From: Bacteroidota bacterium
Lineage (GTDB): Bacteria; Bacteroidota; Bacteroidia; UKL13-3
Assembly: GCA_040387195.1 (NCBI GenBank)
Contig: JAZKEF010000011.1
Span: 172,077-236,076 of the forward strand
Direction: 5' to 3'
DNA: 64,000 nt
Shown: positions 1 to 64,000 of the stretch, one piece after another
Numbering within the stretch: position 1 is the first letter of the stretch
Layout of the letters: each line of letters starts with the position of its first letter
Position numbers and translations under genes: made by a program
Notes under the pieces: model-generated
What the model saw: the letters and a program-made list of their open reading frames with translations, nothing else
Databases searched by the model: none
Told to the model about the DNA's origin: nothing

Positions 1-110
1 CCAAAATAGCTTTGTGCAAATCCAAAAAGGTTTGCGTGGATTTAATTTCAATCACACGAAAAATATCTTCGTAATCTTCAAACGTAATTTTGAATTTGTA
101 TACCGCCATG
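1..110 (-). CDS. Partial CDS, N-terminus only, running off the window start. Resembles the N-terminus of the pRiA4b ORF-3-like family.
   Basis: Reverse strand ATG at 108-110 gives MAVYKFKITFEDYEDIFRVIEIKSTQTFLDLHKAIL. The pattern Y-x-hKhThxD...IaRRIeV...TL.DLH.hIq is typical of the pRiA4b ORF-3-like N-terminal domain. Truncated by the window edge. Confidence 0.35.
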
Positions 111-220
111 TACTAATGCTTTTATTATGTGAGCAAAATTACATTTTTAACTGAAACAAGTAAGCCAAATTTTTGGGTCAGCATAAATCGCGAATGGCTT
201 TGTAAATGAGTATGATAACG

Positions 221-3200
221 CTATTTTAGCAATGTTACATTATCTTTAACGGTATGTATTGATCCATCCCAGCCGGTGTAGGTAATGAGGTATACAAACA
301 CATCGCAGGTAACAGGATCATTCATAAATTCATTGGTAAAGAGGTGGTGTTTATCCTGTGTCTCAAATACCAGTTGACCCCATCTGTTGTATAGTTTAAG
401 ATGGTAATCCTTCACAAATACAGGCTTTGGATTCCAGTTGTCGTTCACATTATCATGATTGGGTGTAAACGCATTGGGTACATGCAGCAAAGGGGCCTGA
501 ATCAATTCAACCGTATTGGATACACTCCTGAATGGGGAATTGTTTTCGGAAGCCTCAATGGTGTAATAATATAAACCATTTTCGATGTTCAATTCTTTGT
601 CTGCCCAGTCGGTGGATTTGTAATAGGTGGTATTGGCTACAACAGGATCAATGGTTGGTTCCTTTCTGATGATGGCGTACTCGTTAAGTCCTTTTTTCCA
701 ATAGTCGTAATCGTTCCATTGCAATGTATGCACAAACGGACGGCTGTTTCCTTTGAGTAAAATACTGCAGGAGTGAAAAGACTGAGGGTTGCTGATTCCG
801 CAATCATTGGTTTGCTGCAACTCATAACAGTAAACACTTTTGTGAACGTCTACATGCTCATCCGCAAGGAACGTGTCGTTTACATCAGTACGTGTTGCAT
901 ATAAGGCGTAGGAGGTATTATTGATTTCATCTTTCCGGAATATATTGTACCTAAAAAAGTCGCCTTCCGCACTTTTTTGCCATTGCAGCAGAATGTTCTT
1001 GTTTTCCTTTACTGTTGTTGTATAAATATAAATGGGAGCAGGAGGGGATATATTTTTGATAACGGTACACGATAAGGTAGCCGAATCGCCTGTAACCTCG
1101 CAGGTATTAATGGCATAGGCTGTGTAACAGATATTGTTTTGCTCGTTGTTAATGGCGTCCTTGTCTTCAATCATAAAGGCATCAAGGTTGGTTACCACGG
1201 CCAATTGATCCCATGTGCCGTTTGTGTTTTTGCGAAGCAATACATAACGCGAAAAATACTTACCAGGGTTAGCTGGTTTACTCCACCTTACCATTGCACT
1301 GTTGGGACCTGTAGAACGAATGCATTGCAACACAGGCGGAGGTGGGGGCGGAGGGAGCAATACAATAATTTTAACAGTAGCTTTCTGGGTTCGCGATTGC
1401 GGACACTGATTATCACGAACCAATAATTGCAACAAAATAGTATCGGTGCCTCGTTTCGTGTCATCACATAACGAACGCCATGCAATAGAGTATGTTGCTT
1501 TTTGCAATCCGGCAATATGTTGAAAGGATAATACCCTGTTGGTTGCAAAAATATTTCCTCCGGCAGAGATAAAAACAGAATCGAATGGATTAATGGATTC
1601 CGTATTGAATACATATGAAAGAGTATCGGTAGCTGTTACATACAGGATTGTATCCGCGTGGTTAAAGAGTGCAAGATTGGTATCATTCTGGAACAGGGAA
1701 CAAATATTGCGGGAAGGCACCGAACCGCTATCACAGGTATTCACTGTTCGGATAAAGTAACAATAGTTTTCAGTGAGATGATTGTAAGCGTTGGTATCAA
1801 CATACTGCGTATCGGAAACCAGACTGGTGGTTCTGAACAAACTAAAAGGAGCGCTTCCGTTTTTTCGGTAAATATCGTATTGTTTAAAATACTTGAGGCT
1901 TGAAGGTGCAGTCCATTTTATCACCACCGTTGAGTCATTGCGCGTTTGCAAACATTGCGGATAAGGAGGATCCAAAACAGGTGGAGGGGTTACCAGGATT
2001 TTGATTTTACCGGTTGAGATATTGGGAATAGGGCAAGCATTATCGCTTGCCGTAATTGTGATAAAAACGGTATCAGGACTGATATGCGAACATAACGTCT
2101 TCCAGTTAAGCGTTGCACTTGCAAAGTTTTTACCTTTACCCATAAGCACTGTAGCGGGATTGTTGCTGATGCCGAATACATCTCCGCTCACTGTGGCCGT
2201 TACCGAATCTCCATCGGAGTCAATAATGTAGGTTGTGAATGTCAATTCATCAGTGGCACGGATTGAAATAAAGGTATCTCTTATAATAGGAGCATTGTCA
2301 GATGTATTCAAACTGAATTTGAACAATGCATTGTTGCATCCGCCAAGGTTTGGATTATTCGGGCGTTTTCCATTATTTGTTCTGCAGTAGGCATCAGGTG
2401 TTGTGGGGAAATCGGAATACCCACCGCAACCTGCACAAACAGATTGGTAAACTACCCCTCTTTTATCAAATCTGCTGGTACCCCCATCCACATGCTCATG
2501 GCTGAAAGCACCGCCATAATAGGTTGCATAGGAAAGCTGCTTCAAATCAGGTTCAAATACGGCAAGGTAAAAATCGCTGCCGTCTGTACTTTTTTGAAAT
2601 CCATTTAACGTTAATGGCATGCTAAAAGTACTGCTTGTTGCACCATTATATCCATTATTGGTTGACCCTCCCCAACCTGCAACATAAACACGGTCGCATT
2701 TATCAACCAAAAAAGCTGAGGGGGAGAGTCCGGGCGAAGCGGCATTAGGAGCCCCGAAAACAGAAGATAACCGGATGGAATCAAGGTTATTGTTTAGGCT
2801 TGTAATAAATTGTTTCGCCCGAACATTGTTATATACTGCGCCTTTTACAGGGAAGTTACCTTCCGTTTGGCCCGTAACAAAAATGTTATTCTTGCTGTCA
2901 ATATCAATAAAGTAAGCCTGATCATATAAAGGAGTGCCAAGGTAAACCAGCTTTTGCAGGCTGTTGCCTATAGCCCCGATCTTGGCCACAAAAGCATCAA
3001 CATAACCTTTATAACTCAATGCTCCTTGAAACTTGCCAATATTGGGGCTTGACGTTCCTCCACACACAAAGATGGAATTGAGAGGATCTATAATCAGACT
3101 GTATGCGGCATCATCACCCACTCCTCCAAGGTAACTCGAAAACAGAACAAAGGAAAGGTCGGCCGTTAGCCTGAATACACATCCATCCTGATTGCCTCCA

Positions 3201-4552
3201 CCAAAAGTCGGTTGAAAGGCATTTGCAATAGGATACCCGTCTGCCATCTCCGATTCGGTAACAGAAGCCACGCACACATTTTCATTTTTATCCAGTAAAA
3301 TGGAACCCCTGTAGCAATCACCATAGTTGTAGGATAGCGGACTAATGGAGTCAAAAAGGCCAACGGTTTTTCCATTGATACCATCATTCTTACCTCCCCC
3401 CCAAAAGGTTGAATACCTAAGTGTCTTTCCATCAGAAGATAAGCAGGACACGAACATATCATAGGCTCCATTATAGCTTCTATCATGGGCAGATGTTGTT
3501 GTTGGAAACGTGGAAGAGCTTGTTGTTCCCAGAATATATAGATCACCGGCTTTGTTGCAAATAATACTATGTGGCTGTTCATCACCATTCCCTCCAAGAT
3601 AGGTGGCATATAAGAGTTCAGTACCCGTCTCGTTAAACTTCAGTATTCCTGCATCCCTAGATCCTCCAAGTGAAAAATTAAGCTGATATGCCCCGAATGT
3701 AACCGGAAACCCTGCGCTGAAAACGGTACCTCCGGCAAATCCATTTCCGAGTTCATCATATGTTCCGGTGTACCCAAAGTTATCGGCAACCGAGCCGGAG
3801 AATGTACCGAAGATGATATCAGGATCAATAACAAGCGCCTGCTCTTTGGAATAGGAACCAAGCCTGAAGCTCACTTCAGAACCCGACATGTGATATGAAC
3901 ATTCAACCTTGTTTTGCTGTTGAAATGCAACTGGAGTCTCTTCCTTAATATTGGCAACACTTGTTTGAATGAGCAAGCTGTTTCCTTGCAGTTGGATCTT
4001 GTCCTGTCCTTCGTATTTCAGCTTAATGAGGGATGGGTCTGCCCCCGGCTGCACTAAAAAGTTTAGTTTGAGATAACCCTCCAGTCCAATGATTTCGGCA
4101 GCAATACCGGGATAGATATTTTGGAGGATTACACTTTCATAAGCCTTGCAATGCGAAGCCCATTGTGTTTGGTTGCCTATATAGTAGTTGTAATATTCGC
4201 TGTATACAGCTCCTTTATGGACACTTACTCCCGCGGATTTGCTACCTTTAAATACCATGCGGTAATTATGGGCATTTACCAGTTTGTTTTTTGCTGTCGA
4301 GTGGTTGAGTTCATGTATTTGCTGCTCATCAACCAAAGCATACACCAATCCTTTCGCAGTAATAAAAACGTCACCTCCGGGAATATTGGCTTTAAACAAA
4401 ACCTCGGCATTCCACTGTCCTTTGTTCTCTATAAGTTTGATGTTTCCTGACGACTTAACCGGTGCCGGCCCATCATGGGCCATACCTTTTGCTCCACTTA
4501 TTGCAATAAGCAATAGCGTCACCAACAGACGATATGTATTTCTGATAATCAA
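221..4552 (-). CDS. Giant secreted T9SS cargo protein, 1443 aa. It has an SBBP/beta-propeller-like region, repeated Fn3-like modules joined by poly-Pro linkers, and a type B (gliding-motility-associated) C-terminal sorting domain.
   Basis: N-terminal signal peptide MIIRNTYRLLVTLLLIAISGAKG. Recurring module PPPP(PPP)VL..C.....(N/D)S..V.W..P......F..Y.(L/I)(Y/F)RK.. appears at least 4 times. The C-terminal about 90 aa (NAFTPNHDNVNDNW...YNRWGQLVFETQD...) is the classic CHU_C/type-B T9SS CTD. Confidence 0.8.
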   Translation of the reverse strand: MIIRNTYRLLVTLLLIAISGAKGMAHDGPAPVKSSGNIKLIENKGQWNAEVLFKANIPGGDVFITAKGLVYALVDEQQIHELNHSTAKNKLVNAHNYRMVFKGSKSAGVSVHKGAVYSEYYNYYIGNQTQWASHCKAYESVILQNIYPGIAAEIIGLEGYLKLNFLVQPGADPSLIKLKYEGQDKIQLQGNSLLIQTSVANIKEETPVAFQQQNKVECSYHMSGSEVSFRLGSYSKEQALVIDPDIIFGTFSGSVADNFGYTGTYDELGNGFAGGTVFSAGFPVTFGAYQLNFSLGGSRDAGILKFNETGTELLYATYLGGNGDEQPHSIICNKAGDLYILGTTSSSTFPTTTSAHDRSYNGAYDMFVSCLSSDGKTLRYSTFWGGGKNDGINGKTVGLFDSISPLSYNYGDCYRGSILLDKNENVCVASVTESEMADGYPIANAFQPTFGGGNQDGCVFRLTADLSFVLFSSYLGGVGDDAAYSLIIDPLNSIFVCGGTSSPNIGKFQGALSYKGYVDAFVAKIGAIGNSLQKLVYLGTPLYDQAYFIDIDSKNNIFVTGQTEGNFPVKGAVYNNVRAKQFITSLNNNLDSIRLSSVFGAPNAASPGLSPSAFLVDKCDRVYVAGWGGSTNNGYNGATSSTFSMPLTLNGFQKSTDGSDFYLAVFEPDLKQLSYATYYGGAFSHEHVDGGTSRFDKRGVVYQSVCAGCGGYSDFPTTPDAYCRTNNGKRPNNPNLGGCNNALFKFSLNTSDNAPIIRDTFISIRATDELTFTTYIIDSDGDSVTATVSGDVFGISNNPATVLMGKGKNFASATLNWKTLCSHISPDTVFITITASDNACPIPNISTGKIKILVTPPPVLDPPYPQCLQTRNDSTVVIKWTAPSSLKYFKQYDIYRKNGSAPFSLFRTTSLVSDTQYVDTNAYNHLTENYCYFIRTVNTCDSGSVPSRNICSLFQNDTNLALFNHADTILYVTATDTLSYVFNTESINPFDSVFISAGGNIFATNRVLSFQHIAGLQKATYSIAWRSLCDDTKRGTDTILLQLLVRDNQCPQSRTQKATVKIIVLLPPPPPPPVLQCIRSTGPNSAMVRWSKPANPGKYFSRYVLLRKNTNGTWDQLAVVTNLDAFMIEDKDAINNEQNNICYTAYAINTCEVTGDSATLSCTVIKNISPPAPIYIYTTTVKENKNILLQWQKSAEGDFFRYNIFRKDEINNTSYALYATRTDVNDTFLADEHVDVHKSVYCYELQQTNDCGISNPQSFHSCSILLKGNSRPFVHTLQWNDYDYWKKGLNEYAIIRKEPTIDPVVANTTYYKSTDWADKELNIENGLYYYTIEASENNSPFRSVSNTVELIQAPLLHVPNAFTPNHDNVNDNWNPKPVFVKDYHLKLYNRWGQLVFETQDKHHLFTNEFMNDPVTCDVFVYLITYTGWDGSIHTVKDNVTLLK

Positions 4553-4622
4553 GGCTTACTGACAAATTTAACCTAAATCGGGTAATTGAGGCTATTCTCT
4601 TCTAAATTTACAGGGTTAAAAA

Positions 4623-5342
4623 TTGTTTAAAAAACACTTAAAAAAGGTAGACGTGAATAAACAGAAATTGGTTGTATTGACCGGAGCCGGAATAAGTGCC
4701 GAAAGCGGCCTGCAAACATTCAGGGATAGTGATGGATTATGGGAAGGCCACAATATACAGGATGTGGCAACTCCCGAGGCATGGCATCGCAACCCGGTAA
4801 TGGTTCAGGATTTTTACAACATGCGCAGAAAAGGAGTGCTTGAGGCACAACCCAACACGGCACATATGATGCTTGCCGATCTGGAAAAACAGTATGACGT
4901 GCACATTATTACCCAAAACATAGACAACTTACACGAGCGTGCCGGTTCAACCAACGTGTTGCATCTGCATGGTATCATCACCAAAGCACAAAGTACCCGT
5001 AATCCGTATCTTGTGTATGATATTGAAGGATGGGAATTAAAGATGGGAGATACGTGCGAATTAGGTTCACAGCTGCGTCCGTTCATTGTATGGTTTGGTG
5101 AAGCGGTTCCCGAAATAGAGCGCGCAGCCGATATTGTATCACAGGCCGACATGTTCATGATCATCGGAACCTCGCTGGTTGTGTATCCTGCTGCCGGATT
5201 GGTGCATTATGCTTCACCTCGCATTCCAATTTACATTATCGATAAAGGTGCTCCGGAGTTTCGTCCGTCACCGCGTATTACCTTTATTCAGCAACCGGCA
5301 ACCATTGGCCTCGAGCAATGGATAATGGCCAACCATTCTTGA
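4623..5342 (+). CDS. cobB: NAD-dependent protein deacylase, Sir2/CobB family.
   Basis: GAGISAESGLQTFRDSDGLW Rossmann/NAD motif, QNIDNLHERAGS, catalytic His in the HLHG context, and GTSLVVYPAAG. Length is 239 aa. No CxxC...CxxC zinc-ribbon cysteines are visible. Confidence 0.85.
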   Translation: MFKKHLKKVDVNKQKLVVLTGAGISAESGLQTFRDSDGLWEGHNIQDVATPEAWHRNPVMVQDFYNMRRKGVLEAQPNTAHMMLADLEKQYDVHIITQNIDNLHERAGSTNVLHLHGIITKAQSTRNPYLVYDIEGWELKMGDTCELGSQLRPFIVWFGEAVPEIERAADIVSQADMFMIIGTSLVVYPAAGLVHYASPRIPIYIIDKGAPEFRPSPRITFIQQPATIGLEQWIMANHS

Positions 5343-5647
5343 GTGTTTGTATCCTGTAATTGGTGAATAGTTTCTTCTTTCAATATTCAGTATTTAATAT
5401 TTCCTCAGTATTTCGAATTTCGAAATTGAATATTCTACTTTGTTTAACCCTTCTTTTAACCGCTCATGTATCCGTTGTGATAAGCGGTATCCCCATATAA
5501 AATGATATTCCCTTTGGTGTAATACTACGTGCGCACGCTTTTTGCTCGTATTAGCTTTGATCATGAAACGAAGCGGTTATTGTTTTTGTGGAATTGTTTG
5601 TAACAAATAAAGCAGCCGGTTCGTATCACCCCTAAACCCATAACAAT

Positions 5648-6493
5648 ATGAAAAGGCAAATTTTATTCACCATTACCGCATGTATTTCTCTTTTAGGATT
5701 TGGGAAAGTAACTCCGGAGTTTTCTCCCAATCAGGATGTAGCATTATGCGGACCCACAGATGTATTCTTTGTATGTACCGCTCCATTAGATCCCGACAAT
5801 ATTTGGTGGGATTTTGGAGATGGAAACCTGGGTACAGGTCTTAATCCCACTCATCGCTATACTACCACCGGAGTATATTCCGTAAAAATGATTGTAGAAA
5901 AAGGGGGGATTAAAGACAGCGTAACCAAAATTGATTTTATTACCCTCAAACCAAAACCGGTATCGGCATTTAAGTCCGATATTATGGAAGTACCGGTAGC
6001 ATTCCAGCGTAAGTTTAAGTTTAACGGAGAAGCCAATGCCGATAGTGTGACTCAATACAATTGGATGGTTAACGGAACAGCTGTTGCCGGTAATGGCACC
6101 ATGACGCATACCTTTCCTGCCAATGGAGTTTATTTGGTTTCGCTAACAATTACCAACAGTGAAGGCTGTTCGGATGAACACGCTGATTCAGTAACCATTG
6201 ATGATGACGACCAGCCGACAGGAGTCCCCACCACCTCAGCTTCTGATAAGTTTTCAGTATCTGTTGTATTGAACCAGCCGTTGATTGTAATTAACCGTAA
6301 CGCTGCATTGCAAGAAGAGGCAACAATAAATGTCCTTGATATTACCGGGCGCGTAGTGGTTCGTACAAAAATGCATAAAGGGGAATCATCCATCCGGATG
6401 AAAACGGATGAACTATGGCCTGGAGCTTATATAGTGGAGCTTAGCAGTCAAACGTTCAAGGCTGCCAAGCGTTTTGATAAGATTATGTTGTAA
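5648..6493 (+). CDS. Secreted PKD-domain protein with a type A T9SS C-terminal sorting domain.
   Basis: Signal peptide. PKD signature WDFGDGNLGTGLNPTHRYTTTGVYSVKMIV and a second PKD-like repeat (NWMVNGT...VYLVSLTITNSEGCSDEH). C-terminus ...INVLDITGRVV...GAYIVELSSQTFKAAKRFDKIML is a Por_Secre_tail-like CTD. Confidence 0.8.
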   Translation: MKRQILFTITACISLLGFGKVTPEFSPNQDVALCGPTDVFFVCTAPLDPDNIWWDFGDGNLGTGLNPTHRYTTTGVYSVKMIVEKGGIKDSVTKIDFITLKPKPVSAFKSDIMEVPVAFQRKFKFNGEANADSVTQYNWMVNGTAVAGNGTMTHTFPANGVYLVSLTITNSEGCSDEHADSVTIDDDDQPTGVPTTSASDKFSVSVVLNQPLIVINRNAALQEEATINVLDITGRVVVRTKMHKGESSIRMKTDELWPGAYIVELSSQTFKAAKRFDKIML

Positions 6494-6610
6494 CAATATT
6501 GAAATTGGTCCCCGGGCAGCTCAGGTTGTTTCATTGGTGTATATTAGGCAATTCGGATAGGTTTCGCAATCATCTGTTTATGGGCTTCCGGGGATACAAT
6601 TTCGACAATA

Positions 6611-6636
6611 AATGGGTCAATTCAGACCCATTTTAG
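6611..6636 (+). terminator. Hairpin with an 8-bp stem followed by a T-rich tract, lying 13 nt before the pepO start. Possibly a terminator for the upstream PKD gene or a pepO leader structure.
   Basis: aatgggtc-aattca-gacccatt followed by ttagtatt. In addition, TCCCCGG (about 6520) pairs with CCGGGGA (about 6582), so the leader could form a longer structure. Confidence 0.35.
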
Positions 6637-6648
6637 TATTATTGAGGT

Positions 6649-8685
6649 ATGAAAACGAAAACAATACTTTTGGCATCAGCAGCCACCTTGCTTATCGGTG
6701 GGGCTTTTGTCTACAAATCAGGCGAAAAGGGAGTGGATGTACAATCAATGGATAAAAAGGCAAATCCACGTACCGACTTCAATCAGTTTGCCAACGGGAA
6801 ATGGATTAAAAACAACCAGGTTCCTTCAACGGAAAGTCGCTGGACGAGCTTCAACGTAATTGCCGAACGCAATTATGATTTGTTGCGAACCATTCTGGAA
6901 ACTGCGGCAGCCGATAAAGCAGCCCCATACGGATCAGCACGTCAGAAGATTGGCGATTTTTATCGTGTGGCAATGGATACCAACAAACTTGAACTCGATA
7001 ATTATACTCCCTTAATGACTGACTTTGGTACCATCATGGTATTGGTGGATGCCAATGATGCAATGAGCTATGTTGGTAAAATGCACCGCAAAGGATTGCC
7101 TGCATTGTTTGGTTTCGGAATCAATCAGGATGTTAAAAAGAGTGATGAGTACGCTTGTTATTTATCACAAGCAGGTTTAGGATTACCTGACAGAGACTAT
7201 TATTTAAAGGAAGACGATAAAACGAAAAATATCCGCAAGGAATACCTCGCCCATATTTCGCGTACGTTCCAAATGATAGGTAGCAACAGTTCGGAAGGAG
7301 ATAAGATTGCTAAGGATATTTTGGAGTTTGAAACGGCATTGGCAAAAGCATCCATGACCCGCGTTGAACGCAGGGATCCGGATAAAACCTACAACAAAAA
7401 AACAATGGACGAACTGGTTGCCTTATATCCCAATATTAACTGGAAAGGATATTTTGAGCAAACAGGTTTGGCAAAGAAAAATCCGTCTACGTTTATTGTG
7501 GGCCAACCACTGTTTTTTGAAGAACTCAACAAACGCATGTCAGCAAGCAGCATTTTTACATTACGCAGTTATTTAAAATGGAAAACCATCAGTGCCTCGA
7601 GTGCATACCTGAGTAATCGTTTTGCACAAGAGTCATTCTATTTTTACAGCACAGTACTTACCGGAACCAAAGAGCAAAAACCACGCTGGAAACGTACTGT
7701 GAATCAGGCAAACAACCTTATCGGAGAGCTGGTAGCACAGGAGTATGTGAAAGTAGCATTTAGTGAAGAGTCGAAAAGACGCTTGAATGAGATGGTAGAT
7801 AACTTGCGTGAAGCTTTTAAGACGCGTATTCAAAACCTTGACTGGATGAGTGCCGAAACAAAAACCAAAGCACTGGAAAAACTCGCTTCTTTCAACCGCA
7901 AAATTGGCTATCCTGATAAGTGGACGGATTATACCAAACTGGAAATCAAAAACGATTCATATCTGGAAAATTATTTCAGGTCAAACATTTTCGATCACGA
8001 AGAAAATATAAACAGATTAGGTAAGCCCATTGATAAATCGGAATGGAACATGTTGCCGCAAACGGTAAATGCTTATTACAGTCCACTGATGAATGAGATT
8101 GTATTCCCTGCAGCTATTATGCAGCCTCCGTTTTTTGATCCAAGTGCTGATGATGCTGTAAATTATGGTGCCATAGGAGCTGTTATCGGCCATGAGTTTT
8201 CACATGGTTTTGATGATAAAGGTTGCAAGTTTGATGCGAAAGGAAACCTGAACAACTGGTGGACAGCAGAAGATAAATCCAAATTTGATGCACGCACCAA
8301 AATGATGGTTAACCAATACAGCCAATTCAAAGTGGAGGACAGTGTTTTTGTAAATGGTGAATTAACATTGGGAGAGAATATTGCCGACTTTGCCGGTTTA
8401 ACTGTATCATATGACGCTTACATGCTTTCACTTAAAGGAAAAGAAAGAAAAAAGATAAACGGATTTACTCCTGAGCAGCGTTTCTTTATCGGCTTTGCAC
8501 AAGTATGGAGAGGCAATGCCCGTCCTGAGTTCTTACGCCAGCAGGTTGTAACGGATCCGCATTCCCCTGCTCGTTTCAGGGTATTGGGACCATTATCCAA
8601 TATGCCTCAGTTTTACGAAGCGTTCGGAGTAAAACAGGGAGATGGCATGTATAGGGAAGATTCTGTGAGGGTTAAGATCTGGTAA
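6649..8685 (+). CDS. pepO: M13 family zinc metallopeptidase, neprilysin/PepO-like endopeptidase.
   Basis: Signal peptide. HExxH in VIGHEFSHGFDD, the GENIADxGG-like motif GENIADFAGL, and NAYY. A 678 aa length is typical of the M13 family. Confidence 0.9.
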   Translation: MKTKTILLASAATLLIGGAFVYKSGEKGVDVQSMDKKANPRTDFNQFANGKWIKNNQVPSTESRWTSFNVIAERNYDLLRTILETAAADKAAPYGSARQKIGDFYRVAMDTNKLELDNYTPLMTDFGTIMVLVDANDAMSYVGKMHRKGLPALFGFGINQDVKKSDEYACYLSQAGLGLPDRDYYLKEDDKTKNIRKEYLAHISRTFQMIGSNSSEGDKIAKDILEFETALAKASMTRVERRDPDKTYNKKTMDELVALYPNINWKGYFEQTGLAKKNPSTFIVGQPLFFEELNKRMSASSIFTLRSYLKWKTISASSAYLSNRFAQESFYFYSTVLTGTKEQKPRWKRTVNQANNLIGELVAQEYVKVAFSEESKRRLNEMVDNLREAFKTRIQNLDWMSAETKTKALEKLASFNRKIGYPDKWTDYTKLEIKNDSYLENYFRSNIFDHEENINRLGKPIDKSEWNMLPQTVNAYYSPLMNEIVFPAAIMQPPFFDPSADDAVNYGAIGAVIGHEFSHGFDDKGCKFDAKGNLNNWWTAEDKSKFDARTKMMVNQYSQFKVEDSVFVNGELTLGENIADFAGLTVSYDAYMLSLKGKERKKINGFTPEQRFFIGFAQVWRGNARPEFLRQQVVTDPHSPARFRVLGPLSNMPQFYEAFGVKQGDGMYREDSVRVKIW

Positions 8686-8708
8686 GAGGGTTTTAAAAAA
8701 GAAAAGAA

Positions 8709-8742
8709 GGCCGGTGTATTGACATACATCGGCCTTTGTGTT
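8709..8742 (+). terminator. Rho-independent terminator of pepO.
   Basis: ggccggtgtat-tgac-atacatcggcc forms an 11-bp stem with one G.U pair and a 4-nt loop, followed by tttgtgtt. It lies 24 nt after the pepO stop. Confidence 0.7.
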
Positions 8743-8826
8743 ATGATTCTGAGCATAAGCCTCAAACAATGCAGGCGTTGTTTCCTAATCATACAAGCCT
8801 TATTTTGCGGCCACTAATCTTAAAAC

Positions 8827-10026
8827 ATGCAATACGATATCGTTGTTATTGGCGGAGGGATCGTTGGTTTGGCCAGCGCTTATCATCTATTAAAGGAGCA
8901 CCCCGAATTAAAGGTGGCGGTTATTGAAAAAGAAAACGTACTCGCAGCCCATCAAACAGGACACAACAGTGGCGTGATTCACTCTGGCTTGTATTATAAA
9001 CCGGGAAGCTTAAAGGCAACCAATTGCATCAATGGATACAATATGCTACTGGATTTTTGCCGCGAAAACAATATACCGTTCGATTTATGCGGGAAGCTTG
9101 TTGTAGCTACCGAAGAATGGGAATTGCCGTTACTGGATAATTTATACAAACGGGGTTTGGAAAATGGCTTAACAGATATCAAATACATCGAAGCGAAAGA
9201 TATTCAAACGTACGAACCACATTTGGAAGGCGGACTCAAAGCCTTGCATGTGCCTTACACAGGTATTATTGATTATACCGAAGTTTGTATTAAAATGGCA
9301 GAGTGGGTTGAGAAATGGGGAGGAAAAGTATTCACCAATACCAAAGCAGAAGATATTGAAGAGTTCGCTAATTTTACGGTGATTAAAACCAACGCACAAT
9401 CTTTCGAAACCAGAATGATTGTGAATTGTGCCGGGTTGTATTGCGATAAGGTAGCACAAATGGCAGGTGAAAAAGTGGATACACGCATTATCCCTTTCCG
9501 AGGTGAATATTATATGCTTAAACCCGAAAAACGTTATTTGGTTAAAAACCTGATATACCCGGTTCCTGATCCCAATTTTCCATTTTTGGGAGTACACTTT
9601 ACCCGCATGATTGATGGTGGTGTGGAAGCAGGACCTAATGCAGTATTTGCATTCAAGCGTGAAGGTTACCATAAAACGGATGTTGATTTTAAAGAAATGT
9701 TTGAAAGTTTAATATGGCCAGGTTTTCAGAAGGTTGCCATGAAGTATTGGAAAACAGGTATTGGAGAATTTTACCGTTCGTTCAGCAAAACGGCATTCAC
9801 CAACGCGTTACGTAAATTTATTCCGCAAATTCAGGAAGACGATTTGATTCCGGCCGAAGCGGGCGTTAGGGCACAGGCATGTGATAGAGAAGGAGGTTTA
9901 CTCGATGATTTTAAAATTATAGAAAAGCCCCGTGCAGTTCACATTTTAAATGCGCCATCACCTGCAGCTACCTCAAGTTTATCGATAGGTAAAACAATCT
10001 CGGAGATGGTAGCTAAACACTTGTAA
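8827..10026 (+). CDS. lhgO: L-2-hydroxyglutarate oxidase/dehydrogenase (FAD-dependent).
   Basis: N-terminal FAD dinucleotide fold YDIVVIGGGIVGLASAY. ...HQTGHNSGVIHSGLYYKPGSLKA... is characteristic of the LhgO/YgaF family. Length 399 aa. Confidence 0.8.
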   Translation: MQYDIVVIGGGIVGLASAYHLLKEHPELKVAVIEKENVLAAHQTGHNSGVIHSGLYYKPGSLKATNCINGYNMLLDFCRENNIPFDLCGKLVVATEEWELPLLDNLYKRGLENGLTDIKYIEAKDIQTYEPHLEGGLKALHVPYTGIIDYTEVCIKMAEWVEKWGGKVFTNTKAEDIEEFANFTVIKTNAQSFETRMIVNCAGLYCDKVAQMAGEKVDTRIIPFRGEYYMLKPEKRYLVKNLIYPVPDPNFPFLGVHFTRMIDGGVEAGPNAVFAFKREGYHKTDVDFKEMFESLIWPGFQKVAMKYWKTGIGEFYRSFSKTAFTNALRKFIPQIQEDDLIPAEAGVRAQACDREGGLLDDFKIIEKPRAVHILNAPSPAATSSLSIGKTISEMVAKHL

Positions 10027-10028
10027 CT

Positions 10029-10436
10029 ATGATGGTAACCGAAACAAAAATACGTGTGCGTTATGGTGAAACCGACAAGATGGGAGTGGTATACCATGGC
10101 AATTACGCTTTGTATTTTGAAGAGTCGCGTACCGATGCCTTGCGTAAAATTGATATCACGTATAAAAGTCTGGAAGATGAAGGCGTGATGATGCCTGTGG
10201 TAAGCCTGAGTACAGACTTTAAACGCCCCGCAAAATATGATGACCTGTTAACCATTCGCACCATCATGCGCACATTGCCAACGGCAAAAATCATGTTGGA
10301 ATATGAAGTGCTTAACGAAACAAATGAACTACTGGCAACCGGCAGCTCCACACTTGTATTTGTGGATATGAAAACCAACCGCCCAACCCGGTGCCCTGAA
10401 CATTTATACCAAAAATTTAGCACCTATTTTAAGTGA
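10029..10436 (+). CDS. Acyl-CoA thioesterase, YbgC/4HBT hotdog fold.
   Basis: RVRYGETDKMGVVYHGNYALYFEESRTDALR is the hotdog thioesterase signature. Length 135 aa. Starts 3 nt after lhgO. Confidence 0.8.
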   Translation: MMVTETKIRVRYGETDKMGVVYHGNYALYFEESRTDALRKIDITYKSLEDEGVMMPVVSLSTDFKRPAKYDDLLTIRTIMRTLPTAKIMLEYEVLNETNELLATGSSTLVFVDMKTNRPTRCPEHLYQKFSTYFK

Positions 10437-11458
10437 ACAGAGGGAGGGAGATAGCAACGAAAGTATGGGAATTCAACCTCACAGGTTGGTTTTTACGCAG
10501 TCGTTTTGCCAAAGGATTTCTGGGATTTTTACAACGAAAACAATTTCCCGGGTATAGAGAAATTTCATGGTATTCGGTGTTTGAATTTTTTATTCGCTGG
10601 GTGGATAAGAAAGATCTGCACCTCAGAAGTTCTGCCTTATCATTTACCTTTTTCCTATCCTTGTTTCCTACGGCAATATTCTTTTTTACCTTAATTGCAT
10701 ATCTGCCACTCAAAAAATCGCCAGAAGAAATTTTATTTTTCCTACAGGGTATCATTCCCAATAATGCCTTTAAAATCATCAAGTCAACATTGATTGATAT
10801 TCTGAAACATCAGCGAGGAGGCTTGTTATCAGTGGGTTTTGTGCTGGCTATTTATTTTAGTACCAATGGTTTTCATTCGCTCATGAATACCCTTAACCGC
10901 TATGGTAAGGAAAAGGAAACACGAAGTTTTTGGAAGCAACGGATGGTGGCTATTATTCTTTCTGTATTGGTTTCTATTGGAATTTTGCTTTCTGTGTTTT
11001 TGGTTACCGGAGGCAACTGGCTTATTCACTGGTTGGATAAGATGAAGTATTTTCCGAGCAAAATTACACCATCCTTATTATTCACCCTAAATAACGGTAT
11101 TGTAGTATTAATCATACTCACTTTTATTTCATGCATTTATTATTTCGCGCCAAGCAAACATGGAAAATGGAGGTTTTTTACTCCTGGGTCACTTTTCGCC
11201 TGTGCGGTTACATTGCTCACAACGTATCTTTTCTCAATGTATGTAAACTCGTTTAATGCCTACAATAAAGTATATGGTTCCATTGGGGCCCTTATTGTAA
11301 TCATGCTGCTCATTTATATCAATACGTATATTCTGTTGCTGGGCTATGAGTTGAATGTTGTGATTGAAAAAGCCGTTTCTGAAATTAGGAAAGGAAAGGT
11401 GATTAAGCGAAACAACGTTATTTACCTTAAGAATAAAGCGGAACAACCTGATTCCTGA
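10433..11458 (+). CDS. YihY/BrkB (virulence factor BrkB / RNase BN-like) family inner-membrane protein.
   Basis: LRSSALSFTFFLSLFP motif and 6 predicted TM helices. The start is GTG, overlapping the thioesterase stop by 4 nt. Confidence 0.75.
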   Translation: MNRGREIATKVWEFNLTGWFLRSRFAKGFLGFLQRKQFPGYREISWYSVFEFFIRWVDKKDLHLRSSALSFTFFLSLFPTAIFFFTLIAYLPLKKSPEEILFFLQGIIPNNAFKIIKSTLIDILKHQRGGLLSVGFVLAIYFSTNGFHSLMNTLNRYGKEKETRSFWKQRMVAIILSVLVSIGILLSVFLVTGGNWLIHWLDKMKYFPSKITPSLLFTLNNGIVVLIILTFISCIYYFAPSKHGKWRFFTPGSLFACAVTLLTTYLFSMYVNSFNAYNKVYGSIGALIVIMLLIYINTYILLLGYELNVVIEKAVSEIRKGKVIKRNNVIYLKNKAEQPDS

Positions 11459-11461
11459 CCA

Positions 11462-11908
11462 TTATTCTACTTTGGTCCACACCTCTGTACGGCCGATCAT
11501 TGAAATACCCACGTAGCCGCGCACTTCCATTGTATGCATATTGGTCATTGATAGTTTGCAACTGTACGTTTTTCCATTGTTGGGGTCATATACTGTTCCT
11601 TTTTCCCAAAGGTTCTCAAGATTATTGTATTCGAAACTTTTGAGCAGCAATAATCCCATTACATGTTTGCTACGTTGTTGCTCATCACGGTTGTTAATGT
11701 CGGTTTTAGGTCTTCCATCTGCATCATTCGGGTTTTTGAGCCAAGATATTTTTCCATAATAGTAATTGCCGGTTTTAAAAATGCTGATACGGGCCTCCTT
11801 GTTACTTGTTTCCCATATTCCCACAATATCGTCTCCGCCAATATGTGGAGCGGCAATTGCAAGCATACTCATCATGAGTATGATGACCATCATTTTTGTT
11901 GCGTGCAT
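11462..11908 (-). CDS. DUF2147 secreted protein.
   Basis: Signal peptide. GIWETSNKEARISIFKTGNYYYGKISWLKNP...GTVYDPNNGKTYSCKLSM...MEVRGYVGISMIGRTEVWTKV matches the DUF2147 consensus. Confidence 0.8.
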   Translation of the reverse strand: MHATKMMVIILMMSMLAIAAPHIGGDDIVGIWETSNKEARISIFKTGNYYYGKISWLKNPNDADGRPKTDINNRDEQQRSKHVMGLLLLKSFEYNNLENLWEKGTVYDPNNGKTYSCKLSMTNMHTMEVRGYVGISMIGRTEVWTKVE

Positions 11909-11943
11909 AGGTTTTGTAGTTTTGTATGTGAAAATAAAACAAA

Positions 11944-12849
11944 TTGCGGTTAAAATCTTTATTCATTATAAAACAATACAACATGAAAGTTAGAGTAGGG
12001 GGTGTTCCTGAACATTTTAATTTAGCTTGGCACCTTGCCATTGAGCAGCAGCATTTTGCAAACCAGGGAATCACAATTGACTGGAAAGATGTTCCTGGAG
12101 GTACCGGAGCCATGTGTAAGGCGTTGCGCAACAATGAGCTTGATATTGCCATTGCCCTTACAGAGGGTGTAGTGAGTGATATCATGAATGGGAACCCTAG
12201 CAACATCGTGCAGTTTTATGTGAACTCCCCGTTGTGTTGGGGAATCTATGTAAAGGGTGATTCTCTCATCAACTCAATTGATGAAATGCCCGGTAAAAAA
12301 TATGCCATCAGCCGCTTTAACTCAGGGTCTCACCTCATGGCTTATGTAAATGCAAGTAACCATCAGTTTAATGTGAAGGAAGAAGATTTTGTGGTGGTAG
12401 GAAATCTGGAGGGTGCCCGTGAAGCACTTAAAACCGGAGCGGCTGAATTGTTTATGTGGGAAAAATTTACCACAAAACCATATGCAGATAGTGGAGAATT
12501 TAGGCTAATCGGGGAGTGTCGAACACCATGGCCTTGTTTTGTGATTGTTGCCCGCAACGAATTTATTGAACATCATGAGGCAGAATTGACCAAAATATTA
12601 AGCATCATCAACCTGTCATGTTTGGTGCTTAAAAACAATAGTGCAGCACCGGAGTTGATTGCCAGGCGATATGGAATAAAACTTGAAGATGCGATGCTTT
12701 GGTTTAAAGAACTCGAATATGCCTGTCAGCCTGAAATGGATGCAACAGGGTTGCATAACATACTGCTGGCCCTTCAAAAGTTCAAGATTATCAGTCGTAT
12801 TCCGGAACTCACCGAAATCTGCTATGAAAAAAATGTAGAATTAATTTAA
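11944..12849 (+). CDS. Cytoplasmic protein with a periplasmic-binding-protein type 2 fold, NMT1/THI5/SsuA-like (Ca3427-like) substrate-binding domain.
   Basis: N-terminus KVRVGGVPEHFNLAWHLA, consistent with an NMT1/Ca3427-like SBP-like domain. No signal peptide. Function unknown. Confidence 0.5.
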   Translation: MRLKSLFIIKQYNMKVRVGGVPEHFNLAWHLAIEQQHFANQGITIDWKDVPGGTGAMCKALRNNELDIAIALTEGVVSDIMNGNPSNIVQFYVNSPLCWGIYVKGDSLINSIDEMPGKKYAISRFNSGSHLMAYVNASNHQFNVKEEDFVVVGNLEGAREALKTGAAELFMWEKFTTKPYADSGEFRLIGECRTPWPCFVIVARNEFIEHHEAELTKILSIINLSCLVLKNNSAAPELIARRYGIKLEDAMLWFKELEYACQPEMDATGLHNILLALQKFKIISRIPELTEICYEKNVELI

Positions 12850-12877
12850 CTTTAAAGTACGTTTCAAATCCCCGCAT

Positions 12878-13465
12878 ATGAAAGTGCAAAAAGAAGGTCA
12901 GGGAAAATTGTTTAACCAAGGGTGGTTGGAGTTTTTAACCAAAACCAATCCGGTGGTTCACATCATCACGTATGGGTCTGTTATTGTATTTTGCCTTTTC
13001 TATAATCAACTCCCGTTAACCGAATCTGTTTTGTATAGCATTGCAGGGGCATTTATGTGGACTCTTATTGAGTACCTTATTCACCGTTTTTTGTTTCATA
13101 TTAAGGAAAGTAAGTTTCAATACCTTATTCATGGTGTGCATCATGAATTTCCGCGAGATAAGGAACGATTGATGATGCCACCGTTACCCGGATTAATGCT
13201 GGTGTTGTTTTTTTTCGGATGCTGGTATCTCTTGTTTGCCGATAAGGTATATGCCTTCATGTCGGGATTCGTGTTTTGTTATGTGGTATATACCTTCATA
13301 CATTATATCATACACGCATGGAAACCTATTAAAGGATTTAAATTTCTGTGGACCCATCACCATAAGCACCATAATCCTGCATTTGAAGATACCTGTTACG
13401 GAGTATCAACACCATTATGGGATTATGTGTTTGGCACAATGCCTAAGGAGAAAAAAGCAGGCTGA
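12878..13465 (+). CDS. Fatty acid hydroxylase / sterol desaturase superfamily membrane di-iron enzyme.
   Basis: Three His boxes (HRFLFH, HGVHHEFP, HHHKHHNP) set among 4 TM helices. Confidence 0.7.
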   Translation: MKVQKEGQGKLFNQGWLEFLTKTNPVVHIITYGSVIVFCLFYNQLPLTESVLYSIAGAFMWTLIEYLIHRFLFHIKESKFQYLIHGVHHEFPRDKERLMMPPLPGLMLVLFFFGCWYLLFADKVYAFMSGFVFCYVVYTFIHYIIHAWKPIKGFKFLWTHHHKHHNPAFEDTCYGVSTPLWDYVFGTMPKEKKAG

Positions 13466-14020
13466 TTATGGGTGAATCATTACCGGAACACTCACTTCCG
13501 TTTCATCCCAATGTATCACCATATTCACATTAATGCTGTCAACTTTATCGAACCTGATGGTGAGTTGTTCCATAAAAGGTGCTTGGTTTAATGCAGGAAC
13601 ATTGGTTTTGATTACATCATCTTTGGGATCGGGTTCAGGAACACCCCAGCGATCGAAGTCACTGTTAAATACTATCTGCCAGCTATCTTTTCCGGGATAG
13701 GCATAAACACTATACTTACCTGCTTTCAGGTGCTGATCATTAATCATCAGGTTTTTATTTGTTGAAAACAGGGTGGCTTCATTTGCACCTACACGCCAGT
13801 ATTTACCATACGGTTGTAATGCCCCCGATGCTTCATCACCAAAAATGAGGCGGCCTTTTTTGTAAGGTTGGCAATAGTTAACAGTAATATCAGCTCCGGC
13901 AATATGGTATGCTGCAACTGCTGCCGGACTATGTTTTTTGGTGGCCGAACGCAAGTAGGTAAGTCCTGCAATAATGATGAGTAAACCAATGCCGATTCCG
14001 ATTAATACACGCTGTTTCAT
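13466..14020 (-). CDS. DUF2911 domain secreted protein.
   Basis: N-terminal signal/anchor. ...YWRVGANEATLFSTNKNL...LKAGKYSVYAYPGKDSWQIVFN... resembles DUF2911. Confidence 0.55.
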   Translation of the reverse strand: MKQRVLIGIGIGLLIIIAGLTYLRSATKKHSPAAVAAYHIAGADITVNYCQPYKKGRLIFGDEASGALQPYGKYWRVGANEATLFSTNKNLMINDQHLKAGKYSVYAYPGKDSWQIVFNSDFDRWGVPEPDPKDDVIKTNVPALNQAPFMEQLTIRFDKVDSINVNMVIHWDETEVSVPVMIHP

Positions 14021-14098
14021 AATGCTGTTATTTATACCTACAAATTAGTCTTTCTAAAGCAATTTCAAAATGCGGACTGTTAAAACTTTTAAACATGG

Positions 14099-14635
14099 TT
14101 AGCGTGGTAGTTTCTTTGCTGCTTTGTCGAGCATCTTCAGCACTTTTTTTCCTCGTGCAACAAATGCAGGTCGGTCAAGCAACATCAGTTCATCAATCAG
14201 GCTCTTAAGCTCAAAGGCGAGTTCGGGATATTTAATTGCAATATTACCCATTACATGCATGGCAAATACCCGAATAGCTATAGCTTCGTCTTTACTGCGG
14301 GTTAATACGTAACATCTGTCATATAATACTCCCCAGTATTTTTCGGGAGGCATGATTTCAACCCACAATCGAAGAATATTCCTTTTAACAGCATCATGTA
14401 TTCCCGATTGCTCAAGTGTATCCAGTAATTTGCCATGGTAGGGTTTCACTAAATCGGGGTGAGCAATGCCAATATATGATAAAGGCCATGCTGCACGCTG
14501 GGTAATCCGGTTGTTGTTGCCTAAAAATAAATCCATCAGCTCTTGCATGTGTTGCGGATCATCACCCACATACTGCACAATACGTATTACCTGAGACTTG
14601 CCGTGCTCCCTGAGTATTTCACTGCGTAAATCCAT
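14099..14635 (-). CDS. DNA alkylation repair protein-like HEAT-repeat protein, AlkC/AlkD family, short form.
   Basis: All alpha-helical. ...RITQRAAWPLSYIG...KRNILRLWVEI... resembles PF08713. Confidence 0.45.
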   Translation of the reverse strand: MDLRSEILREHGKSQVIRIVQYVGDDPQHMQELMDLFLGNNNRITQRAAWPLSYIGIAHPDLVKPYHGKLLDTLEQSGIHDAVKRNILRLWVEIMPPEKYWGVLYDRCYVLTRSKDEAIAIRVFAMHVMGNIAIKYPELAFELKSLIDELMLLDRPAFVARGKKVLKMLDKAAKKLPR

Positions 14636-14728
14636 TCAGGGAACGAATATAGGAAGTTTGTTGAAAAGAAACGTCAGCCGGGAAGTGGTTAGTATTCTGC
14701 TAAATCAATACATTCGCATCAAATTTTT

Positions 14729-15991
14729 TTGAATATGAGTCATCAGCATACCATCGATACCCAATCTCTTACCGACCGCTTTTGCCGGTATGTACAAATT
14801 GATACCCAATCCGATCCCGAATCGCCCACACAACCCAGTACAGAAAAACAAAAGGACCTGGCCCGTGTATTGGTTAAGGAATTGCTGGAGCTGGGAATTA
14901 GCGATGCACACCTTGATGAGCATGGATATGTATATGCAACCGTGCCTTCAACTACGGATAAAAAAGTACCAGTAATCTGTTTCTGTTCACATATGGATAC
15001 ATCACCGGATTGCACGGGTGCCAATGTAAAGCCGGTGATTCATAAAAATTATGATGGCGGAAATATTGTATTGCCGGCCGATAACAAGATTGTGTTAAAA
15101 CCGGAAGAACATCCTGATCTTAAAACGCAGCTTGGGAATGATATTATAACGGCTGACGGAACAACACTGTTGGGAGCCGATAACAAATCGGGTGTTGCAG
15201 AAATTATGGAAGCAGTAAGATTTTTAACAACGAATCCCCAGGTAAAACATGGAACCATTCGTATATTATTTACACCCGATGAAGAGATAGGCAGGGGAGT
15301 GGATGCAGTGGATATGAAAAAACTGGCGGCCGATTTCGGGTACACCATGGACGGTGAAACAGCCGGACACCTCGAGGATGAAACCTTTAGTGCCGATGGT
15401 GTGGTTATCAATATTGAAGGTGTTCCGGTACATCCAGGGTTTGCTAAAGATAAAATGGAAAGTGCCCTGAAGATTGCTGCCGAAATTGTGGCAGCTTTAC
15501 CTAAGGATACCTTATCACCGGAAACAACAGAAGGGAAAGAGCCTTTTATGCATCCAACCGGAATGACGGGTAGTTTGGACAAGGCCGAACTAAAGTTTAT
15601 CATCAGGGCATTCGATACCGATACACTGGTTACCATCGAAGATCAATTAAATGGTATAGCCGAAAAGGTGATGAAAGGGTATCCTAACAGCACCTTCACA
15701 TTTAAGGTAATTGAGCAATACCGCAATATGAAACTGATGTTGGATAAACATCCAGAAGTAAGTGCATATGCGCTTGAAGCTATTACTCGTGCCGGGTTGC
15801 AAGCACAGCGTACGAGTATTCGCGGAGGAACAGATGGAAGCCGCTTGTCGTTTATGGGATTGCCGTGCCCTAATATTTTTGCAGGCGAACATGCTTTTCA
15901 CGGTAAGTATGAATGGGCATCGGTGCAGGATATGGCAAAGGCCACAGAAACCATTATTCACCTGTGCGAAATTTGGGAAGAAAAGGCATAA
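14729..15991 (+). CDS. pepT: Peptidase T (tripeptide aminopeptidase, M20B).
   Basis: FCSHMDTSPD, TLLGADNKSGVAEIMEA, RGGTDGSRLSFMGLPCPNIFAGEHAFHGKYE. Colinear with E. coli PepT over the full length. Confidence 0.9.
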   Translation: MNMSHQHTIDTQSLTDRFCRYVQIDTQSDPESPTQPSTEKQKDLARVLVKELLELGISDAHLDEHGYVYATVPSTTDKKVPVICFCSHMDTSPDCTGANVKPVIHKNYDGGNIVLPADNKIVLKPEEHPDLKTQLGNDIITADGTTLLGADNKSGVAEIMEAVRFLTTNPQVKHGTIRILFTPDEEIGRGVDAVDMKKLAADFGYTMDGETAGHLEDETFSADGVVINIEGVPVHPGFAKDKMESALKIAAEIVAALPKDTLSPETTEGKEPFMHPTGMTGSLDKAELKFIIRAFDTDTLVTIEDQLNGIAEKVMKGYPNSTFTFKVIEQYRNMKLMLDKHPEVSAYALEAITRAGLQAQRTSIRGGTDGSRLSFMGLPCPNIFAGEHAFHGKYEWASVQDMAKATETIIHLCEIWEEKA

Positions 15992-16012
15992 TACGCTTGG
16001 TAAATACGCTAC

Positions 16013-16036
16013 CGAAGTGACTACATGACCACTTCG
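16013..16036. terminator. Hairpin between the convergent pepT and fic genes. It overlaps the fic stop codon.
   Basis: cgaagtg-N10-cacttcg forms a 7-bp perfect stem. No strong U-tract on either side. Confidence 0.3.
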
Positions 16037-17130
16037 TAAGAAGTGTTTCGTCCACCACCTTCTGTTTTACGCAGTACTTTTTTATGTACCAGATCCTGGA
16101 TATCACGAAGGGCTGTATCGGGTGATGATTTGGTGAGCTTAGCCCACTTGCTGCTGGTAAGGTTTCCCTCAAATGCATCCAGCAATTTATTGAGCATCTG
16201 TTGCTGACGGTTATTGAATACCGTGGTGGCATGTGTTTCCCAAAATTTGCCCTTTCGCAATACTCCGTCAAGGGTTTGATCAGTGGCCAGGAGTGCATCC
16301 ATCAGGCATTGCATGAACCATTGTAGCCATAATGTAACATTCATTTTTCCTTGCTGGGTGCGTTCCAGCATATCGTAGTATTGATTGCGTTGCAGGCGTA
16401 TTTGTGCGCTCATGCTGTAAAAACGCTGGGTACTTTCATCGGCACGTGCCAAAAGCATATCAGTAAGCGCTCTGGCTATACGGCCATTTCCATCTTCGAA
16501 AGGATGGAGCGTAACAAACCATAAATGCGCCAGCGCAGCTTTAAGTACCAGGTCAACATCGTGGTTGGTATTAAACCACTTTAAGAATGTTGCCATTTCT
16601 TCGTTGAGCATTACTGCCGGAGGTGCTTCAAAATGTACCCGCTCTTTGCCCAACGCACCCGATATTACCTGCATCGGACCGGTTTCATCTTTGCGGTATT
16701 GACCGGTGCGCACGGTAAAGTTACCACTTTTACCCAGTGGAAATAAGTGCTTTTGCCATTCGCACAGGCGTTTTTTGGTGAGCGGTTTGTGGTATTGTTG
16801 TGTTGCATCCAGCATCATTTCAACCACACCATCTACGTTTCTATCCGAACGTACCATACCACCAATGTGAAGGCCAAGTTTACGGGCAAGTGATGATCGT
16901 ACCTGATCTGAATTTAAAAGTTCACCCTCTATCTCGCTGGTTTTCTGAATATCCAGTGTGAGTGTTTTGAGCAATGCTTCTTCACGCAACTTAAATCCCA
17001 TGGCTTGCATTTTACCCAGTATACGGCCTTGTTTATTACGGAGCTTTCCCAGCTCTACCTGTATTTCTTCGTTGCGCCAGGTAAAGTTGGGCCATTTGGG
17101 TTGTTGGTGTATGTATATTATTCTCCGCAT
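16021..17130 (-). CDS. Fic family protein with an N-terminal Fic_N domain carrying an inhibitory helix (class II), and a C-terminal winged-helix-like domain.
   Basis: Fic motif HPFEDGNGRIARAL. Inhibitory motif (S/T)xxxE(G/N) is present as TSEIEGE. Length 369 aa. Confidence 0.85.
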   Translation of the reverse strand: MRRIIYIHQQPKWPNFTWRNEEIQVELGKLRNKQGRILGKMQAMGFKLREEALLKTLTLDIQKTSEIEGELLNSDQVRSSLARKLGLHIGGMVRSDRNVDGVVEMMLDATQQYHKPLTKKRLCEWQKHLFPLGKSGNFTVRTGQYRKDETGPMQVISGALGKERVHFEAPPAVMLNEEMATFLKWFNTNHDVDLVLKAALAHLWFVTLHPFEDGNGRIARALTDMLLARADESTQRFYSMSAQIRLQRNQYYDMLERTQQGKMNVTLWLQWFMQCLMDALLATDQTLDGVLRKGKFWETHATTVFNNRQQQMLNKLLDAFEGNLTSSKWAKLTKSSPDTALRDIQDLVHKKVLRKTEGGGRNTSYEVVM

Positions 17131-17227
17131 ATCCTGCGGTAAATATACTCATATTCTCCGCATAAAAAAATTATTCTCCGCATTTTATGCGGTTAATATT
17201 GTTCGTATTCTCCGCATAAAATTGCGG
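17116..17227 (-). promoter_or_regulatory. Four direct repeats of (T)ATTCTCCGCAT on the + strand, i.e. ATGCGGAGAATA on the fic strand. Three of them lie inside CCGCAT-N3-5-(A)TGCGG palindromes. The proximal copy is the fic start codon plus its first three codons.
   Basis: Copies at about 17116-17130, 17151-17163, 17171-17183 and 17205-17217. Palindromes are ccgcatatcctgcgg, ccgcattttatgcgg and ccgcataaaattgcgg. Upstream copies create mini-ORFs MRRI*, MRRIIFLCGEYEYIYRRICGE* and MRRIRTILTA*. Confidence 0.6.
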
Positions 17228-17284
17228 GAAGCGGGTTGACCAACATGTTGAAATGTCTTATTTTGCACCCAATCAATTCATGTT

Positions 17285-17797
17285 ATGCGTAAAATTATTT
17301 TCTTAAGTATGGTATCTGTGTGGTGTGTTTGTTCGGTAAACGGGCAGGCTCTCAAAGCGTGGGTAGGTGAGTGGAAAGGTACACTCGAGCTGTATAAGCC
17401 CGATGGTTCGATAGACAGAACCGTACCTATGGATTTGCTGATAAAACCTACCGGTGATAGCTTGGCCTTGCAATGGCGTCTTACGTATAATAAGCAGGAT
17501 GTACGTGATTATATCCTTCGCACGGATGATGCAGGGGCCGGTAAATTTACGCTGGACGAAAAAAATGGAATAACCATTGATGTACGCAGGTTTGGCAATA
17601 TGCTTTTTAGCAGCTTTGATGTACAGGATTACCAGATCTCTGATAGTTATGAGATGCGGGGTGTAACCATGATCTTCACACTTACCAGTTCCAGTACCAA
17701 CCTGCATACCAAGAGCGGCAAAGGAACGGAAGAAAGCCCGAATGTAAAATCAATGCCGGTTAATGTGTTTCAACGAGCTATCCTGTTCAGGCAATAA
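17285..17797 (+). CDS. Hypothetical secreted protein, 170 aa.
   Basis: Signal peptide MRKIIFLSMVSVWCVCSVNG. No recognisable motif. Transcribed divergently from fic. Confidence 0.45.
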   Translation: MRKIIFLSMVSVWCVCSVNGQALKAWVGEWKGTLELYKPDGSIDRTVPMDLLIKPTGDSLALQWRLTYNKQDVRDYILRTDDAGAGKFTLDEKNGITIDVRRFGNMLFSSFDVQDYQISDSYEMRGVTMIFTLTSSSTNLHTKSGKGTEESPNVKSMPVNVFQRAILFRQ

Positions 17798-17798
17798 T

Positions 17799-18080
17799 TT
17801 ACCGTAATACATCCCCATACTCCGGAGTTTTATCAAATACACTTTTGGCAAACGGACATAAGGGCAAAATTTTAAGGTGCATTTTCCTTGCAAACAAAAC
17901 CACAGCCTCCAATAGTTTTTTACCCGCACCTTGCCCTTTAAGCTTATCCGATACTTCGGTGTGATCTATGATAAACATGGATTCACCCGCCCAGGTATAG
18001 GTCATTTCGGCTAGGCGTTCACCTTCCAGTTCCATATAAAAAGCTCCCTTTTTGCCGTTATCTTCGTGTTGTATTTCCAT
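17799..18080 (-). CDS. Small GNAT-fold N-acetyltransferase (YjdJ-like, 93 aa).
   Basis: ...SDKLKGQGAGKKLLEAVVLFARKMHLKILPLCPFA... is the acetyl-CoA binding Q/RxxGxG/A motif. Confidence 0.65.
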   Translation of the reverse strand: MEIQHEDNGKKGAFYMELEGERLAEMTYTWAGESMFIIDHTEVSDKLKGQGAGKKLLEAVVLFARKMHLKILPLCPFAKSVFDKTPEYGDVLR

Positions 18081-18131
18081 GAGTTTACTGTGTATTATTC
18101 GTCACAATAATACATTTCAGTTGCACCAATT

Positions 18132-19535
18132 TCAATTGCTTTTGTACAATTTTTGGGTGAATTGCTGTGGTGTTGTTATTCCGCTGATGTTTAAAATATA
18201 CAAACCATTTGTTAAATCGGATAGAAGCTGCGTTTGATTGTTTGATACGGTAGATTGTTTCATCAGCTTGCCTTTCATATTATAAATACTGAGCAGGAAA
18301 TCGCCTTCAGGTAATTGTAACGTGATGCACTCTGTTGCCGGATTTGGATATACCGATATGCCTGCAGAAGCATAAGTTTGTCCTAAACCTGTTGTTAAGG
18401 GAATGAGTGTTAAATTTCCATTGGCATCAAATGGATTCGACCAGCGAGCATTGGTGTAAATATCTGTTCCACTTAGGGTTCTTAAAAAGGCAATCAAAGC
18501 ATTTTTTTGATCAGTTGTCAGGTTTAGACTTTGTCCTTGTCCGCCCGGTCTTAGCAGTTTAGGGTCAAGATTGGTGTTTAAGGGAATGGCCGGGATGTTA
18601 TTGTAATGGTTAATTACCTGTAACAAACTTTTAACTTTTCCATTGTGCATAAACGGACCATTGGGAATTCCGTTTGTATTCACCACATCACGCAAGGATG
18701 GTGAACGTGTATTGGTTAAATCAAAAACAGTTGTATCCGTTGCATCTTCAATAATTCCATTGTTAAGTGTGTTCGGAACAATATCAAATTCGGGAGCACT
18801 GTGGCATCCATTGCAACCGGCTCCTCCGTTTCTTGCGGCAGGAGCAGACATAAATAAAATTTTACCTTCATTCTCCTCGGTTGTAAAGTTTGGGAAATCA
18901 ATATTATCACTGGATACCTGTGCACGGCCCGCATCGTATTTCGAGTCGTACGACTGTATGCTGCGGATGAATTGAGCGAGGGCATTCTGTATTTTGGTTT
19001 CGGTAATTTCGGTGCTGCCATATACAAACTGAAACAGCTGTGGGTAATACGAAATGGTTTGCATTTTGCGAATAAGTGAATCCAGACCAGGGTCACCGTT
19101 GGTATTGCTAAAGCCCATTTCTACGTGGTTTTGGATGGGTTGTGTGGTTTGATTTTCCAAACTTGTTGCTCTTTCATCCCAAAAGAATTTTGTTTCATTG
19201 CCAAACCGGGCATTCACCAATCGCATCGAATGCCGGCCGGTTAAGCCTCCGTTGAAACCAACACTGAGGGTGGCTGTATCGCCAAACGCAAACTGCTGTT
19301 GGTGACAGCTTCCGCAGGCAATGGTATTGTTTACCGAAAGTTGTTTGTCATAAAACAATACCCGCCCCAGTGTTGCACCTTTATCGCTAATTCGGTTATT
19401 GCCGGGTGTATTGTTTTTGGTAATATATGCCGGGTGGGTTTGAGATCCATATGCTATAAGGTTGTTTAAATCAATAGTTGCTGCTGTGAGAACCAACAGT
19501 ACTAATGTAGCTAAAATGAGTGGTACTTTTTTCAT
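18132..19535 (-). CDS. Di-haem cytochrome c peroxidase (CCP/MauG family) fused to a type A T9SS C-terminal sorting domain.
   Basis: Two CxxCH motifs (CGSCHQQQFAFGD and CNGCHSAPEFD). CTD ...VYPNPATECITLQLPEGDFLLSIYNMKGKLMKQ...LYILNISGITTPQQFTQKLYKSN. Start trimmed to the internal Met (MKKVPLILATLVLLVL signal peptide), because the track ORF carries a 51-aa N-extension. Confidence 0.8.
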   Translation of the reverse strand: MKKVPLILATLVLLVLTAATIDLNNLIAYGSQTHPAYITKNNTPGNNRISDKGATLGRVLFYDKQLSVNNTIACGSCHQQQFAFGDTATLSVGFNGGLTGRHSMRLVNARFGNETKFFWDERATSLENQTTQPIQNHVEMGFSNTNGDPGLDSLIRKMQTISYYPQLFQFVYGSTEITETKIQNALAQFIRSIQSYDSKYDAGRAQVSSDNIDFPNFTTEENEGKILFMSAPAARNGGAGCNGCHSAPEFDIVPNTLNNGIIEDATDTTVFDLTNTRSPSLRDVVNTNGIPNGPFMHNGKVKSLLQVINHYNNIPAIPLNTNLDPKLLRPGGQGQSLNLTTDQKNALIAFLRTLSGTDIYTNARWSNPFDANGNLTLIPLTTGLGQTYASAGISVYPNPATECITLQLPEGDFLLSIYNMKGKLMKQSTVSNNQTQLLSDLTNGLYILNISGITTPQQFTQKLYKSN

Positions 19536-19686
19536 GGCTAGAGTCGTTTGCTTTTGTGTATTAGAAGTGCTTTTGGGTGAAAACCTTCGTAATGGAGTTA
19601 AATATTTTTTTAGATAACAGATGCTCAGTGCTTTAAAAGAGCGTGTGGCAACAAATCCCTCCGGGCTAAATGCTATCTTCGCGCCC

Positions 19687-21585
19687 ATGAATTATTTGTC
19701 GGTTGAAGGCCTTACTAAGAACTACGGAGAGAAAAACTTATTTAAAAATATAAACTTTGGATTAAGCAAAGGAGAGAAGGTAGCACTAATTGCCAATAAT
19801 GGTGTAGGTAAATCCACCTTACTCAAAATAATAGGAGGAAAAGATACGCCCGATTCAGGCAAAGTATCGTTGCGCAATGGCATCCGGGTTGGTTTTCTGG
19901 ATCAGGAACCTGATTTCGGCATGCACCTTACCATTAACGATTTGATTAATGGAGCCAATTCTAAATTATTATCTGCTATACGTGAATACGAAGATTCTCT
20001 GGAAGCTCAGGGTATTGACTATAACGATGAAACCCACCGCAGGTTTGAGTTGGCCAGCAATAAAATGGAAGAGTTGCAGGCATGGGATTATGAGCGCAGA
20101 CTCACAACCATTCTATCAAAGTTTAATATTACCGATTTAACCCAGCATATTGATTCGTTGAGCGGAGGACAAAAAAAGCGCCTTGCGCTTGCCTTGGTTT
20201 TACTGGATAATCCGGAGTTGATTATCCTGGATGAGCCAACCAATCATTTGGATCTGGATATGATTGAGTGGTTGGAAGAATACCTTACCCAAAGCACACT
20301 AACACTGCTGATGGTTACCCACGACAGGTATTTTCTGGATCGTGTTTGCAATAAAATATTGGAGTTAACGGATGGTAAACTGTTTCGCCATGAAGGGAAT
20401 TATTCCTATTTTCTGGAGAAACGTGATGAGCGTGAAGAGGTATATGATGTGGAGGTTGGCAAGGCCAAACAACTGATGAAAAAAGAGTTGGAGTGGATGC
20501 GCAGAATGCCCAAAGCACGTGGAACAAAATCGAAGGCCCGTATTGATTCGTTTTACGAGATACAGGATAAAGCCAATAGCCGCAGAAAAAAACAGGAACT
20601 CAAACTGGAGGTACGCATGAGCAGGATTGGTGGAAACATTCTCGACCTGAAAAAGGTGCGCAAGAGTTATGGCGACAAATTGATTTTGGATGGATTTGAG
20701 TATTCGTTTAAAAAGGGTGAACGTATTGGTATTATTGGTAAAAATGGAGTGGGTAAAACAAGCTTCCTCAATATTATTACCCAAATTGAACAACCCGATA
20801 GTGGGAAAATAAATGTGGGAGATACAATTGTGTATGGTTATTACTCGCAAAAAGGAATTGTATTAAAAGAAGATCAAAGGGTAATTGATGTGGTAAAAGA
20901 TATTGCCGATGTGATCATCCTTGGTGATGGAACGGCACTACCGGCATCACAATTTTTAACGCACTTTTTGTTTCCACCCGAAATGCAGTATACCTATGTT
21001 TCGAAGTTAAGTGGGGGTGAACGCAGGCGCTTGTATTTATTAACAGTGCTGATTAAAAATCCTAATTTTTTAATTTTGGATGAGCCTACCAATGACCTCG
21101 ATTTATTAACCCTGAATAAACTTGAAGATTTTCTGCAGGCCTTTGGTGGATGTTTACTGGTAGTGAGCCACGACAGGTATTTTATGGATAAGCTGGTTGA
21201 TCACTTGTTTGTGTTTGAGGGAGATGGAAAAGTACGTGATTACAATGGAACTTACAGCGAATACCGTGAGGAAGAAGATGAAAAGGAGATGCTTGCCGAA
21301 GCTGAACGCAAAGCGTTGTTACAAAAGAAAGTTGAACCGGTAAAACCGAAACCTGCTGTAGAGGCCAGACGTAAAATGACGTTTAAGGAAAAACAGGAAT
21401 TTGAAAACCTGGAAAAAGAAATAGCCGACCTGGAGGCTGAAAAGGCTGAATTGGAAAAAAGTTTATCAGATGTTTCATTAGGACATGAAGAGATTGTGAA
21501 ACTTGCAGGTCGCTTTGAAAAAGTGAAAGAGGGCATTGATGAAAAATCACTGAGATGGATTGAGTTGAGTGAGCTTGAAGGGTAG
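19687..21585 (+). CDS. ABC-F family ATPase (Uup/YbiT/EttA-like), with no membrane domain.
   Basis: Two ABC cassettes with Walker A GNNGVGKST/GKNGVGKTS and signatures LSGGQKKRLAL/LSGGERRRLYL. C-terminal K/E-rich coiled coil. Start placed at MNYLSVEGL; the track ORF begins 22 codons earlier. Confidence 0.85.
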   Translation: MNYLSVEGLTKNYGEKNLFKNINFGLSKGEKVALIANNGVGKSTLLKIIGGKDTPDSGKVSLRNGIRVGFLDQEPDFGMHLTINDLINGANSKLLSAIREYEDSLEAQGIDYNDETHRRFELASNKMEELQAWDYERRLTTILSKFNITDLTQHIDSLSGGQKKRLALALVLLDNPELIILDEPTNHLDLDMIEWLEEYLTQSTLTLLMVTHDRYFLDRVCNKILELTDGKLFRHEGNYSYFLEKRDEREEVYDVEVGKAKQLMKKELEWMRRMPKARGTKSKARIDSFYEIQDKANSRRKKQELKLEVRMSRIGGNILDLKKVRKSYGDKLILDGFEYSFKKGERIGIIGKNGVGKTSFLNIITQIEQPDSGKINVGDTIVYGYYSQKGIVLKEDQRVIDVVKDIADVIILGDGTALPASQFLTHFLFPPEMQYTYVSKLSGGERRRLYLLTVLIKNPNFLILDEPTNDLDLLTLNKLEDFLQAFGGCLLVVSHDRYFMDKLVDHLFVFEGDGKVRDYNGTYSEYREEEDEKEMLAEAERKALLQKKVEPVKPKPAVEARRKMTFKEKQEFENLEKEIADLEAEKAELEKSLSDVSLGHEEIVKLAGRFEKVKEGIDEKSLRWIELSELEG

Positions 21586-21867
21586 CGAAGCAACCATCAA
21601 TTGTGATTTTTTTGTTAGGTGGATATTGATCGTATTTTCATTGCCTTAGGTATTTATATCGTTTTGAGCTAGTTAACTTTTTGTTTCTGTTACGGGGTCT
21701 TAAATTGATTGTAAAGTAATTGTCTGAATCCATTTCTACTGTAGTTTCCATACCTGAATTGTTACTTTCGCGCCTGCTATGGAGAGATTGGAGAACCAGA
21801 TTAATCAATCATATCTCTTGATAAATACAAATAAATCCAACACAAACCCTAAACTAATTACTTATTT

Positions 21868-22318
21868 ATGATGAAAATGAAAACATTAATCGCAGCAGTA
21901 TTATGTGTGGTAACTTTTGCAGCAGTTGCCCAAGGCCCAATAGGTAAAGGACAAAATCAACTCAATCTTGGAGTCGGACTATCTTCATGGGGTATTCCTG
22001 TATATATTGGTTTTGATCATGGTGTACATAAAGATGTAACAATTGGAGGAGAGTTTTCATTTCTCATTTAACGGAAATTATCATTTTAATACCCTCCTTA
22101 AAATACCCAGAAGCTGGGATTTGTATGCCGGGTTAAATTTAGGTTTTTATGTTTGGAACTCATCTCGGGATTATCCGGGCAACCGCGCATCGGGTTTAGG
22201 TTTAGGGGCGCAGGTTGGTGCACGTTATTTTCTGAGCAACAAAGTTGGTTTGAATCTTGAACTGGGAGGTGGTAATGCCTTCTCAGGGGGGAAATTTGGG
22301 GTAACTATCAAATTGTAA
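21868..22318 (+). pseudogene. Small outer-membrane beta-barrel (OmpW/porin-like) gene of about 150 aa, split by a +1 frameshift in a T4 run.
   Basis: ORF 21868-22071 (signal peptide plus Gly/aromatic beta strands) stops at 22069-71. ORF 22043-22318 continues the same beta-barrel pattern but 'starts' at a TTG. Removing one T from tttt at 22054-22057 fuses them to give ...GGEFHFSFNGNYHF.... Confidence 0.6.
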
Positions 22319-22322
22319 CCAA

Positions 22323-22648
22323 ATGCACCTCTTGTTTATATGCAGCCGTAACCAATGGCGAAGCCCAACAGCTGAAACGATTTATAAACAAGTGCAACAC
22401 CTTGAGGTGAAATCGGCCAGAACAGAACCATCAGCCCGCACAAGGGTTTCGGCAAAACTTATTGACTGGCCGACATGATTTTTGTGATGGAGAAAAAACA
22501 CAAACAACGGTTATTGGAGAAGTTTCCGGATAATCTCTTTAATAAGCGGGTTCATGTTTTGGATATTCCCGATGAGTATGGTTACATGGATGAAGAACTG
22601 ATTGAGCATATCAGAGTTACAGTTGATGCCATTCTTTACAGAGATTAG
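22323..22648 (+). pseudogene. Low-molecular-weight phosphotyrosine protein phosphatase family gene split by a -1 frameshift (a G missing in a GG run). Not in the ORF track because each piece is under 60 aa.
   Basis: Frame 1 gives MHLLFICSRNQWRSPTAETIYK..., carrying the CX5R(S) P-loop, and ends ...SAKLIDWPT* at 22476-78. Frame 3 from ATG 22475 gives MIFVMEKKHKQRLLEKFPDNLFNKRVHVLDIPDEYG..., matching the LMW-PTP C-terminal half (DhlhhMd...DIPDP). Inserting G after tgg at 22469 gives ...LIDWADMIFVME.... No extra Cys, so it is not an ArsC. Confidence 0.6.
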
Positions 22649-22758
22649 CGGCAGAAATATTTCTTCGATCTGTTTTTTTTATTATAATTGATAGACGATT
22701 AACCCTTTGTGAACAGCAAAAGAGGGTTAGTGTTAAGTCATAATAAAAGAATTAACAT

Positions 22759-23526
22759 ATGAGAGAAGCAATTGTGTTGATGATAGCAGGTGTAGCTATC
22801 GCTATTCTTACGCTTGTTAAACCAAATTTTTTCTGGAACCGCAGAAAAGCACTCTTTGTAAGAGGAATATTAGGTGATGCAGGTACAACCATTTTATATT
22901 TACTGATTGCCATGGGCATGTTAGGATTTGGTGTGTATACCTACATGAAATTGAATGACGGAAAAGAATTGGATGAAATATCCACAATATACCTGGACGG
23001 CAAAGTAGAGGAGGCCCAAAAAAGATTGTTGGTATATACGAACGACCACTCCTCCGATTGTTTGGCCTGGACGATTTTGGGGCATACCTATCTGGATCAG
23101 GAGAAGTTTGATGAAGCCATTAAATCATATCAAAAGGGAATTGAAGCAGACAAAAATGCTTTTGAACCATACTCGGGACTCGGATTGGTGTATGCCAAAA
23201 TGGGGGAGTATGAAAAAGCGAAGGATGCATATGAAAAAGCCAATACCATAAGTCCGAATCAGGGCAGTGTGATTGGTAATCTGGCATCTTTGTATGATGA
23301 CTTGCAGGATATAAAGAAATCAATTGAGTATGGCAAAAAATCCATTCAACTCGATTCAACGGATGCCACACTGTTTGCAAACCTATCCATATATTATAAC
23401 AAAGCAGGGTTAATGAATGAGCGTGATGTTATGTTTAACAAGGCAAAAGAGCTTGGGTATGAAGATATGCAATCTGTTACAGATGCATATGCCCTGTATA
23501 ATGACACATTAAATGTAGCCGAGTAG
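22759..23526 (+). CDS. Membrane-anchored tetratricopeptide (TPR) repeat protein.
   Basis: Two N-terminal TM helices, then TPR units (HTYLDQEKFDEAIKSYQKGIEAD..., AYEKANTISPNQ...). Confidence 0.7.
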   Translation: MREAIVLMIAGVAIAILTLVKPNFFWNRRKALFVRGILGDAGTTILYLLIAMGMLGFGVYTYMKLNDGKELDEISTIYLDGKVEEAQKRLLVYTNDHSSDCLAWTILGHTYLDQEKFDEAIKSYQKGIEADKNAFEPYSGLGLVYAKMGEYEKAKDAYEKANTISPNQGSVIGNLASLYDDLQDIKKSIEYGKKSIQLDSTDATLFANLSIYYNKAGLMNERDVMFNKAKELGYEDMQSVTDAYALYNDTLNVAE

Positions 23527-23536
23527 GAGTGTTACA

Positions 23537-23626
23537 ATGAAACCGGTCACGAAAGTATTAGTTGCTATTCTTGGACTAACAGCGCTTGTTCCCATCAAGT
23601 TGGGACTTATGTGTTTAGTTAGCTGA
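23537..23626 (+). CDS. Possible 29-aa hydrophobic micro-protein.
   Basis: MKPVTKVLVAILGLTALVPIKLGLMCLVS. The ATG has a purine-rich leader. No homology evidence. Confidence 0.2.
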   Translation: MKPVTKVLVAILGLTALVPIKLGLMCLVS

Positions 23627-23630
23627 ACAG

Positions 23631-23867
23631 ATGCACTTACATTTTTTAATTTACCGGTATTGGATGCAGGAGCAGAAAAACTGGGAAAAAGAAGGTTTTG
23701 TTCTTTCCACACTTGTGGGTGCCATTTTTATTGTACGCGGTATATGCACACTCATACTGTTGGAACATACGTTCAATGATCTGAGAATAAGCATAGCTCC
23801 AATTGTTATGGGTATGCTTATTGTGATAGTATCAATAGTTGCAGGTAAAAAACAAAAGCTGCTGTAA
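23631..23867 (+). CDS. Small membrane protein, 78 aa, hypothetical.
   Basis: Two predicted TM helices. No motif. Confidence 0.3.
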   Translation: MHLHFLIYRYWMQEQKNWEKEGFVLSTLVGAIFIVRGICTLILLEHTFNDLRISIAPIVMGMLIVIVSIVAGKKQKLL

Positions 23868-23880
23868 CAGTGTGTTAATT

Positions 23881-26800
23881 CTATTGTTCAAATTCAATCA
23901 CGAACTCTGTCCATTGATTGACTTCACTTGTAACCGATATCCGGCCACCCAATGTTTCCAGTTGGGTTTTAACCATAAATAAACCTAAACCTTTACCCTC
24001 TGCATGAAGGTGGAAGCGCTTATACAGGCCGAACAGATTTTCTCCATGTTTTTCAAGGTCAATACCTAAACCATTATCCCTGAATCTAAGCTTCAATCCT
24101 GTAGGAGTTGTTTCTGAACGTATTGATACTTTTAAACCGATTTCGGGTCTGCGGTATTTAATACTGTTGTATATAAGGTTGTAAAAAATGCTGTGGATAT
24201 AAGGTTTTATAGAGTGCATTTCGGCTGCAGCCGAAAAGTCAGATTCAATCAGTATATCCTGATGGGCGATCACATTTTCGATGCTGAGTGTGATATCACG
24301 TAGGATGGTTTTAAATGAAACCAGCTCTTTGTTTTCAAAAACCATGTTACGTACCTGCAGTATTTCATTCATATCCATAATTACCTCATCGAGTTTTTGG
24401 GCGGCCGTTAACAATGCATCCATCACTTCAGGTAAATCCTTGGCATCAATGTATTCGAGCTTTACCAGCTCGCACAAGCCAAGTATATTGGCAACAGGGG
24501 CTCTTAGGTTATGGGAAACGATATATGAAAATTGGTCAATGTTTTTATTGCGCTCAGTGAGATCTTGGGTTACTTTTTCGCGCTCCTGTTCCACCAGTTT
24601 TCGTTCGGTTATATTCTCGTACGATACCACAATCATTTCTTCCCCGCTTTTAAATTTCACCACGTTCATGGCATACCAATAAGATTCTTTCATTCCCTCA
24701 AGAGGGTATTCAAGGTAAAACAAGGGGATCACTCCACTTAAAACATCCTTCATTCCCTGCAACACGGTTGTGGCTATTTTATCACCGCTGTCGATTGCTT
24801 TTTTACAAACATCAAAGTAATTGGTGCCGGTTGCGGTGCGAGCCAGTGTTGTTTCGCCATGTTCCAATGCAAAATTATTCCACGCATGATTGGATTCAAT
24901 TATTTCACCGTTGTGGTTTAATACAGCAATGTGTGAACTTAATGAACGCAGAATTCCTTTGTTGAAAGCTTCACTGGCTGCAAGTTTAATTTCAGCTTTT
25001 TTGCGTTGGTCAATATCCTGAAAACTTCCAAGTAGTTTGATACACTTACCATCTTTAAATTCGGCCTCACCAATGGTTCGAACCCACCGTTCATTATTTT
25101 TGAGTGTAATAATAGGATACTCCTCATCCCATGATTGGCCTGTTTCGAGAGCTGCCGTAATTTTCTCCATCATTTTTACCCTGGAGTCCCCGGCTTTATA
25201 AAATTGCAGTCGCGATTCAAGAGTAGGTGTGTAGTTTGGCTCTGCTTCAAATATTTCCTTTGTGATATCGCTCCAATACATTGTTTCTTTAATAATATCC
25301 ACTTCCCATCCACCAATCCTGGCAAGCGAGTTGGCCTTAATAATAAGCTCTTCCAACCTTCTTCTTTGGGTAAGGTCAATGCCCACACCAATCAAATAAT
25401 CAATGTTGTTAAAACGAATACGATGACCGTTAAAATAGTAAGGAATCCTTTTTTTATCTTTGGTGAAAAAATGTGCTTCCACATCGGAATGTCCCTCTTC
25501 AAAAACCCGGTCAATTTTTTCTTGCAGGAGTTTCTGTTCATCGATATCAAAAAAATCAAGCGGTTTCATGTGCTGTACCTCTTCTGACGCGTAACCTGAA
25601 ACCGATTCAAAGTTCTTGTTCCACCTCAGGAATTCGCCATTACGGTTATACAAATAAAATACTCCGGGCAAGCTGTTGATAATGGATTCTGATAATGTTT
25701 TTTCGATAAGTATCCGCTGTTCTGCTTTTTTATGCAGGCTTATGTCCCGGTAAAATATGGTGATACCATCCAGTGAAGGATAAACCTTTACAGAGAACCA
25801 GGTATCGAGAGGAGCATAATAGTCTTCAAATTCAACCGGCTTATTCGTGTTCATCGCCTCGTGGTACTTATCCCAAAAGATGGTTTGTTTAAGCCCCGGG
25901 TGAACCTCCCAGATTATTTTCCCTACAGTAGCATCCCGTCCTTGCGGATGCTGCAATAATGCTACATCGTTTAAATAAGTGTAACGCCAATTACGGTCGA
26001 GCGAAACAACAGCATCGCTCACTCTTGCAAGGGTTGTGGTAATCTGGTGTTCGGCTGAAATAATTTGTTCGGCCTTTTCCTTTACCAGTTTGTCGAGAAT
26101 GGTAGGTTGTGTAGCCATAAACCAGCAAAACAATCCTGCAATGCAGGCAAAGACGAATCCTAAAAGGGAGAGGGGGGTTACACTCAGTAAGGTACTTTGC
26201 TTTTTAAGTTTTACATAAATGGTCCAATCTCCGTCAGGTATATGAACCGAAACTGTTTCATCCGGTGATAAATGGATTTCGTTAGGCAGGAAGAATTCCG
26301 GTTGGTTCGTGTTCGGATTTATCTTTGATACCTGATAAATAAAACGGCTCTTATTGGTTGAGTCTATTTCAATGGCTTTAAAAAGGGTTGAAATCCTTAC
26401 CACCACACAGGAAAATCCCCAGAACTTATGGTCGATAAATATAGGAAGTCGGCCTACTATACCAACCCCACCTTGCTTTAGGTTGATGGGGCCTGCAAAA
26501 AATAATTCTTCCTTTTCGATGGCTGTCAGAGCCTCTTTATTTCGGGTGGGATCAGCAAGGACATCATAACCAATCACCGCCTCATTTCCTTTCAATGGAT
26601 ATACATGGGTAATAACCCCTTTTTGATTAAGCTGAATAACGTCAATGTTTTTGTTACTGCTTAAAATTGTTTGGGCAATATTGTCGAAATCGGTTGGGAT
26701 GCCATATTTTCTAACAATAAAGGCCAGGGTTTGGGTTGCAGCCAGGTTATTGCTCAATACAACCTGGAGCCGGTCTTTAATGGAATGAAGTTCTTTAATG

Positions 26801-26940
26801 GTTTCCTTTTGTTCGGATTTACGGGTAATTAAGTAATCCTGAAACACCAGGTATTGAGTTAAACTAGCCACAATGATAAACACAGCAAAGCCAAACAGAA
26901 AAGGCCGTTTAATATGCAAGATGCTGGTAAAACGTTTCAT
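23881..26940 (-). CDS. Multi-sensor histidine kinase with a periplasmic CHASE-like domain, TM segment, about 4 PAS/PAC domains, HisKA and HATPase_c. No receiver domain.
   Basis: H-box FSYIVSHNLRAPVANILG, G-boxes DNGLGID...GKGLGL, and several PAS signatures. About 270 aa of periplasmic sequence lie between TM1 and TM2. Confidence 0.8.
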   Translation of the reverse strand: MKRFTSILHIKRPFLFGFAVFIIVASLTQYLVFQDYLITRKSEQKETIKELHSIKDRLQVVLSNNLAATQTLAFIVRKYGIPTDFDNIAQTILSSNKNIDVIQLNQKGVITHVYPLKGNEAVIGYDVLADPTRNKEALTAIEKEELFFAGPINLKQGGVGIVGRLPIFIDHKFWGFSCVVVRISTLFKAIEIDSTNKSRFIYQVSKINPNTNQPEFFLPNEIHLSPDETVSVHIPDGDWTIYVKLKKQSTLLSVTPLSLLGFVFACIAGLFCWFMATQPTILDKLVKEKAEQIISAEHQITTTLARVSDAVVSLDRNWRYTYLNDVALLQHPQGRDATVGKIIWEVHPGLKQTIFWDKYHEAMNTNKPVEFEDYYAPLDTWFSVKVYPSLDGITIFYRDISLHKKAEQRILIEKTLSESIINSLPGVFYLYNRNGEFLRWNKNFESVSGYASEEVQHMKPLDFFDIDEQKLLQEKIDRVFEEGHSDVEAHFFTKDKKRIPYYFNGHRIRFNNIDYLIGVGIDLTQRRRLEELIIKANSLARIGGWEVDIIKETMYWSDITKEIFEAEPNYTPTLESRLQFYKAGDSRVKMMEKITAALETGQSWDEEYPIITLKNNERWVRTIGEAEFKDGKCIKLLGSFQDIDQRKKAEIKLAASEAFNKGILRSLSSHIAVLNHNGEIIESNHAWNNFALEHGETTLARTATGTNYFDVCKKAIDSGDKIATTVLQGMKDVLSGVIPLFYLEYPLEGMKESYWYAMNVVKFKSGEEMIVVSYENITERKLVEQEREKVTQDLTERNKNIDQFSYIVSHNLRAPVANILGLCELVKLEYIDAKDLPEVMDALLTAAQKLDEVIMDMNEILQVRNMVFENKELVSFKTILRDITLSIENVIAHQDILIESDFSAAAEMHSIKPYIHSIFYNLIYNSIKYRRPEIGLKVSIRSETTPTGLKLRFRDNGLGIDLEKHGENLFGLYKRFHLHAEGKGLGLFMVKTQLETLGGRISVTSEVNQWTEFVIEFEQ

Positions 26941-27174
26941 GGCTGTATCAATGTTAGTGTTCGGTAAAAATGCAACGAATCGCTTTTCTACTGTGTTGAA
27001 CCATTGTCTATTCGAAAGTAGTGTTTTTTTCGAGATTGCTAGACCTAATATTTATGCCCCTGGGTTGTTATTCTTTTCGGAAATTTGTTATGCAGAATAA
27101 GAGGTGACCAAAGATTATTTGGTGCACGTTTATTCAGTATATTCTATACTTTGCAACAAAGCAATAATACATTG

Positions 27175-28398
27175 ATGCAATCCGAACAGTACACCAAACC
27201 GGTTTACATTTTTTTTCTTATGCTACCTACTGGCATCAGCAGCGGATTTGTTACCGTTGTGTTGCCCTATTTACTTACCCAAAACAATTTTCCTGTTTCG
27301 GTAACCGCAGGGATTGTCGCCTTTGGTGTTTCGGCCAACCTGTGGCGATTTTTATGGGGCCCTATCGTTGATATATCACTCAACTTGAAAAAATGGTATT
27401 GGATTGGGTTGCTCACCAGCATCGTTTCATTGCTTGTACTTTGTTTTACTCCGTTCACAACGGAGGGTGCTTCATTGTTGTCGGTTATCGTTTTTATTTC
27501 ACAGGTGGCCGCCACATTTATTGTTTTGCCGGTGAATGGTTTTATGGCCAAGAGTATTGAGGAAACAAAAAAAGGGAAAGCATCAGGCTGGTATCAAGCC
27601 GGGAGCTTAGCCGGTACAGGTTTAGGAGGTGGTGTAGGTTTATGGTTGGCAACACAATTCAATGTGGGTATTGCCGGTGCAGTAATGTGTGCTATGTCTT
27701 TATTGTTTGCATGGGTCATTGTATTTGTTCAAAACATTCCACGCCATGTACAGGAAATTACAATCCTGGAGGAAGTAAAAGGAATAGGCAGGGATATTTT
27801 GGAGTTGATTAAAGTACCGGTTGCATTGTTTGTCATTATCCTGATCATGATGCCTATTGGAACCGGAGCAGCAGGGAATTTATGGTCGGCCATTGCCCTC
27901 GATTGGCACACAGGCGCTGATACTGTCATTCTTGTTACCGGTTTATTAAGTGGTGGTGTAAGTGCCATGGGTTGCCTTGCAGGCGGATTGATGGCCGACA
28001 GGTGGGGTGTATGGGTAGCTTATTTCGGAAGTGGTATAGCCTGTGCGTGTGTTGCGTTTACGATGGCTGTAATGCCAATGGTACCCGAAGTGTACGTTGG
28101 GGGAGTATTATGCTATGCATTTGTGATGGGAATGGCTTATGCGGCATTTACAGCTACAGTTCTTTTTGCTATCGGTAAACACAATGTTGCTACAAAGTTT
28201 TCACTGCTGGCTTCATTAGGTAATTTACCTGTAGTATACATGACAACGATTAACGGATGGGTACACGATCAATACAGCAGCAAGCTGATGCTGATTGGCG
28301 AGGCAGCAATAGGAGCGTTATGTGTATGCCTGCTCTGGCTTGTTCTGAAATGGTTGAAACACCAGAGGTTTATTCAGAGCGATAAAGTAAATACATGA
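27175..28398 (+). CDS. MFS transporter, AmpG (muropeptide permease)-like family.
   Basis: About 12 TM helices. ...ANLWRFLWGPIVD... matches the AmpG K/RFLWxPxxD motif. Start trimmed to M31 of the track ORF. Confidence 0.55.
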   Translation: MQSEQYTKPVYIFFLMLPTGISSGFVTVVLPYLLTQNNFPVSVTAGIVAFGVSANLWRFLWGPIVDISLNLKKWYWIGLLTSIVSLLVLCFTPFTTEGASLLSVIVFISQVAATFIVLPVNGFMAKSIEETKKGKASGWYQAGSLAGTGLGGGVGLWLATQFNVGIAGAVMCAMSLLFAWVIVFVQNIPRHVQEITILEEVKGIGRDILELIKVPVALFVIILIMMPIGTGAAGNLWSAIALDWHTGADTVILVTGLLSGGVSAMGCLAGGLMADRWGVWVAYFGSGIACACVAFTMAVMPMVPEVYVGGVLCYAFVMGMAYAAFTATVLFAIGKHNVATKFSLLASLGNLPVVYMTTINGWVHDQYSSKLMLIGEAAIGALCVCLLWLVLKWLKHQRFIQSDKVNT

Positions 28399-28670
28399 TG
28401 AACCTTTTTTCGTTACATATGTATTTTTAACATTCACTTGCAACTTAATTTATTAGTATAAAACCACTCAATATCCATGATGTTTAAAGCAGTTAAAATT
28501 AGCGCCATCATCCTCATTATTCTTGTTATCGCCTGATTGTGTTATCTAACAAAGCCATATAACAAGCCTAGGTGGCTGTCGCGGTTGATGAGAACCCAAT
28601 CCTGAAAAGAATAAATGCGTAAACGAATGAAGATATTGCACTATTGAATTGAAAACGATACCTTTACCAT

Positions 28671-29498
28671 ATGTTGAAAAGAACTATATATATCATTGTT
28701 GCCATTACCTTTGGTGTGGTATTGCTCGAATCCTTTATGCTTAAACGTCCGGATGGAACAGTTCCGGGCCATACCGGTTCTCCGGGAGATTCATTGAAAA
28801 ACTGTACGGTTTGCCATGGAGGATTGGCTACCCCAATTGATGGATGGATTACGTCCGATATTCCCGCTTCAGGATATGTACCGGGTGTTACATATACGAT
28901 TACGGCAACGAACACAGAAGCGGAAGGTACCCGGTTTGGTTTTCAGGTTTCACCGCAAAATATACAGGGTGATTTACTGGGAACCATTATAGTTTCGGAT
29001 ACGGTGAAAACTCAATTGGTAGGCAATGGAAAGTATATTACGTACACAAGCAACGGTGTTGATGGTGCCGGTTTTAATACCTGGGTGTTCAAGTGGAAAG
29101 CACCTGTTGGCGGAACCGGAAAAGTAGTGTTCTACGGAGCATTTAATTCCAACTTTAACGGACATAAAGATGGCGATAAAACATTCCTCTCCACATTAAC
29201 GGTGAATGAAGCGGGTACAACCGGTTTACAATCGTTCTCTTCCGATGATACACCTTTTGTATTGTACCCACAACCTGCATCCGAAAGGGTGTTTGTTAAT
29301 ATCGGCACAACCTATTCAGGTAAACCATCCATCCGTTTAATGGACATCAATGGCAAAACGGTATCTGAACTTGTAGCGGATGAAACAGCCAACGGAATAC
29401 TGAGCTTATCGCTTACAGATATTCCGCGGGGAATCTATTTTATGGAGTTGCAGATAGACGGAAAACAGGAAGCTGTGAGAAAGTTGATGGTGAATTAA
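28671..29498 (+). CDS. T9SS type A cargo protein with a single N-terminal CxxCH haem-binding motif and a beta-sandwich body.
   Basis: N-terminal anchor/signal. GHTGSPGDSLKNCTVCHGG. CTD ...LYPQPASERVFVNIGTTYSGKPSIRLMDINGKTV...GIYFMELQIDGKQEAVRKLMVN. Confidence 0.65.
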   Translation: MLKRTIYIIVAITFGVVLLESFMLKRPDGTVPGHTGSPGDSLKNCTVCHGGLATPIDGWITSDIPASGYVPGVTYTITATNTEAEGTRFGFQVSPQNIQGDLLGTIIVSDTVKTQLVGNGKYITYTSNGVDGAGFNTWVFKWKAPVGGTGKVVFYGAFNSNFNGHKDGDKTFLSTLTVNEAGTTGLQSFSSDDTPFVLYPQPASERVFVNIGTTYSGKPSIRLMDINGKTVSELVADETANGILSLSLTDIPRGIYFMELQIDGKQEAVRKLMVN

Positions 29499-29536
29499 CA
29501 CAACCGTATAACATTCAAATCCTAAATCTCACATTC

Positions 29537-29553
29537 TTTATAACTTCTTTATA
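29537..29553 (+). promoter_or_regulatory. Candidate KdpE operator upstream of the kdpD-like kinase. Hexamer direct repeats have 11-bp periodicity: TTTATA-ACTTC-TTTATA.
   Basis: E. coli KdpE binds TTTATA-N5-TTTACA direct repeats. An almost identical box recurs at 31351-31367, in front of kup. Confidence 0.45.
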
Positions 29554-29591
29554 CCCGAATCTTTACCTTCGTTTAGCAGATACATACACCA

Positions 29592-30671
29592 TTGAAACTG
29601 TTGAACACACGCAAATATCCCTTGGCACTGCAGTATGGCATTGGCATAGGTTTGGTGTTGTTTGTAGCAACGGCCTGCTTTTACACAGCTGATTATATCG
29701 GGTACCGGATTGTTGCACTCATATTGCTTATGACCGTTTCGTTAGTGGCAATGTTGTTTGAGATCTTACCGGTATTACTTACTGCAGTGCTGAGTGCGGT
29801 TACCTGGAATTTCTTTTTTATTCCACCCATTTTTACATTCCATATTTCCAATGCCGAGGATGTATTGATGTTTTTACTTTACTTTTCGATTGCTTTGGTG
29901 AATGCGGTATTAACATTTAAGATCCGCAAAGAGGAAAGCAGGGCAAGGGATCAGGAAGAAAAGGAAAACACCATCCGGCTTTACAATACCCTGTTGAATT
30001 CATTGTCGCATGAATTGCGTACACCCATATCAACCATACTGGGAGCTGTAGATACCCTGAAAGAAAACAATGTCCGCTTAACTGCCGTTCAGCAATCGGA
30101 ATTGCTCACCGAAATAGATACGGCAAGTATCCGGCTCAACAGGCAGGTTGAAAACCTCTTGAACATGAGCAGGCTGGAAAGTGGTATGTTAAAACCTAAG
30201 TTTGATTGGTGTGATCTGAATGAATTGATTCACTCGGTGGTGCAAAAAATGGATACCGGAAAATATCATTCAATTGTGTTTGATCCAGCAGAAACATTGC
30301 CGTTAATTAAAACGGATGAAGGCTTGGCAGAACAGATTTTACATAATTTATTGCACAACGCCATTCAATATACCCCCCATCATTCTATTATTACCATCGC
30401 GGCCGTACACCACAATGAAACATTTGTGTTAACGGTTTCGGACAATGGAATGGGTTTTCCCCAAACAGAAATGGCTGCGGCTTTTGATAAGTTTTACCGG
30501 TTACCCAATAGCAAAACGGGTGGTAGCGGATTGGGTTTATCCATTGTGAAGGGTTTTGTTGAAGCCTTAAATGGAACAGTTCGCTTGCAAAACAATCAGA
30601 GTGGTGGAGCCTGTTTTACGGTTGAAATTCCGGTTGAAGCATCATACATTCATAACCTCAAAAATGAATAA
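29592..30671 (+). CDS. kdpD: Sensor histidine kinase KdpD, C-terminal module only (DUF4118 4-TM domain, HisKA, HATPase). It lacks the KdpD N-terminal sensor and Usp domains.
   Basis: WNFFFIPP (E. coli FNFFFTEP) in TM3. H-box LSHELRTPIS. C-terminus ...SGGACFTVEIP (E. coli GGACFRVTLP). TTG start at 29592. Confidence 0.8.
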   Translation: MKLLNTRKYPLALQYGIGIGLVLFVATACFYTADYIGYRIVALILLMTVSLVAMLFEILPVLLTAVLSAVTWNFFFIPPIFTFHISNAEDVLMFLLYFSIALVNAVLTFKIRKEESRARDQEEKENTIRLYNTLLNSLSHELRTPISTILGAVDTLKENNVRLTAVQQSELLTEIDTASIRLNRQVENLLNMSRLESGMLKPKFDWCDLNELIHSVVQKMDTGKYHSIVFDPAETLPLIKTDEGLAEQILHNLLHNAIQYTPHHSIITIAAVHHNETFVLTVSDNGMGFPQTEMAAAFDKFYRLPNSKTGGSGLGLSIVKGFVEALNGTVRLQNNQSGGACFTVEIPVEASYIHNLKNE

Positions 30672-31341
30672 GGCCGAAATATTAATTATTGATGACGAGC
30701 CGCAAATCAGAAAGTTGCTCGAAATAACGCTGGAAAGCCATGATTATAAAGTGTGGCAATCCGAAAGCGGAAAGGAAGGCATCGTTATGGCTGCCAATCA
30801 TCCTCCGGAATTGATTTTGCTCGACATTGGCTTACCCGATAAAAGTGGACATGAGGTACTGAAAGAACTGCGTACCTGGTACAACAAATCCATTATCATC
30901 TTATCTGTGCTCAATAATGAGTCTGATATTGTAACGGCACTGGATAGTGGTGCCACCGATTATCTTACCAAACCTTTCAGATCGGCTGAATTGCTGGCAC
31001 GCATCCGTGCAGCCATCCGCAGGAACCAAACACCCAACAATGGCACAAGCATTGTATGCGGTGAATTGCTGATTGAGTTAACAGCACGTATAGTTAAAAA
31101 GAATAATGAAGTGATTAAACTCACCAATACAGAATTTAACCTGATTTCCCTCTTTGCGCAAAACGAAGGCAGGGTATTGACGCATCAGTTTATCCTTCGC
31201 GAAATATGGGGTGTAGGAGCACAAACTGAAACGCAATATTTACGTGTTTTCGTGGGAACCCTTCGGAAAAAAATTGAAGATGATTCCAATCATCCCAAAC
31301 ATATCATTACCGAAAGTGGGGTAGGGTACCGCTTTACCTGA
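30664..31341 (+). CDS. kdpE: OmpR-family response regulator KdpE.
   Basis: Colinear with E. coli KdpE (LRTWYNKSIIILSVLNNESDIVTALDSGATDYLTKPF versus [37 protein letters not shown]). Winged-helix C-terminus. ATGAATAA overlap with the kdpD stop. Confidence 0.85.
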   Translation: MNKAEILIIDDEPQIRKLLEITLESHDYKVWQSESGKEGIVMAANHPPELILLDIGLPDKSGHEVLKELRTWYNKSIIILSVLNNESDIVTALDSGATDYLTKPFRSAELLARIRAAIRRNQTPNNGTSIVCGELLIELTARIVKKNNEVIKLTNTEFNLISLFAQNEGRVLTHQFILREIWGVGAQTETQYLRVFVGTLRKKIEDDSNHPKHIITESGVGYRFT

Positions 31342-31350
31342 TATCCCATT

Positions 31351-31367
31351 TTTATAATTTCTTTATA
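31351..31367 (+). promoter_or_regulatory. Second candidate KdpE operator, TTTATA-ATTTC-TTTATA. It lies 10 nt after the kdpE stop and about 70 nt upstream of the kup ATG.
   Basis: Same hexamer, spacer and hexamer architecture as 29537-29553. Followed by CAAACCCCG, reminiscent of the CACCCCG that follows the E. coli site. Confidence 0.45.
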
Positions 31368-31436
31368 CAAACCCCGTATAGTTTTATAACCTGCCAATAA
31401 CATCTGTTGCAACTTTGTATCATCAAAAAAGGATGC

Positions 31437-33413
31437 ATGGAAACCAATCACACAGGTGTTAAAAACAAAGTAACAGCGGCATCACTCTTAATTGCACTTG
31501 GAATAATATATGGTGATATCGGAACCAGTCCTCTTTATGTACTGAAGGCAATCATTGGTGACAGGCCCATAAGCGCAATGCTTGTGTATGGTGGCATTTC
31601 CTGTATTTTTTGGACTATTACCTTTCAAACCACTTTCAAATACATTTACCTTACACTTAAAGCTGATAACAATGGCGAAGGAGGTATCTTTTCATTGTAT
31701 GCTCTGGTAAGAAGGTACGGTAAATACCTTGTGATTCCTACTATTCTCGGTGCATCAGCATTATTGGCCGATGGTATCATCACACCTCCGATCTCGGTTT
31801 CTTCGGCAGTTGAAGGCTTAACCAATATCAAAGGGTTGGAACATATTCCTACCATACCTATTGTGATTGCTATTTTATCGGGACTGTTTTTTTTTCAACG
31901 GTTTGGAACCCATAAAGTGGGAACAGTTTTTGGCCCAGCCATGTTGTTGTGGTTTGCCATGCTGGCTATATTGGGCAGCATTCAAATTGTGCAACATCCC
32001 GATATCTTAAAAGCACTCAATCCAACTTATGCCTATCATTTTTTATCAGAATATCCTGGAGGGTTTGTATTACTGGGAGCAGTTTTTTTAGCAACAACCG
32101 GTGCTGAAGCATTATACTCCGATCTGGGTCACTGTGGCCGGAAAAATATCCGCATTACCTGGGGATTGGTGAAAACCTGTTTGTTGCTGAACTACATGGG
32201 GCAGGCAGCCTGGCTTATGAATATGGGGGCAGATCATTTACCTGCCGGACATAATCCGTTTTTTGACATCATGCCGCAATGGTTTTTAATTCCGGGAATT
32301 GCCATTGCCACCTTTGCTGCCATCATTGCTTCGCAGGCATTGATCAGCGGGAGTTACACGCTCATCAACGAAGCCATGAACATGAATTTTTGGCCGCGTG
32401 TTGCAGTTAGACAACCTTCGGAAACCAAAGGACAGATTTATATTCCAAGTGTAAATATCATTCTTTGGATAGGATGTGTACTGATGGTATTGCATTTTGA
32501 AAATTCGTCAAACATGGAAGCGGCTTATGGATTAGCCATTACGCTTACCATGATGGTAACAACATACCTGCTGTTTTATTTTCTGCTGTTTAAACTCAAG
32601 TGGAACAAAGCACTGGTGTACATATTGCTGTTGCTATTTGCCAGCATAGAGGTGTCGTTTTTTATCGCCAACATTCAAAAATTTCCCGAAGGCGGTTACA
32701 TCACCATTGTTATTGCCGGCATCTTCATCTTTATCATGTATTCGGTATACTCCGGACGTAAAATCAGCAACCGTTTTACCAAATTTGTTGATCTCGGACA
32801 ATATGTAAACAGTATTAAGGAATTGAGTGGGGACGATGCAATCGGGAAATTCTCCACACACCTGGTTTACCTTACCAAAGCCAATAACCGCCATGAGATA
32901 GAGGAGAAAATAATCAAATCCATTTTGGCGAAAACCCCCAAACGTGCAGATGTTTATTGGTTTGTTCATATCCACCGTACCAATGAACCTTACACACTTT
33001 CTTATGATGTGTCGGAACTGGTGGAAGATAAAATCATCAAGGTAAATGTGAACGTGGGATTCAGGGTACAGCCGAGAACAGAATTATACTTCAAAAAAAT
33101 TGTGCATGAGTTGATGGTTAACCAGGAGTTGAACCTGCATGTTCGTCCAGATGGTTCTACCAAATACAATAATGAACCCGACTTTAAATTTGTGGTCATC
33201 GAAAAATTCCTATCTGTAGAAAACGAATTTACCTTAAGGGAAGGGATTTTATTGAACACATTCTTTTGGTTGAAACAAGTGAGTTTAAGTGATGAAAAAG
33301 CGTTTGGGCTTGATAAATGTGATGTAGTGATTGAACATGTTCCACTTGTTTACCAGCCTGTAACATATATTGAACTTAAACGCGAAAATCCTGTTTCTAT
33401 CCGTAATGAATAA
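31437..33413 (+). CDS. kup: Kup/HAK/KT family potassium uptake transporter.
   Basis: IYGDIGTSPLYV signature, about 12 TM helices and a C-terminal cytoplasmic domain. The ATG at 31437 is preferred over the track TTG at 31407. Confidence 0.9.
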   Translation: METNHTGVKNKVTAASLLIALGIIYGDIGTSPLYVLKAIIGDRPISAMLVYGGISCIFWTITFQTTFKYIYLTLKADNNGEGGIFSLYALVRRYGKYLVIPTILGASALLADGIITPPISVSSAVEGLTNIKGLEHIPTIPIVIAILSGLFFFQRFGTHKVGTVFGPAMLLWFAMLAILGSIQIVQHPDILKALNPTYAYHFLSEYPGGFVLLGAVFLATTGAEALYSDLGHCGRKNIRITWGLVKTCLLLNYMGQAAWLMNMGADHLPAGHNPFFDIMPQWFLIPGIAIATFAAIIASQALISGSYTLINEAMNMNFWPRVAVRQPSETKGQIYIPSVNIILWIGCVLMVLHFENSSNMEAAYGLAITLTMMVTTYLLFYFLLFKLKWNKALVYILLLLFASIEVSFFIANIQKFPEGGYITIVIAGIFIFIMYSVYSGRKISNRFTKFVDLGQYVNSIKELSGDDAIGKFSTHLVYLTKANNRHEIEEKIIKSILAKTPKRADVYWFVHIHRTNEPYTLSYDVSELVEDKIIKVNVNVGFRVQPRTELYFKKIVHELMVNQELNLHVRPDGSTKYNNEPDFKFVVIEKFLSVENEFTLREGILLNTFFWLKQVSLSDEKAFGLDKCDVVIEHVPLVYQPVTYIELKRENPVSIRNE

Positions 33414-33524
33414 TGGGATTACCCTATATTTAGATAAAGGCTTTTTTAGGAAGGTAGTCCATTCCTGTATACAAAAAATAACAATTGAGGAGGGAAATAA
33501 TTACCTTCTATTAACAAAAAATAT

Positions 33525-34916
33525 ATGAAACAACTTGTAACAATTGCTTTGGCATTGATAGTGTATGGTGCATCGGCCCAAACTGAATGGCCCTCGGAAA
33601 ACAAACCGAAAGACAGCGTGACCAGTTCGCATGAACCGTTTGGGGGTATTGATATGACCTGGCATAACGGGGGTGACCGTAGGGAGAAAAATATCTGGAC
33701 CATATCTCCCTATTTTACACCCAGTATTTTAGTTGATGTAAATTACACCTACTCATTTCACAATCCAAATGACAATACGGTTGTTGGATCAACAGCACTT
33801 TCCCGCAACAACGAAGTCCAACTTTCGGCATTACATGTTGGAGGCGACTTTCAGTATGAGGGAGCGAGGGCAAGATTTATGACACAGTTTGGAACACGCT
33901 CCATAGTTGTACCACGCAATGATTACAGTGTTTACCGCGGGCAATATCAATTGGCAGATGCTTACCGTTACTTAAGTGAAGCGTATGCGGGATATCATAT
34001 CAATAAGTGGTATGGCATCAATATCGATGCAGGCTTGTTTATGTCTTATATCGGATTGAACTCCTTTTACCAGGCCGAAAACTGGGAATACCAGGCATCC
34101 TTTACTTCCGATAATACTCCCTGGTTTTTCAACGGATTACGCGTTCAACTTTATCCATCCAAATACCTGAAAATAGAACCCTGGATTATCAATGGTTGGC
34201 AGAGTTATGGCAAATTTAACAGCATGCCGGGTTTTGGTGGTAACATCACCTGGGTGCCCAACAGCAACCTGAAACTGCTCACCAATAACTATTATGGATC
34301 AGATGCTGCCGGTATTCCAAATCGCAAAAGATTTCATTCCGACAATAGTTTACTTGTAAGGTATTATAACAATCCCGAAGCATCAGGAATAACCAAAATG
34401 GCTTGCTCCCTAACCGGAGATATAGGTTTCGAAAAGGGGGGAGGAGTGAATGGATTTAGTGATGGAGGAAGCTCAAAAGGCCCTGCACAATATTTTGCAA
34501 GTGCTATGTTTTATAACAGAATCTGGTTTGCCAAAAATAAATTTGCATGGACTGTTGGTGGAGGTATGATGACCAATCCCGGTCGTTACCTGGTATTGTA
34601 TCCAACAGGACAGGCAAGTCCCTTACCCAATCCGCTGAATCCAACACAAACAGCTGGAACATTTCCTTTCAGTGCAAATCCGGGCGACCCGTTTGATGCA
34701 TGGGATTGTTCCACCAATATTGATTTTATGCCTAACCAAAGCATTACTTTCAGGCTTGAATGTGTTTACCGCAATGCATCCGTTCCTTATTTTGCAGGGC
34801 CCAATGGGGTAACATCTCAAACAGGTTATACAACCTCTACACTGGATCCCGCCTGGCGCCCCGATTTGGTCAAATCAGAAACAAGGGTGTTACTGGCAAT
34901 GTTGTTCCGCATGTAA
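33525..34916 (+). CDS. Outer-membrane beta-barrel, putative porin.
   Basis: Signal peptide MKQLVTIALALIVYGASAQ. Alternating aromatic/Gly-rich amphipathic strands throughout. 463 aa. Confidence 0.55.
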   Translation: MKQLVTIALALIVYGASAQTEWPSENKPKDSVTSSHEPFGGIDMTWHNGGDRREKNIWTISPYFTPSILVDVNYTYSFHNPNDNTVVGSTALSRNNEVQLSALHVGGDFQYEGARARFMTQFGTRSIVVPRNDYSVYRGQYQLADAYRYLSEAYAGYHINKWYGINIDAGLFMSYIGLNSFYQAENWEYQASFTSDNTPWFFNGLRVQLYPSKYLKIEPWIINGWQSYGKFNSMPGFGGNITWVPNSNLKLLTNNYYGSDAAGIPNRKRFHSDNSLLVRYYNNPEASGITKMACSLTGDIGFEKGGGVNGFSDGGSSKGPAQYFASAMFYNRIWFAKNKFAWTVGGGMMTNPGRYLVLYPTGQASPLPNPLNPTQTAGTFPFSANPGDPFDAWDCSTNIDFMPNQSITFRLECVYRNASVPYFAGPNGVTSQTGYTTSTLDPAWRPDLVKSETRVLLAMLFRM

Positions 34917-35012
34917 ATTGAAAAAACGAAAATGAAAGTATGCAATAAATGAATCAGTTAGATTTCTCTCCTCCCAATTTGCAATTCTTAAATCACACAT
35001 CTCAAATGGTAT

Positions 35013-36074
35013 TTACTGTTCTTCCTTATAGTAAATCTTATAAAACTTACGTCCGTCTGAATCTTCGCCACGCTCTATGAGTTCAGTGTTTCCGTGGATG
35101 TAGATGTGGAAATTTTTATCGAGTTTTAGTACGCTTTTAAATACGCGGGCCTGTTTTTTTACTGCATTGGTGGAGATATCAAAATTGCCACTCAGCGACA
35201 TATCGGCATCGTGGATCATCTCATCCTTAAACTTGTTGAAGGAGTCAATTACTTTATCATCACCAAAAATAGATTGGGTAAAATCTTTTTCGTTGAAGCG
35301 TTCGTTTTCTTTAAAATAGTCTACCGATTTGTTGAGTAGATCAATTTGATCGGCTTTGTTTACTTCAAACTCCTTATCGAGCTGGGAGGTTACAAATGCT
35401 TTGGTTACGGTAAGGAAATTATTGGTAAAATGGTAACTGTCGGCACAGGCTGTTACTTTGAGGAAATCATCTTTCCAAAACTGTGCATCGGCACCGCGAC
35501 TGGTTTTATCAACGGTACACACCTTAAAGCCACTTTCCTTATTCAGGTTAAATACCAGGCAACCTTTATCGAGCGTATCTATGTTTATTCCTCTTTCAAA
35601 ACCAACCTTATAGTGTTTGCCTTTACGTTCACTTACAATAAACGGGTCTTTTTGCTCCGACTTAAAAATACCTATGGCATCGGCAATTACACCATCTACC
35701 AAACAATGTTCGATATAGGCTACATACAAATCGCCCGATTTAATATTGGGGTGTTGGGTAGCCTCAAATAAATGTTTTGCAATGTTGATGCTGTTAATGT
35801 GAAAGGCTGTAGGGTGTTCGAAAATCTCATTCACGAACTGAAATACCGGATTTAGTTCAGCATTATCGGTACTCGAGGTAAACTCATAAAATACAGGTGC
35901 ACTGAAAGGTTTCAGAAAATAATGATTAAGGGCCTCAATCAAATCCTCATCCTCAATGGCCAAAGGTTCAGTTGTGGCATATAATTGTTCGCCATTATTT
36001 TTATTGCCTACTTCGTGAACGGATACGTGGCTGATGCTGCTGGTTGAAAAATCAATACTCATGTTGGCCGGCAA
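35013..36074 (-). CDS. Nucleoid-associated protein, NdpA/YejK-like (PF04245). Tentative.
   Basis: 353 aa cytoplasmic protein. N-terminal SISHVSVHEVGNK echoes the YejK IALHQL start. Size and charge distribution fit. Assignment is from memory of the family, not a computed alignment. Confidence 0.4.
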   Translation of the reverse strand: MPANMSIDFSTSSISHVSVHEVGNKNNGEQLYATTEPLAIEDEDLIEALNHYFLKPFSAPVFYEFTSSTDNAELNPVFQFVNEIFEHPTAFHINSINIAKHLFEATQHPNIKSGDLYVAYIEHCLVDGVIADAIGIFKSEQKDPFIVSERKGKHYKVGFERGINIDTLDKGCLVFNLNKESGFKVCTVDKTSRGADAQFWKDDFLKVTACADSYHFTNNFLTVTKAFVTSQLDKEFEVNKADQIDLLNKSVDYFKENERFNEKDFTQSIFGDDKVIDSFNKFKDEMIHDADMSLSGNFDISTNAVKKQARVFKSVLKLDKNFHIYIHGNTELIERGEDSDGRKFYKIYYKEEQ

Positions 36075-36157
36075 GATAGTTAAGGATTTGAGAATTGAGA
36101 ATTACGAATTCGGAATTTGATATTTAAGAATTTTGAATACTCAATTCCATATGTTTT

Positions 36158-36193
36158 ATTAACAAAACAGGCCGCAATCCTGAGATTGCAGCC
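36158..36193 (-). terminator. Rho-independent terminator of the CHRD gene.
   Basis: On the minus strand: GGCTGCAATC-tcag-GATTGCGGCC (10-bp stem, one G.U) followed by tgttttgtt. Confidence 0.65.
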
Positions 36194-36229
36194 TGTGAAT
36201 CATTAACTTAATAAACCTCTATGAAAAAA

Positions 36230-38080
36230 CTATTGTTTAATGATTTTTTGAGTGGATACAACGGTTCCGTTTAACTGAATCGTTGCGAAATAAATACCGG
36301 CTTTGAGTGTCGCCATATCAAGAGAAAGTGTGTTCATTCCCGTTGAGATGTTTGCAGGCAAGTTAACCAATTGTTTTCCTGTAATATCATACAAACCCAC
36401 CAATGCTGTTCCCGATACCTTGCTGTTGAGCATAACCGATGCTTCTGATTGAACAGGATTCGGGAATAATTGAGGTATGGAATTCAATAAACTGTTTTCG
36501 GCAACTCCGGTTGAAGTAGTAGTATCTTCAGTCGCGCTCGAAATACGGTAGTAACGCATCAATTGTCCACGGATTTCACCATTTGCAAAAGAGGTGGTAT
36601 GGATGTTTACATACGTACTGTCATTTCTGCGCATGGCAATTGAAATGCCATTATTGAAAGGAGAGTACTTGTAACTGCCATTGTTGGTAAACGGATCTAA
36701 ATCCAACGCAACACCGCCCGATTCACCTTTTTTACCGTAGTGAATATGTCCGGCAGTTACTGTTCCCTGCAAACCATCAAAGGCAAGCATGGTGTGTAAA
36801 TTGGTGCGGTCTCTGTCAAATGTTGCAATTGCTGTTCCTTGTGCACCACTGTTGGTTGTGGCTTGTGCGCCATTCAGTTCGGCAATAAAACCTTCACGTG
36901 CCAAACGGAATACTTGTCCGCGGATTTCTCCTCCCGGATTGCTATCGGTATGCACTACAAAGTATAAACTGCCTTTTAATAATTCACTGATCAATACAGG
37001 TGTCAACGGACTCACGGCATCGTTTTTTGTCCACATGCCCGTAAGCATATTATTGTTGGGAGTCAATTCCTTTACCACACCACCGCTTTGGTTTGGCTCT
37101 CCATTGTGGAAGTGAGCAGCCGCAGCATTACTTGTTAATCCGGTATACAACACATTGTAACGTAATGTATCCATTGTATTGTTTAACCACAACGTAGATA
37201 CACCATATCCTGTTGAAGGTTTAGCCAATGTTCCACCACCCGCAACAATAGCGGCTGGATTTAACCATGCATCAAAACGTAAGGTTTTGGTTGAGCGCAA
37301 TTGTCCACGAATTTCACCACCGGCAACTGTTGTAGTGTGTAAGTTTAAATAAATACTATCCGACATTAACGCTACCATCAAATCAGGCCAGTTGCTAACG
37401 CTCACACCACCCACCATTGACATACTGTCGGCTTGAATAGTTGGTTCCAGCCCAAGCGCTACACCACCGTTTGCACCCGGTTTACCAAAGTGTAAATGCG
37501 CGGCAGTAAGTTTTCCGGTCATTCCTCTGGCAACTACACGAACGGTTGCTGTATCACCTTTCATTCCAAAATTAATGGCTGCATGTCCGACACCCGGTGA
37601 GCCCGAAGCTGCCTGTGTTCCATCCAGACTGGCTGCATAACCCCAGTCGGTTTCCAGTTTTACAAATCCTAAAATCTCTACCGCAGGATTCATGGTAGTA
37701 TGAACGGCTACATATAAGTTGCCTTCCATAAAATCAGTCATCAATCCTGTTAATTGCGTTCCGGTGATGAACGAACGAACGGTGTTTCCCAATACTTTAC
37801 CGTCAAAATCAATAATCACGTTACCACCGGTACGTTGGTTGTGAATATGGTAACCGGTAAGCGGGCTGCTCATTTTGGCAACGCTGATGGTGAAATACAT
37901 GGTATCGCGTGGTGAGTTCAGCATAAAGGCTGCCACACCATTTCCGGTGGTTGTTAATCCTGCCGGTGGTTGTAATCGGGCAGAGAAAGTAAGTCTGTCG
38001 GCCAAATGGTCGGCTTTGGTGAGTGTAGCTCCTGCAAGTAAGGCAGCTCCCAATACTAAAGATCGTAATGTTGTTTTCAT
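36230..38080 (-). CDS. Secreted protein with four CHRD domains and a type A T9SS C-terminal sorting domain.
   Basis: Four repeats of the CHRD signature (GYHIHNQRTGGNVIIDF, AAHLHFGKPGANGGVALGLEP, AAAHFHNGEPNQSGGVVKEL, AGHIHYGKKGESGGVALDLDP), each followed by ...GxLYxNxHTxxxxxGEIRGQ. CTD ...LFPNPVQSEASVML...GIYFATIQLNGTVVSTQKIIKQ. Start trimmed to MKTTLRSLVLGAALLAGA. Confidence 0.8.
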   Translation of the reverse strand: MKTTLRSLVLGAALLAGATLTKADHLADRLTFSARLQPPAGLTTTGNGVAAFMLNSPRDTMYFTISVAKMSSPLTGYHIHNQRTGGNVIIDFDGKVLGNTVRSFITGTQLTGLMTDFMEGNLYVAVHTTMNPAVEILGFVKLETDWGYAASLDGTQAASGSPGVGHAAINFGMKGDTATVRVVARGMTGKLTAAHLHFGKPGANGGVALGLEPTIQADSMSMVGGVSVSNWPDLMVALMSDSIYLNLHTTTVAGGEIRGQLRSTKTLRFDAWLNPAAIVAGGGTLAKPSTGYGVSTLWLNNTMDTLRYNVLYTGLTSNAAAAHFHNGEPNQSGGVVKELTPNNNMLTGMWTKNDAVSPLTPVLISELLKGSLYFVVHTDSNPGGEIRGQVFRLAREGFIAELNGAQATTNSGAQGTAIATFDRDRTNLHTMLAFDGLQGTVTAGHIHYGKKGESGGVALDLDPFTNNGSYKYSPFNNGISIAMRRNDSTYVNIHTTSFANGEIRGQLMRYYRISSATEDTTTSTGVAENSLLNSIPQLFPNPVQSEASVMLNSKVSGTALVGLYDITGKQLVNLPANISTGMNTLSLDMATLKAGIYFATIQLNGTVVSTQKIIKQ

Positions 38081-38297
38081 GAGTGTTGATATTAATTCGA
38101 AGTCATATACGGAAGAAGGGAGGGTGATGGATTTAGTGGATGCAAAAAAAATCAATACAGGATTCCTGAAACCGGAATGCAGATTCATATTTTTTTATCT
38201 GCACTTGAAAAAATCCTAATACCTTTGAATCCTAATCAAGCATCCACGATTGTGCTTTGAACAGTTGGTATTAAGTATTGTGGATCGAGCATCGAGT

Positions 38298-38837
38298 ATG
38301 AAGTTAGTAGAAGACATTAAAAATTATATAGGCAGGTGGGAGTTGGAACGTGAGCTCAAAACCAAAAAGCTCAAGCGTAAACGTGTACCTTTTCACGAGG
38401 TGAATCATATAGGCATTGTGTACGATGCGGATAACAAGGATGATGAATTGATTGTGACCCAATATGCCAATGAGCTCAGGGTAGAAGGCAAGAAAGTTTT
38501 TTTGATGGGTTATGTGGACCAAAAACAATTGCCTCCCTCCAAGAAGTTTATGCTCAATTCGGAATTTTTCTGGAAAGAGAAATTGAATGGCATCAATCTT
38601 CCCATCAAAGGAAAAATAGGACAGTTCCTGCAACTTGAATTCGATTTGCTGCTCAACCTGTATTTCGAACCCGTATTACCCATGCAAGCATTGTCGGCCT
38701 ATTCGCATGCCAAGTACCGGGTGGCATCCAATATTGGCGGAGGACTTGATTATTATGATGCCATGATTGATATCGGACCACAGAAAGATATATCTTTGCT
38801 CATCAAACAAATGGATTTTTACCTGAGGGCGATTTAA
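38298..38837 (+). CDS. Conserved hypothetical cytoplasmic protein, about 180 aa.
   Basis: No recognisable motif. Start trimmed to M17 (MKLVEDIKNY). Confidence 0.4.
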   Translation: MKLVEDIKNYIGRWELERELKTKKLKRKRVPFHEVNHIGIVYDADNKDDELIVTQYANELRVEGKKVFLMGYVDQKQLPPSKKFMLNSEFFWKEKLNGINLPIKGKIGQFLQLEFDLLLNLYFEPVLPMQALSAYSHAKYRVASNIGGGLDYYDAMIDIGPQKDISLLIKQMDFYLRAI

Positions 38838-38952
38838 AATGCGGATCCTCGATGCTTGATATAAGTTGTTCGAGTATCCGGAATCTAGAATCTAGAGGTT
38901 GAAGAGGATTCAAACAATAACAATTAGTATAAAAGTAAAACAGAACAAAAAA

Positions 38953-39816
38953 ATGAAAGGCACAGGCGTAGCATTGGTAACTCCATTTCATGCAGATTAC
39001 AGCATTGATTTTGAGTCGCTGGAAAAAATTATTGAACACTGCATCAGCGGAGGATTAGAGTATTTGGTGGTATTGGGAACTACGGGTGAGGGACCAACAT
39101 TAAACAAGGAAGAAAAAAAGCAGGTGTTTAAATTTGTTGCCGAAAAAGTGAATGGCCGTGTTCCGTTGGTTGCCGGAATCGGAGGAAATGATACACGCGA
39201 AGTAGCAGAAGCCATGCAATCACTCGAAACAAAAGGGTACAGTGCAATCCTTTCAGTGAGTCCGTATTACAACAAGCCGAATCAGGAAGGTATTTATTTA
39301 CACTATATGGAATTGGCTAAGGTAACTCCCTTGCCAATTATAATTTATAATGTTCCGGGCCGCACAGGTGCCGGTATCAGTGCTGCCACAACATTACGTT
39401 TGGCTCAGGTTTCCGATAAATTTATTGCCGTAAAAGAAGCTTCAGGCAGTCCGGAAGTATTTATGGATATTCTGAAAGATAAACCCGCTCACTTTGCGGT
39501 GATTTCGGGTGATGATAATTTGACGCTTCCGTTTTTAGCAATGGGCATGACAGGTGTAATTTCTGTTATCGCACAAGCTTACCCGCGTATGTTCAGTGAT
39601 ATGGTCCGCCTTGGACTGGACGGTAAATTTGAAGAAGCTAGGGTATTGCATTTTAAATTATACGAAGTCATGAAAATGATTTTTGCAGATGGCAGTCCCG
39701 GAGGGGTAAAAGTGCTATTGAACCAAATGGGTTTATGCCAAAATGTGGTACGCTTGCCATTGGCACCTGTTAACAAGGATGTAGAGGCCAAGTTGCGTGG
39801 TGTTTTGTTGTCATAA
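38953..39816 (+). CDS. dapA: 4-hydroxy-tetrahydrodipicolinate synthase.
   Basis: KGTGVALVTPF, GTTGEGPTL, YNVPGRTG and the catalytic Lys region. 287 aa from the internal Met. Confidence 0.9.
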   Translation: MKGTGVALVTPFHADYSIDFESLEKIIEHCISGGLEYLVVLGTTGEGPTLNKEEKKQVFKFVAEKVNGRVPLVAGIGGNDTREVAEAMQSLETKGYSAILSVSPYYNKPNQEGIYLHYMELAKVTPLPIIIYNVPGRTGAGISAATTLRLAQVSDKFIAVKEASGSPEVFMDILKDKPAHFAVISGDDNLTLPFLAMGMTGVISVIAQAYPRMFSDMVRLGLDGKFEEARVLHFKLYEVMKMIFADGSPGGVKVLLNQMGLCQNVVRLPLAPVNKDVEAKLRGVLLS

Positions 39817-39859
39817 TAGGATACTTGTTTTAAACTAGTATTTACAAGGTCTCATAATC

Positions 39860-39904
39860 AAAAAAATCGGGTGCATTTATACCGCAATCCGATTTTTTTG
39901 TTTT
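39860..39904 (+). terminator. Bidirectional Rho-independent terminator after dapA.
   Basis: caaaaaaatcgg-N17-ccgatttttttg: an A-run/stem/loop/stem/T-run palindrome. Confidence 0.6.
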
Positions 39905-39996
39905 GATAATCAACCAAACGCATAATTTTTAGATAAAGGGTTTCGTAAAGCTTGTTGTAAGGTATTAACTTATCCATCGAAACAAAAACTACAGTC

Positions 39997-41151
39997 TTGG
40001 AATTTCCCGCAAGCATCAAATCAAAACTACCCAAAACAGGCACTACCATTTTTAGTGTGATGACAGCCTTAGCCAATGAGCACAATGCCATCAACATGGC
40101 GCAGGGCTTTCCCGATTTTTCCTGTTCCGAAAAATTGGTGACACTCGTGAACACTTACATGAAAAAGGGATTGAACCAATATGCACCCATGCCGGGCATC
40201 TTGCCTTTGCGGGAGCGTATTGCCGAAAAAACGGAATCCCTGTATTCGGCAGTATACAATCCGGAAACGGAAATCACCATTACACCCGGAGGCACACACG
40301 CCTTATACGCAGCCATTAGCGCTGTAGTGCGCGATGGAGATGAGGTGATTGTGCTCGAACCATGTTACGATTCATATGTTCCGGCCATTGAGCTGAACGG
40401 GGGACGTCCAGTTTTTTTTGAATTGAAATTTCCCGATTACAAAGTGGATTGGAATGAGCTCAAACGGTTGGTGAGTTATAAAACCAAAATGATCATCATC
40501 AATACTCCGCACAATCCTTCGGGTACTATTCTTTCGGCTCAGGATATGCTCAAGCTGCAAAAGATTGTCGATAAAACTGAGATTGTGATTTTGAGTGATG
40601 AAGTATATGAACACATTATTTTTGATGAAATAGAGCACCAGAGTGTAGCCCGTTATCCGAAACTTGCCGAACGCAGTATTATCGTTTCATCATTCGGTAA
40701 AACCTATCATACCACAGGTTGGAAGATGGGTTATGTATTGGCTCCTACTAACTTAATGGCCGAGTTTCGCAAGGTTCACCAGTTCATGGCCTTCAGCACC
40801 AATACACCCATTCAGTATGCCCTTGCCGATTTTATCCAGGATAAGGATGCATATCTGGAGCTGGGGAAATTCTATCAGGAAAAACGTGATTACTTCCAGC
40901 AACTTATCAAAGGCTCCAAGTTTAAGGTCCTGCCTTGTGTAGGGTCCTATTTTCAATCGCTCGGGTATTCCAAAATTACCCAGGAGAATGATGCCGAATA
41001 TGCCAAGCGGTTAACCAAAGAACATAAGATTGCCAGCATTCCCATATCCTCTTTCTACCATAAAAAAATAGATAACCACGTATTGCGTTTCTGTTTCGCC
41101 AAATCGAATGAAACGCTGGAAAAAGCTGCCGAGAAAATTTGCAAAATATGA
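39997..41151 (+). CDS. PLP-dependent aminotransferase class I/II, YbdL/methionine or glutamine transaminase-like.
   Basis: NMAQGFPDF N-terminal motif. The PLP-lysine context SFGKTYHTTGWKMGY has the SxxK motif. TTG start per the track; the next ATG would remove the conserved N-terminus. Confidence 0.75.
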   Translation: MEFPASIKSKLPKTGTTIFSVMTALANEHNAINMAQGFPDFSCSEKLVTLVNTYMKKGLNQYAPMPGILPLRERIAEKTESLYSAVYNPETEITITPGGTHALYAAISAVVRDGDEVIVLEPCYDSYVPAIELNGGRPVFFELKFPDYKVDWNELKRLVSYKTKMIIINTPHNPSGTILSAQDMLKLQKIVDKTEIVILSDEVYEHIIFDEIEHQSVARYPKLAERSIIVSSFGKTYHTTGWKMGYVLAPTNLMAEFRKVHQFMAFSTNTPIQYALADFIQDKDAYLELGKFYQEKRDYFQQLIKGSKFKVLPCVGSYFQSLGYSKITQENDAEYAKRLTKEHKIASIPISSFYHKKIDNHVLRFCFAKSNETLEKAAEKICKI

Positions 41152-41930
41152 GTGACCTTACACTGACCATTATTCAAACACCCCTGCACTGGCAGGATGC
41201 TGCGCGAAACAGGGTAATGTTTTCAGAGTTGTTTTCAAAAGTTCAGCAACCCACCGCTGCAATCCTGTTGCCCGAAATGTTTTCAACCGGATTCAGCATG
41301 AATACCTCGCTGGCCGAAACCATGACAGGTGAAACGGTTACCTGGATGAAAACGGAAGCTGCACGCTTAAACGTTCCCATTGCCGGAAGTATTATGATCA
41401 GTGAAGGTGATGTGGTTGTGAATCGTTTTGTGTGGATGAATCCCGATGGAACGACCCAACAATATGACAAACGCCACCTGTTCAGGATGGCTGATGAACA
41501 CAATCATTTTACAGCCGGGACAGGTAAAATCATCATCAACTACAAAGGCTGGAATATCTGTCCGATGGTGTGTTACGATTTACGTTTTCCGGTGTGGATG
41601 CGCAGAACAACTGAATGTGACTATGATGCTATTGTGATTGTTGCCAACTGGCCGCAACGCAGAGAATCGCATTGGAGAGCATTATTGCAGGCACGGGCCA
41701 TTGAAAACCAAAGTTATGTAATTGCTGTTAACAGATCGGGGGCCGATGGAAATGATATTGAGTACAGTGGATTCAGCGGGTTGATTTCACCAAAGGGGGA
41801 GTGGATTACCGAGCTTGCACACGATTCTTTTGTGCAAAACGTTACCTTACAGAAACAAGAGGTAACCGATTGGCGAACAGCCTTCCCCGCATGGCAGGAT
41901 GCCGATGTATTTACCTTAAGGGAATTTTAA
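41148..41930 (+). CDS. Carbon-nitrogen hydrolase family omega-amidase (YafV-like).
   Basis: Nitrilase-superfamily catalytic E/K/C arrangement (...ICPMVCYDLRFP...). ATGA overlap with the aminotransferase stop. Confidence 0.7.
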   Translation: MSDLTLTIIQTPLHWQDAARNRVMFSELFSKVQQPTAAILLPEMFSTGFSMNTSLAETMTGETVTWMKTEAARLNVPIAGSIMISEGDVVVNRFVWMNPDGTTQQYDKRHLFRMADEHNHFTAGTGKIIINYKGWNICPMVCYDLRFPVWMRRTTECDYDAIVIVANWPQRRESHWRALLQARAIENQSYVIAVNRSGADGNDIEYSGFSGLISPKGEWITELAHDSFVQNVTLQKQEVTDWRTAFPAWQDADVFTLREF

Positions 41931-41970
41931 CAAAAAATTTGCAACTTTACAGACTAGGTTCGCATCCTCT

Positions 41971-42019
41971 TTAATAGTTAATAGTTAATAGTTAATAGTT
42001 AATAGTTAATAGTTAATAG
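41971..42019. repeat. Perfect heptanucleotide tandem repeat (TTAATAG)x7, equivalently (AGTTAAT)n, in the 128-nt intergenic spacer. It ends about 40 nt upstream of the DUF1573 gene ATG.
   Basis: Read directly: 7 identical copies with no interruptions. Confidence 0.95.
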
Positions 42020-42058
42020 CTGGTAAACAATAAGAAGAGATTTAATAAAAATAAGAGA

Positions 42059-43174
42059 ATGAAATACTTTGGTACATTGATATTGGTTGGAATATTGTGG
42101 TTGAATGGAATGGCTCAATCGGGAAAGAAGAATATGGGAGGCTCTATTAAGTTTGTGGAAGAGAAGTTTAATTTTGGAGAAGTAAAAGAGGAAAGGGGAG
42201 ATGTTACCCATGAATTTACATTTACCAATGTGGGTAAAGGACCGCTGCGTATTCTAAATGTACTTACAACTTGCGGTTGCACTACATCCGACTGGACACA
42301 AACAGCAATCAATCCCGGTGAAAAGGGGTATGTGAAAGCTACGTTTGATCCACGAAACAGACCCGGACGTTTTTCAAGAACCCTAACCATCATTACCAAT
42401 GGAAGTCCCGAAAGTGCGGTCTTAACCGTTGAAGGGTATGTAGGTTCGGCAAACAGGGAGATGTTGAATATGTTTCCGCACGAAAGCGGAAATTTACGCT
42501 TCTCGGCCAAAGAATTTAACCTTCAGGCACTCAAGGAAGATAAGATAGATTCACTCTGGTTGGGAGTGTATAATCCTACCAAACAAAACATGATTATCCG
42601 CGCAGCAATTTCTCCTTACCCAATGCGGGTGGAAGTGCGTAATTTATTGCTGGCACCCGAATCGGGCGATAATATCCTGATGACTTACAATGGCGCTATG
42701 ACCAAACAATTAGGCCCAAGAAAAGACACGGTTTGGTTTGTTACCAGTGATGATACTATTCCCAATAAATTTATGCTGGTTAAAGTGAATGTGGTGCAGA
42801 ACTTTGACAAACTCACTGCCGACCAAAAACTGAAAGCACCCGTTATTTCGGTGCTGAAGAATACAGCCAATATCGGTGAATTGTACCTTGGCGAAACAGG
42901 CTCTTATACCTTTGAAATAACTAATAAAGGAAAATCGGATCTGGTTATCCGCAGGCTGATGGGAGCTGATGCTTCCATTTCCGGAAAAGCATCGTCAGCA
43001 GTTGTTAAAAAGGGAGGTAAGGCCAAAATTACAGTTTCGCTCAATAGCAAAAATTTACATGGCCCGGTTGAAAAATCGTTATCTGTTATCACCAACGATC
43101 CGGCCAATAGCATCATGGTATTAAAAGTTGCAGCAAAAGTGGTGATCCCCGGTATTGAACAGATAGGCAACTAA
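42059..43174 (+). CDS. DUF1573 domain-containing secreted protein, tandem DUF1573/Ig-like.
   Basis: Signal peptide. FNFGEVKEERGDVTHEFTFTNVGKGPLRILNVLTTCGCTTSDWTQTAINPGEKGYVKATFDP matches the DUF1573 consensus, including the CGCT motif. A second degenerate copy follows. Confidence 0.8.
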   Translation: MKYFGTLILVGILWLNGMAQSGKKNMGGSIKFVEEKFNFGEVKEERGDVTHEFTFTNVGKGPLRILNVLTTCGCTTSDWTQTAINPGEKGYVKATFDPRNRPGRFSRTLTIITNGSPESAVLTVEGYVGSANREMLNMFPHESGNLRFSAKEFNLQALKEDKIDSLWLGVYNPTKQNMIIRAAISPYPMRVEVRNLLLAPESGDNILMTYNGAMTKQLGPRKDTVWFVTSDDTIPNKFMLVKVNVVQNFDKLTADQKLKAPVISVLKNTANIGELYLGETGSYTFEITNKGKSDLVIRRLMGADASISGKASSAVVKKGGKAKITVSLNSKNLHGPVEKSLSVITNDPANSIMVLKVAAKVVIPGIEQIGN

Positions 43175-43249
43175 CACTTGACTTGTACCCTGACTCTTTT
43201 TATTTTCGCAAAACGAATTCAATTAATTTTTTAAGACAGTAATCTTGTT

Positions 43250-44701
43250 ATGAAAAAACTATGGATAGTTGGCGCCCTTGCTTTTGCAAGCGGCATTTTA
43301 GGAGCATTCACCTTTCATGTATTGATGCCTAAACGTGTGGTCTTGCAACAAGCCGTGTCACAGCAATCTACGGAAACCGGAGAAGTGAATCAGGTAAACT
43401 ACAAGAATGCATTGGCATCCAGCGAGGATTTTATCAAGGCATCGCAGGTGGCAACCCCATGTGTAGTGTTTATCAAAACCGTTAGTCAACAACAGCAAAT
43501 GAGCACTGATCCGTTTTTTGATTTTTGGTCGAACATGGATTTTTTTGGCAGACGCGGACCCGTAACCAGTTCGGGGTCGGGTGTGATCATCAGCAAGGAC
43601 GGTTATATTGTAACCAATCTGCATGTGGTAAAAGATGCCGAGCAAATAGAAGTAATTACCAACAACAACAAACATTCGTACAAAGCCAAACTCATCGGCA
43701 TTGATGCTTCAACCGACTTAGCCCTTATCAAAATTGAAGGAGCCAATATGCAACACATTGTTTTCGGGAATTCGGATGATGTGAAAATTGGAGAGTGGGT
43801 ATTGGCCGTAGGTAATCCATTTAATTTAACATCAACCGTTACCGCAGGAATTGTAAGTGCGAAAGGGCGTAATATCAATATCGTAAACAGCAAGTTTCCA
43901 ATTGAATCTTTCATCCAGACCGATGCTGCCATCAATCCAGGAAACAGTGGTGGTGCATTGGTGAACACCAATGGTGAACTGGTGGGAATCAATACTGCTA
44001 TTGCCTCCAATACAGGTTCATACAATGGTTATGGATTCGCTATTCCGGTGAACATCGTTCAAAAAATTGTAAAGGATTTGGTTGAGTTTAGTGAAGTACA
44101 GCGTGGCTTTACCGGACTGGAAGTAAAAGATATTGATGCACCACTTGCCAATAAACTCAATATCAATGATAACCTGGGAGTATACGTGGTATCAGTATTG
44201 GCTGAAGGACCAAGCGATGCTGCCGGTGTGAAACCCGGTGATCTGGTAATTAAGGTGAACGAGAAACTGATTGACAGCAAAGCCATCTTCGATGAACAGA
44301 TAAGTTATACCCGCCCCGGTGATAAGGTAAAATTGACGCTGTTGCGCTCGGGTAAAGAAACAGAGCTCTACATTAAACTCATCAACCGCGAAGGTAACAC
44401 TGCCATTATGCGCAAAAATACAGTCAGCAGTCCTTCACTGGGAGCCGACTTCCAGCCGGTATCCAAAGTGGAAGCCGAAAGGTATGGAATAAAAGCCGGT
44501 ATCAAGGTAAGCAATATCAGAGGCGGAAAATTCCGCCAGATGAATATCCCTGAGGATTTTATTATTACCTCTTTCAATAAAAAGGAATACAACAATGCCG
44601 AAGAGTTTATTAAAGACTTTGACAAAACCAGAGGACAATTGTTAATCGAAGGGTTATATGCAAATGGCAGTCGTGGGTTCTATTCATTTTATACGTATTA
44701 G
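43250..44701 (+). CDS. Periplasmic serine endoprotease, DegP/HtrA/DegQ family, with PDZ domains.
   Basis: Catalytic triad context TNLHVV (His), TDLALIK (Asp), GNSGGALVN (Ser). PDZ segments follow. Confidence 0.9.
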   Translation: MKKLWIVGALAFASGILGAFTFHVLMPKRVVLQQAVSQQSTETGEVNQVNYKNALASSEDFIKASQVATPCVVFIKTVSQQQQMSTDPFFDFWSNMDFFGRRGPVTSSGSGVIISKDGYIVTNLHVVKDAEQIEVITNNNKHSYKAKLIGIDASTDLALIKIEGANMQHIVFGNSDDVKIGEWVLAVGNPFNLTSTVTAGIVSAKGRNINIVNSKFPIESFIQTDAAINPGNSGGALVNTNGELVGINTAIASNTGSYNGYGFAIPVNIVQKIVKDLVEFSEVQRGFTGLEVKDIDAPLANKLNINDNLGVYVVSVLAEGPSDAAGVKPGDLVIKVNEKLIDSKAIFDEQISYTRPGDKVKLTLLRSGKETELYIKLINREGNTAIMRKNTVSSPSLGADFQPVSKVEAERYGIKAGIKVSNIRGGKFRQMNIPEDFIITSFNKKEYNNAEEFIKDFDKTRGQLLIEGLYANGSRGFYSFYTY

Positions 44702-44859
44702 TGGAGAGCCGCAAAAGGGCAACAAAAATATTCAAGCTTTGATATTTTTTTCTTTCCTGGGGACTTTGGTTATCTGTTTACCCCTTAATGGAATATGACC
44801 AAAATTTGTTTGTATTCCTTTCAATTATCAATTAACCTTGCAACGCAATTAAGCAAAGA

Positions 44860-45039
44860 ATGAATCATTTAGAACAAGCAAAAGATAAACCGTTGGAATG
44901 TCCTGTGCCACATCAGCAGCGCAAAGGGCTTATGGTTTGGTTCAAACGCCTCGGCTGGGCAGGATTTCTGTTCTTCTTAATCAAGGGGCTGTTATGGCTT
45001 ATTGTGCCGTATCTTATTGCTAAGGGTTTTTTTCAATAA
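44860..45039 (+). CDS. Possible 59-aa single-TM protein. Unannotated in the track because it is just under 60 aa.
   Basis: MNHLEQAKDKPLECPVPHQQRKGLMVWFKRLGWAGFLFFLIKGLLWLIVPYLIAKGFFQ. Positive-inside N-terminus, then one TM helix. Confidence 0.3.
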   Translation: MNHLEQAKDKPLECPVPHQQRKGLMVWFKRLGWAGFLFFLIKGLLWLIVPYLIAKGFFQ

Positions 45040-45060
45040 GATTGCATTTCTTTGTGATAC

Positions 45061-45711
45061 ATGACACGCAAAGAACGTTACGAACAATTCATCCAATATT
45101 TTTCTGAACATCAACCCGAAGCGGAAACGGAGTTATTTTATGAAAATCCCTATCAGTTGCTGGTGGCGGTAATTCTCTCAGCCCAGTGCACGGATAAGCG
45201 TGTAAACATGACCACTCCGGCCATTTTTAAAGAATTTCCAACTCCCGAAAAACTGGCCGATGCGGAATTTGAAGACGTATTTGCGTTGATTCGGAGTATC
45301 AGTTACCCAAACAATAAAGCAAAACATTTGATAGGCATGGCCCAAATGCTGGTCAAAGATTTTGGCAGTGAGGTGCCGTCAACCATAGAAGAGTTGGTGA
45401 AAATGCCGGGAGTAGGCAGGAAAACAGCCAATGTAATAGCCTCGGTTATTTTTAACCAGCCGGCAATGGCTGTTGATACACATGTATTCAGGGTTTCGGC
45501 CCGGTTAGGACTTACCTTAAATGCCAAAAACCCCAAGCAGACAGAAGATCAGTTGATGCAGTTTATTCCTGAACAATATGTGGCAAGAGCTCATCACTGG
45601 CTCATTTTGCATGGACGATATGTTTGTTTGGCCCGCAACCCTAAATGCCCCGAATGTAAAATCAGCAGCTTTTGTAAATCGTATAAAAAATTGGTAAAGC
45701 CCTATTTGTGA
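45061..45711 (+). CDS. nth: Endonuclease III.
   Basis: HhH-GPD motif (VKMPGVGRKTANVI), catalytic Lys/Asp, and C-terminal 4Fe-4S cluster ligands C-x6-C-x2-C-x5-C. Confidence 0.9.
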   Translation: MTRKERYEQFIQYFSEHQPEAETELFYENPYQLLVAVILSAQCTDKRVNMTTPAIFKEFPTPEKLADAEFEDVFALIRSISYPNNKAKHLIGMAQMLVKDFGSEVPSTIEELVKMPGVGRKTANVIASVIFNQPAMAVDTHVFRVSARLGLTLNAKNPKQTEDQLMQFIPEQYVARAHHWLILHGRYVCLARNPKCPECKISSFCKSYKKLVKPYL

Positions 45712-46073
45712 AACTCTGCCATTGGATTAGGGTAATTGTCGCTTTGGTCTTCAGTAGTATTATCCAGGCACACAAAGTCTTTTTCAAGTAATAAATACAA
45801 AGATTCCCCATCAGGCAAAGGCATATTGCTTTCGTATCCCACACGTTCTGTGGCCAGCCATTCTTCCGCCCATTTTACCGGCATCTTCATGGTAACTTTG
45901 TTGTTCTCAAATGAAGCCGACAAGGCATCCTGTTCACTTTGCTGCAATGCATACGTGAGGTTGGCGGTACCGAATGAAGTATGTTCTTCCAAATATCCTT
46001 CTACGCCAAAACGGTCAACCTCCGAGCGGGTTAAACGTACACGAATGGAATTTCCTTTGATACGAATTTTCAT
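45702..46073 (-). CDS. Hypothetical protein, 123 aa.
   Basis: No motif recognised. Its 3' end overlaps the nth 3' end by 10 nt (convergent). Confidence 0.4.
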   Translation of the reverse strand: MKIRIKGNSIRVRLTRSEVDRFGVEGYLEEHTSFGTANLTYALQQSEQDALSASFENNKVTMKMPVKWAEEWLATERVGYESNMPLPDGESLYLLLEKDFVCLDNTTEDQSDNYPNPMAEFHK

Positions 46074-46243
46074 GGCACTAATGTAGGGAATTTGTTGAGT
46101 ATGTTAATTATTTCGCCAGGTTAATAGTGACAAATCTCAAGACTTGATAAACATTGACAATGCCTAATCCCCTAATCTCAAATTAACATGCCCAACATTA
46201 TTAACACATTCAACATACTCAACAAATTCCGTATTTTCGCTGC

Positions 46244-47689
46244 ATGCAAAAAATTCAGAACTATATCGATGGGGCATTAGTTGAGCCGGCATCCAAACAG
46301 TATATTGATAATTTTGATCCGTCAACAGGTACTGTATATTCATTATGTCCCGATAGTGATGAACGTGATGTTGATAATGCCTACAAAGCTGCCGAAGCCG
46401 CTTTTTTGGGCTGGAGCAATACTCCTGCTGATAAACGCAGTAAAGTGATGTTGCGGATTGCTGAGTTACTCGAAAGGAACCTGGATAAATTTGCCGAAGC
46501 AGAAACCATTGACCAGGGAAAACCGTTGTGGTTATCTAAAAATGGGGAGATTCCCCGTGCCATCAGCAATATTCATTTTTTTGGAACCGCAATCGAACAT
46601 TATGCCAGTGAAGCACATCCTATGGGGGAACACGCCATTAACTATACAACCCGCACACCCATTGGTGTTGTAGGCTGTATCTCACCATGGAACTTGCCGT
46701 TGTATTTGTTTACCTGGAAAATAGCTCCGGCCATTGCATCCGGAAATTGTGTAGTAGCCAAACCTTCGGAAGTAACCCCCATGACTGCTTTTTTGCTAAG
46801 TGAAATTTGTATTGAAGCCGGATTGCCGAAAGGAGTATTGAACATTGTACACGGCCTCGGACCAAAGGTAGGAAGTGCCATGACGGTGCATCCGGGAATT
46901 AAAGCCATTTCATTTACGGGTGGTACCAAAACCGGTGCCGAGATTGCCCGTATTGCCGCTCCAATGTTCAAAAAACTATCCCTGGAACTGGGAGGCAAAA
47001 ACCCGAACATGATATTTGCAGATTGTGATTTTGATAAAATGCTTACCGAAACGGTTCGCTCATCATTCCTCAACCAGGGTGAAATTTGTTTGTGTGGTTC
47101 CCGCATTTTTGTAGAACGTCCGATTTATGAAAAATTTAAAAAGGCATTCGTTGAAAAGGTCAAAGCCGAACTTGTTGTAGGAGATCCATTGGCCGCTCAA
47201 ACCAAAACAGGAGCTATTGTTAGTCATATGCATTTCGAAAAAGTATTGAGTTATATTGAACTTGCTAAACAGGAGGGAGGAACCATTTTGTGTGGAGGCA
47301 AGGCTATTCAACCCGAAGGTAGATGCGCTACAGGATGGTTTATTGAACCTACCGTAATAGAAGGTTTAGCTTATGATTGCCGCACCAACCAGGAAGAAAT
47401 ATTTGGCCCCGTTGTAACCATTACACCTTTTGATACTGAAGAAGAGGTGTTGATGATGGCGAACTCAACCGAGTATGGTTTGGCAAGCGTATTATGGACC
47501 GAAAACCTAACACGGGCACATAGAATGGCCGGAAAAATTAAAGCCGGAATTGTTTGGATCAACTGTTGGCTGTTGCGCGACTTACGCACTCCGTTTGGTG
47601 GAGTAAAAAGCAGTGGGGTAGGCCGTGAAGGTGGTTGGGAAGCTTTGCGATTTTTTACGGAAGCTAAAAATGTATGTATAAAGCTCTAG
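46244..47689 (+). CDS. NAD(P)+-dependent aldehyde dehydrogenase family protein.
   Basis: ELGGKNP (catalytic Glu), catalytic Cys in GEICLCGSR, and EEIFGPV. Confidence 0.85.
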   Translation: MQKIQNYIDGALVEPASKQYIDNFDPSTGTVYSLCPDSDERDVDNAYKAAEAAFLGWSNTPADKRSKVMLRIAELLERNLDKFAEAETIDQGKPLWLSKNGEIPRAISNIHFFGTAIEHYASEAHPMGEHAINYTTRTPIGVVGCISPWNLPLYLFTWKIAPAIASGNCVVAKPSEVTPMTAFLLSEICIEAGLPKGVLNIVHGLGPKVGSAMTVHPGIKAISFTGGTKTGAEIARIAAPMFKKLSLELGGKNPNMIFADCDFDKMLTETVRSSFLNQGEICLCGSRIFVERPIYEKFKKAFVEKVKAELVVGDPLAAQTKTGAIVSHMHFEKVLSYIELAKQEGGTILCGGKAIQPEGRCATGWFIEPTVIEGLAYDCRTNQEEIFGPVVTITPFDTEEEVLMMANSTEYGLASVLWTENLTRAHRMAGKIKAGIVWINCWLLRDLRTPFGGVKSSGVGREGGWEALRFFTEAKNVCIKL

Positions 47690-47691
47690 GA

Positions 47692-48450
47692 TTACACTCC
47701 TATAGCTAATCTTATTTTACTTACAAGGCTGTGTTGTGGCTTTTCATAGCTGTTTACACCATCTGTTTTTTGCCAGATCGAAAAATACTCAAGCTTGTTG
47801 TGCTCACCTATATTTTCCATTACGAGCTGCGCATGTATCCCAAGTTTCTCAAAGCAGGTGAGCAGAAACTGTTGAAACGAACCAGAGTCCCAAACGTGTG
47901 CATGTTCTCTCCTGTTTTTGACACTGATAATTGCCTGCTGTAATTCTGCTTCGGATTTCTCCAATACTTCGGGATGCACCCCTTTAATAAAGTCTAAATA
48001 ATGGTCATCGGTAACTTCCGTAACTTTCTGTTCGTATTCCGACCATAAATGTGCAAAAGGAGTGAGGTCGCGTTTTCGGTCGAACGTATAATTTTTATCG
48101 GGTGCAGCAATCAATATCAATCCCCCCTTTTTGCATACCCTGAAAAGTTCGTCCACTACATTGATCGGGTTGGCTACGTGTTCAATCACATGACTTAAAA
48201 TTACAAAATCATATACCTCATTCCCTATACTTTTTAAGCCGCTTTTATCAAGGTCGATAATATATTTTACATCAACAAGTTTGCTTCCGTCTATTTCAGG
48301 GAAAAGTTTTTTTGCTTCCTCCTTTGAAATAGCATCTGCATAGTCAACGTCACAACCGGTTGGTAGAATTGTATGTTCGTGCAGTGCACCAATTTCCAAG
48401 CCCTTACCACGCATTAATTTCCAACCTAATTTTCGGTGACTTAAATTCAT
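47692..48450 (-). CDS. Class I SAM-dependent methyltransferase.
   Basis: Motif I LEIGALHEHT-like Rossmann start, motif II/III (LILIAAPD). About 252 aa. Confidence 0.6.
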   Translation of the reverse strand: MNLSHRKLGWKLMRGKGLEIGALHEHTILPTGCDVDYADAISKEEAKKLFPEIDGSKLVDVKYIIDLDKSGLKSIGNEVYDFVILSHVIEHVANPINVVDELFRVCKKGGLILIAAPDKNYTFDRKRDLTPFAHLWSEYEQKVTEVTDDHYLDFIKGVHPEVLEKSEAELQQAIISVKNRREHAHVWDSGSFQQFLLTCFEKLGIHAQLVMENIGEHNKLEYFSIWQKTDGVNSYEKPQHSLVSKIRLAIGV

Positions 48451-48535
48451 AATTTATCGTATTTACCTGCAATATTATTCGATTTAAGTAATTATCAATT
48501 ATCAATACTATCTTTACGCTAGTAAATTATAGACT

Positions 48536-48973
48536 ATGAATACGTTATATTATAAAGAAATATACTTAAGGGACATTCAGAAATTGCATGATGAAATTGT
48601 CCAATATCCAACAGATGAGTCGTTATGGGTAATACAACAGGGCGTCAGCAATTCGGGTGGAAATTTGTGTTTGCACCTTATAGGGAATTTACATCACTTT
48701 ATTGGTGCCATATTGGGCAAAACAGGTTATGTGCGCAACCGCGAGGCTGAGTTTGCAACCAAGGGACTGACTAAACATGAATTGCTGGTGATGATCAGTG
48801 AAACACAGGCTATGTTACAATTAACGTTTCCGATGCTTACGGAGGCTGATCTGGAAAAGGAATACCCGGTAGACTTTTTTGGTAAACGAACAACAGCATG
48901 GTATCTCAATCAGTTTCTCCTGCATTTTCAATACCATTTAGGGCAAATCAATTACCACCGCAGAATAGGGTAA
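48536..48973 (+). CDS. DinB/YfiT-like (DinB_2, DUF1572) metal-dependent enzyme. In Firmicutes this fold includes bacillithiol S-transferases.
   Basis: Four-helix bundle His triad candidates (HLIGNLHHF...H) at typical positions. 145 aa. Confidence 0.55.
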   Translation: MNTLYYKEIYLRDIQKLHDEIVQYPTDESLWVIQQGVSNSGGNLCLHLIGNLHHFIGAILGKTGYVRNREAEFATKGLTKHELLVMISETQAMLQLTFPMLTEADLEKEYPVDFFGKRTTAWYLNQFLLHFQYHLGQINYHRRIG

Positions 48974-49086
48974 TGTGGACAAAGAGGAAAGTAGGCAAAT
49001 GAAATACAAAATTTAACTGACTAACATTAACGTCAGCCGCTGTTATTATCGAATGTTCAAACAACAATGAGTTTTATATTTAAGAA

Positions 49087-49125
49087 TCAATAACTCAATA
49101 ACAGAGTAATCAATAACTACTCAAC
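49087..49125. repeat. Tandem octamer repeat TCAATAAC (x2 tandem, 1 spaced, 1 degenerate), equivalently GTTATTGA on the minus strand. It abuts the stop codon of the GT4 gene.
   Basis: tcaataac tcaataac agagtaa tcaataac tactcaac. Same family as the heptamer arrays at 41971 and 58362. Confidence 0.8.
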
Positions 49126-50268
49126 CTTCCCCAACTCCTTGTACAAAGTAATGAGTTTGGCTTCCTCATGTGCCCAGTTATATACCGTCTCTGCTGCCTT
49201 TACTCCGTTCGAAGCATATTCATTGAGACGGGTAGAGTGGAAGAAGAGTTCATTCAATGCCCGGGCAATTTCCTGCTCATTATCAATTGCCACATATTTT
49301 CCAAGGGTATAACGGTCAATAATATCTTTATAAATATGGTAGTTGCAGGAAAGTATCGGAAGTCCGGTAGCCATGTATTCAAAAAACTTGCGTTCGTGTG
49401 ATAATAGAATTTCTTCGGGTTGATTTTTTAAACATAAGCCAACTTTACATTTTTTCGAAATCTCGTAGCCCTCATCAGTACTCAGGTAACCATAAAAGTG
49501 TAATTGATCTTTCACTTCGTGGTATTCAGCAAGTTTGCTCAGGATAGTATCAATATATTTTCCCTTGTATCCTACACAATGAAATTGGATTGTTTTTCCT
49601 TGTTGCTTCAGTAGATGCAAGGCTTTAATAACAGGAATCAGATCATAATAATAATCATACACTGTGCCAATGTAAAAGAGGTTGTTCTCAGCAATAGGTT
49701 GACGGTCGGTTACCCTGTATGCATTAAACTGATCAAACTCGGCAAAATTTTGAATGATTACATGTTTTCGGGTAATGAAACGGTTTACAAACTCTGGTTT
49801 TGCAATCACCAATATAGTCGACATGGTTTGTGCCGAAATCCATTCCAGAATCTTAAACATAAATCCAAGTATCCACCTGAACGCGTTTAAAATCCAAGGT
49901 TTACGCATAATATCCTCATACGTATTTTCATGGATGTCATAGATTACCTTTTTACCGCTCACTGCAAAAAGAAAAGCAAAGGGAATCAGTTCGGCATCAT
50001 GAATATGGTATATGTCGGCACGTTGTTTTAAGGCCAGAAAAAACACCTTCCAGGTAGTGAACAGCAGGCGGTAAATACGGTTGGCCGGTTTGGGAACGGC
50101 AATTACATTCACACCATTCAATACGCCACTTTTAGTGCCAATACCAATATACGTTACATCAAAAAATTTGGCCAGTGAGGTGCATTCGCGGTGAAACACC
50201 CTGGTATCAGTAGTGGTGTGGACACTAGCAAAATGGCACACCTTAAGTTTGTGTGCCGGCTTAGTCAT
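49117..50268 (-). CDS. Glycosyltransferase family 4 (GT-B fold).
   Basis: EX7E motif region ...HERKFFEYMATGLPIL.... Overlaps the upstream GT4 by 8 nt. Confidence 0.75.
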   Translation of the reverse strand: MTKPAHKLKVCHFASVHTTTDTRVFHRECTSLAKFFDVTYIGIGTKSGVLNGVNVIAVPKPANRIYRLLFTTWKVFFLALKQRADIYHIHDAELIPFAFLFAVSGKKVIYDIHENTYEDIMRKPWILNAFRWILGFMFKILEWISAQTMSTILVIAKPEFVNRFITRKHVIIQNFAEFDQFNAYRVTDRQPIAENNLFYIGTVYDYYYDLIPVIKALHLLKQQGKTIQFHCVGYKGKYIDTILSKLAEYHEVKDQLHFYGYLSTDEGYEISKKCKVGLCLKNQPEEILLSHERKFFEYMATGLPILSCNYHIYKDIIDRYTLGKYVAIDNEQEIARALNELFFHSTRLNEYASNGVKAAETVYNWAHEEAKLITLYKELGKVE

Positions 50269-51391
50269 TTGTTAAGTGTAAGAGTTCGTTGCAGAGGTAG
50301 GTCCAGGTAAACTTCTGCTTTTCTATTTTCAGGTTTTCAATAAAAAAGGATTCCTGCTGGTCGTTGTAAAAACGAATGATCGCATTAGCCACATCTGTTT
50401 TATCAACATTCACAATATACCCAACCTTGTTATCGGGAACCAATTCGGCCAATCCGCCTACGTTGGTTACAATCATCGGTTTGTTATAGTAATAGGCAAT
50501 TTGGGTAACACCACTTTGTGTGGCATTCAAATAGGTTTGGATCACAACATCTGCTGCACAGAAATAATTGGAGACTTCACTGTTCGGAATAAAATCGTTG
50601 CTTAATATGACCGTATCGGTTAATCCCAGCGCCTTTATCTGGTCAATATAGGGTTGAGCATCTTCATAAAACTCACCGGCAACAATCAGTTTGCAACCAA
50701 GTTGTTTGACACGCTCATCTGCAAATGCCTCCAGTAACAAATGCAGTCCTTTATATTTCCGGATGAATCCGAAGAACAACAAATACTTTTGGTCGGCATC
50801 CAATCCGAGGATTTTCCGTGCTTCCGGTTTGCTTTTTTCGACACCGAACATGTCGTACATGGGGTGTGCAACATACCGTGCCGGTTTGTACTGATTAAGC
50901 TGTTTTAGTTGACCCAGAACGGAGTGCGACATAGTTAAAAATCCATCGCAAGCAGATGAAAAATACCGGGTAAACGGGGTGTCGAAAAACTTACGTTCGT
51001 GCGGAATGATATTATCCGTGATGGCTAAAATACGGGTGTGTTTGTTTGCCCTTACAAAACGTGCAATGGTTCCTAAAGCAGGTGCCATAAAACTCATCCA
51101 ATACCTGAAAATAACAATATCGTATTTGGCCATCCGGATCTTGCGCCCTACCGAAATCCAGTTAAATGGATTGATGGAATTTATTTCTGTGAGGATATTC
51201 AGATCATCGGGAGGAGCATCGGTAGAGAATTGTGTTTTTCCCGGAAAGAGCAACGAAGGGTATTGCAGCGAAAAACTCAGGATATCGCATTGATGTCCCA
51301 TCGCTTTAAATTCGCGAGCCAGTCGTTCGTTATAAGTAGCAAGCCCGCCACGTAAAGGATAAGCAGGACCTACAATTAAAATTTTACTCAA
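50261..51391 (-). CDS. Glycosyltransferase family 4 (GT-B fold).
   Basis: GGLATYNERLAREF N-terminal glycine loop, C-terminal ...GGLAELV.... Overlaps the GT2 by 8 nt. Confidence 0.75.
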   Translation of the reverse strand: MSKILIVGPAYPLRGGLATYNERLAREFKAMGHQCDILSFSLQYPSLLFPGKTQFSTDAPPDDLNILTEINSINPFNWISVGRKIRMAKYDIVIFRYWMSFMAPALGTIARFVRANKHTRILAITDNIIPHERKFFDTPFTRYFSSACDGFLTMSHSVLGQLKQLNQYKPARYVAHPMYDMFGVEKSKPEARKILGLDADQKYLLFFGFIRKYKGLHLLLEAFADERVKQLGCKLIVAGEFYEDAQPYIDQIKALGLTDTVILSNDFIPNSEVSNYFCAADVVIQTYLNATQSGVTQIAYYYNKPMIVTNVGGLAELVPDNKVGYIVNVDKTDVANAIIRFYNDQQESFFIENLKIEKQKFTWTYLCNELLHLTND

Positions 51392-52352
51392 ATCCTATCT
51401 TTTGTTTGATGCCATAACTGTTTCTTTCTGAAGCATTGCGCGAAATCATTTCGCCCAAAAAGCCTGCTAAAAAGAGCTGAACGCCAATGATGGTGGTTAC
51501 CAATGCCAAATAAAATAAAGGCTGGTCCGTTACACTGCGTTCATAAACCTGGTGGTATGAATTGTATATTTTTTCACCAATGAGGTAAAGGGTAAGGAAA
51601 AATCCGGAGAAAAAAGCCAGTGTACCCAATACCCCAAAAAAGTGCATCGGACGTTTTCCGAACTTGGATACAAAAAAGATGGTCAGCAAATCCAGAAATC
51701 CATTGATAAAACGTTCGAGTCCGAATTTGGTGGTGCCATACTTCCGTTCCCGGTGCGCCACTTCTTTTTCGGTGATCTTTCTAAAACCGGCCCATTTGGC
51801 TATCACCGGAATATACCGGTGCATTTCATTATAAACCTCAATATTCTTCACCACTTCACTGTCGTATGATTTGAGACCGCAGTTAAAATCATGCAGGTTA
51901 TCAATACCGCTCATTTTGCGTGTGGCCCAGTTAAACAATTTGGTCGGAAGGGTTTTACTGATCGGATCGTACCGTTTCTTTTTCCATCCGCTCACAATAT
52001 CATAACCATCATCCACAATCATTTTATAGAGTGCAGGAATTTCATCGGGAGAGTCCTGTAAATCGGCATCCATCGTAATCACTACCTTGCCAATACATTC
52101 CTGAAAACCGATATTTAATGCAGCCGATTTTCCATAATTTCTTCTGAAACGGATGCCTTTTACCAACGGGTTTTTGGCCCGCAGTCCCATTATCACCTCC
52201 CACGACTTATCGGTACTGCCGTCATCCATCATGATGATTTCGTAGGTAAAGGCATTTTCACTCATCACCCTTTCAATCCATTGCACCAGTTCGGGCAATG
52301 ATTCTTCCTCGTTTATAAGTGGGATGATGACAGATATATCTGGTTTCGTCAT
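51384..52352 (-). CDS. GT2 polyprenol-phosphate glycosyltransferase (GtrB/ArnC/Dpm1-like) with a C-terminal two-helix membrane anchor.
   Basis: VIIPLINEEESL, MDDGSTD (DxD region), MDADLQDSP, then two TM helices (LGTLAFFSGFFLTLYLI, LFYLALVTTIIGVQLFLAGFL). Confidence 0.8.
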   Translation of the reverse strand: MTKPDISVIIPLINEEESLPELVQWIERVMSENAFTYEIIMMDDGSTDKSWEVIMGLRAKNPLVKGIRFRRNYGKSAALNIGFQECIGKVVITMDADLQDSPDEIPALYKMIVDDGYDIVSGWKKKRYDPISKTLPTKLFNWATRKMSGIDNLHDFNCGLKSYDSEVVKNIEVYNEMHRYIPVIAKWAGFRKITEKEVAHRERKYGTTKFGLERFINGFLDLLTIFFVSKFGKRPMHFFGVLGTLAFFSGFFLTLYLIGEKIYNSYHQVYERSVTDQPLFYLALVTTIIGVQLFLAGFLGEMISRNASERNSYGIKQKIGFE

Positions 52353-52353
52353 G

Positions 52354-52911
52354 TTATTGGATCTCGTCTAACGGTTTGTTTTTGGTACGGACAATCAGCG
52401 CAATAATTAACGAAGGAATGGCGCCAAAAAGTACACTTGAAATATACTGTGATCCTAGTCGTGCAGGCGATTGGGAGAAGTCTTGTTCCTGCAAAGGAGC
52501 AATAGCCTTTTCAATATCTTCCTGACTTGAACTGAATTTCTCCATCAGCGTTACTGTTTTTTCAATCGCTTTTTCCTTGATAAATTCTGAGAGGCTCGGA
52601 TCAATAAGATTGTATAATACATAGTTGAAAACAGTTGTTACCAAAGCACCACCGGCAAAAGTGATGAGGCATATCAGGAAAGCTTCCTTAAAATCAATAG
52701 AACCGCCATTCAGTGATTTGTAATTGCGTGCGGGTAAAACCATCAATACAATACTAATAACTATCATCACGCCACCAACTGCAAAAGATACCAGCAGGTT
52801 TTTGTCGATTGCATATAACAGCAGGTAAATAACGACCTGGGTAAAACCTAAAATAAGGCCGAATTTCATGCCTTGGTGTAATAGTGTTGGTTTTTGAGCG
52901 TCCATGTTCAT
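52354..52911 (-). CDS. DUF4199 four-TM membrane protein, first gene of the GT operon.
   Basis: Four predicted TM helices with a roughly 50-aa loop. A 1-nt gap separates it from the GT2 gene. Annotated as DUF4199 from family memory. Confidence 0.55.
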   Translation of the reverse strand: MNMDAQKPTLLHQGMKFGLILGFTQVVIYLLLYAIDKNLLVSFAVGGVMIVISIVLMVLPARNYKSLNGGSIDFKEAFLICLITFAGGALVTTVFNYVLYNLIDPSLSEFIKEKAIEKTVTLMEKFSSSQEDIEKAIAPLQEQDFSQSPARLGSQYISSVLFGAIPSLIIALIVRTKNKPLDEIQ

Positions 52912-52963
52912 AGTTGGGAGTGTTTAGTGGTTCAAATAAAACATTTTTATAGATTAAAACGGA

Positions 52964-53815
52964 ATGAAAAGGAATCATATTTTTGTTTTTGAAATGAAAC
53001 GAGTTTTTACCGACCAAATGAACAGGAGCGTGGAGGTGGAGTGGCCTCCCCAACGCATCGTATCGCTTGTGCCTTCCCAAACAGAGTTGTTGTATGATTT
53101 GGGTCTTCACAATGAGGTAGTTGGGCAAACGCTCTTCTGTATCCATCCTGCCGAAATGTTTGAGGTGAAACCCCGTGTAGGTGGTACAAAAAACTTTAAA
53201 CAGGATAAAATTGCCGCCTTGGCACCAGATTTAATTATAGGGAATAAAGAAGAAAATGATCAGACCGGCATTGAAGAATTGGCCAAATCGTATCCCGTTT
53301 GGATGAGTGATATCCAAACCCTAGATGAGGCATTGGACATGATCCGGCAAATTGGTATGGTTGTGGACCGTGTCGAAAAGGCACAATTTATTGTGTCTCA
53401 AATCCAACAATCATATACAGCTCTGCCTGTCAACAGCCAACAACCAACATTTATCCAGCCAACGGCAGGAGCCAACTGCCTGTATTTAATCTGGCGCAAC
53501 CCCTGGATGGCAGCCGGCCACGATACTTTTATCAATGATATGCTCAACCGTTTGGGTTTTAACAATGTTGTACAATCGTTCGCATCACGTTACCCGGAAG
53601 TAACACCGGAGCAATTGCAGCAACTTCAACCCGATATTATTTTCCTGTCTTCGGAGCCCTATCCGTTTAAAGAAAAACATATACAGGAATTGCAACAACT
53701 TTGTCCGCAAGCCACCATTACACTGGTGGATGGAGAGTTATTCAGCTGGTATGGAAGCAGACTGGTACATTCTGCAACATATTTTAAAGAGCTTCTTTCC
53801 AGGCTTCCCAAATAA
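52964..53815 (+). CDS. Helical-backbone (TroA/BtuF/FecB-like, class III) substrate-binding protein.
   Basis: ...RIVSLVPSQTELLYDLGL...VVGQT...PDLIIGNKEEN... is typical of the BtuF/FhuD fold. No obvious signal peptide in the track ORF, so the start is uncertain. Confidence 0.5.
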   Translation: MKRNHIFVFEMKRVFTDQMNRSVEVEWPPQRIVSLVPSQTELLYDLGLHNEVVGQTLFCIHPAEMFEVKPRVGGTKNFKQDKIAALAPDLIIGNKEENDQTGIEELAKSYPVWMSDIQTLDEALDMIRQIGMVVDRVEKAQFIVSQIQQSYTALPVNSQQPTFIQPTAGANCLYLIWRNPWMAAGHDTFINDMLNRLGFNNVVQSFASRYPEVTPEQLQQLQPDIIFLSSEPYPFKEKHIQELQQLCPQATITLVDGELFSWYGSRLVHSATYFKELLSRLPK

Positions 53816-53834
53816 ACGGTTACTTTTGCCGGGC

Positions 53835-54731
53835 ATGAACAAACAAACTTCGCTTAATGCATGGCTGGCTTATGCGGCCGTTGCCTTTTTCTGGGGAACC
53901 ACCTTTTTTGCCATTCGTGTTGGGGTTGAAACTTTTCCACCTTTTTTAATGGCTGGTTTCCGACACAGCATCGGAGGAATTTTAATTTGTGGCTATTTCC
54001 TCATGCGGGGCTATAAGATACCACCTCTTAAGGATCTGAAAGTATTTGCCATTAATGGAATGCTAATGTTGGTACTCGGAAACGGACTCGTTACCTGGGC
54101 CGAACAGTATGTAAGCAGTGGACTGGCAGCGTTGATCTGTTCACTCACACCCATCTGGATCATCTGGATCAACTCCATCAGCGGCAAAAAGGAAAAATTC
54201 AACCTCATGGTCATTTCCGGAATTGTATTGTGCCTGGCCGGACAGCTCCTTATTTTTAAAGATAACCTGAAAGAGTTTGCCGACCCCAATTATACGCTTG
54301 GAATCATTTTTATTTTGATTGCAAACCTTACCTGGGCCATTGGAACAGTGTATTCCAAAAACAACCAGACAGGTGTACATCCTTTATTTGGTGCGGGTTT
54401 ACAAATGATATGCGGAGGCTTTGTATTGGATGTGGTAGGAACAGGCATGGGCGAATGGAGCCGGATGCACCCCTCAACTGAAGGCATTTGGGCCCTGGCT
54501 TACTTAGTGGTGTTTGGTTCCATCATTGCATATGGAGCTTATATGTATGTGCTCAAACAATTACCGGCCACCATTGTAAGTACCTACGCATATGTAAACA
54601 CCATTGTGGCCGTGTTGCTGGGCTGGTGGGTGCTTGATGAACCGTTGAATGCCATAATCTGGACGGCAGTGGTGCTAACCCTAGCAGGAGTGTACCTCGT
54701 AAACAGGAGCTTTCAGCAAAAAAGTCAGTAA
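53835..54731 (+). CDS. EamA/DMT-superfamily transporter.
   Basis: 10 TM helices with duplicated EamA halves (FFWGTTFFAIR..., ...LGWWVLDEPL). Start trimmed to M36 (MNKQTSL). Confidence 0.75.
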   Translation: MNKQTSLNAWLAYAAVAFFWGTTFFAIRVGVETFPPFLMAGFRHSIGGILICGYFLMRGYKIPPLKDLKVFAINGMLMLVLGNGLVTWAEQYVSSGLAALICSLTPIWIIWINSISGKKEKFNLMVISGIVLCLAGQLLIFKDNLKEFADPNYTLGIIFILIANLTWAIGTVYSKNNQTGVHPLFGAGLQMICGGFVLDVVGTGMGEWSRMHPSTEGIWALAYLVVFGSIIAYGAYMYVLKQLPATIVSTYAYVNTIVAVLLGWWVLDEPLNAIIWTAVVLTLAGVYLVNRSFQQKSQ

Positions 54732-54828
54732 CCAGGGTCGTCTTAAATCAAAACAGGAATAGTTTTGTTTATAACTATTGAACAACTGTACCTGTACAGA
54801 AAATAATTTTACAGCTTTAAAAATTTAA

Positions 54829-55794
54829 GTGAACATGTCGAATACTCCAGAAAAAATTGAATGCCTTATTATCGGAAGCGGACCAGCGGGTTATACAGCC
54901 GCTATTTATGCAGCGCGTGCGGATATGAAGCCGGTGGTTTATGCAGGAATGCAACCGGGCGGACAGCTTACCATTACAACAGATGTTGAAAATTACCCGG
55001 GATATCCCGATGGAATTATGGGACCCGAAATGATGGAAAACTTCCGCAAACAGGCAGAGCGTTTGGGAACAGAGGTGCGTTATGGTATGGTTACCAAAGT
55101 AGATTTTACCGGAAAGCCGCCTTATAAAATCCAGGTGGATGAGAAGCATGAAATTTTAGCAGAAACTATCATTATTTCAACAGGCGCATCAGCCAAATGG
55201 TTGGGCATTCCTTCCGAGGAAAAACTAAACGGAAGAGGTGTTTCGGCTTGTGCGGTGTGTGATGGATTTTTCTTCCGCGGAAAGGATGTAGCAATTGTAG
55301 GAGCAGGTGATACCGCTTGTGAGGAAGCAAGTTACCTTGCTAAAATATGTAATAAAGTATACATGATTGTGCGCAGGGATGAGTTCCGCGCTTCGAAGGC
55401 CATGCAACACCGTGTGGAGAACACTCCGAATATTGAAATTTTGTTCAACTCGGAAACGGATGAGATCCTGGGTGAAAACAAGGTAGAAGGTGTGCGTGTA
55501 AAAAATACCAAAACAGGCGAAACCAAAGAGTTTACTGCACAAGGATTTTTTGTGGCTATTGGTCACCAGCCCAACACCGAAATCTTTAAAGAATTTATTA
55601 CCATGGATGAAACAGGTTATATCATTACCCAACCGGATTCATCCAGAACAAATATAGAAGGTGTATTTGCCTGTGGCGATGCCCAGGATAAAGTATACCG
55701 TCAGGCTGTAACAGCGGCCGGAACAGGATGTATGGCTGCATTGGATGCAGAACGTTACCTCTCGGCCAAACATGCTGCTGCTGGAGCACACTAA
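54829..55794 (+). CDS. trxB: Thioredoxin-disulfide reductase.
   Basis: GSGPAGYTAAIYAARA FAD motif, redox-active CAVCDG, and NADPH motif GAGDTACEEA. Confidence 0.9.
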   Translation: MNMSNTPEKIECLIIGSGPAGYTAAIYAARADMKPVVYAGMQPGGQLTITTDVENYPGYPDGIMGPEMMENFRKQAERLGTEVRYGMVTKVDFTGKPPYKIQVDEKHEILAETIIISTGASAKWLGIPSEEKLNGRGVSACAVCDGFFFRGKDVAIVGAGDTACEEASYLAKICNKVYMIVRRDEFRASKAMQHRVENTPNIEILFNSETDEILGENKVEGVRVKNTKTGETKEFTAQGFFVAIGHQPNTEIFKEFITMDETGYIITQPDSSRTNIEGVFACGDAQDKVYRQAVTAAGTGCMAALDAERYLSAKHAAAGAH

Positions 55795-55808
55795 CCCAAA
55801 TCAAACCC

Positions 55809-56657
55809 ATGAAAAAACTTGTTTTAATATCCTTGCTGCTTGTTGCTGTTGTGAGCCGGGCACAGCACACATCGTGCTGCTCGGTAAATAGCATTACCAA
55901 AGCAAATGCAACACTCGCCATGAACGAATCGTTTGCAAAAGCGCATGTAGAACCAATTCCATTCCTGCTCGAAAGCCCAAAGGGAGAGATGGTGGAGTTT
56001 ACCACTGCTGATGGTAAAAAGGGCAGGGGGTATTTGATTAAAGCTGCTCAGAAAAGTAAAAAATACCTGTTCATCTTTCACGAATGGTGGGGACTGAATG
56101 ATTATATCAAAAAGGAAGCGGAACATTTTTACGGAGACCTGAAAGATGTGAACGTACTGGCCATCGACCTGTATGATGGCAATATTGCAACTACCCGCGA
56201 AGAGGCTCAGAAATTTGTAGGTGAGATGACCGATGCACGTAACAGAACCATTATTAACGGAGCATTGGTGTATGCGGGTAAAGGCGCAAAAGTAATAACA
56301 CTGGGCTGGTGCATGGGTGGTTCGTGGAGTTTGCAAACCGCTATTGAAGGTGGCAAAAAGGTAAAAGGATGCGTGATGTATTACGGATTTCCGGAGATGG
56401 ACGTAGAGAAACTGAAAAAACTAAAAACCGATGTGCTGGGTATTTTTGCAGAAAAGGATGAACATATCAATGTTGAATTGGTAAAATCCTTTGAAGGAAA
56501 AGTAAAGGAAGCGGGAAAAAAGATTGTGGTATATAATTATGTTGCCGGGCACGCATTTGCCAATCCCAGCAACCCTGATTATAATAAACAGGCGACCGAA
56601 GACGCTTATGATACCAAGGTTTTGCCGTATCTCAAAAAAGCATTGAAGGTTAAGTAA
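55809..56657 (+). CDS. Dienelactone hydrolase family protein, secreted.
   Basis: Signal peptide MKKLVLISLLLVAVVSRAQ (internal Met used). HEWWGLNDY and nucleophile elbow GWCMGG (Cys-type DLH). Confidence 0.75.
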   Translation: MKKLVLISLLLVAVVSRAQHTSCCSVNSITKANATLAMNESFAKAHVEPIPFLLESPKGEMVEFTTADGKKGRGYLIKAAQKSKKYLFIFHEWWGLNDYIKKEAEHFYGDLKDVNVLAIDLYDGNIATTREEAQKFVGEMTDARNRTIINGALVYAGKGAKVITLGWCMGGSWSLQTAIEGGKKVKGCVMYYGFPEMDVEKLKKLKTDVLGIFAEKDEHINVELVKSFEGKVKEAGKKIVVYNYVAGHAFANPSNPDYNKQATEDAYDTKVLPYLKKALKVK

Positions 56658-56747
56658 CAATTGGGAAATTCGAATGTTGAAACACGAAATTCGAAAGGAA
56701 GAATACCCCGTAACTCAGTAACAAGATTTATATCAATTCCATAAATA

Positions 56748-56783
56748 AATGACCTGCAAACTTTAACATTGCAGGTCATTTTA
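56748..56783 (+). terminator. Rho-independent terminator after the dienelactone hydrolase gene.
   Basis: aatgacctgcaa-actttaaca-ttgcaggtcatt forms a 12-bp perfect stem, followed by ttttag. Confidence 0.7.
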
Positions 56784-56799
56784 GTTAGCACAAAATCAG

Positions 56800-57129
56800 A
56801 TGAATTGGAATAAAATAGAAAGCACAGACCAATTGGCACATATTACACAGGAATCAAACGGCCAACCCATATTGTTATTTAAACATAGCACCCGTTGTTC
56901 CATTAGTTCAGCAGCTTTAGCCAGGCTTGAGCGGAGTTGGGTTGAGGATAATGGTATTAAGCCCTACTACCTCGATTTATTGGCCTACCGCCCGCTGTCT
57001 ATGGAAATAGCTGCTTTATTCGGAGTTGAGCACGAGTCGCCACAAGCATTGCTCATCAGCAACGGAAAATGTGTGTACCACGAATCGCATATGGGAATTA
57101 ACGTTTCCGACATGCTGAGTGTGTTGTAA
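56800..57129 (+). CDS. ytxJ: YtxJ family thioredoxin-like protein (bacillithiol system, monothiol TxxC-type).
   Basis: ...ILLFKHSTRCSISS... is the single-Cys TRCSIS motif typical of YtxJ/DUF2847. 109 aa. Confidence 0.75.
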   Translation: MNWNKIESTDQLAHITQESNGQPILLFKHSTRCSISSAALARLERSWVEDNGIKPYYLDLLAYRPLSMEIAALFGVEHESPQALLISNGKCVYHESHMGINVSDMLSVL

Positions 57130-57224
57130 TTAACCACTGGTTGTACAATATGGTGGAGTTTCTGCACATGCTGTTGAAATTCATTTGAAGACCACTCACC
57201 ACCTAATGCTATTTTCGCAGGGTT

Positions 57225-58355
57225 ATGTTGGAAGCAATAAGTATTAACGGATTTATGTTGGCGGGCGCATTGGTAGTTGTACTTCTGGTGCAGTTGTATT
57301 ACCATGTTGTTGTATTGGGAAAATTTGCTTTTCACAAGCAGCAGCCTTCCGCTAACCATAGGCAGGAGCCGGTATCCATCATCATTGCAGCACGCAATGA
57401 ATATGAAAACCTGCAAAAATATTTACCGGCCATTCTCAATCAGGACTATCCCGAATTTGAAGTAGTGGTTGTCAACCATTGCTCATGGGACAATAGCCAG
57501 CAATACCTCGAAGAACTCCAACTGCAATACAAACACCTGAAAGTATCGCAGCTTATTGAGCAGGAAAAATATCCTACCGGCAAAAAGTTTGCATTAACCA
57601 TTGGTATCAAAGCAGCCAAATACGATCAGCTGTTGTTTACAGATGCCGATTGTGAGCCTGCAAGCAATCAGTGGCTGGCATTGATGGCAGGTCGTTTTGA
57701 TAACAATGCCCAAATTGTATTGGGGTATTCTCCGTATTATAAAAAAGGAGGAATGCTTAATTTATACGACCGCTTTCAAACGGTTGTAACTGCTGTATTT
57801 TATTTTTCGTTTGCCCTTGCCGGAAATACCTTTATGGGAGTGGGCCGAAACCTTGCTTACCGCAAAGAGTTATTCTTCCGCCATAAAGGCTTTGCAAGCC
57901 ACCAGCACATCATGAGCGGTGATGATGATTTGTTTATCAACGAAGCTGCAACTCCACATAATGTGGCCATTGAATACAGTGCCGAAAGTTTTACCTGGTC
58001 GGATGCCAAGCCGAACTTTGAAGCATGGTCACGGCAAAAGTCCCGCCACATGACTACCGGCAAACATTATAAAACCAAACACAAACGTTCACTGGGTGTG
58101 TATTATGCAACCTTGTTTTTGTTTTACGGATTACTGGCGGCCACCTTGCTCGTAAGCATCGAAACCTGGCCTATTGTACTTGGTGCGTACGCATTGAGAT
58201 TGATCACACAGGTTATCGTGTATTACAACGCAACGGTAAAACTCAAGAATACATCACTCGTTTGGTCTATTCCGGTAAACGATTTTCTGTTTTGCCTGTT
58301 TATGCTATTCTACGGAACCAAAGGTTTTTTTACCCGCAATACGAAGAGCTGGTGA
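57225..58355 (+). CDS. Integral-membrane GT2 glycosyltransferase.
   Basis: N-terminal TM, GT-A core (IIIAARNEYENL, DAD in FTDADCEP), and C-terminal multi-TM region. Confidence 0.7.
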   Translation: MLEAISINGFMLAGALVVVLLVQLYYHVVVLGKFAFHKQQPSANHRQEPVSIIIAARNEYENLQKYLPAILNQDYPEFEVVVVNHCSWDNSQQYLEELQLQYKHLKVSQLIEQEKYPTGKKFALTIGIKAAKYDQLLFTDADCEPASNQWLALMAGRFDNNAQIVLGYSPYYKKGGMLNLYDRFQTVVTAVFYFSFALAGNTFMGVGRNLAYRKELFFRHKGFASHQHIMSGDDDLFINEAATPHNVAIEYSAESFTWSDAKPNFEAWSRQKSRHMTTGKHYKTKHKRSLGVYYATLFLFYGLLAATLLVSIETWPIVLGAYALRLITQVIVYYNATVKLKNTSLVWSIPVNDFLFCLFMLFYGTKGFFTRNTKSW

Positions 58356-58361
58356 GAGGAT

Positions 58362-58396
58362 AGTTAATGGTTATTAGTTATTGAGTTATGAATGTT
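58362..58396. repeat. Degenerate heptamer array AGTTAAT GGTTATT AGTTATT GAGTTAT GAATGTT, immediately 3' of the GT2 gene and about 200 nt upstream of rsmG.
   Basis: Clear 7-nt periodicity. The unit is the same as in the perfect (AGTTAAT)n array at 41971. It also contains AGTTATTGAGTTAT, which is the reverse complement of the 49087 octamer repeat. Confidence 0.7.
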
Positions 58397-58597
58397 GAAG
58401 ATGGTAACTGTTAATTATATTAATATTGTGCATGAATGAGAAGTTACTGTTGTTTCCAATAACTGCAATTAATTTTTTCTGCGTAATCTGCGAGATCAGC
58501 GGGCAACAATTCACGTATGTCAACTCTTCAGCTATCATTCCTGATACAACAAATTAACAAACAACACAATTAACATAATAACCTATAAACTACCAGC

Positions 58598-59230
58598 ATG
58601 GATATCCTTCTCAAATACTTCCCCGACCTTACCGAACAGCAACAAAAACAATACGCTGCATGTTTTGACCTGTATAAAGAATGGAACGAAAAGATTAATG
58701 TCATTTCACGCAAGGATATTGATTCGCTGTTTGAGAAACACATCCTGCACTCGTTGGCTATTGCTAAATTTATTTCCTTTCGCCCCAATACTCAAGTGCT
58801 CGACATTGGCACCGGGGGAGGTTTTCCGGGTGTTCCTTTAAGTATCTTTTTTCCGGAAGTAAACTTTACCATGTGTGATTCCATCGCCAAAAAAATTACG
58901 GTTGCCGAAACCGTTTCCCAATCACTCGGATTGCAGAATACCGATTTTGTGGTTGGAAGGGTAGAGCAGTTAAAGGAAAAATTCGACTTCATTGTAAGCC
59001 GCGCAGTTGCTCCTTGCGAACAATTGTACCGGTGGACAAACAGTTACATCGAAGAGGAAAACAACAATCCCAAGTTTAACGGATACCTGTTGCTGAAAGG
59101 TGGCGATTTGAGGGAAGAAATAAAAGCACTCAAACTGGTAAACAAAAAACTGATCATAGAAGAGTATGCGCTCAATAAATGGTTTGACGAAGAATTTTTC
59201 GAAACCAAAAAATTAGTTTACATCTATTAA
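58598..59230 (+). CDS. rsmG: 16S rRNA (guanine527-N7)-methyltransferase.
   Basis: SAM motif VLDIGTGGGFPGVPL, plus GidB family length and layout. Confidence 0.85.
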   Translation: MDILLKYFPDLTEQQQKQYAACFDLYKEWNEKINVISRKDIDSLFEKHILHSLAIAKFISFRPNTQVLDIGTGGGFPGVPLSIFFPEVNFTMCDSIAKKITVAETVSQSLGLQNTDFVVGRVEQLKEKFDFIVSRAVAPCEQLYRWTNSYIEEENNNPKFNGYLLLKGGDLREEIKALKLVNKKLIIEEYALNKWFDEEFFETKKLVYIY

Positions 59231-59333
59231 GATAGACAATATGTAGATCGTTCATTGGCATTTGTCTATAAAAAATAGTCCTCCTTGTCTTTTTCAGCAA
59301 CCAAATACTATATTGTAGAGGTATTGCTATGAA

Positions 59334-61952
59334 ATGAAATCAAAAATATTTTTACACCTTATTTGTATCTTACTATCAGCCCACACGTTTGCACAGCAAG
59401 GCGTTAAGGGTGTTGTGCTCGATAGCAAAAACAAACCCGTAGGATTTGTTACCATTTATTGCAAGGAGGTGAAAAAAGCCACCAACAGCAACGAAGATGG
59501 TGCCTATGAATTAACATTACCTCCCGGTGAGCATCAGGTTTATTTTCAATCTGTGGGTTATAAAACTACTGTTGCTTCGGTATCCGTAAGTGATGGGTAT
59601 GTGGTAAACAATATTGTGCTCCCCGAGCAGGCTTATGGCTTAAAAGATGTCAATATCACATCGGTGGGAACCAATCCCGCAGTGTGGATTATGCGCAAGG
59701 CAATTGCGGCCGCACCTTATTACCGCAGACAGGTATTGATGTACACATCCAAAGTGTATATCAAAGGTTCGGGCAAACTCGATAATATTCCTTTTCTGTT
59801 TAAAGGTGCCTTAAAAAAGGACGGCATTGTTGAGGGTAAAACATTGTTGCTGGAAAGTGTGAATGAAGTTGCGTTTACCCAACCCAATACCTATAAGGAA
59901 AAAGCATTGTCGGTTAAAAGTTCCTTACCGATGGATGGTATGCCACAGCCAATGGCAATGGCCCGCGGGAGTATGTACACTGCGGGTACCGAAGGTGTCG
60001 TTTCCCCGTTATCGCCTCAGGCATTTTCGGTATATGACTTTAAACTTGAAGGCAGTTTTTATGAAGATGGCCGGGAGGTAAACAAGATCAAGGTGATCCC
60101 TAAACGCAAAGGGAAGGATGTATACACAGGATACATGTTCATCATGGAAGGGTTGTGGTGTTTGCACAGTACTGATTTAACCAGCATGTCGTCTGCTTTT
60201 AAAGTTCGCATCATCACATCATTCCGCCCCGTTTCCGGTTACGATTATGTGTGGATGCCGGTTACCTATGATATTAATGTTTCAGGAGGTTTTATGGGGT
60301 TTGAGGGTAGTTTCCGTTACCTCGCTTCGGTAGGCAATTATAAAATAAAGCTCAATCCCAACCTAGATCATAAATGGGTGCAACTCCATACCAAAGACCC
60401 GGGAGCCATGCCGGTTGCAAAAGAAGAAACCACCGCAGCCAAACCTGAAAAGCCGAAAACCAAACGGCAGCGGGATATTGAAGAACTGCTGGCCAAGGAA
60501 CAACTGAGCAAGATGGAAATGATACGGCTTTCCAATAAAATGAAACTTGAATCGGAAGCAGACCAACGCAACAATTTACGGGTGGATGAAGATTCTTCCT
60601 CCATGGAAATAGACAGCATGGCCAACAAACGTGATAGTTTGTTCTGGAAAGAAAACCGAACAGTACCACTCATGGAAAGTGAAGTGGTGAGCTATAAACA
60701 CTCCGACTCACTGGCATTAAAAAAGGATACACTTGCCAAAGATACTACCCGTAAAAAAGGCTTTGATGTGATGGGAATCATCTTTGGCAAACGCTACCTG
60801 TTCAACCAAAAGAAAAATTACCTCGACTGGAGCGGAATAGGACCTGACGGAGAAATTTTTGTAAATACAGTGGATGGCTGGGGTGCCTCGGTGCAATGGC
60901 AATTGGGCAATATCCGCAAGGATGCAAAGGAGTGGCAGTTTACCAACAATATACGTGTACCATTTGAACGAAGTTGTGTGAATACCTTCGCCAAGATGGA
61001 GTACAATTATGCTCCGTTAACCAAAGGAAAAGTATCGGTTGAAGGGGGAACATATATCCGGGATTTTAATGCAACAGGCGGACCCACACCATTTGTAAAT
61101 AACCTGATGCTGATTGTGGACGGTCGTAATTTATTGAAGCTCTACCAGCAGGAATATGTGAAAGCCAATCACGACAAAGAGTTAACCAACGGGCTGCTAT
61201 GGCACACGGAACTGGGCTGGTATCACCGGTATGAACTCACCAATATTTCACGGTACGCAACACGCGAGGGCAATGGAAAAATTACCACCAACGAACCTGT
61301 TGCAGGATACCACATGCCAACACATGATGCAACTATAATAACCAATACGATTACCTATACACCCCGTCAGCGCTACAGAATAGACAACAACCGTAAGTAT
61401 TATGTACAAGGGAAACTGCCTACCTTTCTGGTATCCGTAACCAATGGTGTTCCATCGGTATTGAACAGCACAGTTGATTATGGCAGGATGAGTCTCACGG
61501 TGATTGAACGGATCAACATATTCCATTGGCTGGGTGTGAATACCAAAATCAGCCATGGTTTTTTCCTGTACAACAACCGCACGTATTTCCCCGACTACAA
61601 TCAGTTCATCGGCAACCGATCACCTTTATTAACGGGTGATCCGCTGTATACTTTCAGACAACTGGATTATTACAGCTCAGCCACCACCAATGGGTATACA
61701 ACGTTGCATGCAGAGTTTGATTTTAAGCGACTGGTATTAAAACGACTTCCCCTCATCAACATGACCGGTATCCGTGAGGTTATTTTTTACAATGGGTTGC
61801 ACACACAATCCCAGACACCTTACCAGGAAATAGGGTATGGACTGGAAGCATTAGGTGGACTGTTAAGGGCAGATGTATTTGCCGGATACAAGGGTACCAG
61901 CTACAACAATTGGGGTGTGCGGGTTATTTTAAATTTTAAGGGGATAAGGTAG
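59334..61952 (+). CDS. DUF5686 protein, 872 aa, with an N-terminal carboxypeptidase-regulatory-like (CarbopepD_reg_2) domain. Outer-membrane associated.
   Basis: Signal peptide. VKGVVLDSKNKPVGFVTIY...SNEDGAYEL...GEHQVYFQSVGYKT is the CarbopepD_reg_2 signature. Long beta-rich body with a K/E-rich low-complexity insert (about 60420-60700). Confidence 0.7.
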   Translation: MKSKIFLHLICILLSAHTFAQQGVKGVVLDSKNKPVGFVTIYCKEVKKATNSNEDGAYELTLPPGEHQVYFQSVGYKTTVASVSVSDGYVVNNIVLPEQAYGLKDVNITSVGTNPAVWIMRKAIAAAPYYRRQVLMYTSKVYIKGSGKLDNIPFLFKGALKKDGIVEGKTLLLESVNEVAFTQPNTYKEKALSVKSSLPMDGMPQPMAMARGSMYTAGTEGVVSPLSPQAFSVYDFKLEGSFYEDGREVNKIKVIPKRKGKDVYTGYMFIMEGLWCLHSTDLTSMSSAFKVRIITSFRPVSGYDYVWMPVTYDINVSGGFMGFEGSFRYLASVGNYKIKLNPNLDHKWVQLHTKDPGAMPVAKEETTAAKPEKPKTKRQRDIEELLAKEQLSKMEMIRLSNKMKLESEADQRNNLRVDEDSSSMEIDSMANKRDSLFWKENRTVPLMESEVVSYKHSDSLALKKDTLAKDTTRKKGFDVMGIIFGKRYLFNQKKNYLDWSGIGPDGEIFVNTVDGWGASVQWQLGNIRKDAKEWQFTNNIRVPFERSCVNTFAKMEYNYAPLTKGKVSVEGGTYIRDFNATGGPTPFVNNLMLIVDGRNLLKLYQQEYVKANHDKELTNGLLWHTELGWYHRYELTNISRYATREGNGKITTNEPVAGYHMPTHDATIITNTITYTPRQRYRIDNNRKYYVQGKLPTFLVSVTNGVPSVLNSTVDYGRMSLTVIERINIFHWLGVNTKISHGFFLYNNRTYFPDYNQFIGNRSPLLTGDPLYTFRQLDYYSSATTNGYTTLHAEFDFKRLVLKRLPLINMTGIREVIFYNGLHTQSQTPYQEIGYGLEALGGLLRADVFAGYKGTSYNNWGVRVILNFKGIR

Positions 61953-62115
61953 TTGGTTAATGTTTTTCGGCTGTAATGTTTAAACGGTGGCTAAACGAAA
62001 GACCATACAGTACTGTAACAAGTCACGGACGGCCGCGACAACGGGGGGCTTAACCCGCTTTTTTGCCCAGTGTCTGCTAGTGGTTCGAGTTTCTGTTTGC
62101 GCTATTGCTGTCATT

Positions 62116-62646
62116 TCATTTTTCAATTTGTTTGCCCCAAATATTATTGTTAGCGTCTGCAACGTTTACCATAACTCTTTCAAATTTTTCTCCGTCTTGT
62201 CCTTCAATGTTTACTGTCAAATTTATGTTGTCCCCAATTTTCTTAAAGTCAAAATTGTATGTGTGTGGTTCGGGTATTGCGTCATAAAAGTCATTTGGAA
62301 TAAAATGTCGGACTATTGCATAACATTCATTGTCATAGACAACAAGAAAATCATTTTCACCGCATATAGTCTCAAAACTTGTTGCTTTATTGTCACTATA
62401 CACAACGTTGTCAAACCCCATTTTTATTAGATTTTCATCCGAGCCTTCGTTAATAGAGTAAAACCCCTTGTCAATCCGGATTTTGCCAGAGGAAAGAGAA
62501 TTGTCAACGGTTACAAATAGCTGGTTTTGGTCATTTTTAAAAAGTAAAAAATAAGTCAATAGTCCGCCAACAATTACTGCTGCAAATCCATATTTTAATA
62601 TTCTCGTCCACAACCTCATTCCGCATTTCCCCTCAACCTTTCGCAA
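62116..62646 (-). CDS. Hypothetical membrane-anchored protein, about 170 aa, in a locally AT-rich stretch.
   Basis: N-terminal TM (YGFAAVIVGGLLTYFLLF), then a soluble domain with two Cys. GC is visibly lower than the flanks. An alternative start at M10 would remove the 14-nt overlap with the permease. Confidence 0.4.
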   Translation of the reverse strand: MRKVEGKCGMRLWTRILKYGFAAVIVGGLLTYFLLFKNDQNQLFVTVDNSLSSGKIRIDKGFYSINEGSDENLIKMGFDNVVYSDNKATSFETICGENDFLVVYDNECYAIVRHFIPNDFYDAIPEPHTYNFDFKKIGDNINLTVNIEGQDGEKFERVMVNVADANNNIWGKQIEK

Positions 62647-63934
62647 ACAGCCATTTCCCTATTTCTTTATAGCTTGGTTTTTTGCCGTACATTAAAATAC
62701 CAATGCGGTAAATCCTGCCGGCAAGCCATACCGTAAAAATAAAACCAAGGATCATACAACCCATGGACAGGAACAGTTCCCAGGTAGGTACACCGAAAGG
62801 CATCCGTACCATCATCACCACCGGGGAGGTGAATGGAATGATGGATAACCAGAAAGCCATAGGGCCGTTGGGATTGCTGATCACCACGCTTTGTGCCAGC
62901 ACCAACGCCAATACCAGCGGCATGGTAACCGGTAACATAAATTGTTGGGTATCGGTTTCGTTGTCCACTGCCGAACCGATGGCTGCGAATAAGGCTCCGT
63001 AGAATAAATAACCTGTAGTGAAGTAGAATAAAAAAACCGATGCGAGATAGGTATAGTTAAACCCAAGAAGCGCCTGAATAAATGAACCCGATTCGCTCAC
63101 TGCTTTACCGCTGTGTGCCAAAGCACCTTGCGCTTCGGGCGAAAGATCCATTTGCGAAGCCAGGATTCCGGTAGAGCCACCACCGAGTATGGTGATTAAA
63201 ACCACCCAAATTAAAAATTGGGTGAGGCCAACCAAAGCAATGCCTATTATTTTACCCATCATCAACTCAAAGGGTTTGATGGACGAAATAATGACTTCCA
63301 CAATCCGGTTTGTTTTTTCTTCTATCACACCGCGCATTACCTGTACACCATATAAAAAGATGAACATGTAAATTAAAATGGCTGCCGCAAACCCAATGGC
63401 ACTGCTGGCTGCCGCACTGCTGCTTTCAGCTCCCGTATCCGTTGCCTTGGCGGTGTTGATATGGATATCTACATCATTCACTTCCTCGATCTGAGCTGAA
63501 GTAACTCCCATCCGTTCAAGCTTGCGTTGTTTTAACACATCGGCCAGCTGGTTTTCAATATAACCCACCATCGATAAACTGGGTTGGTCAATAGCTACCA
63601 GGTCAATCTTTTTTAAAGCAGAGTCGGAGAGGGTGAGCAGGGCATAATAGTTCTCCTTTTCCAAAAAGGTTTTGGTATTTTTTTCTTCCGGTTGCGGACC
63701 GTACACAAACTGTATGGTTTCCTTGGATGCAAGTTTTGCCGTAAAGGAACCACTTGGGTCGGTAACATAAATCCGTTTTTCCGATTCCCCGATATCCCTG
63801 TTCACGGCAAAGTAGATGATGATTCCGTAAAACGCAGAAATGAGCAACGGAGCAGCAAGCGTCATTACGATAAACGATTTTTTGCGCACCCTGGTAAGGT
63901 ATTCCCGTTTAATAACGAGCAGTATTTTATTCAT
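62633..63934 (-). CDS. ABC-2 family transporter permease with a large N-terminal extracytoplasmic loop.
   Basis: TM1, about 140-aa loop, then 5 TM helices. This ABC-2/NosY-like topology is typical of partners for a separate ATPase, which would lie beyond the window end. Confidence 0.7.
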   Translation of the reverse strand: MNKILLVIKREYLTRVRKKSFIVMTLAAPLLISAFYGIIIYFAVNRDIGESEKRIYVTDPSGSFTAKLASKETIQFVYGPQPEEKNTKTFLEKENYYALLTLSDSALKKIDLVAIDQPSLSMVGYIENQLADVLKQRKLERMGVTSAQIEEVNDVDIHINTAKATDTGAESSSAAASSAIGFAAAILIYMFIFLYGVQVMRGVIEEKTNRIVEVIISSIKPFELMMGKIIGIALVGLTQFLIWVVLITILGGGSTGILASQMDLSPEAQGALAHSGKAVSESGSFIQALLGFNYTYLASVFLFYFTTGYLFYGALFAAIGSAVDNETDTQQFMLPVTMPLVLALVLAQSVVISNPNGPMAFWLSIIPFTSPVVMMVRMPFGVPTWELFLSMGCMILGFIFTVWLAGRIYRIGILMYGKKPSYKEIGKWLFAKG

Positions 63935-64000
63935 AGCAGATATTTAACAAGCCCAAATATAATGGGATTGGCGGTTAAAAAAACAACGGAATAGGATAAA

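Follow-up and report, generated by a model that had tools for sequence, protein, structure and literature searches.

The 64-kb stretch of Bacteroidota DNA analysed here (the window) carries, in one orientation, the genes for a short histidine kinase of the KdpD lineage, a KdpE-like response regulator, the K+ uptake transporter Kup and an outer-membrane porin of the BBP2 family, together with KdpE-type boxes upstream of the kinase gene and of kup (Table 1). The start of the regulator gene overlaps the stop codon of the kinase gene by 8 nt, the porin gene begins 111 nt past kup on the same strand, and the gene after the porin is located on the opposite strand.

Table 1. Genes, kinase domains and putative regulatory elements of the locus, in window coordinates (residue numbers refer to the kinase)
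Feature	Position	Strand	Basis
KdpE-type box TTTATAacttcTTTATA upstream of the kinase gene	29537-29553	+	exact TTTATA-N5-TTTATA match, 39 nt 5' of the kinase gene
-7-like promoter element TACCTTCG of the kinase gene	29564-29571	+	pattern search; 10 nt past the box
Minimal KdpD-lineage histidine kinase, 359 aa	29592-30671	+	ORF listing and Pfam
DUF4118 four-helix membrane domain (PF13493) of the kinase	aa 16-120, nt 29637-29951	+	Pfam, 73 bits
DHp/HisKA of the kinase	aa 133-198	+	Pfam
Phospho-acceptor His140 of the kinase	nt 30009-30011	+	alignment to E. coli KdpD
CA/HATPase_c of the kinase	aa 242-349	+	Pfam
KdpE-like OmpR-family response regulator, 225 aa	30664-31341	+	Pfam Response_reg and Trans_reg_C
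KdpE-type box 1 TTTATAatttcTTTATA upstream of kup	31351-31367	+	exact TTTATA-N5-TTTATA match
Weaker second box TTTATAacctgCCAATA upstream of kup	31383-31399	+	32 nt after the start of box 1, promoter-proximal
-7-like promoter element CAACTTTG of kup	31410-31417	+	pattern search
kup, K+ uptake transporter, 658 aa	31437-33413	+	ATG at 31437; Pfam
BBP2 (OmpL-like) outer-membrane porin	33525-34916	+	PF07642, 145.8 bits (gathering score 26.2)

The kinase, the regulator and the transport proteins

The kinase ORF is complete and not a fragment. Its frame cannot be extended in the 5' direction because an in-frame stop lies ahead of 29592 and no earlier start codon is available between the two; the start given by NCBI is 29601, which results in a protein of 356 aa. 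The polypeptide is composed of the DUF4118 four-helix domain, a TM4 extension of ca. 20 residues and a DHp/CA core equipped with every catalytic motif. Superposition of its sequence onto that of E. coli KdpD (34% identity across the core) assigns His140 to H673 and Pro79 to P466 and reveals conservation of the N, G1 and G2 boxes. In the AlphaFold2 model (pLDDT 85.4) four membrane helices are visible and a single helix, spanning residues 88-158, joins TM4 to the DHp domain; according to both alignment and model the sensor part has almost no extramembrane loops. The best NCBIfam model is KdpD (NF007793), whose cut-off of 1123 bits compares with a score of 168.6 bits, and the best PDB match is 6lgq.

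Several features had been described beforehand in an initial annotation of this DNA, most of which were corroborated. That the kinase opens directly at the four-TM DUF4118 segment and lacks the N-terminal sensor and Usp domains (ca. 400 aa) agrees with Pfam, with tblastn and with the alignment to full-length KdpD that had been suggested: DUF4118 aligns with E. coli residues 403-508, and the N-terminal ca. 400 aa as well as the segment ca. 516-661 have no counterpart. The latter gap corresponds to the GAF domain (E. coli GAF_3 match at 527-644), and neither the KdpD domain (PF02702, the Walker A/B serine kinase) nor Usp nor GAF_3 is matched by Pfam in the kinase. Therefore, the designation as the C-terminal module of KdpD is correct with respect to the N-terminal and Usp loss but overlooked that GAF is absent too, which makes the protein smaller still than the C-terminal half. 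The TM3 motif had been quoted as FNFFF(T/I)xP and has to be read as WNFFFIPP, with FDLFFIAP as its E. coli counterpart. No KdpD N-terminus, named as a possible finding just upstream, is encoded there: the kinase frame is preceded by the in-frame stop and by an unrelated, intact gene for a T9SS-tailed choice-of-anchor V protein (28671-29498), and the 93-nt spacer in front of the kinase holds the regulator box and a promoter-like element. The reported absence of kdpFABC from the window was likewise upheld, as tblastn with E. coli KdpA, KdpB, KdpC, KdpF and KdpD 1-395 against the 64 kb returned only noise (E >= 0.4) and Pfam identified no Kdp component among the large ORFs throughout the window. 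As a positive control, the KdpA/B/C and KdpD-N queries retrieved Kdp genes in other loci with 34-67% identity. The order in which kup and the porin follow the kinase/regulator pair was also as described.

The regulator and its E. coli counterpart KdpE are 41% identical in a 220-aa alignment (E = 1e-60). In E. coli KdpE, the half-sites and the DNA-contact residues R193, R200 and T215 have been defined (PMC3264566). The regulator retains these three contact residues as R194, R201 and T216, and the phospho-acceptor Asp as D54 (D52 in E. coli). KdpE is also its best NCBIfam model, with 219 bits below the equivalog cut-off of 325. The regulator is regarded as a KdpE orthologue.

Kup is recognized by PF02705 (K_trans, 515 bits) and PF22776 (K_trans_C, 58.6 bits), and reaches 414.7 bits against TIGR00794, which is under the cut-off of 539.6. 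The TTG start listed for kup at 31407 falls within the promoter. The porin begins with a signal-peptide-like N-terminus, MKQLVTIALALIVYGASAQ.

KdpE-type boxes and promoter elements

The exact pattern TTTATA-N5-TTTATA occurs twice in the 64 kb, compared with 0.01 expected occurrences, and two or more were found in none of 100 shuffled sequences. Both copies, the one upstream of the kinase gene and box 1 upstream of kup, consist of two half-sites with an 11-bp period and a 5-bp gap; half-sites and spacing are the same as in the KdpE site of E. coli kdpFABC (PMC3264566; the E. coli box was verified in locus L001). As in E. coli, where the box reads TTTATA-N5-TTTA(T/C)A, they precede the target and are read on its coding strand. 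The E. coli box, however, is situated upstream of the -35 element, whereas here 10 nt separate it from the -7 element in the kinase promoter, and at kup it is arranged in tandem.

In relatives, TACCTTTG is found at equal distance from the box 5' of the kinase gene, and the kup element recurs at its position as cAACTTTG, cACCTTTG or cAATTTTG; the -7 consensus of Bacteroidota is TAnnTTTG. The position of the box relative to the -7 element is conserved among the related loci. Aligned by eye, most kup promoters contain a TTTAYA-like half-site 21-22 nt past the second half-site of box 1, and from this comparison we infer the putative second, weaker box upstream of kup.

Of 53 related metagenome loci, 33 have a box in the 200 nt that precede the kinase gene, and the box in front of kup occupies the same place in L004, L005, L006, L010, L013 and L014 and in many metagenome loci. 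Across 68 related metagenome loci, 63 of the 86 plus-strand boxes fall into the two promoter windows, for which 0.86 would be expected (Poisson P ~1e-92, a value that is overstated because the background rate also draws on coding DNA, whose AT content is lower than that of spacers). The box 5' of the kinase gene suggests that the predicted regulon includes the kinase operon itself, i.e. autoregulation.

The 111-nt gap between kup and the porin gene contains no box and no clear promoter; in the related locus L032, KdpE boxes are located directly 5' of the porin gene. A consensus scan for sigma-70 promoters and terminators over 28300-35200, ill-suited as it is to Bacteroidota promoters, returned sites no more commonly than in shuffled sequences. 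An Rfam scan of 28400-35200 (E <= 1) gave zero matches, indicating that no c-di-AMP or other riboswitch precedes kup.

Recurrence of the arrangement in related genomes

Thousands of homologues of ca. 360 aa share the architecture of the kinase, and the best 120 homologues all comprise 338-390 aa and the same three domains. Among 133 representative clusters, 50 are devoid of both the N-terminus and GAF; in an unbootstrapped NJ tree most of the clusters of this kind form, together with the window kinase, one clade nested among full-length KdpDs. The gene order kinase-regulator-kup recurs between unrelated flanks in Ohtaekwangia, Flavobacteriales, Saprospiraceae and others, in most cases accompanied by the porin, and the arrangement is found across Bacteroidota orders. 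kup adjoins the short kinase/regulator pair in 20 of the 34 evaluable metagenome loci, and likewise in the six loci mentioned above for the box in front of kup. The BBP2 porin gene follows kup in L006, L013, L014, L024, L025, L030, L035 and L054; in L010 the porin gene comes before kup. Of 62 related metagenome loci, only 3 have a Kdp gene at a distance of up to 8 kb, and the other 59 have none. The transporters linked to relatives of the kinase otherwise belong to the TrkH, APC and Amt families; an Amt-family transporter is encoded beside the relative in L036, L039, L059, L065 and L077, and NhaA in L064. The kinases of L007 and L008 are 53% identical, and kup is present in neither locus; L007 contains an exact box at 8379-8395, ca. 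500 nt upstream of a 1282-aa T9SS-tailed ORF, which may be a target or a chance match.

The closest relatives of a different architecture are DUF4118/GAF-like kinases of ca. 510 aa from Bacteroidales (Tangfeifania diversioriginum, Mariniphaga), with ca. 50% core identity. They resemble the window kinase in lacking the N-terminal domain, in being followed by an overlapping gene for a KdpE-like regulator and in having a K+ transporter other than Kdp that is preceded by a KdpE box. In contrast to the window kinase, they keep an insert of ca. 150 aa at the GAF position, and their linked transporter is TrkH, encoded 5' of the kinase, instead of Kup.

With E. coli KdpD/KdpE the system has in common the DUF4118 domain, the TM3 motif, the P466 equivalent, the charged TM4 extension and the HisKA/HATPase_c core. 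The E. coli kinase, however, comprises 894 aa with N-terminal serine kinase, Usp and GAF domains, all three of which are missing here. The output of E. coli KdpE is kdpFABC, whereas the predicted output genes here are kup and the porin gene, and the regulatory genes come first in the operon, unlike in E. coli kdpFABC-kdpDE. Taken together, we consider it probable that the locus is a self-contained four-gene cassette for K+ uptake, in which genes for a minimal kinase of the KdpD lineage and for a KdpE orthologue are joined by kup and the BBP2 porin gene. Against this reading count the scores of the regulator and of Kup below their NCBIfam equivalog cut-offs, the lack of a box or clear promoter between kup and the porin gene, the missing GAF domain and the Amt-family and NhaA partners of relatives. 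As far as can be read from promoters and gene order, the short kinase and its KdpE partner appear to switch on the Kup importer and the porin, and not the classical Kdp pump.

Mechanistic scenario, alternatives and implications

The operation of such a cassette might proceed as follows: Upon K+ shortage, the kinase, which presumably senses K+ or a closely related ionic cue, would phosphorylate the regulator. The sensing site might be formed by the periplasmic face of the membrane bundle, carrying the conserved Y38, P79 and D90, together with the TM4 extension, and one continuous helix would relay the signal to His140. The phosphorylated regulator would then bind to the boxes, which adjoin the -33 region or stand in its place in the manner of pho boxes for PhoB, and would activate its own operon and kup, probably also the porin gene; K+ would cross the outer membrane via the porin and the inner membrane via Kup. 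Pho boxes are tandem direct repeats for PhoB, located ca. 10 bp upstream of the -10 element in place of the -35 element. By analogy with this class II activation of the PhoR/PhoB system, the tandem direct repeats ca. 10 bp from the -7 element may act in place of the -33 region, although regulator specificity and signal differ between the two systems and activation is a prediction here.

Data on E. coli KdpD bear on the sensing step. Truncated forms devoid of the N-terminal region retain their response to K+ limitation, and the balance between kinase and phosphatase activity is tuned by an Arg cluster that follows TM4 (PMC2714519). The proposed K+-sensing sites reside in the TM and GAF regions, and the N-terminal domain phosphorylates KdpB at S162 (PMC11018627). 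As a serine kinase that targets KdpB, the N-terminal domain would be dispensable when the output is Kup. Since GAF, one of the two regions proposed for sensing in E. coli, is absent, sensing of intracellular K+, if there is any, must work differently here.

The initial annotation had offered two readings, a minimal KdpD sensing through its membrane core and one half of a split KdpD. The former gained support from the conserved family of short kinases, the self-contained cassette and the boxes; nothing was found in favour of the latter in the window. In its full form, the split reading regards the kinase as the C-terminal half, with a KdpD-N/Usp protein and kdpFABC encoded elsewhere, the pair regulating the Kdp pump and kup being incidental. 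Split forms do exist: the published one consists of KdpD/Usp and a TM/GAF/DHpCA chain, and for Bacteroidota mainly the KdpD/Usp-only version has been reported, stand-alone proteins of this kind being common there (PMC11018627). The window kinase resembles the described chain as a membrane kinase without KdpD/Usp paired with KdpE (Silberberg et al. 2024, PMC11018627), its regulator is predicted to recognize the same box as E. coli KdpE, and the cassette carriers L021, L031 and L050 also possess kdp genes, even adjacent ones. However, the described chain retains GAF, has a KdpD/Usp partner and stems from species with an annotated Kdp pump, whereas the window kinase lacks GAF and is linked to Kup, and the 64 kb as well as the 8-kb surroundings in 59 of 62 related loci are free of Kdp and KdpD-N sequences; moreover, the boxes precede kup and the kinase gene itself. 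The neighbouring kdp operons in L021 and L031 have their own sigma-54 NtrC-type regulator beside kdpA/B, and no KdpE box stands before kdpA. L050 is the one related locus in which the short kinase has a stand-alone KdpD-N/Usp gene as a neighbour, but this gene overlaps by 4 nt that of its own HAMP-PAS kinase, the short kinase following as a separate unit. As the nearby kdp operons are thus provided with a sigma-54 regulator or with a HAMP-PAS kinase and KdpD-N/Usp, the split reading is disfavoured and, as judged from the 64 kb and the related loci, we regard it as unlikely. Far less probable again, and virtually negligible, is that the kinase gene represents a full-length kdpD cut short by pseudogenization or by faulty assembly. 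The one point in its favour is a length well under the canonical 894 aa, and it is refuted by the intact ORF with all catalytic motifs, by the identical protein in an independent read-set assembly (2.5-kb Logan contig) and by the thousands of homologues of equal length; the conserved upstream promoter and box and the unrelated intact upstream neighbour also speak against it.

Slightly more weight than to the split form, but still a minor share, is given to a two-component system that controls kup in response to a cue other than K+, such as NH4+, Na+, pH, ionic strength, membrane tension or the activity of the partner transporter. The stimulus has been long debated even for E. coli KdpD, with K+, ionic strength and ATP as candidates (PMC2714519). 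A sensor with almost no extramembrane loops and without GAF fits such a cue, as do close relatives linked to Amt-family, NhaA, TrkH and APC transporters; the cue may be broader than K+ because of the relatives beside Amt-family and NhaA transporters. On the other hand, the dominant partners are K+ importers, Kup in 20/34 loci and in addition TrkH, the nearest relatives of other architecture are bona fide KdpDs in kdpFABC operons, and the TM3-loop-TM4 motif and the charged TM4 extension, both implicated in K+ signalling in E. coli, are retained.

Beyond the cassette at this locus, a more general proposal, which we put forward tentatively and would not rate as even odds, is that the DUF4118 bundle and the TM4 extension form an autonomous sensor of K+ or monovalent cations and that in Bacteroidota the kinase/regulator pair was rewired, with the DNA box unchanged, into a general switch for non-Kdp cation importers. 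The targets of the rewired pair may be Kup and a dedicated porin here and TrkH, APC-type and Amt-family transporters in relatives. If the minimal-sensor reading is true, the N-terminal, Usp and GAF domains of KdpD may be add-ons tied to the Kdp pump.

For E. coli, kup has been described as constitutively expressed (PMC5458449). With a KdpE box in front of it, kup would be inducible in many Bacteroidota. In a ChIP-seq preprint on Caulobacter KdpE, kdp is named as the main target, and the regulation of kup is said to have no known mechanism. Within a collection of open-access full texts, no prior description of a KdpDE-Kup link or of short DUF4118 kinases was found. Automatic labels such as "KdpD" or "ATP-binding protein" mask that linkage to the Kdp pump is usually absent.

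The site and mode of K+ sensing by KdpD are debated; proposals point to the membrane domain and its TM4 extension, to GAF and to the N-terminal domain. A kinase that occurs widely and has nothing more than the membrane bundle, TM4 extension and catalytic core could serve as a natural minimal construct with which the part that suffices can be narrowed down. The BBP2 porin encoded beside kup suggests that K+ acquisition has an outer-membrane step of its own, and, if the reading of a minimal sensor rewired to other importers is true, Kup would be part of an inducible system spanning both membranes.

Architecture and ancestry of the short kinase

Pfam analysis of the window kinase indicated DUF4118 (aa 16–120), HisKA (133–198) and HATPase_c (242–349) domains and nothing else of substance; the identical scan of E. 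coli KdpD returned KdpD (21–230), DUF4118 (403–508), GAF_3 (527–644), HisKA (664–730) and HATPase_c (776–882). Together with an ORF start at the first possible start codon past an in-frame stop, this corroborates the initial annotation of a kinase beginning at DUF4118 without the KdpD N-terminal region. The alignment to full-length KdpD proposed there for locating the break point was performed with MAFFT on the window kinase, E. coli KdpD, one 903-aa KdpD and three relatives of ~500 aa, and revealed a second loss besides the N-terminal one. The membrane domain and TM4 extension align gap-free, followed by a single deletion corresponding to E. coli KdpD ~516–661, behind which the alignment picks up precisely where the DHp helix begins. 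The description as a KdpD C-terminal module thus holds for the absent N-terminal part and understates the rest: because the GAF domain is also lost, the kinase is even more reduced than noted.

His140 and P79 correspond to H673 and P466 of E. coli KdpD, and the catalytic and structural positions of the E-x-x-T phosphatase motif, N252/N256, D284/G286/G288 and G311/G315 are kept. An AlphaFold2 model based on 35 family members (mean pLDDT 85.4) contains four membrane helices and an unbroken helix (88–158) joining TM4 to the His-bearing DHp helix. The nearly invariant residues Y38, F76, P79 and D90 are grouped at the ends of TM2, TM3 and TM4.

A KdpD N-terminus encoded upstream in another frame was not found: tblastn, run on the 64 kb in six-frame translation with KdpA, B, C, F and KdpD 1–395 of E. 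coli as queries, yielded noise only, and the upstream gene codes for an unrelated T9SS-tailed choice-of-anchor V protein. As a positive control, the same KdpA/B/C and KdpD-N queries detected Kdp genes in other loci at 34–67% identity. Pfam scans likewise detected no Kdp component among the large ORFs throughout the window, in agreement with the reported absence of kdpFABC from it. The window is otherwise rich in type IX secretion cargo, and contains a 1019-aa orphan sensor kinase (CHASE, several PAS, weak HisKA, HATPase_c) on the opposite strand 2.6 kb upstream of the short kinase, beside which no response regulator gene was seen.

The best 120 homologues are all 338–390 aa long and share the identical three domains; their sources are Bacteroidota MAGs (Saprospiraceae, Bacteroidia and others), and many bear the automatic name KdpD. 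When 1.84 billion cluster representatives were searched, 5029 clusters matched at E ≤ 1e-30, those nearest to the window kinase being ~360 aa long, followed by TM/GAF-like/DHpCA kinases of ~500–530 aa and full-length KdpDs of ~880–900 aa at 38–50% identity. In an unbootstrapped NJ tree of shared columns, the window kinase falls within a large clade whose members all lack the N-terminal region as well as GAF. This clade sits inside the KdpD radiation, and a few further short forms occur at other places in the tree. Judged from these sequence comparisons, the window kinase is a family member and not a fragment. Nor does it match the split KdpD described by Silberberg et al. (PMC11018627), which keeps GAF. 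Of the relatives that carry a GAF-like insert, those closest to it are kinases of ~510 aa without N-terminal domain in Tangfeifania and other Bacteroidales, encoded in the order box-TrkH-kinase-regulator; in Tangfeifania diversioriginum a 702-aa APC permease with PTS_EIIA_2 and TrkA_C lies just downstream.

Regulator and predicted KdpE boxes

For the regulator, KdpE is the best NCBIfam model, its 219 bits being under the equivalog cut-off of 325. Identity to E. coli KdpE amounts to 41%, and the protein retains the phospho-acceptor D52 as well as R193, R200 and T215, which are required for DNA binding, R193 being typical of KdpE versus PhoB and OmpR (Narayanan et al., PMC3264566). By these sequence criteria we consider it a KdpE orthologue.

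The E. coli KdpE binding site is TTTATA-N5-TTTACA (PMC3264566), as confirmed upstream of kdpF in the MG1655 sequence. The variant TTTATA-N5-TTTATA occurs exactly twice in the 64 kb, both strands taken together (expected 0.01; 0 of 100 shuffles reach 2), upstream of the kinase and of kup. The TTG at 31407 listed as kup start sits within the predicted promoter, and the ATG at 31437 (METNHTG...) is likely the true start. Related loci carry the same boxes at the same positions on the coding strand. A set of 68 metagenome loci contains 86 boxes on the plus strand, 63 of them inside the two 200-nt promoter windows (expected 0.86); the background used includes coding DNA and makes the P value generous, the effect nonetheless being very large. 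Canonical kdpFABC-kdpDE loci from the same scan (L089, L090, L094) have a box upstream of kdpA, and therefore the motif is the family's own. In one Saprospiraceae locus with a short kinase/regulator pair (kinase 53% identical) and no kup, an exact box lies ~500 nt upstream of a gene for a 1282-aa T9SS-tailed protein, either as a target or by chance.

Features of the window and of related loci
Feature	Locus	Position	Strand	Remarks
Putative KdpE box, kinase	window	29537–29553		ends 39 nt before kinase start codon, 10 nt before Bacteroidota -7-like TACCTTCG
Short kinase, 359 aa	window	29592–30671	+	
Regulator	window	30664–31341	+	overlaps kinase stop codon by 8 nt
Putative KdpE box, kup	window	31351–31367		weaker box 32 nt on, then -7-like CAACTTTG at 31410–31417
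DUF7948/CHU_C protein, 1443 aa	window	221–4552	-	type IX cargo
PKD protein	window	5648–6493	+	type IX cargo
Di-haem cytochrome c peroxidase	window	18132–19688	-	type IX cargo, Por_Secre_tail
Orphan sensor kinase	window	23881–26940	-	
Choice-of-anchor V protein	window	28671–29498	+	type IX cargo
Four-repeat CHRD protein	window	36230–38188	-	type IX cargo
Box, Amt, kinase, regulator	L036	6260–9726		
Box, Amt, kinase, regulator	L039	4518–7970		
Box, Amt, kinase, regulator	L059	6328–9733		
Box, Amt, kinase, regulator	L065	6342–9724		
Box, Amt, kinase, regulator	L077	6344–9728		
APC partner	L070	4595–8833		672-aa permease behind two boxes
NhaA partner	L064	6658–9714		divergent Na+/H+ antiporter; box in shared spacer
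Box, TrkH, ~510-aa kinase, regulator	L015	8395–12197		Tangfeifania diversioriginum
Box, TrkH, ~510-aa kinase, regulator	L017	8257–12218		
kdp neighbours	L021	11866–17035		
kdp neighbours	L031	1–5854		
kdp neighbours	L050	2–2463		
Exact KdpE box	L007	8379–8395		
Regulator-kup spacer	L006	11750–12411		box at 12324

Transporter partners and relation to kdp

The noted kup and porin downstream, in place of kdpFABC, proved to be a recurrent arrangement. Kinase, regulator and kup recur amid unrelated flanks in Ohtaekwangia (L004), a Flavobacteriales MAG (L006), a 2.8-Mb contig (L013), a Saprospiraceae MAG (L014) and L010, most with a BBP2 porin, which precedes kup in L010; L005 has the cassette without porin. 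The regulator-kup spacer of L006 is ~660 nt long versus ~100 nt elsewhere and seems to contain an extra small ORF, the box still standing just before kup; the kinase box of this locus is immediately preceded by a tRNA-like sequence.

A metagenome scan with the family alignment yielded 62 short-kinase loci. In 34 of them the flanks reach 1 kb or more on each side, and in 20 of these 34 kup adjoins the pair (18 downstream, 2 divergent). Other partners are TrkH (L022, L034, L038, L040), an APC-family permease, NhaA and, in L032, a porin only, directly preceded by boxes. Five loci share the order KdpE box, Amt-family transporter (PF00909), short kinase and KdpE-like regulator, their 460-aa Amt proteins being 76–100% mutually identical. 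The predicted KdpE box in front of Amt suggests cross-talk between K+ and NH4+ or the use of an Amt-family protein for K+.

A Kdp gene lies within 8 kb in only three of the 62 loci, which carry a different regulator or kinase there: in L021 and L031 a sigma-54 NtrC-type regulator is located between cassette and kdpA/B, with no KdpE box found before kdpA, and in L050 a stand-alone KdpD-N/Usp gene overlaps that of a 580-aa HAMP-PAS kinase by 4 nt, followed by short kinase, KdpE and kup. This arrangement agrees with the reported predominance of the KdpD/Usp-only version in Bacteroidota (Silberberg et al., PMC11018627).

Proposed mechanism

The window combines a kinase that is minimal yet complete with a KdpE orthologue and with predicted KdpE boxes in front of both the kinase operon and kup, in the setting of a conserved cassette. 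Compared to canonical KdpD, the system is devoid of the KdpD, Usp and GAF domains and of kdpFABC linkage within 64 kb, and the kinase scores below the equivalog cut-off; nevertheless, it would work like KdpDE. Open-access full texts, a body to which most subscription journals do not belong, yielded no account of kup, TrkH or Amt under the control of a KdpE paired with a short DUF4118 kinase. In the proposed scheme, K+ limitation would be sensed via the periplasmic face of the membrane bundle and the TM4 extension and increase kinase activity, whereupon phosphorylated KdpE would bind to the boxes abutting the -33 region and activate kup, the porin and the system's own genes. The assignment to K+ is weakened by the loss of GAF and by the Amt and NhaA partners of some relatives. 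The plausibility of the scheme is supported by E. coli KdpD truncations without the N-terminal region, which keep the response to K+ limitation yet are not switched off when K+ is high, and by the Arg cluster behind TM4, which sets the kinase/phosphatase balance (PMC2714519). The absence of KdpD-N would have a simple rationale, since KdpD-N serves the pump and not transcription.

Follow-up and report, generated by a model that had tools for sequence, protein, structure and literature searches.

A perfect heptamer microsatellite in the probable 5′ leader of a DUF1573 gene from an uncultured lineage of Bacteroidota

RESULTS

A perfect array of seven TTAATAG units lies at positions 41971–42019 on the forward strand of the 64,000-nt stretch of Bacteroidota DNA that we analyzed (the window), between an amidohydrolase gene and a gene for a protein with two DUF1573 domains, and downstream of a promoter-like block that is conserved among relatives. 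With modest confidence, we read it as a lineage-specific microsatellite of the known intergenic heptamer kind, situated in the leader of the DUF1573 gene, which would have at most a graded effect on expression and would not act as an on/off promoter switch. The array would have arisen, and would stay homogeneous, through replication slippage, with the −7 box of the conserved promoter 8 nt upstream of it.

The seven units follow one another without interruption (TRF: period 7, 7.0 copies, 100% matches, score 98), confirming the original prediction of a perfect (TTAATAG)x7 tract upstream of the DUF1573 gene. The array is the best perfect array in the window and has the second-highest TRF score there, the highest (154) belonging to an imperfect 53-nt x2 repeat at 17117–17221. 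Its units are tandem, direct, 7 nt long and forward, in intergenic DNA close to a start codon. The spacer measures 128 nt, from the stop codon of the CN_hydrolase gene (41928–41930) to the DUF1573 ATG at 42059, and 39 nt separate the end of the array from that ATG. The array thus accounts for 49 of 128 nt (38%) and not, as had been stated, for most of the spacer. Its A+U content is 86%, and each of the three forward frames contains stop codons. The pattern TAG-N4-TAG-N4-TAG has five matches in the window, all within the array (0.12 expected from shuffles), and 0.01 matches would be expected by chance for three TTAWTAG units with up to three mismatches. No other long period-7 array was found in the window or in any fetched locus. 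We conclude that the array, delimited by TRF, by its letters and by orthologous arrays in loci L001, L005 and L007–L010, is real, far beyond chance and slippage-shaped.

The sequence comes from a metagenome-assembled genome (MAG), and the Logan contigs that reach the array end inside it, both of which could point to an assembly artifact or a collapsed repeat. The array is nevertheless not an artifact of assembly, since the same array is present in independent NCBI, JGI, ENA and Logan assemblies, the first three of which contain full arrays with both flanks. The three Logan contigs (L005, L009 and L010) each end exactly 30 nt into the array (positions 1–30). That length equals the k−1 overlap that a de Bruijn graph with k=31 leaves where a tandem repeat exceeds k, and such a graph does this at a real repeat. 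These ends are therefore an assembly signature and carry no information on biological length heterogeneity. We regard an artifactual origin as extremely improbable. In practice, breaks at the array should be expected in k=31 assemblies.

A protein search with the DUF1573 sequence, which is 100% identical to a protein from an NCBI Bacteroidota MAG, returned six further clusters at 72–77% identity before dropping to 57%, and the DNA of all of them was fetched. One close relative was found in a scan of genome contigs, and a scan of metagenome contigs gave only homologs at 31% identity, which lack the array. Wherever it was visible, the gene order was the same: methionine aminotransferase, amidohydrolase, spacer, DUF1573, HtrA-family protease. 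The (TTAATAG)x7 of the window (DUF1573 identity 100%) has a counterpart in L001 (77%) at exactly the same place in an ungapped alignment, with 6.9 copies of TTATTAG in which every unit differs from the window’s at the same position. The identical loci L007 and L008 (74%) carry (TTAATAG)x6.6, and the contigs of L009 and L010, from the same species (74%), begin inside the array and retain at least 4.3 copies. The L005 contig (77%) also begins inside the array and shows at least 4.3 TTAATAG copies followed by an L001-like edge unit, TTATTGG. A decayed remnant of ~2 copies (TTGTGAG TTATTAG TTGG) is present in L006 (76%), and the array is absent from L011 (75%), L012 (72%) and L013–L016 (57%, spacer of 62 nt) despite identical synteny.

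As assembled, copy number between species is therefore 7, 6.9, 6.6, at least 4.3, ~2 (decayed) and, in three lineages, 0; seven units is the maximum among orthologs, and variation was seen only between species. The array is labile and dispensable across relatives. Same-position arrays, each internally perfect, occur in four relatives whose synonymous sites are nearly saturated (identity at fourfold-degenerate sites between lineages is 0.29–0.50, close to saturation). Perfect arrays, concerted change of the unit and an older variant at the array edge together are a signature of ongoing slippage turnover: TTATTAG in every unit of L001 indicates concerted evolution by slippage, and the TTAATAG body of the L005 array with its older TTATTGG edge unit is as expected of such turnover. 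This internal perfection, the concerted unit change and the range of 0–7 copies between species agree with the earlier view that the tract is prone to slippage and lies in a regulatory region. On a tree of the DUF1573 and HtrA proteins (L006 with L005, joined in turn by the window, L001 and L011, and L012 with L008; outgroup L014) the array states are patchy, from which it follows that the array either originated once and was lost or decayed three times, or expanded repeatedly from one and the same seed.

All seven distinct orthologous spacers, whether or not they contain the array and down to 57% protein identity, retain a promoter-like block, TTTGCAAC-N9-TAGGTTCGCATC, which is found at 41938–41966 on the forward strand of the window (consensus across orthologs, TTTGCAAC-N9-TA-nn-TT-(C/T/G)-GCATC). 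The block, which follows the amidohydrolase stop codon by 7 nt, is wholly upstream of the array and ends 4 nt before it, and a −7-type box within the block, TAGGTTCG at 41955–41962, ends 8 nt before it; the sequence from the array to the ATG is poorly conserved among orthologs. The box is a near match to TAnnTTTG, the −7 consensus of Bacteroidota, which occupies −12 to −5 in F. johnsoniae (PMC6847099, PMC9723704). The pattern TAnnTTCGCA occurs five times in the window, and four of these occurrences, at 14709, 41955, 43201 (htrA) and 57210, are intergenic, sense-oriented and 15–104 nt upstream of an ATG. Because the block is conserved and the TAnnTTCGCA box stands in promoter position at four of its five occurrences, we infer that the block is the DUF1573 promoter. 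Applying the −12 to −5 placement of the −7 box (PMC6847099) to 41955–41962 gives a predicted transcription start zone at 41964–41970 (forward strand), with a putative +1 at ~41967. The variant TAnnTTCGCA, with C for the consensus T, may be the preferred box of the lineage or the site of one particular sigma factor.

The box is atypical: position −6 is C where the consensus has T, and the “nn” positions are GG. F. johnsoniae promoters seldom have C at −6 or G at “nn” (PMC6847099). Taken whole, the block occurs only once in the window. It does not fit the canonical TTTG-N19-21-TAnnTTTG architecture, as the TTTG is only 13 nt upstream. An ECF-type reading, TGCAAC-N15-CGCATC, was considered because of the htrA gene downstream; its CG is not conserved (TGCA in L007, GGCA in L014). 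Such a reading is possible, and it would still put the transcription start at the 5′ edge of the array. A stem-loop within the block was weak as a candidate terminator or RNA element (−5.3 kcal/mol, z = −1.2), and a sigma-70/terminator scan of the spacer, using a model that does not cover Bacteroidota promoters, returned nothing relevant. Instead of starting at ~41967, transcription may run through from the amidase operon upstream or begin within the array.

Promoter-spacer switches are exemplified by the TA repeats between the −35 and −10 elements of H. influenzae hif and by poly-G/C tracts in Neisseria promoters; their tracts lie between or next to the core hexamers, where a change of 1–2 bp matters. 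[quoted passage not shown] The array does share with these switches a perfect, slippage-prone tract in the upstream region, but at 49 bp it is far longer than the ~19–21 bp that separate −33 and −7 elements (PMC6847099), and it lies downstream of the conserved −7-type box, neither between core elements nor overlapping them. The only conserved promoter-like block is entirely upstream, no conserved −7-like box was found downstream of the array in the orthologs, and the gap of only ~19–22 nt between array and ATG in L007 leaves no room for a downstream promoter. Moreover, the block and the gene are both retained in every ortholog, although copy numbers range from 0 to 7. We therefore consider a phase-variable promoter very improbable. 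Of the features of a repeat-mediated contingency locus, the array shows the slippage-prone repeat, but neither a position that would set promoter spacing nor a gene of the variable surface, host-interaction or restriction-modification type.

Under the reading that we prefer, a leader microsatellite, the array most likely corresponds to nt +5 to +53 of a DUF1573 leader of ~92 nt, judging from the predicted start. With a start near 41967, it would be transcribed as (UUAAUAG)7 and would lengthen an AU-rich, unstructured leader from ~43 to ~92 nt, introducing its stop codons in all three frames. Box-to-ATG distances in the relatives that lack the array imply leaders of ~26–60 nt. Downstream of the array, an A-rich 3′ leader and translation initiation region with A at −3 extends over 42020–42058 (forward strand), and its last ~17 nt before the ATG are common to the window and L005. 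The leader RNA folds no better than shuffled sequences (MFE −13.6 versus a mean of −15.7 kcal/mol, z = +0.73). Neither strand of the array, from the window or from L001, formed a stable fold when treated as single-stranded DNA (MFE 0), and no propensity for hairpins or slipped structures was found. A search of the whole window against Rfam at gathering thresholds returned no match. Translation initiation in Bacteroidota relies on leaders that are A-rich and unstructured, and not on Shine-Dalgarno pairing (PMC6847099), so 49 nt of additional AU-rich RNA is compatible with normal expression and might modulate it mildly. Since a change in copy number would alter leader length only, any effect on expression would be graded, through translation efficiency or mRNA stability, and it would probably be small because relatives do without the array.

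The gene downstream of the array (42059–43174, forward strand) encodes a 371-aa protein with an N-terminal signal peptide, two DUF1573 domains and a CGC motif, as annotated with Pfam and NCBIfam; Pfam assigns CN_hydrolase to the gene upstream. The original prediction had viewed the product as a plausible surface antigen. Its signal peptide is of type I and lacks a lipobox Cys, and the Pfam and NCBIfam searches matched only DUF1573/Ig-like, OS_HP2 and choice-of-anchor D models, with no T9SS C-terminal or other surface-sorting domain. One copy of the gene is present, always ahead of htrA, and its orthologs are 72–77% identical. The first DUF1573 domain scores 89.8 bits against the NCBIfam OS_HP2 (seleno)protein model, short of its cutoff of 100. 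A UGC motif is given for DUF1573 selenoproteins in a review (PMC9312934), and the CGC at residues ~70–77 (TTCGCTTS) may be the Cys form of that redox motif. A PDB sequence search with the protein gave no match, and a literature search on its function yielded only a selenoprotein-family listing. Taken together, the signal peptide, domain content, single copy, htrA synteny and (seleno)protein redox kinship are better suited to a periplasmic protein with a housekeeping or redox role than to a variable surface antigen.

An HtrA/DegP-family periplasmic serine protease gene, identified by domain search and by its conserved synteny with DUF1573, follows at 43250–44701 (forward strand), preceded by a separate conserved promoter-like block, TTG-N20-TATTTTCGCA, at 43178–43210 (forward strand), which we recognized by spacer comparison and by its TAnnTTCGCA box. 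This block of the DUF1573-htrA spacer, cTTGACTTg-N-cTTTTTATTTTCGCa, stands in the same place in L001, L005–L007, L011 and L012. Given its own promoter-like block, htrA is probably transcribed at least partly alone. Upstream of the array, the omega-amidase-like CN_hydrolase gene (41148–41930, forward strand; Pfam, NCBIfam) matches the NCBIfam PRK10438 amidohydrolase equivalog above cutoff. The methionine aminotransferase and PRK10438-type amidohydrolase genes (39997–41930) overlap by a few bases and form a conserved pair in all relatives, which is probably an operon separate from DUF1573.

DISCUSSION

The closest likeness to the DUF1573 array is the TAACTGA type of intergenic heptamer direct repeat, which lies shortly before start codons in Beggiatoaceae, cyanobacteria and five Bacteroidetes (MacGregor 2015, PMC4679880). 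Close relatives lack these repeats and contigs break inside them; translational regulation has been proposed as their function (PMC4679880). They form part of what Mrazek et al. termed “long simple sequence repeats” (2007, as cited in PMC4679880), and those authors are also cited there for heptamers being the commonest class of such repeats in prokaryotes. In both cases 7-nt units stand in direct tandem in forward orientation in intergenic DNA, ~1–43 nt from a start codon, the units contain stop codons, the genomes do not use Shine-Dalgarno sequences, and Bacteroidetes are among the phyla concerned. In both, too, relatives with the same gene order have shorter, repeat-free spacers (here L011, L012 and L013–L016, with a vestige in L006), and contigs break within arrays. 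The unit is different, TTAATAG or TTATTAG here, matching TAACTGA at four of seven positions in the best register, and TAACTGA-type repeats form many sets per genome, whereas the 64-kb window holds one long and one degenerate array. What the present case adds is a documented orthologous history of gain, homogenization, decay and loss, together with the position of the array relative to a conserved promoter.

Repeats in a leader can also act as contingency loci. The (ATCTTTC)n tracts of H. influenzae hmw1A and hmw2A lie in the 5′ UTR and act through a long hairpin and RNase III (PMC12721329, PMC8262952, PMC2424069), with expression falling in inverse proportion to copy number; natural tracts have at least 11 repeats, as described in PMC12721329. 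The AGAT repeat in the 5′ UTR of Moraxella catarrhalis UspA2 likewise lies between promoter and start codon and differs in copy number between strains or lineages, as related in PMC4679880. By analogy, high-frequency copy-number variation within populations could tune expression of DUF1573, or of DUF1573 and htrA, as a 5′ UTR rheostat. The array has features in common with such loci: its heptamer tract is perfect and separates the predicted promoter from the ATG, its unit and copy number turn over in evolution, and transcribed heptamer repeats are described as working in this way (PMC12721329, PMC4679880). As with the HMW tracts, its length would act on leader RNA and not on promoter spacing, transcription being predicted in our case. 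The differences are nonetheless considerable. The array has seven copies, against the 11 or more given for natural HMW tracts (PMC12721329), and the G-rich partner that creates the long HMW hairpin for RNase III has no equivalent here, as no complementary hairpin partner for an RNase III-type long hairpin was found and the predicted leader folds no better than shuffles. UspA2, for its part, has a tetranucleotide repeat of 6–23 copies with an experimentally shown expression optimum and encodes a surface serum-resistance protein (Attia and Hansen 2006, via PMC4679880). The hmw genes encode variable adhesins of a host-adapted pathogen, whereas the gene considered here is a conserved one of periplasmic, housekeeping type in an environmental uncultured bacterium, and three related lineages lack the array. 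L007 and L008, from two different samples, also have equal counts, which says little because the two sequences are identical over 2638 nt. We find a rheostat of this kind unlikely.

The conservation of the unit itself requires comment. The window’s unit differs from that of L005 and L007 at 0 of 7 positions and from that of L001 at 1 of 7, and copy number clusters at 6.6–7 in three lineages. Neutral concerted evolution should let the unit drift at approximately the neutral rate, and the combination of unit conservation and copy-number clustering hints at selection rather than near-neutrality. When the DUF1573-htrA spacer serves as a noncoding control (identity 0.58–0.72, with a conserved promoter lying within that spacer), the excess is no more than suggestive, and only two unit variants, TTAATAG and TTATTAG, exist for judging constraint.

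Solely from this conservation of unit and copy number beyond neutral expectation comes the idea that the array is a selected cis-regulatory module, in which seven UAG-N4 (or TTAWTAG) sites with heptad periodicity would be bound cooperatively by an oligomeric protein, either on the DUF1573 mRNA, whose extreme 5′ end would form a (UAG-N4)x7 platform, or on the DNA at +5 to +53. On RNA, the candidate binder would be an S1/Csp-type OB-fold protein or a HutP/TRAP-like ring; on DNA, the bound protein would act as a roadblock, like the omega repressor. The omega repressor acts on 7-bp heptads, and HutP and TRAP form rings that bind RNA. Besides the clustering at 6.6–7 copies in three deeply diverged lineages, the idea is favored by the sole unit change, A to T, which falls in the N4 part and keeps UAG, by the computed lack of structure of the tract as RNA and as single-stranded DNA, and by a second, degenerate TTAWTAG-like array at 58361–58389. 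Binding of S1, Csp or CsrA was moreover proposed by MacGregor for TAACTGA heptamer leaders (PMC4679880). Against it, L006, L011, L012 and L013–L016 dispense with the array, the unit conservation is judged from two variants against the spacer control, and the second array is not conserved in L017, the one relative whose DNA was seen there, the other relative having a spacer of 64 nt. Both the cooperative platform and the selected module that it implies are, in our estimation, quite unlikely.

Orthologs with 0, ~2, 6.6, 6.9 and 7 copies behind the same conserved promoter are a natural series for testing heptamer leader repeats, whose role has been debatable from their first description onward. 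An array that tunes expression would be a rare instance of repeat-based regulation in a free-living, uncultured lineage of Bacteroidota, acting through leader RNA in a phylum without Shine-Dalgarno-based initiation; were it a protein-binding platform, it would give the Bacteroidota an equivalent of the heptamer leader repeats seen in Beggiatoaceae and cyanobacteria. A neutral array would offer a clean view of how a bacterial microsatellite is born, is homogenized, decays and is lost.

Several other repeats were observed. The degenerate heptamer array at 58361–58389, of the same unit family (TAGTTAA TGGTTAT TAGTTAT TGAGTTAT), starts 6 nt past the stop codon of a gene for a GT2 glycosyltransferase (57225–58355), with rsmG ~210 nt downstream. 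Besides the perfect array, no further site in the window matches three TTAWTAG units with up to three mismatches (0.01 expected). We considered the degenerate array as evidence of a TTAWTAG array family and set this aside: the orthologous L017 spacer lacks it, and in a second relative, for which gene positions only were available, the spacer is 64 nt. At 36075–36146 there is an intergenic, AT-rich imperfect tandem repeat of period 22/29 with GAGAATT/AAGAATT/CGAATT sub-units. In L003, an unrelated metagenome contig, a 95-nt x2 tandem repeat (87% matches) at 2801–2991 lies directly upstream of a distant DUF1573 homolog (31% identity). Finally, four copies of ATTCTCCGCAT(A/T), ~25–28 nt apart, are found at 17117–17225 (TRF: 53-nt x2), in the spacer that precedes a gene starting at 17285. 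Two of these copies form small hairpins, CCGCATATCCTGCGG and CCGCATTTTATGCGG, and the whole looks like an array of operator or terminator-like sites.
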